Both the position numbers and the translations under genes were made by a program. From Candidatus Acidiferrales bacterium (GTDB lineage Bacteria; Acidobacteriota; Terriglobia; Acidiferrales; UBA7541), in assembly GCA_036004385.1 (NCBI GenBank), contig DASYRO010000402.1, forward strand, positions 1-27,796: a DNA stretch of 27,796 bases. The letters run 5' to 3'. The notes under the pieces are model-generated. The model was not told the origin of the DNA. It saw nothing but the letters and a program-made list of their open reading frames with translations, and searched no databases. How positions within the stretch are numbered: the stretch's first letter is position 1; each line of letters begins with the position of its first letter. Shown one piece after another: positions 1 to 27,796 of the stretch.

Positions 1-53
1 TACCGACTGATCATTAGAGCTGATTAGATGACGGGATCGGCTCCTTCGATCGA

Positions 54-80
54 GTAGACTTGGTTGCTTCGGCGACCAAG
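54..80 (+). repeat. GTAG-footed hairpin (9-bp stem, TTCG loop); REP-like element or terminator-like stem
   Basis: GTAG-A-CTTGGTTGC-TTCG-GCGACCAAG; stem with one G:U pair; no U-tract. Confidence 0.4.
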
Positions 81-219
81 GCTCGGAAGTGGTCGCCGCG
101 TTTTCCGCGCACTGGGTCACCCGACATTATCCGTGGCGATCTGGCCTTCTGGCTCGAAGCCGGTTTCGTCTTTCGCCGCGCTTGTCAGTCGCGTTCCTCC
201 TCAATCACTCAACCGCAAA

Positions 220-936
220 TCACCATTTTTCTACGTACAGCGGCCGGCTCAATTCCAACTCCAGCTTGGTGCCTTTTTGGAGCTCGAGTTCCATGCCCAT
301 GCCGGAGGCGATCAGGAATCCGGTTGCGCCGCCGATGGCCGCGCCGATTCCCGCGCCCTTGCCGCTTCTCGACGTCGCGCCAATCACCGCGCCGATGGCC
401 GCGCCCGCGGCGGCGGCTTCGACTTCCGGTTTGCCCTTGCTGGTGCGAGCTTCGATTTCGCCTTCTTTGCTTTCGCCCGCCTTCACGCTGTGCTCTTCCG
501 GCACGCTCAGCACATGGGCGACGATAGGCAGCTTGCCTTCGCGCGTGTTGATTTCATCGAACGAGAGCCACAGCCGCGCGCGCCCGGTAAATCCCGCCGG
601 CTCGATACGGCTGACGTGCCCGCGAATCTTCGCGCCCGGCGGAATGACCGCGCCATTCGCGGCGATCAGCGGCTCCAGCGTTTTCAGATCAAATTTTTTA
701 CCGACCTTGTCCTTGCGCGTGCTCAGCTTGTCGTCCAGCTTCACCAGGAATCGCGTGCCGCTGGTGACCACCGCCGTGCTCACGCTGGACACTTGTCCGG
801 CGCTCGCGCTCTGCGATTGCCCGGTGACTCCAGGCGCAAACGCCAAGAGCGCTGCCAGTGTCCACGCCAGCGAATTGCCAATCTGAGCCGCGCGGCTTGC
901 TTCGGGAATTCTGCCAATCGTCGTTTCCTGCTGCAT
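220..936 (-). CDS. Secreted TrbI/VirB10-like beta-domain protein with C-terminal glycine zipper
   Basis: Trimmed from ORF 220..1089 to the ATG at 936, which follows GGAGAGGAG. Signal-like LAWTLAALLAFAPG. Core GTRFLVKLDDKLS...IPPGAKIRGHVS...GRARLWLSF. Gly zipper AAAAGAAIGAVIG...GAGIGAAIGG. Similar to 10104..10775. Confidence 0.75.
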   Translation of the reverse strand: MQQETTIGRIPEASRAAQIGNSLAWTLAALLAFAPGVTGQSQSASAGQVSSVSTAVVTSGTRFLVKLDDKLSTRKDKVGKKFDLKTLEPLIAANGAVIPPGAKIRGHVSRIEPAGFTGRARLWLSFDEINTREGKLPIVAHVLSVPEEHSVKAGESKEGEIEARTSKGKPEVEAAAAGAAIGAVIGATSRSGKGAGIGAAIGGATGFLIASGMGMELELQKGTKLELELSRPLYVEKW

Positions 937-973
937 GGGCCGATCTCTCCTCTCCGTCGTTTCGTTCGCGGAT

Positions 974-1038
974 GTAACGCCGCCTCGCAGGCAATTCCTT
1001 GACTTGCAACAGCACAACCGGCTGGAGGCCGGCGCTAC
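974..1038. repeat. Inverted doublet of REP-like elements
   Basis: 974..992 (+) GTAACGCCGCCTCGCAGGC (degenerate) facing 1018..1038 (-) GTAGCG-CCGGC-CTCCA-GCCGG. Confidence 0.5.
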
Positions 1039-1225
1039 ATGCGGAACCCCACGATGAGATGAGTCCAACGCCCGCCGGGTGGCCTGCATCGTAGCAATTG
1101 ATTTTTGCTGAACGCGCGCGCCCCGCGGACCCGGCGGTTGCGGGAGCCGGCCCCGGACTGTGTCCGCGGCGCCGAGCGCTGGTGAATTTTTGCAAGAACA
1201 TTGTTGGTTTTCTTTCCCTCTGCCG

Positions 1226-1231
1226 TATAAT
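1226..1231 (+). promoter_or_regulatory. Putative sigma70 -10 box for the OmpA-domain gene
   Basis: Perfect TATAAT in an AT-rich patch of a GC-rich window; weak -35 TTGGTT at 16-bp spacing. Confidence 0.45.
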
Positions 1232-1446
1232 GTTTTTTAGAGAGTGCCCCGGGGGTGCACCATGCGGGGCTCTCGAAATAGGGGTTATGATTAGTTTTTA
1301 GTTCTCCGCCTGGGCGTCCGTGTTTCGACGCCCGTCCATAGAAAGCTGCGGATCGGTGGACTACCGGGAACGCAGTCCGGTCTCCGCAGAGAACGCAAAC
1401 GAACTTATCCGGTCGGAACTTGGGCTCCACAACTGAGGAGGTCTTG

Positions 1447-3549
1447 ATGAAGGCCATGTTGCGAGCTTGTCTGCTGCTGCTTCTGTGCTTGGTCCTGGCG
1501 CCGGCCGCGCCCGCCGACGATGCCGGCTCCAAGAAAAGCAAATCCAAAAACAAATCCGCGGTGGTCCGCACGGACAAATCCGCCGCCGTGACGGGACCTT
1601 CCGCGCTCGCAGCCGATCCCATGCCCCGCGGCTCCGCTACGCTGTTCCCAGCCCACCCGTCCGCCACTCTTGCCGCCTTTCCCGCGCCCCCCAGCCCGCG
1701 CGACGCCAAGGAGCCTCCTGTGCTGCGGCCCATGCCCGCGGCGACCACCGGCACACTGGGCATCTTCACTGTGGACTCCGGCTACCTGCTGCCCAAGCGT
1801 GGCTTCGCCATCACCACTTATGTGAACAAGATTTCGCGCATGCCCGGCAATGTCACCATCCTTTCTGTGGGCACGGCCGCTAGCTACGGCGTCACTGACT
1901 GGTTGAACCTCCATATCGGGTGGGAGCCGCATCGCTACGCGCACCTGAGCGCGCCCTCACAGTTGAGTTTGCGCACGCCGCCGACGAATCCGCCGTTTCC
2001 CAACGCCGCCAACCCGACCATCTTTCGCGGACTGACCGTAGTGCCCGGCTCCGCGCCGGGCTACGTGGAGGACTATCCGTTTGTCAACCGCAACGCCGGT
2101 GGCATCGGCGACCTCGTCGTTGGATTCAAGGTCGGCCCATTTTCCGAGTGGCGCGGGGATTGGCTTTCGATGGCCATTCGCAACGACATCATCATTCCCA
2201 CGCGACGCTCCCTCTCCGACCTGCTCGATAACCAGGTGCAGACGGGCCAGTTCGGCTGGGTGGGCAGCATCTCCACCAGCAAAACGTGGTGGAAGGACCG
2301 CATTGTCAGCACGTCAAACCTGAACTACCGCATCACGCGCGACCCGCGTTCCAACCGCGTCCGCCTGTTTACGCAAGCGGACGTGCTGCGCCTTTCCGGC
2401 GGCACAATTTTCCTGCCCAAGTATCGCATTCAGCCGATGACCGAGACGGTGTTCAATATTTACGTTGGGCCGCACACGCAGAACACCACGTTTGGCGCGC
2501 GCGACCCCATTGACTCCGTGTGGGGCGTGCGGCTCTACCCCTGGTCCAACGTGGCCATCGACGTCGGCTATCGCCGCACCGGCAACCTGAGCGAGCACGG
2601 CGATAAGAACGGTTTCATCATCAAGATTGGCAGCGTGTACTGGCCGGAAAAGCCCAAGCCGGTGAACCGCTCGCCGGTAGTCTCCTGCACCGCGGATGCC
2701 TCCTCGGTGTTCGTCGAATCCGGCGACACGGTCGGCGTGCGCGCTTCGGCCAGCGATCCCGATAACGATACGCTGAGTTATTCTTGGACTGCATCCGGCG
2801 GTACGGTGGAAGGCAGCGGCGCATCGGTGCGCTGGAATTCCGCGGGCACGCGCACCGGCACCTACACTGTCACGGTCAACGTATCCGACGGCAAGGGCGG
2901 CACAGCCTCCTGCGCCGTGGACATCAAGGTCGAACCGCGGCCCAATCGCGCGCCCACCATGTCCTGCTCGGTGGACCGCTCCTCGGTACTTTCCGGCGAG
3001 CGCGTGCGCGTCACGGCTACGGCTTCCGACGCGGACAACGACACGCTGACCTACTCCTGGCGCACCAACGGCGGCCAGATTATCGGCTCGGGTGCGAGCG
3101 TGCAGCTCGATACCACAGGCCTTGCCGCGGGACGCTACACCGTGACTGGACGTGTGGATGACGGCCGCGGCGGCGCCGCTGACTGTACGGTGGATGTCGG
3201 CGTCACTGTTCCTCCGCCTCCGCCGCAATCCTCCAAGCTTTCGGAGTGCTTCTTCCGCGCCGCTTCCGCGCGCGTAGATAATGTTTGCAAGCGCGTGCTG
3301 GATGATGTCGCCCTGCGCTTGCAGAACGATCCGAAGGCTCGCGTGGCCATCGTCGGCTACGCCGATCCGAAGGAACGCAAGCCCGATAAACTGGCCATGG
3401 ATCGCGCCGAGGCTGCCAAGAAATATCTGGTGAGCAAAGGCATTGCCGATGCGCGGATTGATACGAAAACCGCCGGCGGCCAGGCTGGCGCCGATAAACA
3501 AAACCGCCGCGTGGATGTAATCTGGATCCCCGAGGGCGCAACGTACTGA
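1447..3549 (+). CDS. Outer-membrane protein: signal peptide, putative beta-barrel, two PKD/Ig-like repeats, C-terminal OmpA-like peptidoglycan-binding domain
   Basis: GAGGAG RBS before ATG 1447. Signal MKAMLRACLLLLLCLVLAPAAPA. Two ~93-aa repeats starting at 2665 and 2944 (NRxP..SC...SDxDNDTL.YSW...G.YTVT..V.DG.GG.A.C). C-terminal IVGYAD...DRAEAAKKYLVSKGI...NRRVDV. Confidence 0.88.
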   Translation: MKAMLRACLLLLLCLVLAPAAPADDAGSKKSKSKNKSAVVRTDKSAAVTGPSALAADPMPRGSATLFPAHPSATLAAFPAPPSPRDAKEPPVLRPMPAATTGTLGIFTVDSGYLLPKRGFAITTYVNKISRMPGNVTILSVGTAASYGVTDWLNLHIGWEPHRYAHLSAPSQLSLRTPPTNPPFPNAANPTIFRGLTVVPGSAPGYVEDYPFVNRNAGGIGDLVVGFKVGPFSEWRGDWLSMAIRNDIIIPTRRSLSDLLDNQVQTGQFGWVGSISTSKTWWKDRIVSTSNLNYRITRDPRSNRVRLFTQADVLRLSGGTIFLPKYRIQPMTETVFNIYVGPHTQNTTFGARDPIDSVWGVRLYPWSNVAIDVGYRRTGNLSEHGDKNGFIIKIGSVYWPEKPKPVNRSPVVSCTADASSVFVESGDTVGVRASASDPDNDTLSYSWTASGGTVEGSGASVRWNSAGTRTGTYTVTVNVSDGKGGTASCAVDIKVEPRPNRAPTMSCSVDRSSVLSGERVRVTATASDADNDTLTYSWRTNGGQIIGSGASVQLDTTGLAAGRYTVTGRVDDGRGGAADCTVDVGVTVPPPPPQSSKLSECFFRAASARVDNVCKRVLDDVALRLQNDPKARVAIVGYADPKERKPDKLAMDRAEAAKKYLVSKGIADARIDTKTAGGQAGADKQNRRVDVIWIPEGATY

Positions 3550-3552
3550 CAG

Positions 3553-3576
3553 GTAGCACTGGCTCGTAGCCTGTGC
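3553..3576 (+). repeat. REP-like element (GTAG foot + palindrome)
   Basis: GTA-GCACTGGCT-CGT-AGCCTGTGC, 8 of 9 bp paired; same family as copies at 16122, 16160 and 16380. Confidence 0.6.
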
Positions 3577-3584
3577 TGTTCTTC

Positions 3585-3626
3585 AGGGGCAGGCTCCCGT
3601 GCTTTGGGAGTCTGCCCCTACTTTTT
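3585..3626 (+). terminator. Intrinsic terminator of the OmpA-domain gene, between convergent genes
   Basis: AGGGGCAGGCTCCC-GTGCTTT-GGGAGTCTGCCCCT 14-bp stem (one G:U) followed by ACTTTTT; reads GTAG-GGGCAG... on the minus strand. Confidence 0.75.
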
Positions 3627-3668
3627 ACGGTAGCCTGGAGCCTGCGTCTCAATGCGCGGTGCGTGCTT

Positions 3669-5777
3669 TCACGAAGCCACAGCCACTTCCGCCTGCGCTG
3701 TCGGGAGATATACGCTGAAGGTGGATCCCCGCCCCGGTTCGCTATCCACCCAGATGTAACCGGCGGATTGCTTGACGATTCCATAGACAGTGGCCAGCCC
3801 CAGTCCTGTTCCCTTGCCAACGTCTTTAGTCGTAAAGAACGGCTCGAAGATGTGTGCCTTGGTGTCCGCACTCATGCCGCAGCCGGTGTCGCGAACACTC
3901 AACATCACATACGATCCTGTGCGCGCCCCGGGGTGCGTGCCGGCAAAGGCTTCGTCCAGCTCGGCATTGGCCGTTTCAATGGTCAGCGTGCCGCCCTCGG
4001 GCATGGCGTCTCGCGCATTGACGGAAAGGTTCAGGATAATCTGCTCCATCTGCGAGCGGTCGGCCTTGGTCTGACCCAGAGACGCGTCCAGATTGGTGTC
4101 CACGGCGATGTTCTCGCCAATCAAGCGGGTGACCATGCTCTGCACGTCGGCAATCACGTCATTGAGGTTGAGCAGCTCCGGCGCGAGGGTTTGCTTGCGG
4201 CTGAAAGTAAGGAGCTGCCGCGTCAGCGCGGTAGCGCGTTCGGAGGCCTTCTGGATTTCTTCAAGATTTTTGCGCGGCAGCTCGCCCAGGCCTTTTTCCT
4301 CCAGCAACATTTCGCTATACGATTTGATGATCATCAGCAGATTGCTGAGGTCGTGTGCCACTCCGCCCGCGAGCTGGCCCATGGTCTCCATCTTCTGCGC
4401 TTGGCGAATCCCCTCTTCGACCTTGCCGGTGTTCTTCTCGGCATAGAGGGCTTTGTCAGCCCGCTTGAGCAGCTCCGAAGGTTGCTCACCGGGCCGGTGT
4501 TCCGCCCAGCCAGCCGAGAAGGTGATGGGGATCTTAGTTCCCCCGAGATCGACTTCCAGCCCGGTCAGTCGAGTGAGCACAAGAGGCACCTGCCCGGGCA
4601 GGCATTCGGTCAGCAGCAGCATGAATTCATCGCCGCCGATGCGCGCGGCCAGATCGGATGTACGACAGACCTTGTTCAGATGCTTCGCAAATTCGGCCAA
4701 CACCAGATCGCCCGCGGGATGGCCGTGCCGGTCGTTAATCTCCTTGAAGTTGTTGAGGTCGAGAGTCAACAGAGTGAGCGCGTAGGCGCGCCGGTCGGCG
4801 CGCGCGAACTCCACGGCCATGTGCTGCTCGATAAAACGCCGGTTGTACAGGCCGGTCAGGGAATCGCACATGGCCAGTTGATGGAGCTGGGCGTTTTCGA
4901 TGGCGATGGCGCAGTGCACGGAAAGCGCGCGTAGGAAATTGGTGTCCTCGGCGTCGAACGAACCGGAGGCTTTGTTCAGCAGTTGCAGCACGCCGATAAT
5001 ATCATTGCTCTTATCGCGAATGGGCACGCAGAGCAGCGTGCGCGTGCGGTAGCCGAGGCGGCGGTCCACCTCCGGCTCGAAGTGCGGATCCTCGTAGGCA
5101 TCGAGCAGATTGACGGTTTCTCCGGTGCGCGCGACGTGCCCGGCAATGCCCTTGCTCATGGGGATGCGGATTTCCTGCTTCGCCAGGCCCAGGCCGACCA
5201 GCGACCAGATCTCCTCGCGCTCCTTGTCCACCAGAAACATCGTGCCGCGGTCGGCGCCCGTCTGCCGGGTGGCCAACTCGAGGACGATGTTGATGAGCTC
5301 GCCGAGGTCGAGGGGCGAATTGAGCTGCTTGGTGGCTTCCACGATCCTGGAAAGCGTCTCGACGCTGCGGGCAAGAGCGAGCTCGCGCTCGTGCTTCTGT
5401 TGGTGAAGCAGCTGGCGCTGGAGTTCTTCTGCGCGCAGTTGCGAGCTGGCTGCGGTGGTGATCTGTTCGGCCAGCCCTCGGCGCAGCCGCTTAATCAGGA
5501 TCTGCTGGTAGATCAAGTGTGTGTTGAACAGCAGCACCAATCCGACCAGGCCGCGAACTCCCAGGGAAATATTGAGATCGAGGAGCGAATTCCTTACGTT
5601 CGAATCCGCTTTCAACAGCGTGGGCAGCGCGGAGGCCACCACCGCTGCGGTCAGCAAAAGCATAACCACGATGGAAGCCGACCACATCCACCAATCGCGC
5701 CGTTCGAGCTGCTTCAACTTGGCCTGGAGCCCCTGCCAGCTCAGCTCCGCGGCCTCTCGTGTTATCGTCTGTTCCAA
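3669..5777 (-). CDS. Membrane-anchored GAF-GGDEF diguanylate cyclase fused to a CckA-type histidine kinase (HisKA + HATPase_c), no receiver
   Basis: TTG start after GGAGG. Two hydrophobic segments, then GAF. GGDEF domain: DSLTGLYNRR, LDLNNFKEIND, RTSD I-site, RIGGDEF, ADKALYAEK. Kinase: H-box AHDLSNLL, N-box NLSVNARDAM, DTGCGM, FEPFFTTK, GTGLGL. Confidence 0.92.
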   Translation of the reverse strand: MEQTITREAAELSWQGLQAKLKQLERRDWWMWSASIVVMLLLTAAVVASALPTLLKADSNVRNSLLDLNISLGVRGLVGLVLLFNTHLIYQQILIKRLRRGLAEQITTAASSQLRAEELQRQLLHQQKHERELALARSVETLSRIVEATKQLNSPLDLGELINIVLELATRQTGADRGTMFLVDKEREEIWSLVGLGLAKQEIRIPMSKGIAGHVARTGETVNLLDAYEDPHFEPEVDRRLGYRTRTLLCVPIRDKSNDIIGVLQLLNKASGSFDAEDTNFLRALSVHCAIAIENAQLHQLAMCDSLTGLYNRRFIEQHMAVEFARADRRAYALTLLTLDLNNFKEINDRHGHPAGDLVLAEFAKHLNKVCRTSDLAARIGGDEFMLLLTECLPGQVPLVLTRLTGLEVDLGGTKIPITFSAGWAEHRPGEQPSELLKRADKALYAEKNTGKVEEGIRQAQKMETMGQLAGGVAHDLSNLLMIIKSYSEMLLEEKGLGELPRKNLEEIQKASERATALTRQLLTFSRKQTLAPELLNLNDVIADVQSMVTRLIGENIAVDTNLDASLGQTKADRSQMEQIILNLSVNARDAMPEGGTLTIETANAELDEAFAGTHPGARTGSYVMLSVRDTGCGMSADTKAHIFEPFFTTKDVGKGTGLGLATVYGIVKQSAGYIWVDSEPGRGSTFSVYLPTAQAEVAVAS

Positions 5778-5916
5778 TTAGACCTCCACCTGCCGGTACT
5801 CTGCATGTCGCCGCACGATGCTTGTGCCCAAATGGCTTGCCGTCCCAGACTTTGCGAGACTTCCCTCGGGTGCCCCGGTTGCGCGCCCCATTCTGGTAAG
5901 CGTATGCCCCCGCGAT

Positions 5917-6426
5917 CTACTTCTGATTGTGCTTGCGGCTGTCCAGGTGCAGCTTTCGAAATTCGGCCAAAATGTACGCGTCCCATCAGCCCTTCTTGAT
6001 TTCTTCCTCCATCGTTTCGAGCGCTGGATCCGGCGACATCGCGCGCTTATAGGGTCGCTCCGTAGTCAGTGCGTCATGGACATCTACGATTGGCAGCACG
6101 CCGGCGGTCATTTGATCGGCCAGTCCGCGGCGCAGTCTCTTAATCAGGATCTGCTGGTAGATCCAGTGTATGTTGAACAGCAGCACCAAGCCCACTAGTC
6201 CGCGAATTCCCTGGGTAATGCTGAGGTCAAGAAGCGTGTCCCATACGTTCGTTTCTTCTTTCAAAAGCGTAGGCAGCGCAGACGCCACTACCGCTGCCGT
6301 CAGCAGGAACATAACCGCGACGGAGGCCCCCCGCAGCCACCCATCGCGCCGCTCGAGCTGCTTCAACCGGGCCTGCAGCGCTTCCCAGCTACCTTCCGCG
6401 GCCGTTTGCATCATCGCGGTATCCAT
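5917..6426 (-). pseudogene. Internally deleted or chimeric gene: TM module like that of 3669..5777 joined to an HD-GYP C-terminal tail, with an in-frame TGA at 5986-5988
   Basis: ATG 6426 after GGAGG. 70/93 aa identical to the TM module of 3669..5777. Then VLPIVDVHDALTTERPYKRAM...KKG*WD aligns to VLQIVDVYDALTTIRPYKRAL...TKGWWD of 6539..7531. Frame continues to TAG at 5917. Confidence 0.8.
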
Positions 6427-6538
6427 GGCCCCTCCGTGCTGGAAACCCAAAATCGAATCTCGAATAACGAGCGTAGGACAGACTTCCAGGTCTGTCCGCT
6501 CGCCGAATCAAACGCTTTGTCGAATCTCCAGACTCTTT

Positions 6539-7531
6539 CTAAGTTCTGACTTCTGATTGCTGACTTCTGTTTTCGACCGAATCCAGAATCAGCTTTTGAA
6601 ATTCCGGAAAAATATTCGGATCCCACCAGCCCTTGGTGACTTCTTGCGCGATGGTGTCCAGCGCCTCCTGCGGTGTAAGGGCCCGCTTGTAGGGACGTAT
6701 CGTGGTCAGCGCGTCGTACACATCCACAATTTGCAGCACGCGCGCGCGCACGGGGATTTGTTCGCCGGCCAGCCCATCCGGATAGCCGGAGCCGTCCATG
6801 CGCTCGTGATGATGGCGGATGATCGGCAGCACCAGGCGGAACGTCTTCAGCGGCGCGCAAATGCGCTCCCCGGTGACGGGATGCTGACGCATGACCACCC
6901 ACTCTTCGGGTGTCAGCGGGCCGGGTTTCAGGAGGATGGCGTCCGGCACGGCCACTTTGCCGATGTCGTGCACGATGCCGGCGCGCCGCAACGCGATAAT
7001 GTGCTCGGAAGGCAGGCCCAGCCGCTCGCCCAACCGCGACGAGTAATCCGACAACCGCTCGCAATGCCCTTCGGTGTAGGGATCTTTTCCTTCGATGCTG
7101 CGCGCCAGTACGAACACCACGGATTCGGCGCGCTCCAGCTCGTCGGTGTAAGCCTTCAAGCTGAGCAGCGAGCGCACGCGCGCCAGCAGTTCATTGCGGT
7201 CCACGGGCTTGCTCAGGAAGTCGTCGGCGCCGGCTTGAATTCCGCGAATGCGGTCTTCCGTGGCCGAAAGACCCGTCACCAGCACCACCGGCGTCAGCCG
7301 CGTTTCCGCATTGGACTTTAGTTGCTGGCACACTTGGATGCCGTCCAGATGCGGCATTTCCACATCCATCAGGACCAGGTCGGGTTGGCTGCGCGCAAAT
7401 TCCGCCAGCGCCGCGCGCCCATCGCTCGCGGTGACCACTTCGTAGCCTTTGGCCTCCAGCATCCGCGTCATCAGCACGCGGATCTCCTCACGGTCATCGG
7501 CGACAAGAATTTTCTCAGCCCGCGTATCCAC
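6539..7531 (-). CDS. Response regulator with REC + HD-GYP domains (RpfG-like cyclic di-GMP phosphodiesterase)
   Basis: KILVADD...DLVLMDVEMP...FLSKP receiver; EGHCERL, VHDIGK, HHHERMDGSGYPDGL, DVYDALTT.RPYK. Start uncertain: GTG 7531 chosen because a TATAAT at 7616-7621 lies inside the longer ORF. Confidence 0.93.
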   Translation of the reverse strand: MDTRAEKILVADDREEIRVLMTRMLEAKGYEVVTASDGRAALAEFARSQPDLVLMDVEMPHLDGIQVCQQLKSNAETRLTPVVLVTGLSATEDRIRGIQAGADDFLSKPVDRNELLARVRSLLSLKAYTDELERAESVVFVLARSIEGKDPYTEGHCERLSDYSSRLGERLGLPSEHIIALRRAGIVHDIGKVAVPDAILLKPGPLTPEEWVVMRQHPVTGERICAPLKTFRLVLPIIRHHHERMDGSGYPDGLAGEQIPVRARVLQIVDVYDALTTIRPYKRALTPQEALDTIAQEVTKGWWDPNIFPEFQKLILDSVENRSQQSEVRT

Positions 7532-7615
7532 GGCCAGGCACCATTGGCGCCACTCCCCCGCTCTTGTGTGTGCTTGCGCGGGTATAGTTAGGTGGAAGAG
7601 AGGGTCGCATCGCCC

Positions 7616-7621
7616 ATTATA
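7616..7621 (-). promoter_or_regulatory. Putative sigma70 -10 box for the HD-GYP gene
   Basis: Perfect TATAAT on the minus strand ~85 nt upstream of GTG 7531; no convincing -35. Confidence 0.4.
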
Positions 7622-7838
7622 CTCTCTGTCTTCCCTGCGCGCTGCTGACAACCTGCGCCCTTGTGTTCTGCTCCGTAACAGTTATTCATCACTGTTCAAC
7701 CGCGAGGCAGGAACTGAACTTCGCTCCATATTTCCATCCGCGATCATCTGTATTCGTTTTGCCGTATCGGACGGTTTGTCTTTTTCGTCACATTCCACTC
7801 GGGACGCTTCGGGGCCACACGCACTCTCGGCTCTGCGT

Positions 7839-7844
7839 TACAAT
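7839..7844 (+). promoter_or_regulatory. Putative -10 box for the BNR/VPS10-repeat gene (very short leader)
   Basis: TACAAT 12 nt before ATG 7857; no Shine-Dalgarno visible. Confidence 0.35.
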
Positions 7845-7856
7845 AGAAATTGGCCC

Positions 7857-9968
7857 ATGCGTCGCCTCGTCCAACTCATTCCTCTCTTCCTCATTTCTTC
7901 TATTCCTCTATCCGGGCAGGTGTGGAAGCCCATGGGCCCGCCGGGGGGCGATGTGCTCACGCTGGCCTCCGATCCCGGCGATCCCAAGCGCATCTATCTG
8001 GGCACCGCCGACGGGCACGTCTTTGGCACCACGGACGGCGGAGAATCCTGGAAAATTCTAGGCCGCGCGGGGCATTCCACGGATGGCGTTATCACCGCAA
8101 TCCTCGTGGACCCGCGCAATGCAAAAACTCTTTTTGCCGCCGCGTGGTCGCGGGAAAGCAACGGCGGTGGCGGCGTGTTCCGTAGCGACGACGCTGGCGT
8201 CACCTGGCGGCGCACCGGCCTCGACGAGCACGCTGTGCGCGCGCTGGCCCAGGCGCCTTCCAACCCGGACGTGCTGGTGGCCGGCGCGCTCGACGGCGTC
8301 TATCGCTCGCTCAATTTCGGCCGCACGTGGCTGCGCATTTCTCCGGAGGAGAGCGAAGAAATCCGCAACCTCGATTCCATCGCCATCGACCCGAAGGACC
8401 CGGACATCATTTATGCCGGCACGTTTCATCTGCCGTGGAAGACATTGAACGGCGGACGCAGTTGGAAATCCATCCATGACGGAATGATTGACGATTCCGA
8501 CGTGATGAGCATTGTTGTGGACCGCACGAATTCCCGCCGCCTTTTTGCCAGCGCCTGTTCGGGCATTTATCGCAGCGACGACGCCGGCGCGGAATGGCGC
8601 AAGATTCAGGGCATTCCCTACGCGGCGCGGCGCACGCACGTGATTCGTCAGGATCCGCATCGCCCGCAGACGGTGTACGCCGCAACGACCGAAGGTCTCT
8701 GGCGCACCAACGATTCGGGCGCGTCCTGGCAGCGGCTCACGCCCGGCGATTGGGTAATAAACGCTCTGGTTCTGGACGCGAAAACGCCCGGGCGGCTGGT
8801 GATGGGCACCGAAAAGCTGGGCGTGATGGTCAGCGAAGATGGCGGCAAAAAATTTCGCGCGGCGAATGAGGGTTTTTATCACCGCCAGATTCTTGCGCTG
8901 GCGCTGGACCGCGATCGGCCGGAGCGCGTCCTCGCCGTCCTGGCCAACGCTCCCGAAACCGTGCTGGCCACCGATGATGCAGGCAGCAACTGGAGGCCGT
9001 TGGGCCCGGGGTTGAAAGCGGAGGCGGTGCGCCGCGTGTATGCTTCGCCCGCTGGATGGCTCGCCGCGCTCGATCGCGGCGGCTTGATGCGCTACGAGGC
9101 CGAGAAATCCGCTTGGCAGCGCATCGGCACCGTCAGCGGAGCGCCGGCATTCAGCTCTGGCCAAGCAGCCGATGATGGCAAGGACAAAGCCGACCAGAAA
9201 TCAGCGAGTCGCAACTCATCTTCTGAGTTCAAGGACAAGCAGGGTCCGAAGTTAGGAACTCGGAGCTTTAGCTCCGACAAAACGCAGAGTACAAAGAGAA
9301 AGGGGCTTCCGCCCCTGAAGCAAAGTGGTCCGCGACCGCTGAATCATATCGTGCTGGACATGGCCTTCACGCGCGAGGCGTGGTACGCGGCCACCGACGA
9401 CGGCTTGCTCGTCTCGCGCGACTCGGGCGCCACGTGGGCGATCACGCCGGTGGGGCCGGTCGTGCTGCCCGCGCGCGCCGTGCACATCTCTGAGGACGCG
9501 AAAAATTTCTGGCTGGTCACCCTGCGCGGCATCGTGTTTTCCGGCGATAGCGGAAATACCTGGGCATGGCATGACCTGCCGTACGAAACCGGCGGCGCGC
9601 TGCGAATTGATGCAGCGGGAGAAAAAACGCTTCTCGCCACGACCGAAAAAGGCCTGTTCATTTCTCGCGATGGCGGAGGCACGTGGAAACAAGCAGCCTA
9701 CGGTCTGCCCCAGGCCCCCATTCAGGACCTCGCCATCGTGGGAGATATTTTCCTCGTCTCCATGCAAACGCAGGGCCTGTACATCTCCTACGATCGCGGG
9801 GCAACATGGATGCGCATCGAAGGCACGCTGGCCGAGGGGCGCTTTCCGGTGGTCACCGCGCGCGAAACAGCCTCCATTGTGTATGCGGCGTCGTCCACCG
9901 AGGGCCTCTATGCTGTCGAACTGCGCGAAAAAGTGGCCACGGCTCCGCCTCCCGGAAAAGCTCCCTAG
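7857..9968 (+). CDS. Secreted BNR/Asp-box (VPS10/sortilin-like, YCF48-like) beta-propeller protein
   Basis: Signal-like MRRLVQLIPLFLISSIPLSG. Repeated Asp-box motifs: TTDGGESW, SDDAGVTW, SLNFGRTW, TLNGGRSW, SDDAGAEW, TNDSGASW, SEDGGKKF, SRDSGATW, SRDGGGTW, SYDRGATW. Confidence 0.88.
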   Translation: MRRLVQLIPLFLISSIPLSGQVWKPMGPPGGDVLTLASDPGDPKRIYLGTADGHVFGTTDGGESWKILGRAGHSTDGVITAILVDPRNAKTLFAAAWSRESNGGGGVFRSDDAGVTWRRTGLDEHAVRALAQAPSNPDVLVAGALDGVYRSLNFGRTWLRISPEESEEIRNLDSIAIDPKDPDIIYAGTFHLPWKTLNGGRSWKSIHDGMIDDSDVMSIVVDRTNSRRLFASACSGIYRSDDAGAEWRKIQGIPYAARRTHVIRQDPHRPQTVYAATTEGLWRTNDSGASWQRLTPGDWVINALVLDAKTPGRLVMGTEKLGVMVSEDGGKKFRAANEGFYHRQILALALDRDRPERVLAVLANAPETVLATDDAGSNWRPLGPGLKAEAVRRVYASPAGWLAALDRGGLMRYEAEKSAWQRIGTVSGAPAFSSGQAADDGKDKADQKSASRNSSSEFKDKQGPKLGTRSFSSDKTQSTKRKGLPPLKQSGPRPLNHIVLDMAFTREAWYAATDDGLLVSRDSGATWAITPVGPVVLPARAVHISEDAKNFWLVTLRGIVFSGDSGNTWAWHDLPYETGGALRIDAAGEKTLLATTEKGLFISRDGGGTWKQAAYGLPQAPIQDLAIVGDIFLVSMQTQGLYISYDRGATWMRIEGTLAEGRFPVVTARETASIVYAASSTEGLYAVELREKVATAPPPGKAP

Positions 9969-10056
9969 GCTACCGGTGTCCCGAAGATTTTACAGAGCCG
10001 CAGCCAGTGCGAGTTTTATAACTCCTTATCCTTCAATCAGAAATGTGCCGGCCGTG

Positions 10057-10071
10057 TGGCACGTTGCGTGC
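10057..10071 (+). promoter_or_regulatory. Putative sigma54 -24/-12 promoter of the lipoprotein gene
   Basis: TGGCACG-TTGC-GTGC versus consensus TGGCACG-N4-TTGC: correct GG-N10-GC spacing, one mismatch, ~32 nt before ATG 10104. Confidence 0.55.
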
Positions 10072-10103
10072 CCCAAGCACAGTGGGGTTTTGGGGAGGTC
10101 GCT

Positions 10104-10775
10104 ATGAAGGACATGCGACTTTTTCTGCGTTCGCTGTGGGTTGTAACTCTGGCAATGAGTCTGGCGAGCTGCTCCAGCGTCTCCACACCCAGCCAGGCAG
10201 ACGAGAGCAAGAAAGTGGACGAGCGCGGCATCCTGAGAACGATTCTGCCGGCGGAGAGAACAATTTTGCTGCCCGCCGGCACAGAGATTGAAGTTGTGCT
10301 CGACGAATCCATTTCCAGCGCGCAGGCTCATTCAGGCGATCGCTTTGACGCTTCGCTGGCCGCGCCCGTGGTCGCGGAAGGCAAGACCGTATTCCCGAAG
10401 GGCGCGCGCGCCGAAGGTGTGGTCATCGATGCTCGCGCGTCTGGACACTTGGAAGGCGTGCCCCGACTGCGGCTGGCACTGCGCTCCGTGGAGATTGGCG
10501 GCAGAAACTACGATCTGCGCACTACCTCGATTACAAGAACCGGGCAGAATCACGACAAGCGTAACTGGACACTCATCGGCGGCGGCACCGGTGTGGGCAC
10601 ACTCGTCGGCGCAATCGCCGGAGGCGGAAAAGGCGCCGCGATCGGCGCGGCCGCCGGCGCGGGAGCAGGTACCGCCACAGCCGCAGCCACCGGCAAAAAA
10701 GACATCGTGATTCCAGTGGAATCGCAACTCAGCTTCAAACTCAGTCAGGCAGTTTCTGTGCAGTTGAAACGATAG
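10104..10775 (+). CDS. Lipoprotein with TrbI/VirB10-like beta-domain and glycine zipper
   Basis: GGGGAGG RBS. Lipobox LASC after a hydrophobic stretch. LPAGTEIEVVLDESISS...GDRFDASLAAPV...FPKGARAEGVV. Gly zipper IGGGTGVGTLVGAIAGGGKGAAIGAAAGAGAG. Confidence 0.8.
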   Translation: MKDMRLFLRSLWVVTLAMSLASCSSVSTPSQADESKKVDERGILRTILPAERTILLPAGTEIEVVLDESISSAQAHSGDRFDASLAAPVVAEGKTVFPKGARAEGVVIDARASGHLEGVPRLRLALRSVEIGGRNYDLRTTSITRTGQNHDKRNWTLIGGGTGVGTLVGAIAGGGKGAAIGAAAGAGAGTATAAATGKKDIVIPVESQLSFKLSQAVSVQLKR

Positions 10776-10797
10776 ATTGGAAACAATCGAGCTGGAG

Positions 10798-10839
10798 GGC
10801 CGCCATTCCCATTGTGGGAATGACGGCCTTTCCATTTTT
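10798..10839 (+). terminator. Intrinsic terminator after the lipoprotein gene
   Basis: GGCCGCCATTCCCA-TTG-TGGGAATGACGGCC (13 of 14 bp) followed by TTTCCATTTTT. Confidence 0.8.
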
Positions 10840-10840
10840 G

Positions 10841-10853
10841 CAACGAGTTGATA
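10841..10853 (-). promoter_or_regulatory. IHF-consensus site
   Basis: Minus strand TATCAA-CTCG-TTG is an exact WATCAANNNNTTR match, with an adjacent A/T tract. Confidence 0.4.
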
Positions 10854-10895
10854 ATAAAAGCTAAATTCCTAATTTCAAGATAGTCCTGCCCGTTC

Positions 10896-10932
10896 CCAGT
10901 TCCATTGTGATACGATTCCACGCCGGAACTGG
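10896..10932. promoter_or_regulatory. Inverted repeat, candidate upstream activator sequence for a sigma54 activator
   Basis: CCAGTTCC-N21-GGAACTGG perfect 8-bp arms, ~80-120 nt upstream of the predicted sigma54 start. Confidence 0.4.
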
Positions 10933-10986
10933 TCCGCCATCTAGAACTAAGTTGTTTATTTACCACACGGTGATTTTAGTCTGAAG

Positions 10987-11002
10987 TGGAACAGCCCTTG
11001 CT
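10987..11002 (+). promoter_or_regulatory. Putative sigma54 -24/-12 promoter of the sigma54-activator gene
   Basis: TGGAAC-AGCCC-TTGCT versus consensus TGGCAC-N5-TTGCW (one mismatch). Confidence 0.65.
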
Positions 11003-11026
11003 CCGAATTGGGTCGTGACCAACACC

Positions 11027-12424
11027 ATGACCGATGCGGCGGAAACCTCGCGTGACACCTCAGCGCCTGCGGGCAGCATACTGATAGTAGACGACGAGGC
11101 CGCGGCACGAGATTTGTGCGCGGATGTGGCGCGTGCCGCCGGATTGCTGGTCCGCACGGCGACCAATACGGAACAGGCCCTCGAACTTCTCGAGCAGTTT
11201 CCCGTGGACATCGTGGTCACCGACCTGAAAGTGCCTTCACTCGGCGGCATCGAATTGCTGAAGCGCGTGCGCGCGTTGCACGCGCAAGTCCCCGTCATGG
11301 TCCTCACGCAATACGGCACGATTGAAACGGCGGTGGAAGCCACGCGCCTCGGCGCTGCCGACTACGTCACCAAGCCGTTCCATGTGGATGAACTGCGCGC
11401 CAAGCTCGATCGGCTGCTGCGCTCGATCGAGCTCGACCAGGAAAATCGCGTGCTGCGCGAACAGCTTCGCAGCCGCCCCGGATTCGGCGGGCTGATTGGC
11501 GTTTCGCCGAAGATGCAGCGCGTCTACAAGATGATCGAGAAGGTCAGCCAGCACAATTATCCGGTGCTGATTCTCGGCGAGAGCGGCACGGGCAAGGAAC
11601 TGGTGGCTCGTTCCATCCACTTCTCCGGTCCGCGGCGTAAAAAGCCATTCGTGCCGGTGGATTGTTCCGCGCTGGTGCCGACGCTGATCGAGTCCGAGCT
11701 GTTCGGATACGTCAAGGGCGCATTCACCGGCGCGCTGCAGACCCGCCAAGGCTTGCTGGAGGCGGCCGCGGACGGCACGTTGTTTCTGGATGAAATCGCG
11801 GACATGCCTGTGGATCTGCAAGCCAAGCTTCTGCGTGCATTGCAGGAGCGGGAGATCAAGCCAGTGGGCGCGGTGGAGCGCGTGCCCATTCACGTCCGCG
11901 TCATGGCGGCGACCAACCGCGACCTCGAGTCGGCGATACGCTCCGGCGCCTTCCGCCAGGACTTGTATTTCCGCCTCAATGTCGTCTCTATCAAACTGCC
12001 GCCGCTGCGCGAGCGCAAGAGCGATATCCCCCTGCTGGTTAATTTCTTTCTCGAAAAATTCAGCGAACCGGAGCGGCCGTTCCGCGGCATTTCCGAAGAT
12101 GCCATGCGCCGCCTGATGGCCTACGACTGGCCGGGTAACGTTCGCGAACTGGAAAACGCTATTGCCCGCGCCATGGCCCTGGGCAGCGGGCCGATCCTGC
12201 ACGTCGGCGATCTCCCGTCCAATCTCCAATATGGCTCGCCGGCAGGCTCGCTGGAGCGGCCGCCTTCCGGAGATGAACTTCTTCCGCTTGAAGAGCTCGA
12301 ACGCCGCGCCATTTTTCGCGCGCTGCGCGAAACCAGCGGCGACAAACTCGCCGCCGCAAGGCTTTTGGGAATCGGCAAGACCACGCTGTACCGCAAGCTC
12401 AAGCAGTACGAAGCCAACCACTGA
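11027..12424 (+). CDS. NtrC/ZraR-family sigma54-dependent response regulator (REC-AAA+-Fis HTH)
   Basis: ILIVDDE...DIVVTDLK...YVTKPF; Walker A GESGTGKE; ESELFGYVKGAFTGA; Walker B TLFLDEI; FRQDLYFRLNV; WPGNVRELEN; HTH AAARLLGIGKTTLYRKLK. Start GTG 11015 or ATG 11027. Confidence 0.96.
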   Translation: MTDAAETSRDTSAPAGSILIVDDEAAARDLCADVARAAGLLVRTATNTEQALELLEQFPVDIVVTDLKVPSLGGIELLKRVRALHAQVPVMVLTQYGTIETAVEATRLGAADYVTKPFHVDELRAKLDRLLRSIELDQENRVLREQLRSRPGFGGLIGVSPKMQRVYKMIEKVSQHNYPVLILGESGTGKELVARSIHFSGPRRKKPFVPVDCSALVPTLIESELFGYVKGAFTGALQTRQGLLEAAADGTLFLDEIADMPVDLQAKLLRALQEREIKPVGAVERVPIHVRVMAATNRDLESAIRSGAFRQDLYFRLNVVSIKLPPLRERKSDIPLLVNFFLEKFSEPERPFRGISEDAMRRLMAYDWPGNVRELENAIARAMALGSGPILHVGDLPSNLQYGSPAGSLERPPSGDELLPLEELERRAIFRALRETSGDKLAAARLLGIGKTTLYRKLKQYEANH

Positions 12425-12683
12425 TCCGCCCTCGGCATTTTGCTTGTTTCTCCGCTTTTTTTCGGGCGTTGCATGTGCCGGTGCCTGCTTTTGCCCGCTT
12501 ACCGTTGCGGGAAGAAATCAGATTTTGAGTCTCACTCTGGGAAGGCGGGCGCGACGCAGCGAACGGCAATCGTCTTGAATCCATTGAACAGAGACTACTT
12601 ACACGCCGCAAAGCCTCTGGAATCACCTGTGCTGGCACATCCTGTTGTCAACGACAGAGGCATGTATGTACAGACCGATGCAT

Positions 12684-12776
12684 ATGGGGAGAGGTGTGCG
12701 GCGCGCGATTGAGTTCGTCGTGGCCATCAGCACGGCGCTTCTCTTCAGCTATCTCATCCTGCGTTCACCCTGGTAG
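12684..12776 (+). CDS. Putative small single-pass membrane peptide (30 aa, or 26 aa from GTG 12696)
   Basis: MGRGVRRAIEFVVAISTALLFSYLILRSPW*. GGGGAGAGG is an RBS for GTG 12696. Basic N-terminus plus ~18-aa hydrophobic run. Ends 7 nt before the kinase ATG. Confidence 0.55.
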   Translation: MGRGVRRAIEFVVAISTALLFSYLILRSPW

Positions 12777-12783
12777 GCCGGTG

Positions 12784-15282
12784 ATGGGAATCAAAAAGTG
12801 GTTGCGCGCGTGGTCCAGCGAACGCGACGCCGCGGCGACGCTCGCCACGTTTTCGGGTGTCGCCGTCGCGGGGGACTCGCCTGAGCGTTTGCAGGAATTA
12901 GCCGCCGAGGAACTGCTGAAGATCACCGAAGCGGATCGCGCGGGAGTGTGGCTGGAGTCGGACATGTCGCAAATTCTGCGCGGTTCCGTCGTCGATGTGC
13001 GGGGAGTCCCGGCTCCGGTGGAATGGCAACAGTTAGACATCTCCGCTTTCCCCTGGCGACACGCCTTGCGGACCTCGACGCCGCTGATGGCCGACGTGCA
13101 CGAAGACGCGCACAATGGCGCGGCGGGAGAATCGCCATCCGCTGTGCCTCCCGTGCTGGCGGAAATGCGCAGCGCTGTGTGGTGGCCGGTGCGGTCCGCG
13201 GGCCGCGCAGCGGGAGTGGCCATGCTGGCTTTTCGCGACAGCCATCAAAGCGTATCCGAAGCGGCTGCGCCATTTGTCTGGACTTTGCTCAATCAACTGG
13301 CGCTGGCTCACTCCGCCCATCGCACGAAAACTGAGCTAGCACGCCTGCAATGGGATTGTGCGGAGCGCGAAGAAACCCAGGCAGCGCGTAAACGGGAGGA
13401 GCGGTCCGCAGTCGAAAACAGCCATCCCTCTGCGGCGGAGCGGTCAGGAGAACGCCACGGGCAGCCCGCGGGACCGCAACTCGCGGAAGAGCTACGCGCG
13501 GTAATGGAAGCGGTCGATAGCGGCGTGCTCCTCCTCGACGCGTCGGGAAAAGTTCGTTCCTCGAACGGGCAGTTTCTGCGCCTTTTTGGACTCGAGGAAA
13601 ACGCAACGGCTACGTTCAGGGGCCGTCAGATCCTCGAGCTGTACGAGGCGCTCGCACCGCTCATTCGCGACCCGGATACGTTTTCCCGCCGCTGGCGGGA
13701 ACTGCCGCTCCTCGGCAACTCCACGGCGTGGGACGAGGTGGAACTCCTCAGCCCAGCCGGGCGCGTGCTGCAACGCTTTTCGCGGCCCGTGTCCGACGCG
13801 CAGGGTCGGCGCGTGGGCTGGCTGGAGCTGTACCGCGAACGAAGCGCACACGCGCCTCCGCACATGCCCATGCTGCAAACGGAGAAAATGGCCGCCATCG
13901 GCCAGCTTGTCTCCGGAATCGCGCACGAACTGAACAATCCGCTCACCAGCATCATGGGCTACGCGCAACTTCTGCTCGCGCGGATGCCCGCCGGCCGCGC
14001 CGCGGGCACCGAACGCCGTCGGGAAAGCGATGCCACTCGCAATATGTTCCGCGAGGTGGAGAAAATTTATTTGGAGGCGGAACGCGCCGGGCGCATTGTG
14101 AACAATCTGCTTCTGTTCGCGCGCAGCGGACGCGGCGAGCGCCGCGCCGTGGATCTCAATGAAATCGTAGAGCGCACGCTGGCGCTGCGCAGCTATGAGC
14201 TGAGAATTGAAAACATACAGCTCGAGCTGCAGCTCGACCGCGAACTGCCGCCGACGCTGGCCGATCCTCATCAAGTGCAGCAGGTGGTGCTGAATCTCCT
14301 GGTGAATGCCGAGCAGGCCATCCTCGAAAGTCATGCCGCCGACCACTCCGACGCCGCTGGCGGCGCGGAGCTGGGACACATACGGATTCGCTCGTTCTCA
14401 TTGCCGGAGGCGAACCCGCCGCGCGTGGCTCTGGAAATTTCCGATAGCGGCCCGGGAGTGCCTCCGCAGCACATTTCGCGCCTTTTCGATCCATTTTTTA
14501 CCACCAAGCCGGTCGGACTGGGCACCGGCCTGGGCCTTTCCATTGCCTATGGAATCGTTCACGACCACGGCGGCGACATCTACCTGATGAATTCCGCGAG
14601 AATTTCCCCCGGAGCGCCCTCCCTGGGCGGCGCATCCTTTGTTGTCGAACTGCCCGTTCTCAGCGCCGTCGAGGCCGTGGTTCAACCGTGCGAAACAGAG
14701 GAAGCGGCAAGCGTCGAGCCGCCCCGAGAAGCCGAGCCGGTGCGGGTGGAGAAAAAGCATTCCGCGTCTCGCGTCCGTGCGCGCCGCGGCAGCATCCTGG
14801 TCGTGGAAGACGAGCCGACCGTCGCACAACTTGTCGCCGATGTGTTGAAGGACGAAGGCTATGACGTGGACGTGGTGCTGGACAGCCGCGAAGGTCTCGC
14901 ACGAGTGGCGCGGTTCGGATACGACCTGATTATCTGCGACCTGCGCATGCCGCGGATTGACGGCCGGGCATTCTATCGGTCGCTGGTGCGCAGCGGCCAT
15001 CCCGCGCAGTTGCGGCTGCTCTTCATCACCGGCGACACGCTTTCCCCGCGCACGCTGGAATTCCTGGACCGCACGGGGCTCCCTTGCCTGGCCAAACCCT
15101 TTCTGGTGGAGGAACTGAAAAGCATCGTTGCGCATACCCTGGATTTACTGCGCAAGCCGCGCAACGGTTCCGCGCCGAAACGCAGAGTCACCGATTTTGA
15201 GGATCCCGCCGAAATGGCGCCGCACTCCGGTGAGGTTCCCCCTTCGCTGGACCGGCGGGCTGAAGAATTGAGGAAACAATGA
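12784..15282 (+). CDS. Cytoplasmic hybrid sensor histidine kinase (GAF-like, PAS-like, HisKA, HATPase_c, REC)
   Basis: H-box GIAHELNNPLTSI, NLLVNAEQAI, DSGPGV, FDPFFTTK, GTGLGLSI; receiver ILVVEDE...DLIICDLRMP...LAKPF; no TM helix visible. Start trimmed to ATG 12784. Confidence 0.93.
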   Translation: MGIKKWLRAWSSERDAAATLATFSGVAVAGDSPERLQELAAEELLKITEADRAGVWLESDMSQILRGSVVDVRGVPAPVEWQQLDISAFPWRHALRTSTPLMADVHEDAHNGAAGESPSAVPPVLAEMRSAVWWPVRSAGRAAGVAMLAFRDSHQSVSEAAAPFVWTLLNQLALAHSAHRTKTELARLQWDCAEREETQAARKREERSAVENSHPSAAERSGERHGQPAGPQLAEELRAVMEAVDSGVLLLDASGKVRSSNGQFLRLFGLEENATATFRGRQILELYEALAPLIRDPDTFSRRWRELPLLGNSTAWDEVELLSPAGRVLQRFSRPVSDAQGRRVGWLELYRERSAHAPPHMPMLQTEKMAAIGQLVSGIAHELNNPLTSIMGYAQLLLARMPAGRAAGTERRRESDATRNMFREVEKIYLEAERAGRIVNNLLLFARSGRGERRAVDLNEIVERTLALRSYELRIENIQLELQLDRELPPTLADPHQVQQVVLNLLVNAEQAILESHAADHSDAAGGAELGHIRIRSFSLPEANPPRVALEISDSGPGVPPQHISRLFDPFFTTKPVGLGTGLGLSIAYGIVHDHGGDIYLMNSARISPGAPSLGGASFVVELPVLSAVEAVVQPCETEEAASVEPPREAEPVRVEKKHSASRVRARRGSILVVEDEPTVAQLVADVLKDEGYDVDVVLDSREGLARVARFGYDLIICDLRMPRIDGRAFYRSLVRSGHPAQLRLLFITGDTLSPRTLEFLDRTGLPCLAKPFLVEELKSIVAHTLDLLRKPRNGSAPKRRVTDFEDPAEMAPHSGEVPPSLDRRAEELRKQ

Positions 15283-16106
15283 AAGCTGTGAACCAACTGT
15301 CTTCCATTTCGTACTCCGGTCGCCTCGCGGGCCTCCGGCGAGATTGTGACCCGCGCGTTGTCCTGCTGGTCAGCACCGATACGGCGCTCAGTCACCGGCT
15401 GGTTCGCGCTCTCAACGGCAACGGTAATCTTTCCTTAGCGGACGAGACGCCCGCTTACCAGGTGCCCGTGGCCACGAGTGTCGCCCAGGCACGCTCCTGC
15501 ATCGGCCGTACCGCGCCAGACGTGATTTTGCTCGACGAGAGCATCCACGCTCCGAATCTGCTTACGTATCTGGTGGAGGACTTGGCGAATATTGCGCCGG
15601 TGATTTTTCTCGCCGCGCCGGAAAACCTGGCGTGGTGGTGCAGACAGAAAGAATCTGCCACGCTCGTGGCCGAGGGCCGCGTGGAATGTGTGGCCCGCGA
15701 TGGCGACTTCGTGCCCCTGGCCGCTCGGCTGATTATGCGCCACGCAGGCCCATCCCCGGAAAATTTGGGACCGCACAGCCTATCCATGCTGGCCTCCGCA
15801 GTGAGCGGCGGCGAGGCGCTTGCCGAAGAAATCCCGCTGGATTTCGGAGAAGTCCTGCGCCACGAGGTGAACAATCCGCTGACGGGAATTCTCGGCAATG
15901 CCGAGCTTTTGCTTTCGCGGCGCGACCGCCTGTCCGCGGACATGGTCGAGAGGTTGGAGATCATCGCCGATCTCGCCATCCGCCTGCGCGAAACCGTCCG
16001 CCGTCTGAGCAACGCGCTGGTGCGCCGTCCCGAAGCTTCGGGAAGCATTCCCGGGCACGCGCCCGGTGATCTTTCCTCCTCCCACCGCCACCGCCCGCCG
16101 ACGTAG
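15279..16106 (+). CDS. Degenerate receiver + histidine phospho-acceptor (HisKA/DHp) domain, no ATPase domain
   Basis: ATGA overlap with the kinase stop. PDVILLDES receiver-like core lacking the usual acidic pair and Lys. LRHEVNNPLTGILGNAELL H-box. Protein ends with no N/G1/F/G2 boxes. Confidence 0.82.
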   Translation: MKAVNQLSSISYSGRLAGLRRDCDPRVVLLVSTDTALSHRLVRALNGNGNLSLADETPAYQVPVATSVAQARSCIGRTAPDVILLDESIHAPNLLTYLVEDLANIAPVIFLAAPENLAWWCRQKESATLVAEGRVECVARDGDFVPLAARLIMRHAGPSPENLGPHSLSMLASAVSGGEALAEEIPLDFGEVLRHEVNNPLTGILGNAELLLSRRDRLSADMVERLEIIADLAIRLRETVRRLSNALVRRPEASGSIPGHAPGDLSSSHRHRPPT

Positions 16107-16121
16107 ACGCGATCACGCAGC

Positions 16122-16181
16122 GCAGCACAGGCTCACAGCCTGTGTGGTTCCGCCGTGCCCAGGCTACAAGCCTGTTGCTAC
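16122..16181. repeat. Inverted REP-like doublet (BIME/REPIN-like)
   Basis: 16122..16144 (+) GCAG-CACAGGCT-CAC-AGCCTGTG and 16160..16181 (-) GTAG-CAA-CAGGCT-TGT-AGCCTG. Confidence 0.65.
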
Positions 16182-16379
16182 GGCGTCGATCGAATCGCGT
16201 ATTTACTTCGGCGGGCAATTTTCCTACCATGTGCAGGCGAAAGACCAAAGTACTCGCCGCCTGCGTGCAGGCGATGTGCTATCGTGTGGTCTGACGCCGG
16301 TTCGGCGCGCGGCACGGCCGCCTGCCGAATACACTTCCCGGCGGATGGGGACGTTCATAGCGCGATGACGGTGAATTCT

Positions 16380-16403
16380 GCGCAGGCTGAAGGCCTGCGC
16401 CAC
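16380..16403 (-). repeat. REP-like element (GTGG foot)
   Basis: Minus strand GTG-GCGCAGGC-CTTCA-GCCTGCGC, 8-bp perfect stem. Confidence 0.6.
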
Positions 16404-16412
16404 TGAGAACAA

Positions 16413-18092
16413 ATGCCTGCAGCGGCACGCTTGCGTGTTTTGGAACCCGGCGGCACCGAGCGTCAGGTGCCCGTCCAGAATACTCCCTTCACCATCGGAC
16501 GGCAGAAGGGCAACGAACTCACGCTCAGCGACACGCGTATCAGCCGCCTGCAAGCCAAGATTGATCTCACCGACGGAAAATATGTTCTCGAGGACCTGCA
16601 AAGCCGTCATGGCACGTTTGTCAACGGACAAAAAATCGAGGCGGCGCATGAACTGAAGCCGCGGGACACGATTGAATTCGGGGTCCCGGATTCGTTCCGG
16701 CTGGTTTTCGAGCAGGGCGAAGAAACCAATATTTCGGAGTTAGTGAGCCGCGTCGAGGCTGGGCCGGCCACTCCGGCGACTTCGCGCGAACTCTACCACC
16801 TCGGCGTACTGCTGGAAGTCGTGCGCGTGATGCACACCAGCCTCGCGCTCGAAGATTTACTGACTTCCGTGGTGGACGCGGCCATCGCCGTGACGCACAC
16901 GGAGCGCGCCGTGCTGCTGTTGCGCCCGCCGGAAGGCGCGGAGGGCGACCTGGTGCAGAGCGTGGCGCGCGACCATCGCCACGGCACGCTCGATCCGAAA
17001 GAAATGCAGATTTCCTCCAGCATCTTGAAGCAGGTGGTGAAGTCGAGGCGCGAGCTGATTGTCAGCGATCCGGGCGACGCACTGGGCGCGCTGGACCGCC
17101 GCCAACAGGACAGCATGGCGCGGCTGGAACTGCGCACGGTGATCGCCATCCCCCTGGAAAAAATGCCCGTGCTGGGTTCCTCGGACACAACCGTGTACGG
17201 AAAGCCGGCGGAACTGCTCGGCGTGCTTTACCTGGACAGCCGCGCGGTGGGCAGCGCGTTCTCCGATCTCGACCGCCAGACGCTGCGCGCGCTGGCGCTG
17301 GAAGCGGCCACCGTGATCGAAAACGCGCGCCTGTTCGCCGCGTCGCGGGAAAAAGAGCGCCTCGAACACGAGATGGCCATCGCTTCGGAAATCCAGCAGA
17401 CGCTTCTGCCGAAAACATTTCCCGAATCGAAAGAGTTCAGCATCACCGGACTGAACATCGCCTGCCAGTCCATCGGCGGAGATTATTTTGACGCCATCGG
17501 GCTTCCCGGCGGGCGCTGCGGCGTGGTGGTGGCGGACGTCTCCGGCAAAGGAATTCCCGCGGCGCTGCTGGCGTCCATGCTGCAGGGAGTTTTTTCCGCC
17601 ACGGCGGGAATGGATATCGCGCTGCACACCATCGGCGCGCGCGTGAACAAATATCTCTGCGAGCGCACGGGCGATGACCGCTACGCCACGCTGTTTTATT
17701 CCGTCCTGGATCCCAGCGGGCATCTGGAATACGTCAACGCCGGACACGTGTCTCCGCTGGTGCGCACGACGATGGGCCAGGTGTACACGCTGGCCTCGGA
17801 TAATTTCCCGCTGGGCATGTTTGATTTTGCGGAATACCACACGGGCCGCGCGCAGCTTCAACCCGGGGATTTTCTCATCATCTATACCGACGGATTTTCG
17901 GAAGCGCACAACATGCGCAACGACATGTTCACGGAAACGGGCTTGCGCGACATCCTGCGCGCGTTTAGCGGCGCCACCGCCCAGGAACTTTCCGCCGCCA
18001 TTCAGGCCGGCGTGCGACAGTTCACCGGCGGTGCGCCCCAGTCGGACGATATGACTTTGGTCGTAGTACACTACCGGGGCTCCGGCACATGA
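16413..18092 (+). CDS. FHA-GAF-SpoIIE/PP2C (RsbU-like) protein phosphatase
   Basis: FHA: FTIGRQ, ISRLQA, DLQSRHGTFVNG. GAF: LLGVLYLDS...IENARL. Linker ERLEHEMAIASEIQ. PP2C: GGDYFD, ADVSGKG, VNAGH, YTDGFSE, SDDMT. Confidence 0.93.
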   Translation: MPAAARLRVLEPGGTERQVPVQNTPFTIGRQKGNELTLSDTRISRLQAKIDLTDGKYVLEDLQSRHGTFVNGQKIEAAHELKPRDTIEFGVPDSFRLVFEQGEETNISELVSRVEAGPATPATSRELYHLGVLLEVVRVMHTSLALEDLLTSVVDAAIAVTHTERAVLLLRPPEGAEGDLVQSVARDHRHGTLDPKEMQISSSILKQVVKSRRELIVSDPGDALGALDRRQQDSMARLELRTVIAIPLEKMPVLGSSDTTVYGKPAELLGVLYLDSRAVGSAFSDLDRQTLRALALEAATVIENARLFAASREKERLEHEMAIASEIQQTLLPKTFPESKEFSITGLNIACQSIGGDYFDAIGLPGGRCGVVVADVSGKGIPAALLASMLQGVFSATAGMDIALHTIGARVNKYLCERTGDDRYATLFYSVLDPSGHLEYVNAGHVSPLVRTTMGQVYTLASDNFPLGMFDFAEYHTGRAQLQPGDFLIIYTDGFSEAHNMRNDMFTETGLRDILRAFSGATAQELSAAIQAGVRQFTGGAPQSDDMTLVVVHYRGSGT

Positions 18093-19756
18093 AGAATAAT
18101 CCCACGTCGACAACTGCCGCCAAGCAGTCGGGTACCAGCCTGGCCCAGCTGGCAGACGCGCTGGCCGCCCTGAGCCTGGAAGCCGCTCCGGAAACGTTGG
18201 CGCAGCAGACCGTGGAAACAGTCACCGCCCATCTCGGCGCCTCCGGCGCGCGGCTGTGGCGCATGGTGGATGGGAAGCCCGCCATGTGGAAGCACGCGGG
18301 CGCCATGCCCGGCGCAGACGAGGCCGCAGCGGCCAGGGCGTTCAGCGGATTAGTTTCTTCCAGTGGGACGTCCGACTGGTTTTTTGCAGGCGCAGGCAAT
18401 AGCCACGCCGGGATGGTTCTGGAGACTTCAGCTCCGAAGCCCATGAGTGCGGAGGCGCGCAGCGTGCTGGCGCTTTTCGCGAGATTCGCTGCCTCCGCGC
18501 TGGCCGGTGTGGACCACCGGCGCACTATTGATACACTTTCCAGCATCGTTGAAGCCACCAAGCAACTGAATTCGACGCTGGACCTCGGAGAACTCATCAA
18601 CATCGTGCTGCAACTGGCCACGCGGCAGACCGGCGCAGACCGCGGCACGATGTTTCTGGTGGACAAGGAACACGAAGAAATCTGGTCGCTGGTGGGGCTG
18701 GGTCTGGCGCAACAGGAAATCCGCATCCCCATGAGCAAGGGCATCTCCGGACACGTCGCGCGCACCGGAGAGACGGTGAACCTGCTGGATGCCTACGACG
18801 ATCCGCGGTTCGAGCCGGACGTGGATCGCCGCCTGGGCTACCGCACGCGCACGCTGCTGTGCCTGCCGATTCGCAACAAGGCCAACGACGTCGTCGGCGT
18901 GCTGCAACTGTTGAACAAAGCGACTGGCCCGTTCAACAGCGAGGACACGATGTTCCTGCAGGCGCTTTCCGTGCATTGCGCCATCGCCATCGAAAATGCG
19001 CAGCTCCACCGCGAACTCATCCACAAGCAGAAACTGGAGCGCGACCTGGCGCTGGCGCGCAGCATCCAGCGCGGCTTGCTGCCGGAACATCCGCCCACCA
19101 TCGAGGGGTTCGACATCGTCGTTTCACACAAGCCGACGCAGATGGTCGGCGGCGATTATTACGATTTCATCCCGCTCAGCTCGGAAGCGCTGCTGTTTGT
19201 CATTTCCGACGTGGAAGGGAAGGGCGTGGCCTCCGCGCTGGTGATGGCCAACCTGCAAGCCACGCTGCGCGCGCTCGTGGTACACCTGCATTCGCTGGAG
19301 CGGATCGTGGCGTCGGTGAACGACATGATCCTGGCGGATACCCGCGCGCAAAAATATATGAGCATGTTCGTGGGGCTGCTCGACCAGCGCAACCGCACGT
19401 TCCACTACATCAACGCGGGTCACGTGCCGCCCGCCGTGGTGCGCGCCAACGGTGAGCATGTGTTCTTGCGCGAAGGCGGCATGGTCGTGGGAATTTTCCC
19501 CGGCGTGGCATATGAACGCGGCTATCTCAAGCTCGAGCCTGGCGACGTCTTCGTCGGGTGCACGGACGGCATCACCGAAGCCATGGACGTGCAATCTAAC
19601 GAGTACGGCGTGGAACGCCTGGTCGAAACTATCACCCGCGAACGCAACTCGCCCGCGGAACGCATCGTGGAAACCGTCCTTAATGAGGTGGACCGCTTCT
19701 CCCGCGGCGGGCCCCACGAAGACGACCGTATCATCATGATCCTCAAGGCGCTGTAG
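18089..19756 (+). CDS. Degenerate GAF-GAF-SpoIIE/PP2C (RsbU-like) protein phosphatase
   Basis: ATGA overlap with the previous gene. GAF with LLCLPI...GVLQLLNK..F...D. Linker KLERDLALARSIQ. PP2C: GGDYYD, SDVEGKG, INAGH, TDGITE, EDD. Confidence 0.93.
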   Translation: MKNNPTSTTAAKQSGTSLAQLADALAALSLEAAPETLAQQTVETVTAHLGASGARLWRMVDGKPAMWKHAGAMPGADEAAAARAFSGLVSSSGTSDWFFAGAGNSHAGMVLETSAPKPMSAEARSVLALFARFAASALAGVDHRRTIDTLSSIVEATKQLNSTLDLGELINIVLQLATRQTGADRGTMFLVDKEHEEIWSLVGLGLAQQEIRIPMSKGISGHVARTGETVNLLDAYDDPRFEPDVDRRLGYRTRTLLCLPIRNKANDVVGVLQLLNKATGPFNSEDTMFLQALSVHCAIAIENAQLHRELIHKQKLERDLALARSIQRGLLPEHPPTIEGFDIVVSHKPTQMVGGDYYDFIPLSSEALLFVISDVEGKGVASALVMANLQATLRALVVHLHSLERIVASVNDMILADTRAQKYMSMFVGLLDQRNRTFHYINAGHVPPAVVRANGEHVFLREGGMVVGIFPGVAYERGYLKLEPGDVFVGCTDGITEAMDVQSNEYGVERLVETITRERNSPAERIVETVLNEVDRFSRGGPHEDDRIIMILKAL

Positions 19757-19780
19757 AGGCACAACATATCGTGCCTCTAC
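19753..19780. repeat. Perfect palindrome with GTAG at both ends (REP-like), overlapping both convergent stop codons; possible bidirectional terminator
   Basis: GTAGAGGCAC-AACATATC-GTGCCTCTAC; TAG 19754-56 (+) and TAG 19779-77 (-). Confidence 0.75.
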
Positions 19781-20703
19781 GGCTTCGCTTCATGGATTTT
19801 TCTGAAGAATCCCAGCACGCGGCGTTCAAATTCCTTCGGCTCTTTACCCAGGGCCGCCGTATGCCCCGCGCCACGCACCAGCCACATTTCTTTTGGCCCG
19901 GTGGCCGCCTTGAATATGCGACGCGTATGTCTCGCGGGAATGTTGTGGTCGCTCGTGCCGCAGATCAGTAGGACAGGAAATGGGCGCGCGGCGACGGACT
20001 TCTCCGGAGAGATGTCGTCGGCGTCGAACTTTCCTTCATTTTCCGCGCCCCGGATGGCCATCGCCGAAGCGGGACGGAACAGTGTGCGGCCCAGGAGCGA
20101 ACTGACGCGTAAACCAGAGTAATCGAAGGAAACCTCGCGCAGGTTGGCGAAGGCGCTTTCCGCAACCACGCCGGCGACGCGCGGGTCAACCGCAGCGGAC
20201 TGCAATGCAATCGACGCGCCCATGGATTCGCCGAGAAAAAACAGACAGTGTACCGGTTCGGATGCGAGGAGCGCATCGGCGATGGCGCGCGTATCGTTGC
20301 GCTCGAGCCAGCCGTATGTGGCCATTGCGCCTTCGCTTGTCCCGTGCGCGCGAGAGTCCATCATCAGCACGTTGAAGTGATTGCGCAGCAAAAGCTCGGC
20401 ATGACCCAGCATCCCGGCGCGATTATCGGAGACGCCATGAAAGAGCAGCACCCAATCCCCGTTCGGCTCGGGCGGGCGCACCTTCCATCCGCGCAGGATC
20501 ACACCATCCGGCGTGCGCACTTCGAAGTCTTCCCGCTGCGCGCTCACGCGGTCGAATGTCTTGCGGGCCTGCTCGATGAGTTGTGGGGAAAGCTCCCGGC
20601 GCATGGGATGAAGTATCCCGCTGCCCATCATCGCCCCGGCCGCGCCAGCCAGGAAGGGCAGCGCGAGAACCATTGCCGCGAAGCCATTGCGAATGCGTTT
20701 CAT
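19777..20703 (-). CDS. Alpha/beta hydrolase (YqkD/DUF829-like, N-terminal TM or signal anchor)
   Basis: LLFHG, DSRAHGTSEG, nucleophile elbow GESMGA, GTSD acid, GAGHT histidine. Confidence 0.9.
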   Translation of the reverse strand: MKRIRNGFAAMVLALPFLAGAAGAMMGSGILHPMRRELSPQLIEQARKTFDRVSAQREDFEVRTPDGVILRGWKVRPPEPNGDWVLLFHGVSDNRAGMLGHAELLLRNHFNVLMMDSRAHGTSEGAMATYGWLERNDTRAIADALLASEPVHCLFFLGESMGASIALQSAAVDPRVAGVVAESAFANLREVSFDYSGLRVSSLLGRTLFRPASAMAIRGAENEGKFDADDISPEKSVAARPFPVLLICGTSDHNIPARHTRRIFKAATGPKEMWLVRGAGHTAALGKEPKEFERRVLGFFRKIHEAKP

Positions 20704-20760
20704 GTGTCAATAGAAGATACGACGCAGCAGGGAGGTTCGTTCAGTGTACAGCGAATGCAT

Positions 20761-21975
20761 TCAGGCGCGAAAGAGTACGTCTTCCCGTTGAAATTGCAAT
20801 ACCGCCACCGCCAGCGCAATGGCCGCATAGAAGCATGTCGAAAGGAACACGATGGCGATAAAGCCCCACGGCAGGCTTCCGCTCAAAAGTTCTTTGGAAA
20901 CAAGGCTTACGTTGAGCACGGGGATCAGCGCCAGCGCCGGATTCAGCTCGATGCCGGGGAGAATCGAGGCTACCGCTGGGAAAATCACTGCGAGGAGGAT
21001 CGGTCCGGTGTAGCTCTGCGCTTCTTTGTAGCTGCGCGCGATCAGCGAGATGGCCACCAGCGTCGCCGCAAACAGCACGGCCAGCGGCAGCACCATCACA
21101 AAGACCATCAACACCGCTTGCAGGCTAAAATGCACCGCGAGGTCCCGGGTCGCGCCGCTCACGCCACGGGCGACGGCGCCGGGCGAGGACTTCAGGGTGA
21201 TGGAATAAGAAATCAGCGAAACGACAGCGGTCACCAGCGACGTGGTCAGCACGAATAGAAACTTGCCCATGACCAACTCGCCGCGGCTTACGGCGCTGGC
21301 CAGGATAGTTTCCATCGTGCCCCGCTCTTTTTCTCCCGCAGTAAGATCCATGGCCGGGTGCAACGCGCCCATCAGGCAGAAAATAATGATGAAATACGGA
21401 ATGATGCCGCCTATGCGCACGCCGGAAACTTTTTCCGCGGTGGCTACGTTTTGTTCCTTGGTTTTTACCGGAGTGAGCGCGGCTGCGGGCAGGCCGTGAC
21501 CAGCCACGCGCCCTTGCACAATTTCCGTGCGATATTTTCCGATGATTTCTTCCAGGCTGCGCACGGCCATCTCCGAGCGCATTTCCGTGCGGTAGAAATA
21601 GACGGTCAGGCTGGGCGCGGGCGCGCTGCCGGCGCGCACGGCCTGCTCGAATCCGGGAGGGAATTCGATCGCGGCCCGCAATTTTTTATCGCTGATCTGC
21701 TGCTTGAAGTCTGCGGCGACGGGCACGATATCGAATTTCCCGGAGGCGCGCAGTTTGGCGTCCACCTCCGGCGCATTTTCCGCGCCGAGCACCATGATCT
21801 GCGAAGCCTCCTGCCGGGCTTTCTCCACCACCCGCGACTGCAGCCGGCTGAAGCCGTTGCTGAGCAGCGGAAACATGATCAGCGGAAAGAGGAGCATGTT
21901 GAACAGCGTGCGGCGGTCACGAAGCATGTCCGTGCGTTCTTTGTTGTACACGACGCCGATATTTCTCAGCTTCAT
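20761..21975 (-). CDS. natB: ABC-2 exporter permease, NatB-like (copy 2)
   Basis: GAGG RBS, ATG 21975. KERTDMLRDRRT; DLTAGEKERGTMETILAS; ARSYKEAQSY; multiple TM segments. Confidence 0.88.
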   Translation of the reverse strand: MKLRNIGVVYNKERTDMLRDRRTLFNMLLFPLIMFPLLSNGFSRLQSRVVEKARQEASQIMVLGAENAPEVDAKLRASGKFDIVPVAADFKQQISDKKLRAAIEFPPGFEQAVRAGSAPAPSLTVYFYRTEMRSEMAVRSLEEIIGKYRTEIVQGRVAGHGLPAAALTPVKTKEQNVATAEKVSGVRIGGIIPYFIIIFCLMGALHPAMDLTAGEKERGTMETILASAVSRGELVMGKFLFVLTTSLVTAVVSLISYSITLKSSPGAVARGVSGATRDLAVHFSLQAVLMVFVMVLPLAVLFAATLVAISLIARSYKEAQSYTGPILLAVIFPAVASILPGIELNPALALIPVLNVSLVSKELLSGSLPWGFIAIVFLSTCFYAAIALAVAVLQFQREDVLFRA

Positions 21976-21988
21976 CGCGCGTTCCTCG

Positions 21989-23191
21989 CTAAGTGCGGAA
22001 GAGAACTTCTTCGCGGTTAAATTGCCGCACCGCCAGAAACAGCGCCAGCGCGGCATAGAGACACGTGCTGGCAAAAATGATTCCGATCTGATGCCAGTGG
22101 TACTGTCCGGCAAAAATATCTTTGGCCACCAGGCTCACGTTAAGCACCGGCACCATGGCCAGCCGATTATTCAACTCGACGCCGGGCAGCATGGCGGCCA
22201 TCCCCGGCAGGATGACGATAAAAATGAGCGGCCCGAGGTAGCTCTGCGCTTCGCGGTAGCTGCGCGCGACGAGAGCGATGGCCAGCAGCGCGGCGGAAAA
22301 TGTCGCCGCCAGCGGCACGACCATGAGGAAAACCACAGCCGCGGATTTGGCGCTGACCGCCAGCACAAACGATTTCGTCACCTGTGCGAGCAGCTTCGCG
22401 CCGATCAGCACCGAGCCGGAAAAGGAGAGCACGGAAAGCGCGGTGGTCACGATGGAGAAGGTCAGCACCAGAAAAAACTTTCCGACAACGAGGTCACTGC
22501 GGCCCGCAGGGCTCGCCAGAATCGTCTCAATCGTGCCGCGTTCCTTTTCCCCCGCGGTGGAATCCATCGCCGGATACATCGCCCCGGTCAGGCACAGGAT
22601 GATGACGAAGTACGGCAGGATCATGCCCAGAATGTTGCCGCTGACTTTTTCCGCGGACGCTACGTTTTCTTTTTTCAGCTCGAAGGCAGTGAGCATGGAG
22701 GCGGGCATTTTGGCCGTAGCCACCCGGCTCGCCACCACGCTGTCGCTGTACTTTTCGATCGCTTCCTCCAGGTTGCGCAATACGCTTTGCGAACGTAGTT
22801 CGCCTTCGTAGTGATAAATGTTCAGCGTCTGCGGCTCGCTGGGATTGGTGCGGAGTCTTTCCTCGAAGGCGCTCGGAAATTCCACAGCGGCGCGCAGTTT
22901 TTTGTCGTTGATGCGCTGGACGTAGTCACCGGCGGCGGGAACGATTTCGAATTTTGTGTCTTTGCGCAGTAAACGGACCAGCGACGGCGCGTTGGCTTCG
23001 CCGAGCAACATCACCGTGGGGCTTTCCCGCGTAGCCTTGCGCACGACGATGGTGGCCAGCGTGCCGATGGCCAGCATCAGAACCGGAAACGTCAGGATGG
23101 GTACGAGTATGGAACTGACGATGGTGCGGCGGTCGCGCAGCATGTCCATCAGTTCCTTGCGGTACACCACGCCGATTGTTCGCGCGGACAC
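21989..23191 (-). CDS. natB: ABC-2 exporter permease, NatB-like (copy 1)
   Basis: GTG after GGGGGA. KELMDMLRDRRT; DSTAGEKERGTIETILASP; ARSYREAQSY. Confidence 0.9.
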   Translation of the reverse strand: MSARTIGVVYRKELMDMLRDRRTIVSSILVPILTFPVLMLAIGTLATIVVRKATRESPTVMLLGEANAPSLVRLLRKDTKFEIVPAAGDYVQRINDKKLRAAVEFPSAFEERLRTNPSEPQTLNIYHYEGELRSQSVLRNLEEAIEKYSDSVVASRVATAKMPASMLTAFELKKENVASAEKVSGNILGMILPYFVIILCLTGAMYPAMDSTAGEKERGTIETILASPAGRSDLVVGKFFLVLTFSIVTTALSVLSFSGSVLIGAKLLAQVTKSFVLAVSAKSAAVVFLMVVPLAATFSAALLAIALVARSYREAQSYLGPLIFIVILPGMAAMLPGVELNNRLAMVPVLNVSLVAKDIFAGQYHWHQIGIIFASTCLYAALALFLAVRQFNREEVLFRT

Positions 23192-23193
23192 TT

Positions 23194-23925
23194 CTATTCC
23201 CCCACTACTTTGACGAAAATTTCTTCCATGTCTTGCTCGGCGTAGCGCTCGCGCAACTGCGGCAGCGTGCCCTCGGCGAGCAGCTTGCCGTTATGAATGA
23301 TGCCGACGGTGTCACACAGCTTTTCCACTTCGCTCATCACGTGCGTGGAGAGAATTACCGTCTTGCCCTGCGCGCGGCATTCGCGGATGAATTGCACGAT
23401 GACCCGCGCGGTCATCACGTCCAGCCCGATGGTCGGTTCGTCGAAGATCATCACTGGCGGGTCGTGCACCAGCGTGCGCGCGATGGAAACCTTCTGCTTC
23501 ATGCCCGTGGAAAGCTTGTCGCAGCGGCGGTCGCGAAATTCATTCATGTCCAGGCGCGCAAAGATTTCGTCAATTCGTTTGGCCAGCGCCGTTTCATCCA
23601 TGCCGTGCAGGCGCCCGAAATATTCGACGAACTCGCGCGCGGTCAGGCGTCCGTAAAGCGCCGTGGCGGTGGAAAGAAAACCAACGTGAGCGCGCACTTT
23701 TTCGGGATCGTCGGCCACGTCGAAACCGGCCACCTTGGCCGTGCCCGAACTCGGCCGGAGAATGGTCGCCAGCATGCGCAGAGTGGTGGTCTTACCGGCG
23801 CCGTTAGCCCCCAGCAGCCCGTAAATCTGTCCAGGCTGAGCCTTGAAATTTACGCCGTCCACCGCGCGGATTTCCCCGCGCTTCTTGTCCTTGAAAATCT
23901 TGGTTAGGCCCTGGGCTTCAATCAT
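23194..23925 (-). CDS. natA: ABC exporter ATP-binding subunit, NatA-like
   Basis: Start trimmed to [11 protein letters not shown]. Walker [10 protein letters not shown], signature LSTGMKQK, Walker B MIFDEPT, H-loop STH. Confidence 0.93.
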
Positions 23926-24146
23926 TGCGGCACACCTTTGATGGTCAACGTTGTGGGATGAACCAGCGGAGCGACCCCTCGCAATCGAGTACGCAGGGTA
24001 GCACAAGAAGATTTCACTGTACGCCGAAAGAAGAAACCGCCCGCCGGCGCCGAGCGAGCTGCCGCTCGCGCTTAGAGGATGGGCCAACTTTTTCGTGGGT
24101 TGCGTGGGGACACTCGGCTATGATGGGTGCACGAGGACGAAATCCA

Positions 24147-24380
24147 ATGGCATTGGATTGGTCAAAGTGTCCGGTGGTAGAAAGCGTGCCCGGAAGAGTG
24201 AGCGGAGCCTGGGTCTTCCGTGGCACGCGAATTCCCGTGACCGCCGTTTTCGAGAATCTGGAGGACGGCCTCACTATTGACGAGGTCGCGGCGTTATACG
24301 ACGGCTTGACGCGTGAGATGGTCAAGGCGGTTCTGGAATTCACGGCGCAGAGCCTCGAAGCTCCGACTCTTTCTCGGTAA
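24147..24380 (+). CDS. DUF433-family antitoxin
   Basis: GAGG RBS. MALDWSKCPVVESVPGRVSGAWVFRGTRIPVTAVFENLEDGLTIDEV; TAATG overlap with a PIN-like gene. Confidence 0.88.
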   Translation: MALDWSKCPVVESVPGRVSGAWVFRGTRIPVTAVFENLEDGLTIDEVAALYDGLTREMVKAVLEFTAQSLEAPTLSR

Positions 24381-24709
24381 TGCGAATTCTCTTCGATCAA
24401 GGAACTCCCATCGGGATTCGCGATGCCCTCCGGGGACATTATGTCCGGACGGCGAACGAGGAGGGTTGGAGTGCACTTTCGAACGGAGAACTCATGTCCG
24501 TCGCTGAGGATACAGGGTTCGAGACACTGATTACGACGGACACGGGCCTTCCCCACCAGCAAAATCTGAAAGGTCGAAAGCTCGCGGTAGTGGTCCTCAC
24601 CAAGAACCGTTGGATCCTCATCGAACGGCGGATGCAGGAAATCATCGCTGCAGTAAACTCTGCGACGGCTGGGACCTACTCTGTCGTCGAGATTCCTGAA
24701 CGCCGTTGA
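24380..24709 (+). CDS. DUF5615/PIN-like (VapC45-type) toxin
   Basis: MRILFDQG...GWSALSNGEL...LITTD..L.HQQNL; coupled to DUF433. Confidence 0.85.
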   Translation: MRILFDQGTPIGIRDALRGHYVRTANEEGWSALSNGELMSVAEDTGFETLITTDTGLPHQQNLKGRKLAVVVLTKNRWILIERRMQEIIAAVNSATAGTYSVVEIPERR

Positions 24710-24780
24710 CAACGCACCATTCGGGCGGTAGGTTTGACCCGCTTGTATTCCCCTCAATTCTGCACGTTTAAGGAGGCAGC

Positions 24781-25188
24781 ATGCGTCGCTTTTTGTTGCT
24801 CGCGGTGTTTGTTTGTCTGGCGGCAGCGCCTGCGCTGACGCAGGACCCGGTGAAGGTGGATCCCAAGCACTATAAGGTTATGTTCGAGAATGATCAGGTG
24901 CGCGTGGTGCGCGTGCATTACGGCGCGCACGAAAAGTCGGTCATGCACGAGCACCCCGATGTCGTCGCCATATTCCTCACGGACCAAAAGGCCAAATTCA
25001 CTACTCCGGACGGCAAGAGCGAAGAAAAGGAAGGTAAGGCCGGGGACGCCCTCTGGATGCCCGGAGGGAAGCACTTGCCTGAAGCCATGGGCGACAAGCC
25101 GATCGAAGTGATCCTGGTGGAGATGAAGCACAAGATGGCAGCCAAGCCCGCGACCAAGGCTCCGCCGCCACCGCCGCCGAAGAAGTAA
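24781..25188 (+). CDS. Secreted cupin-fold protein
   Basis: AAGGAGG RBS; signal peptide; FENDQVRV, SVMHEHP, GDALW, KHLPE cupin-like motifs; Lys/Pro tail. Confidence 0.85.
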   Translation: MRRFLLLAVFVCLAAAPALTQDPVKVDPKHYKVMFENDQVRVVRVHYGAHEKSVMHEHPDVVAIFLTDQKAKFTTPDGKSEEKEGKAGDALWMPGGKHLPEAMGDKPIEVILVEMKHKMAAKPATKAPPPPPPKK

Positions 25189-25239
25189 GAGTCCTGAGTC
25201 ATTCGGAGGGCTGGCGCATTCGGCCCGCTAGGTTCCTAT

Positions 25240-25282
25240 GGAGGGTAGCGCCTTCGGCGCAAATCCGTCGGCGCTACTCTCC
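25240..25282. terminator. Hairpin between convergent cupin and yjbQ genes (GTAG-footed palindrome)
   Basis: GGAGGGTAGCGCC-N17-GGCGCTACTCTCC 13-bp stem (one G:U) followed by TAATATTTTT; overlaps the yjbQ stop. Confidence 0.6.
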
Positions 25283-25687
25283 TAATATTTTTACTTGAAT
25301 GCGCCGGGGGCGCTGGCCGTCGAATTCAGCGAAGAAAATTTGCTGCCAGGGGCCGAGTTCGAGATGGCCCTGCGAAAAGCCGACCGTGGCCTGGTGATTG
25401 AGCAGCAGAGTCTGTAGATGCGCGGCGGCGTTGCTCTCGAATTTTCTGCCGTGCTTGTAGTCGTCGCGCTCCGGCGCGAGCTGGTTGGCCCACGCGGAAA
25501 TGTCCTCAAGCAAGCCGGGCTCTTCATCGTTGACGAACACGCCGCAGTTGACGTGCAGCGCCGTCACGATGAGGATGCCATCCTGGAAGCCGCTTTTGTC
25601 CACAGCGGCGCGCACGCGCGGGGTGATGTTCACCAGCTCGCGCTTCTCCTTCGTGGTCATCTCGATGATTTCCGTATAAAGCTTCAT
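25274..25687 (-). CDS. yjbQ: YjbQ/UPF0047 family protein (secondary thiamine-phosphate synthase family)
   Basis: GGGAG RBS, ATG 25687. ELVNIT..V, HVNCGVFVNDEEPGLLED, YKH...SNAAAHL, LELGPWQQIFFAEFDGQRPR. Confidence 0.93.
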   Translation of the reverse strand: MKLYTEIIEMTTKEKRELVNITPRVRAAVDKSGFQDGILIVTALHVNCGVFVNDEEPGLLEDISAWANQLAPERDDYKHGRKFESNAAAHLQTLLLNHQATVGFSQGHLELGPWQQIFFAEFDGQRPRRIQVKILGE

Positions 25688-25701
25688 TCTTGCTCCCGTC
25701 G

Positions 25702-25722
25702 GTAACGCCGCCATCCTGGCGG
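25702..25722 (+). repeat. REP-like element (GTAA foot)
   Basis: GTAACG-CCGCC-ATCCT-GGCGG; same foot + 5-bp stem + 5-nt loop geometry as the other copies. Confidence 0.5.
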
Positions 25723-25854
25723 TGCCTTTGACGTCTAAGGAACCGGCCCTTCGATTCACTCAGGACGAGCTGGAAGCCCGCGTTAGAACTCCCGCGAACT
25801 CCAGCAACAGATTGTCCAGTGGGTGGAAAACTTGCGCCGCGCGTCTGCGCTGGC

Positions 25855-26031
25855 TCAGCCTTTATGGCATTTCGGGCAATGCTTGGCCGCGAAGTCGTCC
25901 GGGTTAACCTCGAACATGTAATTACAACTGATGCAGACGCGATGAATTTTCTTTTTCGGCGTCGTGCCGGGCTTGGGTGCTTCGGTCTTGGATTCCGTTG
26001 CGTGCGTTTCGGTCATGGTTTTTTCCGTCAT
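25855..26031 (-). CDS. 58-aa zinc-ribbon-like microprotein (CxxC-x15-CxxC)
   Basis: MTEKTMTETHATESKTEAPKPGTTPKKKIHRVCISCNYMFEVNPDDFAAKHCPKCHKG*; GGAGAG RBS; below the ORF-track length cutoff. Confidence 0.82.
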   Translation of the reverse strand: MTEKTMTETHATESKTEAPKPGTTPKKKIHRVCISCNYMFEVNPDDFAAKHCPKCHKG

Positions 26032-26047
26032 TTGTCTCTCTCCAGCA

Positions 26048-26056
26048 ATTCTACCA
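26048..26056 (-). promoter_or_regulatory. Putative extended -10 promoter of the zinc-ribbon gene
   Basis: TG-G-TAGAAT, followed at TSS-compatible distance by GGAGAGAGACAA-ATG. Confidence 0.45.
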
Positions 26057-26077
26057 GCGGGGTCCAGAGCATTCCAT

Positions 26078-27385
26078 TTACTGAAGGCTTCTCACGTCTT
26101 TGGCGGCGAGCGCGATACCGGCCATCAGCACCAGAGCCACGCCGCACGAAACTCCCATTGCCAAGGGCGCGCCCCACTGCTCGGCGAGCGTGCCGATCAG
26201 CAGGCTCCCCACCGGCGTAAATCCAAGGAAGGCCATGGTGTGCATGCTCAGGACGCGGCCGCGGATCTGGTTGGGCACAAGAGTCTGGATCAGGCTGTTG
26301 ATGGTGGCGACGGAATTAACCACGGCGGCGCCGGCCACCGCCAGCAGCGCCATGCTCAGCAGCATATTGCGGCTGAAGCAGAACAGCACCAGCGCCAGAA
26401 AAAACGTCACTCCCGCGCCCAGCACGAGCGGCCCGCGCCGGTGGTGAGCTTTTCTCGACGCCAGGTGGATGCCGCCGAGAAACGCGCCGAATCCAGCCGC
26501 CCCCATCAGGTATCCCAACCCTTTGGCGCCTACGTTGAGCACGTTTTTCGCAAACGCCGGCATCATCACCAGGTAGGGCAGGCCAAACAGGCTAACCATG
26601 GCCACGATGATGATGAGCAGAAGAATCCTCCGGTGCGTCCAGACGTAGCGGAAGCCCTCGGCCAGCTCTTCGCGCATGGAGTTGCGCTCGCGCTCCTGGT
26701 GTGCGGGAAAGCGCGTCCGGCCGATGACCAGAAGCAAGGGCACATAACTCAGCGCGTTCATATAGAAGCAGACCTCGATGGGGAAGCCGGCAATGGCGAA
26801 ACCCGCCAGCGACGGCCCAACCACGCGCGACATGTTGAACTGGATGGAATTCAGCGCGATGGCATTCAGTGTGTCTTCTTCTTCCACCAGATCGCGCACC
26901 GCCGCCTGGTAGCTCGGCGCGTTCAGCGCCATCGTAGTGCCCGCGAAAAACGCAATCACCGCGATTTTTTCCACGGTGATCAATTTCATCGATACGAGCA
27001 CCGCCAACAGCAGCGCCAGCAGCGTCATAGCGGTCTGCGTGGCCAGCAGCACTTTTCGCCGCGTCGCGCGGTCGGCAATCACTCCGCCGGGCAGAGAAAA
27101 AATCAGCGCGGGCATTTGCTGCGCGAATCCCACGAAGCCCAGCCAGAAGGGAGAGTTCGTCAGCAGCAGCACCAGCCAGCCCTGCGCAACGTTCTGCATC
27201 CACGAGCCAATGTTAGAGACGAAGTTGCCAGCCCAAAACACCCGGAATTCCACGTGCCGCAGCGCACGAAACCATCCGCGCCCCGGCGCCAGCAACATCC
27301 CCATGGGAAACCGCGCCGTGCTGGCCGGCGCGACTCCGGGAGCGACAGGCGGTATTTCTGGCGGGACTTCAGGAGGGACGCCCAT
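26078..27385 (-). CDS. MFS transporter (DHA3/EntS-like, MFS_3)
   Basis: FRVFWAGNFVSNIGSWMQNVAQGWLV; GGVIADRATRRKV motif A; ~12 hydrophobic segments. ATG 27385 follows the upstream TAG by 1 nt. Confidence 0.93.
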   Translation of the reverse strand: MGVPPEVPPEIPPVAPGVAPASTARFPMGMLLAPGRGWFRALRHVEFRVFWAGNFVSNIGSWMQNVAQGWLVLLLTNSPFWLGFVGFAQQMPALIFSLPGGVIADRATRRKVLLATQTAMTLLALLLAVLVSMKLITVEKIAVIAFFAGTTMALNAPSYQAAVRDLVEEEDTLNAIALNSIQFNMSRVVGPSLAGFAIAGFPIEVCFYMNALSYVPLLLVIGRTRFPAHQERERNSMREELAEGFRYVWTHRRILLLIIIVAMVSLFGLPYLVMMPAFAKNVLNVGAKGLGYLMGAAGFGAFLGGIHLASRKAHHRRGPLVLGAGVTFFLALVLFCFSRNMLLSMALLAVAGAAVVNSVATINSLIQTLVPNQIRGRVLSMHTMAFLGFTPVGSLLIGTLAEQWGAPLAMGVSCGVALVLMAGIALAAKDVRSLQ

Positions 27386-27386
27386 G

Positions 27387-27728
27387 CTAGGCGGCCAGCC
27401 CTTTGAGCAGGGATTCCACATGGGCGACGACGTCGCCCACGGTGACGGGCCGCGAGAGCGCGGCGGCCGCCCACGGCGGTGCAGATGCTCCGGCCGAAGT
27501 GACCACCAGCACAGGCACGCGCTTCGCCAGCGGTTCGAGCTGTGCCACCTCGCCTCGCAGGAACGTTAGATCCAGCACAATCGTGGAGGGCATCGCGCCC
27601 GCGGCGATGGCCCGCGCGGCCTCATCTGCGGTTTCCATGCCCAGCGCTTCCACGCCGTGTTCGCGCAGCTCCGCGCGCACCAGACTGCGCAAGTTCCAAT
27701 CTTCTCCGATTACAAAGACGGTTGGCAT
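27387..27728 (-). CDS. Single-domain receiver (REC-like) protein, atypical
   Basis: TVFVIGED...STIVLDL...VPVLVVTS...LSRPVT: Asp and Thr/Ser kept, Lys replaced by Arg. Start 27728 (27740 also possible). Confidence 0.72.
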   Translation of the reverse strand: MPTVFVIGEDWNLRSLVRAELREHGVEALGMETADEAARAIAAGAMPSTIVLDLTFLRGEVAQLEPLAKRVPVLVVTSAGASAPPWAAAALSRPVTVGDVVAHVESLLKGLAA

Positions 27729-27774
27729 TTCGACGCACATCCCGCTGTAATTCGTTCGTGCATCCCCGCCGCTC

Positions 27775-27783
27775 AGTATAGCA
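27775..27783 (-). promoter_or_regulatory. Putative extended -10 promoter of the REC-like/MFS operon
   Basis: TG-C-TATACT on the minus strand ~45 nt upstream of ATG 27728. Confidence 0.45.
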
Positions 27784-27796
27784 TCCACTGGAACGA

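Follow-up and report, generated by a model that had tools for sequence, protein, structure and literature searches.

A GGDEF domain in line with a CckA-like histidine kinase core: a candidate c-di-GMP feedback module in Acidobacteriota

A gene of a soil acidobacterium, located at 3669-5777 on the reverse strand of a 27,796-nucleotide stretch of DNA (the whole of which is referred to below as the window), codes for a 702-residue protein with the order 2TM-GAF-GGDEF-HisKA-HATPase_c (P0001; supported by ORF, translation, Pfam matches, orthologs and contigs). Judged from its sequence, we give a somewhat better than even chance to the reading that its GGDEF domain both makes and senses c-di-GMP in line for a CckA-like kinase, and that this kinase controls an RpfG-type phosphodiesterase, thereby closing a feedback loop. 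The best explanation of the protein itself appears to be a membrane-anchored, GAF-gated signaling enzyme, in which the helical spine that links the sensor to the DHp domain would incorporate an intact GGDEF domain. Coupling of this kind is favored over simple tethering by three comparative observations: fixed spacing, retention of the RxxD I-site and synteny with a REC-HD-GYP regulator.

In the proposed mechanism, the GGDEF domain, filling the slot that is held by a PAS sensor in CckA-like kinases, would synthesize c-di-GMP once TM/GAF input lets two half-sites meet. Binding of c-di-GMP at the invariant RxxD I-site would alter the seating of the two GGDEF domains on the spine, and this seating, transmitted via a rigid helix, would determine whether the DHp-CA core acts more as a kinase or as a phosphatase. 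The kinase might then phosphorylate or dephosphorylate the REC-HD-GYP regulator and so tune c-di-GMP breakdown. The outcome would be a self-contained c-di-GMP feedback module, either a homeostat or a switch.

Domain architecture of the fusion protein

The frame is open across all 702 codons, and its TTG start is preceded by GGAGG 7 nt upstream (coordinates below refer to the window and, unless stated otherwise, to its reverse strand). The N-terminal 2TM module (residues 1-118; 5424-5777) has no Pfam match and was recognized by the motifs LERRDWW(M/L)W and YQQ.LIKRLRR; in an AlphaFold2 model, the two TM helices span residues 2-55 and 63-152. The module was also found in TM2-GGDEF, TM2-GGDEF-EAL and TM2-PAS-HK-REC proteins, and since it heads kinases of the last type, the GGDEF domain of the fusion occupies the position of PAS there. 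The GAF domain (residues 137-300; 4878-5369; Pfam match 157-293, E 1e-19) is a subfamily-specific insertion: the distance from TM2 to the DxLT motif is 35 residues in 52 of 54 GAF-less relatives, whereas it is 211-214 residues in the GAF-bearing subfamily. A near-identical GAF domain (18521-19012, forward strand; Pfam) lies within a GAF-PP2C (SpoIIE) phosphatase gene at 18089-19756, with 140 of 164 residues identical (85%). Two such copies were found in the genome, one in the fusion and the other in the phosphatase, and both probably read the same ligand.

The GGDEF domain (residues 301-452; 4422-4877; Pfam match 302-452, E 3e-39) has an intact active site, including DSLTGLYNRR (D305xLT), D340, N348, D357, K448 and the A-site G381-G-D-E-F385 (4623-4637). 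Equivalents of PleD D327, N335, D344 and K442 are present, that of PleD R446 is Lys, and the best solved relatives of the domain are active cyclases. An I-site, R372-T-S-D375 (4653-4664; like the A-site, read from the sequence), is located five residues ahead of GGDEF. The HisKA/DHp domain (residues 466-529; 4191-4382; Pfam E 7e-11) has a phosphatase-type HDxxN motif, and the predicted phospho-acceptor is H475 (4353-4355), within GGVAHDLSN. In the HATPase_c catalytic domain (residues 573-694; 3696-4061; Pfam E 8e-23), which aligns to CckA 5idj/5idm, the N (N587), G1 (D630xGxG), F (F644) and G2 (G658xG) boxes are conserved. No receiver domain was detected in the 702-residue protein by Pfam search. 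By these features, the protein is a predicted GGDEF cyclase with an I-site and, at the same time, a predicted HisKA-type sensor kinase.

A reading made earlier from the sequence only had described a GGDEF domain running into a complete kinase core with no receiver, and the ORF, Pfam matches and intact motifs agree with it; the motifs which it quoted (DSLTGLYNRR, RTSD-5 aa-GGDEF, H475 and the N/G1/F/G2 boxes) are all present. The linker of ~9 residues that it placed between the two parts had to be revised. At the junction (residues 450-456; 4410-4430; defined by the model, spacing and contigs of four sequencing runs), the AlphaFold2 model shows a shorter link, in which the last GGDEF helix (433-450) and DHp helix 1 (452-492) are separated by a one-residue break. 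A promoter and terminator scan gave nothing informative besides one hairpin between convergent genes, and the locus of the fusion gene was present in none of the RNA runs searched.

Family distribution, spacing and conservation of the I-site

By sequence comparison, the fusion is a member of a small family, TM2-GGDEF-HK, some members of which carry a C-terminal REC. Within the genomes sampled, this family was confined to a single class of Acidobacteriota: the GGDEF-then-HisKA order was detected in 15 of 400 other genomes from this class and, in a phylum-wide sample, in 2 of 400. Among the top matches of a search of 1.84 billion representatives, the family formed at least 14 clusters at 50% identity. 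The ESM Atlas contains at least four GGDEF+HisKA+HATPase clusters, one of them labeled mostly Bacillota, and the architecture is therefore not unique. Its earlier description as unusual holds in the sense that the order is rare in the genome samples and that no published description of a GGDEF-then-HisKA protein was found in a literature search, most subscription journals being outside its coverage. A junction-alignment scan of genome contigs was uninformative on distribution; it revealed no fusion among the 80 loci listed, which were stand-alone TM2-GGDEF relatives or kinase-only genes. Several multi-stretch matches (P0128-P0137) were rejected as GGDEF+kinase proteins because they are double-HATPase kinases with no GGDEF domain, and one GGDEF match that reached DHp across a TAA codon (C184) was spurious, the gene being a stand-alone TM2-GGDEF of 278 residues.

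Of 66 family members, 63 had a distance of either 90 or 97 residues from the F of GGDEF to the phospho-accepting His, two values that differ by one heptad. The shorter distance occurred in 12 sequences, which constitute the GAF clade and share it with the window's protein (F385 to H475), and the longer one in the majority (51 sequences). Judging by these alignments, the spacing shows the GGDEF domain to be held by fixed-length connectors at both ends. It should be noted that fixed spacing might equally be expected of any structurally constrained fusion.

It had also been proposed that the I-site may regulate the kinase in cis, and the support that we found for this is of a comparative kind: RxxD is kept in all 66 members and the helical spacing is fixed, with the A-site canonical in 48 of the 66 and decayed in 18. 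Members with dead A-sites (EDNRF, EEDQF and GEDEF), in which Mg and guanine residues are lost as well, retain both RxxD and the 97-residue spacing, and a canonical RxxD-GGEEF response-regulator cyclase is encoded downstream in operons with a decayed A-site. The phospho-acceptor H475 is retained in 65 of 66 members, and N479 is invariant in a 42-sequence alignment. The pattern suggests that the I-site is under stronger constraint than catalysis across the family. The argument comes mainly from one clade with decayed A-sites and thus amounts to one evolutionary event.

A different reading, which we view as rather unlikely, is that the cyclase and the kinase are two parallel outputs of the TM/GAF input, with the I-site serving product inhibition only and c-di-GMP having no effect on the kinase via GGDEF. 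The window's protein and its GAF-clade orthologs have an intact set of residues for each of the two activities, multi-output sensors, e.g., GGDEF-EAL proteins, are common, and RxxD normally serves product inhibition, as established for PleD and WspR; in the still-active members, such inhibition could by itself be a sufficient cause of the invariant I-site. However, a dead enzyme gains nothing from product inhibition, and the retention of RxxD and exact spacing by members that have lost the A-site and the metal/guanine residues therefore speaks against parallel switching. The location of the GGDEF domain does so too: it lies between the sensor and DHp, and the sensor signal must therefore go through or around it.

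The neighboring REC-HD-GYP regulator

A response regulator of the RpfG type (6539-7651; Pfam REC 48-160, HD_5 182-347) is encoded upstream of the fusion gene in the window and shows intact phospho-Asp, HDIGK and HHERMDGSGYP motifs. Orthologs align with it from residue 46 onward only, and translation therefore probably begins downstream of 7651. The sequence-only reading made no use of this conserved upstream regulator, which we judge to be decisive context. In 10 of 14 other genomes, an ortholog (73% identity) directly precedes the fusion gene in the same orientation, the two genes being 14-27 nt apart or overlapping slightly, and in every genome tested this upstream protein was the best match of the window's regulator. 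All ortholog copies retain the Asp, HDxGK and HHExxDGxGYP motifs. This synteny shows the RpfG-type REC-HD-GYP protein, a phosphodiesterase by its motifs, to be the ancestral neighbor of the fusion family, and the regulator is the probable phosphorylation partner of the fusion kinase. RpfG-family regulators rely on cognate kinases (bioRxiv 10.1101/2021.11.05.467447). In relatives' operons, a REC-PilZ-GGEEF cyclase is often found downstream of the fusion gene.

The closest orthologs (P0003, P0008 and P0011) have no REC-HD-GYP neighbor, and a restriction-modification insertion is present there; the pairing is therefore either dispensable or able to act in trans. Small ORFs upstream of two orthologs (L003 and L023) were considered as HD-GYP candidates and proved to be unrelated to HD-GYP. 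An ESMFold2 complex of the kinase (296-702) and the regulator (40-370) had a score of 0.06 and was not used as evidence either way. Other receivers encoded in the genome include those of a sigma54 activator (11015-12424), a hybrid kinase and the C184 paralog.

The conserved neighbor would also be compatible with a GGDEF domain that acts mainly as a binding platform for the partner's HD-GYP, keeping the phosphodiesterase and the kinase together. In Xanthomonas, RpfG is known to bind certain GGDEF proteins independently of their catalysis. For RpfG, HD-GYP::GGDEF contacts have been described that involve a DxD motif as well as GYP itself and are promoted by REC phosphorylation (PMC3749722). All orthologs of the regulator retain an intact GYP motif, and the A-site of the fusion family decays with no loss of the domain, as such a platform would allow. 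However, docking leaves the invariance of RxxD unexplained, and the GGDEF domain is kept in branches with no HD-GYP neighbor, i.e., the STAS-linked g9 genomes, the hybrid G608 type and the GAF-clade orthologs. We consider docking as the main role quite improbable.

The preferred reading of c-di-GMP feedback can be put in a more specific form, to which we give slightly less than an even chance. A GGDEF domain would have been recruited into the PAS slot as an in-line I-site sensor of c-di-GMP, mechanically switching a kinase that has a phosphodiesterase regulator under its control and, in some operons, a cyclase regulator as well, so that the operon may measure and correct c-di-GMP. In the window's branch, the sensor would still make its ligand, gated by a GAF domain that is shared with the PP2C phosphatase.

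In the window, the fusion gene and the REC-HD-GYP gene are separated by a pseudogene (5917-6450) and 208 nt. The pseudogene, recognized by direct repeats (5453-5752/6102-6401, 81%; 5942-6106/6582-6746, 72%) and tblastn matches, consists of a copy of the 2TM module in frame with an HD-GYP C-terminus, with TGA replacing a Trp codon. An independent contig from run X2 covers this region (5223-6600). The earlier reading had called for a check against misassembly at 4420-4460, and in four soil-metagenome runs, Logan contigs extend across this segment with no gaps (X1, 3600-5175; X2, 3600-4996; X3, 3979-4899; X4, 3992-4782). Of these, X1 is possibly the source sample, and the remaining three runs are independent soil metagenomes; since their contigs span the junction, the fusion is not a misassembly. 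In addition, nine further protein clusters from other assemblies (73-77% identity) have the same six Pfam families as the fusion. A chimeric assembly, or a recent fusion with no function, might be suspected from the fragmented source genome (a MAG of 557 contigs, 71.6% complete), the adjoining pseudogene and an in-frame TAG in one relative (G412), but this possibility is practically negligible, being already contradicted by the junction-crossing contigs of the three runs besides the possible source and by more than 60 homologs that share the domain order and conserved motifs, and the 702 codons are free of frame interruption.

Comparison with known c-di-GMP-responsive kinases

To our knowledge, few kinases that read c-di-GMP are known (CckA, ShkA, RavS, MtrB and SgmT), each with a different site. 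If the proposed mechanism is true, the fusion family would add a new solution, in which a rigid helix connects GGDEF with the phospho-accepting helix, and members with a dead A-site and an intact I-site could serve as natural mutants separating c-di-GMP synthesis from sensing. The operon, in which the kinase with its cyclase/sensor domain is accompanied by a phosphodiesterase regulator and often also by a cyclase regulator, would be a compact three-protein candidate for c-di-GMP homeostasis or bistability that is testable in vitro. It might also offer a first handle on c-di-GMP signaling in soil Acidobacteriota, which are difficult to culture.

The best solved relative of the kinase core is the DHp-CA portion of Caulobacter CckA (5idj, E 4e-60, ~50% identity). 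The earlier label "CckA-type" fits this core and does not extend to the remainder of the protein: CckA has the architecture TM-PAS-PAS-DHp-CA-REC, whereas the fusion has neither PAS nor REC and carries GAF and GGDEF before DHp. The CckA positions that contact c-di-GMP (G318, R374, Y514, G515, K518 and F539) are identical in the fusion, and W523 is replaced by Tyr. However, these residues are generic to the acidobacterial kinase subfamily, GGDEF-less kinases included (Y in 190 of 195 and K in 185 of 195 sequences), and thus provide no argument for anything special in the fusion; they were rejected as support for cis regulation. CckA is toggled between kinase and phosphatase by c-di-GMP (PMC5026420), and the likeness would lie in the idea that c-di-GMP sets the kinase/phosphatase state. 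In CckA, which is alphaproteobacterial, unlike the fusion, c-di-GMP is made in trans and binds CA and DHp directly, whereas in the fusion DHp is preceded by a GGDEF domain that carries an I-site of its own.

SgmT of Myxococcus xanthus (GAF-HK-REC-GGDEF) is similarly a GAF-sensing histidine kinase that bears a GGDEF domain; the I-site of this domain binds c-di-GMP, making the kinase a c-di-GMP receptor (PMC3509222). In SgmT, however, GGDEF is C-terminal, after the receiver, is catalytically degenerate and acts in spatial sequestration rather than via DHp, whereas in the fusion it precedes DHp, to which a helical connector of fixed length attaches it, and has an intact A-site. The RpfC/RpfG system of Xanthomonas likewise pairs a sensor kinase with a REC-HD-GYP c-di-GMP phosphodiesterase, and the window shows the corresponding features, i.e., an adjacent REC-HD-GYP gene, intact motifs and conserved synteny. 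RpfC, a DSF-sensing hybrid kinase, contains REC and HPt domains and lacks GGDEF, whereas here the kinase itself bears the cyclase/sensor domain and some operons add the REC-PilZ-GGEEF cyclase. Finally, ShkA, a Caulobacter hybrid kinase, is activated by c-di-GMP (PMC6969517); it senses through a pseudo-receiver that follows the kinase core, whereas in the fusion the candidate sensor is a GGDEF domain that precedes the core.

An in-line cyclase and kinase

The ORF at 3669-5777 (minus strand) is an uninterrupted frame of 702 codons, which starts with TTG and has GGAGG seven bases 5' of the start. Pfam placed GAF at residues 157-293, GGDEF at 302-452 (E 3e-39), HisKA at 466-529 and HATPase_c at 573-694, and found no receiver domain in the 702-aa protein. 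The cyclase motifs are DSLTGLYNRR and, five residues ahead of GGDEF, RTSD as the c-di-GMP inhibitory site (I-site, RxxD); the kinase has H475 within GGVAHDLSN and the N, G1, F and G2 boxes. Thus, all motifs quoted in the sequence-only reading, which described an intact-looking GGDEF domain and a complete kinase core with no receiver, were found, and Pfam agreed.

An AlphaFold2 model was built from a 42-sequence family alignment (mean pLDDT 80). It has two N-terminal membrane helices, a long helix from the second of these (TM2) to the GAF domain, and a helix (276-303) that connects GAF to GGDEF. The final GGDEF helix (433-450) is separated from DHp helix 1 (452-492) by a one-residue break, so that the junction is predicted to be practically without a flexible linker. 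The direct joining of GGDEF and kinase proposed earlier is therefore retained, but in the model the linker is shorter than the ~9 residues given there.

A two-helix membrane (2TM) module with the motifs LERRDWWLW and YQQ.LIKRLRR, which matched no Pfam family, is common to members of this GGDEF-HK family. They occur as TM2-GGDEF-HK (~520-560 aa), TM2-GGDEF-HK-REC (~660-690 aa) and TM2-GAF-GGDEF-HK, the form in the window. The module is also N-terminal in stand-alone TM2-GGDEF, TM2-GGDEF-EAL and TM2-PAS-HK-REC proteins; its sharing with the last of these indicates that GGDEF sits where PAS does in related CckA-like kinases. The module (in the window at 5424-5777, minus strand) has a very short outer loop and is a candidate for an undescribed membrane sensor or anchor module. 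Another contig of the same genome, C184, encodes a stand-alone 278-aa TM2-GGDEF cyclase with this module (12878-13714, minus strand).

The connectors are fixed in length. The distance from the GGDEF Phe to the phospho-His is 97 residues in 51 of the 66 family sequences compared and 90 in 12 sequences of the GAF clade (the subfamily with a GAF insertion), a difference of one heptad; single sequences have 89, 96 and 101. In 52 of the 54 members without GAF, DxLT is 35 residues away from the end of TM2. One relative (L033, contig C10 of genome G412) has an in-frame TAG within its GGDEF-kinase match (8889-10151, minus strand), which may reflect a pseudogene or a sequencing error.

I-site retention and the REC-HD-GYP neighbor

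RxxD is kept in all 66 sequences and the phospho-His in 65, but the canonical GGDEF motif (A-site) in only 48. Catalytic GGDEF residues are complete in the window protein and its GAF clade; the A-site variants (GADEF, GSDEF, GPDEF, GEDEF, EDNRF and EEDQF) belong to one clade. Three of its members, at loci L038, L042 and L043, also lost the metal- and guanine-binding residues, while retaining RxxD and the 97-residue spacing. Since a dead cyclase makes no product to inhibit it, the I-site in the decayed clade is best read as a putative c-di-GMP receptor site ahead of the kinase. This retention is the main support for the suggested regulation of the kinase in cis, and, coming from one clade, it amounts to essentially one evolutionary event. 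In L042 (5772-7343) and L043 (1470-3053), where the A-site is dead, Tyr takes the place of Asn in the N box of the ATPase domain (VYARD); these proteins could be c-di-GMP receptors that act only as phosphatases or are pseudokinases.

Upstream of the fusion gene, on the same strand, lies a REC-HD-GYP gene (6539-7651) with intact phospho-Asp, HDIGK and HHERMDGSGYP. We compared the flanks in 14 other carriers of the fusion gene. An ortholog was located directly upstream in 10 of them (REC 60-70% and HD-GYP 68-80% identical to the window regulator), with a gap of 14-27 nt or an overlap, and in all four genomes tested this neighbor was the best match to the window regulator (73% identity). Elsewhere, a convergent STAS gene takes its place in two genomes belonging to a single genus, one hybrid type has no REC-HD-GYP neighbor, and the closest orthologs of the window carry a restriction-modification insertion where it would be. 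A second REC-HD-GYP paralog (61% identity) is present on C184 (2459-3418, plus strand).

In six to eight REC-HD-GYP operons, those with a decayed A-site in the kinase, a downstream gene encodes a REC-(PilZ-like)-GGEEF regulator with canonical A-site and I-site (L042, 7400-9010; L038, 10490-12169; L036, 10540-12141). Its product, consisting of REC, a middle part of ~230 aa (PilZ match in one, E 3e-6) and canonical GGEEF, would be a response-regulator cyclase, possibly with an internal c-di-GMP-binding domain. We found no ortholog of this gene in the window's genome, which is 71.6% complete.

Between the regulator and kinase genes is a pseudogene (5917-6450, minus strand), in which a copy of the 2TM module (81% nucleotide identity to 5453-5752) continues in frame into the C-terminus of HD-GYP (the last ~40 codons, 72% nucleotide identity to 6582-6746). 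It has TGA at the position of a Trp codon, with homology extending past this point. A Logan contig from a soil-metagenome run (X2) independently supports this arrangement over 5223-6600. The pseudogene is probably a relic of a tandem regulator-kinase duplication followed by an internal deletion. Compared with the closest relatives (loci L023, L003 and L002), window 1-10800 has the block with the BNR protein, kinase and OmpA/PKD genes inverted between the Gly-zipper gene and that for the 233/239-aa protein; where the window has REC-HD-GYP and the pseudogene, between BNR gene and kinase, these loci have an N6/N4 methyltransferase with a DpnI-like restriction system.

Possible mechanism and alternatives

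From the intact domains, fixed connectors, invariant I-site and conserved REC-HD-GYP neighbor, which are seen directly, we infer the following scheme. The TM/GAF input would control the meeting of two GGDEF half-sites and hence cyclase output. I-site-bound c-di-GMP would bring the two GGDEF domains into a new position on the spine and set the balance of kinase and phosphatase activities; the HDxxN motif at the DHp, whose N479 is invariant in the 42-sequence alignment, fits a bifunctional HisKA kinase. The kinase would act on the RpfG-type phosphodiesterase, closing a loop on c-di-GMP. If it is kinase-on at high c-di-GMP, the result would be homeostasis; if phosphatase-on, as is CckA under c-di-GMP (PMC5026420), positive feedback and a switch. 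Of seven CckA c-di-GMP-related positions, six are retained in the kinase core (W523 is Tyr), but as these residues are generic to the kinase subfamily they offer no specific evidence.

It is also possible that cyclase and kinase are parallel, independent outputs and that the I-site serves product inhibition only. This is consistent with the window protein; the members with a dead A-site, however, do not fit. Alternatively, GGDEF might be a docking site for the HD-GYP partner, as Xanthomonas RpfG contacts GGDEF proteins (PMC3749722), but docking explains neither the invariance of RxxD nor the branches without HD-GYP. A chimeric assembly as the origin of the fusion is excluded, because Logan contigs from four soil-metagenome runs, one possibly the source sample, cross the junction (4420-4460) without gaps, and because orthologs and further homologs have the same architecture, including nine other protein clusters (73-77% identity; NCBI, ENA and JGI assemblies) that share all six Pfam families.

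The closest known systems are CckA, SgmT, ShkA (PMC6969517) and RpfC/RpfG. CckA shares the kinase core and the concept, but its architecture and binding site differ. SgmT is a GAF-HK-REC-GGDEF protein, whose GGDEF is C-terminal and degenerate and binds c-di-GMP for localization (PMC3509222). None of the parts of the fusion family is of a new kind; the novelty lies in their arrangement and in the inferred in-line sensing.

Occurrence of the fusion and a shared GAF domain

The GGDEF-to-kinase part (residues 296-702) was used as the query. Of 400 other genomes sampled across the phylum, only two, from one genus of the window's class (Terriglobia), had contiguous full-length matches, and all remaining matches were confined to the kinase core. 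Genome G024, marked as unpublished, is not the basis of any statement made here. Within the class, 15 of 400 other genomes carry a GGDEF-HK fusion, in families f103 (8/14), f105 (3/7), f106 (1/4), f3 (2/75) and f100 (1/31); it was absent from the 74 sampled genomes that belong to the window's own family. Among the best 150 matches from a search of 1.84 billion cluster representatives, contiguity across both domains was seen in 14 clusters and the remainder were kinase-only; representatives matching in several stretches were rejected as GGDEF-kinases, being double-ATPase kinases without GGDEF. The ESM Atlas has at least four clusters with GGDEF, HisKA and HATPase (52-100 members, 500-590 aa), known by domain content and not by order, one of them labeled mostly Bacillota. 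A second type (P0055) has GGEEF and a longer linker, then HK-REC. The GGDEF-then-kinase order is thus rare, as had been suspected from the sequence, and may have multiple origins. No description of a GGDEF-then-HisKA protein was found in the literature searched.

The GAF domain of the fusion protein (4878-5369, minus strand) is 85% identical (140/164) to that of a PP2C phosphatase encoded 13 kb away (18521-19012, plus strand), closer than to the orthologous GAF of P0011 (76%, over a wider region). The 23 residues preceding the fusion GAF resemble the linker after the phosphatase GAF (14/23), and the window's genome yielded no other close copy. This likeness suggests either one ligand for both proteins or gene conversion. 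Logan contigs from two soil-metagenome runs (X1 and X2) both end within the GAF-coding region (5175-5223), as expected if the near-identical copy tangles the assembly graph. Finally, 11015-16106 (plus strand) encodes, one after another, a sigma54-type response regulator, a hybrid kinase with PAS and REC, and a protein with HisKA only, possibly forming a phosphorelay separate from the fusion protein.

Follow-up and report, generated by a model that had tools for sequence, protein, structure and literature searches.

A cyclic-nucleotide-type GAF domain shared by a PP2C phosphatase and a transmembrane GGDEF-histidine kinase in one genus of Acidobacteriota

Background

The control of effector enzymes by cyclic-nucleotide-binding (cNMP) GAF domains is well established, and so is the shuffling of domains among signalling proteins. 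By what mechanism a single sensor domain can steer output enzymes that are unrelated to each other is an open question in the field of bacterial signalling. The Anabaena adenylate cyclases CyaB1 and CyaB2 carry tandem cAMP-binding GAF domains (PDB 1YKD), and in GAF-B of CyaB2 the nucleotide is contacted by R291, T293, I308, T309, D356 and N359, with T309 acting through its backbone and N359 through a water molecule (PMC4411481). Lcd1 of Leptospira (PDB 5W10) and GacB of Myxococcus are cAMP-activated GAF-GGDEF cyclases; for GacB, both activation by cAMP and inhibition through the I-site have been demonstrated (bioRxiv 10.1101/600031). In the c-di-GMP phosphodiesterase PmGH of Persephonella marina (GAF-HD-GYP; PDB 4MCW), the output domain sits on a parallel dimer formed by the GAF domain and its long alpha5 helix (PMC4159591). 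The phosphatases RsbZ of C. difficile (tandem GAF-PPM), HltA of cyanobacteria (GAF-PP2C) and OsaC of S. coelicolor consist of one or more GAF domains, a coiled-coil linker and an RsbU-type PP2C domain (PMC12143880; PMC9430166). Because PPM, histidine kinase and GGDEF outputs share coiled-coil linker mechanics, PAS, REC and GAF sensors have been proposed to be exchangeable among them (PMC12143880).

Here we analyse a 27.8-kb stretch of DNA (hereafter the window) from a metagenome-assembled genome (MAG; 71.6% complete, 557 contigs), in which two unrelated effector proteins, A and B, contain almost the same GAF domain. The genome belongs to the Acidobacteriota, an abundant soil phylum of which, to our knowledge, almost no signalling proteins have been characterised.

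Results

The GAF domains of A and B (Table 1) are identical at 139 of 159 residues when their translations are compared, exactly as stated in the first-pass annotation of this DNA, and BLASTP aligns them without gaps (140/164, E = 2e-97); their nucleotide identity is 84-85%. The similarity ends abruptly, as identity drops to background (0-10% at the amino acid level) inside one 10-codon block on both sides. The flanks, which had been described as unrelated, indeed belong to different Pfam families (GGDEF, HisKA and HATPase_c in A; SpoIIE/PP2C in B). A Nei-Gojobori comparison of the entire domain yielded Sd = 50.5, Nd = 28.5, dS = 0.60 and dN = 0.081, corresponding to a dN/dS of 0.137 (bootstrap 0.08-0.22), and the differences are distributed over codon positions 1, 2 and 3 as 16, 8 and 55. 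The predominance of synonymous changes in an earlier partial hand count thus holds for the whole domain, and with it the conclusion drawn at that time, purifying selection and not an assembly artefact; the pair is an old duplicate. The many equally similar copies which the annotation had named as a possible objection did not turn up; in a genome-wide search of the 71.6% complete MAG, no GAF beyond these two exceeded 40% identity, and the best of the others reached 26-38%.

A MAG as fragmented as this one could in principle present one gene as two or include a chimeric contig. However, the two copies differ at 79 positions in 492 nt, with the codon-position pattern given above, both architectures were found again in independent assemblies and metagenomes, and the entire neighbourhood is syntenic in the relative G003. 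An assembly or binning artefact is thereby already effectively refuted.

Table 1. Genes and domains of the window discussed in the text (residue numbers refer to the respective protein)
Feature	Position	Strand	Basis
Gene A, 702 aa, TM-GAF-GGDEF-HisKA-HATPase_c	3669..5777	-	Pfam and sequence reading
A 1-117, two-TM N-terminal module and start of signalling helix	5427..5777	-	Common to GAF-less TM-GGDEF-kinase relatives
A 121-140, PP2C-type (RsbU-like) linker helix before GAF; opens 179-aa insert	5358..5417	-	Match to B linker
A 141-299, cNMP-type GAF	4881..5357	-	Pfam, BLASTP, AF2, Foldseek
A 302-452, GGDEF diguanylate cyclase domain	4422..4874	-	Pfam and sequence reading
A 466-694, HisKA and HATPase_c kinase core	3696..4382	-	Pfam; CckA-like by homologue names
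Gene B, 555 aa, degenerate GAF-like N-domain, cNMP-type GAF, linker, SpoIIE/PP2C	18089..19756	+	Pfam; orthologues order-wide
B 1-144, predicted reduced GAF-like fold, no Pfam match	18089..18520	+	AF2, Foldseek
B 149-307, cNMP-type GAF, second copy	18533..19009	+	Pfam, BLASTP
B 309-328, GAF-to-PP2C linker helix, homologous to pre-GAF helix of A	19013..19072	+	BLASTP
Gene C, 559 aa, FHA, different GAF, PP2C	16413..18092	+	Pfam

The two copies evolve at different rates. For one and the same species pair, the source genome and G003, dS is 0.51 in both the A-A and the B-B comparison, and dN/dS is 0.27 for A versus 0.08 for B; the GAF copy of A thus evolves about three times faster than that of B. 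This difference explains an asymmetry that could otherwise be taken as a sign of ongoing gene conversion, namely that the A GAF of the source genome resembles B-type GAFs (81-88%) more than it does other A-types (77-81%). Concerted evolution might also be favoured by the location of A and B on one contig at a distance of 13-22 kb in both genomes, and the within-genome A-B pair of G003 includes an identical run of 64 nt. Yet it is highly improbable that gene conversion keeps the similarity between A and B high: the B GAF of the source genome pairs with the B GAF of another species (99/94) and not with A of its own genome, the within-genome A-B dS of 0.60 is not below the between-genome values (0.32-0.65), and the longest identical run in the source genome measures 32 nt (permutation P = 0.18). 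Recent gene conversion in the source genome was rejected on these three grounds.

In protein A, Pfam recognises, in addition to the GAF, a GGDEF domain (PF00990, E = 3e-39, profile positions 1-159 of 161), HisKA (PF00512, E = 7e-11) and HATPase_c (PF02518, E = 8e-23), and a Pfam search with the N-terminal 140 aa gave no meaningful match. The GGDEF motif is intact and is preceded at a distance of five residues by an RxxD I-site (RTSD-LAARI-GGDEF), an element that is optional in GGDEF diguanylate cyclases; A is thus predicted to contain a full diguanylate cyclase domain. Its kinase part, in which AHDLSN, NLSVNARDA, DTGCGM and GKGTGLGL are readable, has the H-box histidine and the N, G1 and G2 boxes of a putative HisKA/HATPase_c sensor histidine kinase. 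A cognate relationship between this kinase and the neighbouring REC-HD-GYP protein (6539-7651) was considered and found to be unsupported. In the syntenic region of G003 neither the HD-GYP gene nor a 154-aa ORF adjoins A, so that the neighbourhood is lineage-specific at this point.

The phosphatase domain of B matches PF07228 almost completely (E = 2e-44, profile positions 3-190 of 192), and its sequence shows the motifs GGDYYD, DVEGKG and TDG as well as a C-terminal DD. By its metal-binding Asp motifs and the preceding linker helix, B is a predicted RsbU/SpoIIE-type PPM phosphatase. The N-terminal 150 aa of B hit no Pfam family; the AlphaFold2 (AF2) model of this domain (pLDDT 82) has weak Foldseek matches, nearly all of them to GAF domains (best E = 2.8e-4, TM 0.55-0.68). 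Genes C and B are translationally coupled through an ATGA overlap, their tandem arrangement is kept across the family and the order, and the same linker helix pattern is found in protein C ahead of its PP2C domain. In RsbU-RsbV-RsbW systems, the genes for the cognate STAS protein and the RsbW-like kinase are usually linked to the phosphatase gene. No STAS or RsbW-like genes were found in the 27.8 kb analysed, nor is the substrate of B encoded beside it; elsewhere the genome contains at least six single-domain STAS genes and at least three RsbW-like HATPase_c_2 genes.

The origin of the GAF in A, as an insert from the phosphatase lineage in a TM-GGDEF-kinase, goes beyond what the first-pass annotation had proposed. 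GAF-less relatives of A are common. These proteins (531-690 aa) share its N-terminal motifs (LERRDWW, two hydrophobic helices, YQQ..KRLRR and RAEE), are 54-61% identical to A in the TM module and the GGDEF-kinase core, and run uninterrupted across the site of the 179-aa insertion. Residues 118-140 of A match residues 305-327 of B, i.e. the linker that leads from the GAF into the PP2C domain (14/23, E = 8e-6), and right after the insert the helix of A picks up again as QLAM..LTGLYNRR. The GAF-bearing A-types form approximately 12 clusters with 73-77% identity and identical junctions in all of them. Among the 40 relatives searched, A-types occur in the genus of the window only, with a full gene in G003 and partial ones in G001 and G002; B-type GAF-PP2C proteins, usually in tandem with C, are found in 23 of the 40, in two families. 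In the maximum likelihood tree the B-type GAFs split by family with 100/100 support, and every A-type GAF is nested in the genus-level B clade (88/80); the A-types form one weakly supported clade there (56/86), and the genus clade has a polytomy at its base. By these sequence comparisons, gene A can be shown to derive from the in-frame insertion of a 179-aa cassette from a B-type gene into a pre-existing TM-GGDEF-HisKA-HATPase protein; the phosphatase lineage was the donor, and the event falls close to the emergence of a single genus. In the cassette, the PP2C-type linker helix precedes the GAF, and the point of entry lies between ...RAEE(L/F)H and QLAM..LTGLYNRR, within the helix leading into the GGDEF domain; purifying selection has retained both GAF copies since. 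Neither query detected an A-type gene in G004 (93% complete), in which the neighbourhood of B is not syntenic; the insertion may thus be later than the split from this lineage, a point on which the tree is unresolved. The order of linker and GAF in A is permuted relative to B, and the transfer therefore requires either an unobserved intermediate with a tandem GAF+linker unit or another donor; a donor with two tandem copies of the GAF was found neither among the 40 relatives nor among the best 120 database matches. Only three GAF positions are diagnostic for the A clade, two of them at the junctions, which may mean that essentially no adaptive change of the sensor was needed for the transfer.

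GAF domains consist of a six-stranded sheet packed on a bundle of the helices alpha1, alpha2 and alpha5. Both domains match Pfam GAF families over their full length (PF01590/PF13185; E = 1e-19 for A, 2e-22 for B), and the AF2 model (pLDDT 85) has the expected order of helices and strands, with more than 400 PDB GAF matches. The top hits of a PDB sequence search were CyaB2, PDE5A, PmGH, PDE2A and PDE10A (E 1e-49 to 1e-27), those of Foldseek with the AF2 model PmGH (40% identity), CyaB2, PDE10A, PDE2A, PDE5A and Lcd1 with cAMP; apart from PmGH, all of these are cNMP-type GAFs. In the protein database, the next-nearest GAFs, with 42-52% identity, belong to GAF-GAF-PAS-adenylate cyclases. The earlier placement of the domain in the cyclic-nucleotide-binding lineage is therefore upheld by sequence and predicted fold, its closest relatives assigning it to the subfamily of PDE2/5/6/10/11, CyaB1/2 and Lcd1.

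The equivalents of the six CyaB2 contacts in A and B are R41, T43, V58, G59, D102 and L105, all of them identical between the two proteins. Arg, Thr, Val and Asp, corresponding to R291, T293, I308 and D356, are found in 93, 87, 90 and 93 of 93 B-types, respectively, and in all alignable A-types; N359, replaced by Leu, is not conserved, and the motifs GIAG and GYRT are near-invariant across the 93 relatives. Both copies have the N-K-x4-F-x3-D followed by Thr that had been read from them before (N132, K133, F138, D142, with Thr at position 143). Among the 93 B-types, the last position of this NKFDE motif is occupied by E (75), T (12), S (3) or Q (3), i.e. the family has the full motif and the genus of the window has Thr instead of the final Glu. 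The missing Glu speaks somewhat against binding; alanine substitutions in NKFDE of PDE2 abolish cGMP binding according to a statement in PMC11977230. Since the pocket residues of A and B are the same, a single common ligand, probably a cyclic nucleotide, is the best reading; a cNMP input common to A and B, with cAMP as the probable nucleotide, is likely, and the two enzymes would then probably read the same small-molecule signal. The base specificity itself (cAMP versus cGMP) is undecidable from sequence, as an Arg of the R291 type is also present in the cGMP-specific PDE5 and the determinants of specificity in GAFs are unclear (PMC4411481).

The genome itself encodes a class III cyclase as a cyclase-FHA-FHA protein, and its congeners encode a CHASE2-cyclase. 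Class III cyclases were found in 22 of 24 genomes with a B-type GAF versus 11 of 17 genomes without (Fisher p = 0.049, with genomes that are not independent), a weak association that lends minor support to a cNMP input. The same duplication history would also be compatible with a GAF that senses another small molecule, or that only dimerises and couples helices, without any cNMP. Such a role would fit the Thr at the end of NKFDE in this genus, the 40% identity to the GAF of PmGH, for which no ligand has been described (PMC4159591), the many kinds of ligands bound by GAF domains (PMC4411481), and the result for the near-complete genomes G020 and G023, which have the B-type protein and in which a search for class III cyclases found none. 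We nevertheless consider it rather unlikely, because the similarity to cNMP-binding GAFs is strong and specific, the CyaB2 contact equivalents and the GIAG and GYRT motifs are near-invariant, NKFDE is complete in most relatives, and cyclases are present in the genus. For the joint reading, i.e. transfer of the cassette from the B lineage and a common cyclic-nucleotide input for A and B, we estimate a probability of roughly 0.6.

Discussion

According to the mechanism that we propose, one cyclic nucleotide, most likely cAMP from the class III cyclases of the genome, would bind to both GAFs and alter their terminal helices and, through them, the register in which the dimeric linker helix sits or the way it crosses. 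The outcome would be a switch in PP2C activity towards a phospho-STAS or phospho-Thr substrate for B, and a switch in c-di-GMP synthesis and/or autokinase activity for A. The net effect would be a coupling of Ser/Thr dephosphorylation, c-di-GMP synthesis and histidine kinase signalling to one input. In addition to sharing a ligand, A and B might form heterodimers through their GAFs, in which phosphatase and cyclase-kinase regulate each other directly. However, the effector domains of both proteins work as homodimers: diguanylate cyclase activity needs two GGDEF domains, and the DHp domain of HisKA is dimeric. PPM domains are likewise predicted to dimerise through their linker (PMC12143880). 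A mixed dimer would thus disable the effectors, and A is moreover membrane-anchored. Although the helices of the PmGH dimer interface, alpha1 and alpha5 (PMC4159591), differ little between A and B, and mostly by conservative changes, we regard heterodimers as improbable; at 85% identity, structure prediction would be unable to tell homo- and heterodimers apart.

Returning to the shared cyclic-nucleotide input, a more far-reaching possibility, which we advance only tentatively, is that the cAMP-type GAF cassette is plug-and-play in front of PPM, diguanylate cyclase and histidine kinase outputs and that cAMP is a master input in this genus. If this were true, cAMP would simultaneously set partner-switching, c-di-GMP level and phosphorelay, and the locus would offer direct evidence from nature that sensors are exchanged as modules, as the coiled-coil-linker model has it. 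The donor lineage (GAF-PP2C, order-wide), the recipient as it was before the event (GAF-less TM-GGDEF-kinases) and the product are all available, the latter with a GAF whose insertion point in the signalling helix is defined to the residue and which has been maintained over a dS of roughly 0.5-0.6. The exact junctions allow the interchangeability implied by the proposed PPM/HK/GGDEF linker mechanism to be tested. In addition, the locus points to a possible role of cAMP, unstudied until now, as an input to the c-di-GMP and partner-switching networks of Acidobacteriota.

Among the described systems, CyaB2 is the best PDB sequence match (E = 4e-49, with both of its GAFs aligning). The GAFs of A and B have the motifs ADR-x-T, KGIAG, GYRT and LLNK in common with CyaB1 and CyaB2 and keep the equivalents of R291, T293 and D356, with Val for I308 (PMC4411481). 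In contrast to the Anabaena enzymes, which have a cyclase output and tandem GAFs, the output is PP2C or GGDEF-kinase here, and there is one canonical GAF, the first GAF-like domain of B being degenerate; the Glu of NKFDE is replaced by Thr in the genus of the window and N359 by Leu, and binding is predicted. Lcd1 and GacB resemble A in that the GAF is helix-joined directly N-terminal to GGDEF, and the I-site of GacB is also present in A; the GAF-cAMP structure of Lcd1 is among the Foldseek matches (E ~6e-12) at an identity of 23-26%. Unlike these proteins, A is membrane-anchored, carries a complete HisKA-HATPase kinase after the GGDEF domain, and has a GAF that is a recent transplant from a phosphatase. 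PmGH, the closest solved structure (Foldseek E = 5e-19; a single phmmer stretch of 120 bits), has a different output domain.

B follows the same plan as RsbZ, HltA and OsaC and differs from them in being paired with the FHA-GAF-PP2C paralogue C. We know of no cyclic-nucleotide ligand for any of these three phosphatases. The proposal that sensors are exchangeable among PPM, HK and GGDEF outputs (PMC12143880) finds a counterpart in this locus, where one GAF, 85% identical, stands before PPM in B and before GGDEF-HK in A, inserted within the linker helix; it differs from that proposal in being a recent natural event of which both the donor lineage and GAF-less relatives of the recipient are extant. 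Purifying selection suggests that the GAF of A has kept a function after the transfer. In summary, A and B do not represent a new kind of system but a clear-cut natural example of two effector classes between which a sensor module has been exchanged.

A shared GAF domain in two unrelated signalling proteins

Two proteins encoded in the window, a membrane-anchored GGDEF-kinase (A) and a PP2C phosphatase (B), carry the same GAF domain. Their translations agree at 139 of 159 residues, exactly as counted in the first-pass annotation, and BLASTP returns an ungapped match of 140/164 (E=2e-97). Nucleotide identity is 84-85%, and similarity drops to background inside ten codons on both flanks. Over 164 codons the Nei-Gojobori method gave dS=0.60, dN=0.081 and dN/dS=0.137 (bootstrap 0.08-0.22), with 16 differences at the first, 8 at the second and 55 at the third codon position. 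This low ratio and the excess at position 3 rule out an assembly duplicate; the pair is an old duplicate with purifying selection on both copies, as had been proposed from a smaller comparison. The 24 residue differences are mostly conservative and located in loops and helix ends, Ala76/Ser being the only one close to the phosphate-binding helix. A genome-wide search found these two copies only (MAG, 71.6% complete, 557 contigs), the next GAFs being 26-38% identical. Database relatives carry source names of the Acidoferrales/Terriglobales type, which puts the genome in Acidobacteriota.

Features of the window discussed in the text
Feature	Position	Strand	Description
A	3669-5777	minus	702 aa: two TM helices, helix, GAF, GGDEF, HisKA, HATPase_c
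GAF of A	4881-5357	minus	159 aa
GGDEF-kinase part of A	3669-4874	minus	GGDEF directly upstream of CckA-like HisKA-HATPase core
Chimeric ORF	5986-6450	minus	154 aa
REC-HD-GYP gene	6539-7651	minus	longest ORF
BNR/sortilin-repeat gene	7449-9968	plus	longest ORF, divergent
Hybrid kinase and 275-aa protein	12694-16106	plus	GAF?/PAS-HisKA-HATPase-REC; HisKA without ATPase domain
C	16413-18092	plus	FHA-GAF-PP2C; its GAF unrelated to the A/B GAF
B	18089-19756	plus	555 aa: 144-aa N-domain, GAF, linker helix, SpoIIE/PP2C
GAF of B	18533-19009	plus	159 aa

The catalytic motifs of both hosts read as intact: A has its GGDEF motif, with an RxxD I-site five residues upstream, and the SpoIIE/PP2C domain of B has the usual Asp motifs. 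The N-domain of B has no Pfam match; its predicted fold is a reduced GAF-like domain (pLDDT 82), and its Foldseek matches are weak and nearly all GAFs. Translation of B is coupled to that of C. Immediately upstream of this pair, adjoining a sigma54 activator, the hybrid kinase overlaps the 275-aa protein (ATGA-type coupling), and the two may form a phosphorelay. The longest ORFs of the REC-HD-GYP and BNR/sortilin-repeat genes have about 200 nt in common at the 5' end, so that one or both genes must in fact start further downstream.

Origin of the copy in A

Among 40 related genomes, B-type GAF-PP2C proteins and the tandem of C and B are spread over two families of the order, one of them that of the window, with the GAF 44-92% identical. 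In one of them (G026, C42:9163-9635, locus L030) the B-type GAF is split across two reading frames, adjacent ORFs matching query residues 2-76 and 76-159; the cause is a frameshift or break in the B orthologue or else a sequencing error. GAF-bearing A-types are confined to the window's genus in the same genomes: a complete copy is found in the congener G003, partial copies lie at contig ends in G001 and G002, and neither an A-type with this GAF nor synteny with the window neighbourhood was found in G004 (93% complete). The gene order PKD-OmpA, A, sigma54 activator, hybrid kinase, C, B is syntenic in G003, with A and B about 21 kb apart versus 13.6 kb in the window. In a collection of 5.8 billion proteins, A-types form about 12 clusters (73-77% identity), and there are many GAF-less relatives of 510-690 aa, with or without a receiver domain, which share the TM module and the GGDEF-HisKA-HATPase core at 54-61% identity. 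This family (P0018-P0086), a two-TM module with GGDEF directly upstream of a CckA-like core and an optional C-terminal receiver, comprises dozens of clusters at 49-61% identity, and is widespread and apparently uncharacterised in acidobacteria.

The insertion can be read at its junctions. GAF-less proteins have ...KRLRR.LAEQ...RAEEFH-QLAMLDPLTGLYNRR, and A-types ...RAEEL(H/Q)-[179 aa]-QLAM.D.LTGLYNRR; in the insert a 20-aa helix precedes the 159-aa GAF, and an (E/Q)LH triplet adjoins both ends. The helix matches the GAF-to-PP2C linker of B (14/23, E=8e-6), and C has the same pattern ahead of its PP2C domain. A thus has a PP2C-type linker before its GAF, in permuted order relative to B, and we infer as the putative donor one unit of a tandem [GAF+linker] duplication within a B-type gene; such an intermediate was not found among the 40 relatives or the 120 best database matches. 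Because insertion site and linker are identical in all A-types, they argue for a single insertion event.

Next to A lies a 154-aa ORF combining parts of two neighbouring genes. The stretch from about residue 9 to 113 is paralogous to the TM module of A (68% by tblastn to A residues 1-109; 56% over 140 by BLASTP), whereas residues 116-154 correspond to the C-terminus of the REC-HD-GYP protein (64%, its residues 303-341) and contain neither an HD nor a GYP motif. The ORF has the appearance of a relic left at the junction of a segmental duplication that reached from the end of the HD-GYP gene into the start of A; in G003 no such ORF adjoins A.

In a maximum likelihood tree of 43 GAFs the two families are resolved (100/100), and all A-type GAFs nest within the B-type clade of the genus (88/80), whose base is a polytomy; the A-types form one clade with weak branch support (56/86). 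The B GAF of the window groups with another species' B (99/94) and not with the A of its own genome, the within-genome dS of 0.60 is not below between-genome A-B values (0.32-0.65), and the longest identical run between the window's two copies is an unremarkable 32 nt (P=0.18); recent gene conversion therefore does not explain the similarity. In G003, the A and B GAFs have 79 differences but also an identical run of 64 nt (L035, L008, contig C61), longer than in any other A-B pair, which may be a short gene-conversion tract. The GAF of A has 81-88% identity to B-types but 77-81% to other A-types, because A evolves faster, with dN/dS 0.27 versus 0.08 for B in one species pair (the window's genome and G003; dS 0.51 in both). 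Only three positions separate the A-type from the B-type clade of the genus, two of them at junctions, and thus there is no sign of an adaptive burst after transfer.

Putative ligand

The top PDB match of the GAF (phmmer) is CyaB2, with both its GAFs (E=4e-49), followed by PDE5A, PmGH (120 bits in one stretch), PDE2A, PDE10A and PDE6. Its AF2 model (pLDDT 85) matches PmGH (40% identity, E=5e-19), CyaB2, PDE10A, PDE2A, PDE5A and Lcd1-cAMP, and the nearest GAFs beyond PP2C and A-type hosts, in the protein collection, belong to GAF-GAF-PAS-adenylate cyclases (42-52% identity). CyaB2 GAF-B contacts cAMP through R291, T293, I308, T309 (backbone), D356 and N359 (water-mediated) (PMC4411481); in the phmmer alignment these correspond to R41, T43, V58, G59, D102 and L105, the same six residues in A and B. 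Of 93 B-type proteins, 93 have the R, 87 the T, 90 the V and 93 the D, and these residues are present in all A-types where the position is alignable. The NKFDE motif with Thr for its last Glu, noted in the first-pass annotation, holds for A and B alike but is a trait of the window's genus, the motif being complete in 75/93 B-types. NKFDE does not touch the ligand, yet is required for binding in PDEs (PMC11977230), and the Thr therefore counts somewhat against binding. We consider a cyclic nucleotide the most likely ligand. The CyaB-type relatives and the retained contact residue T43 favour cAMP, although cAMP/cGMP specificity is unreadable from sequence since the Arg equivalent to R291 occurs also in cGMP-specific PDE5.

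Besides one cNMP_binding-domain protein, the window's genome encodes a class III cyclase in fusion with a pair of FHA domains (C49, locus L056:2136-3536(+)); no other class III cyclase was found in this incomplete genome, and congeners have a CHASE2-cyclase as well. Class III cyclases occur in 22/24 genomes with a B-type GAF versus 11/17 without (p=0.049), with two near-complete exceptions, so that the two co-occur only loosely. FHA domains are found in both the cyclase and C, which suggests that phospho-Thr recognition might tie cyclase to phosphatase modules.

Proposed mechanism and comparison with known systems

Ligand binding would shift the terminal helices of the GAF and then the dimeric linker; a GAF/alpha5 dimer is described for PmGH (PMC4159591), and linker-based control is a general proposal for PPM, HK and GGDEF outputs (PMC12143880). 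The ligand would gate, in B, dephosphorylation of a phospho-STAS or other phosphoprotein and, in A, c-di-GMP synthesis and/or autokinase activity. The genome outside the window contains 6 or more STAS genes and 3 or more RsbW-like ones. The A-B heterodimer suggested earlier is less plausible, given that the effector domains of each host are themselves dimeric.

Regulation by cNMP-type GAFs and domain shuffling are already known. New are the putative cNMP-type GAF on a widespread, uncharacterised acidobacterial PP2C phosphatase family, its recent transfer, together with a linker, to a site within the signalling helix of a TM-GGDEF-kinase, and the fact that the donor lineage, recipients lacking the GAF and the product all still coexist. 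The pair is a useful natural test case and no new class of system. The cAMP-activated GAF-GGDEF enzymes Lcd1 (PDB 5W10) and GacB (bioRxiv 10.1101/600031) are precedents for A, and B, given its GAF-like N-domain, resembles tandem-GAF PPM phosphatases, its predicted overall plan being like that of RsbZ (PMC12143880).
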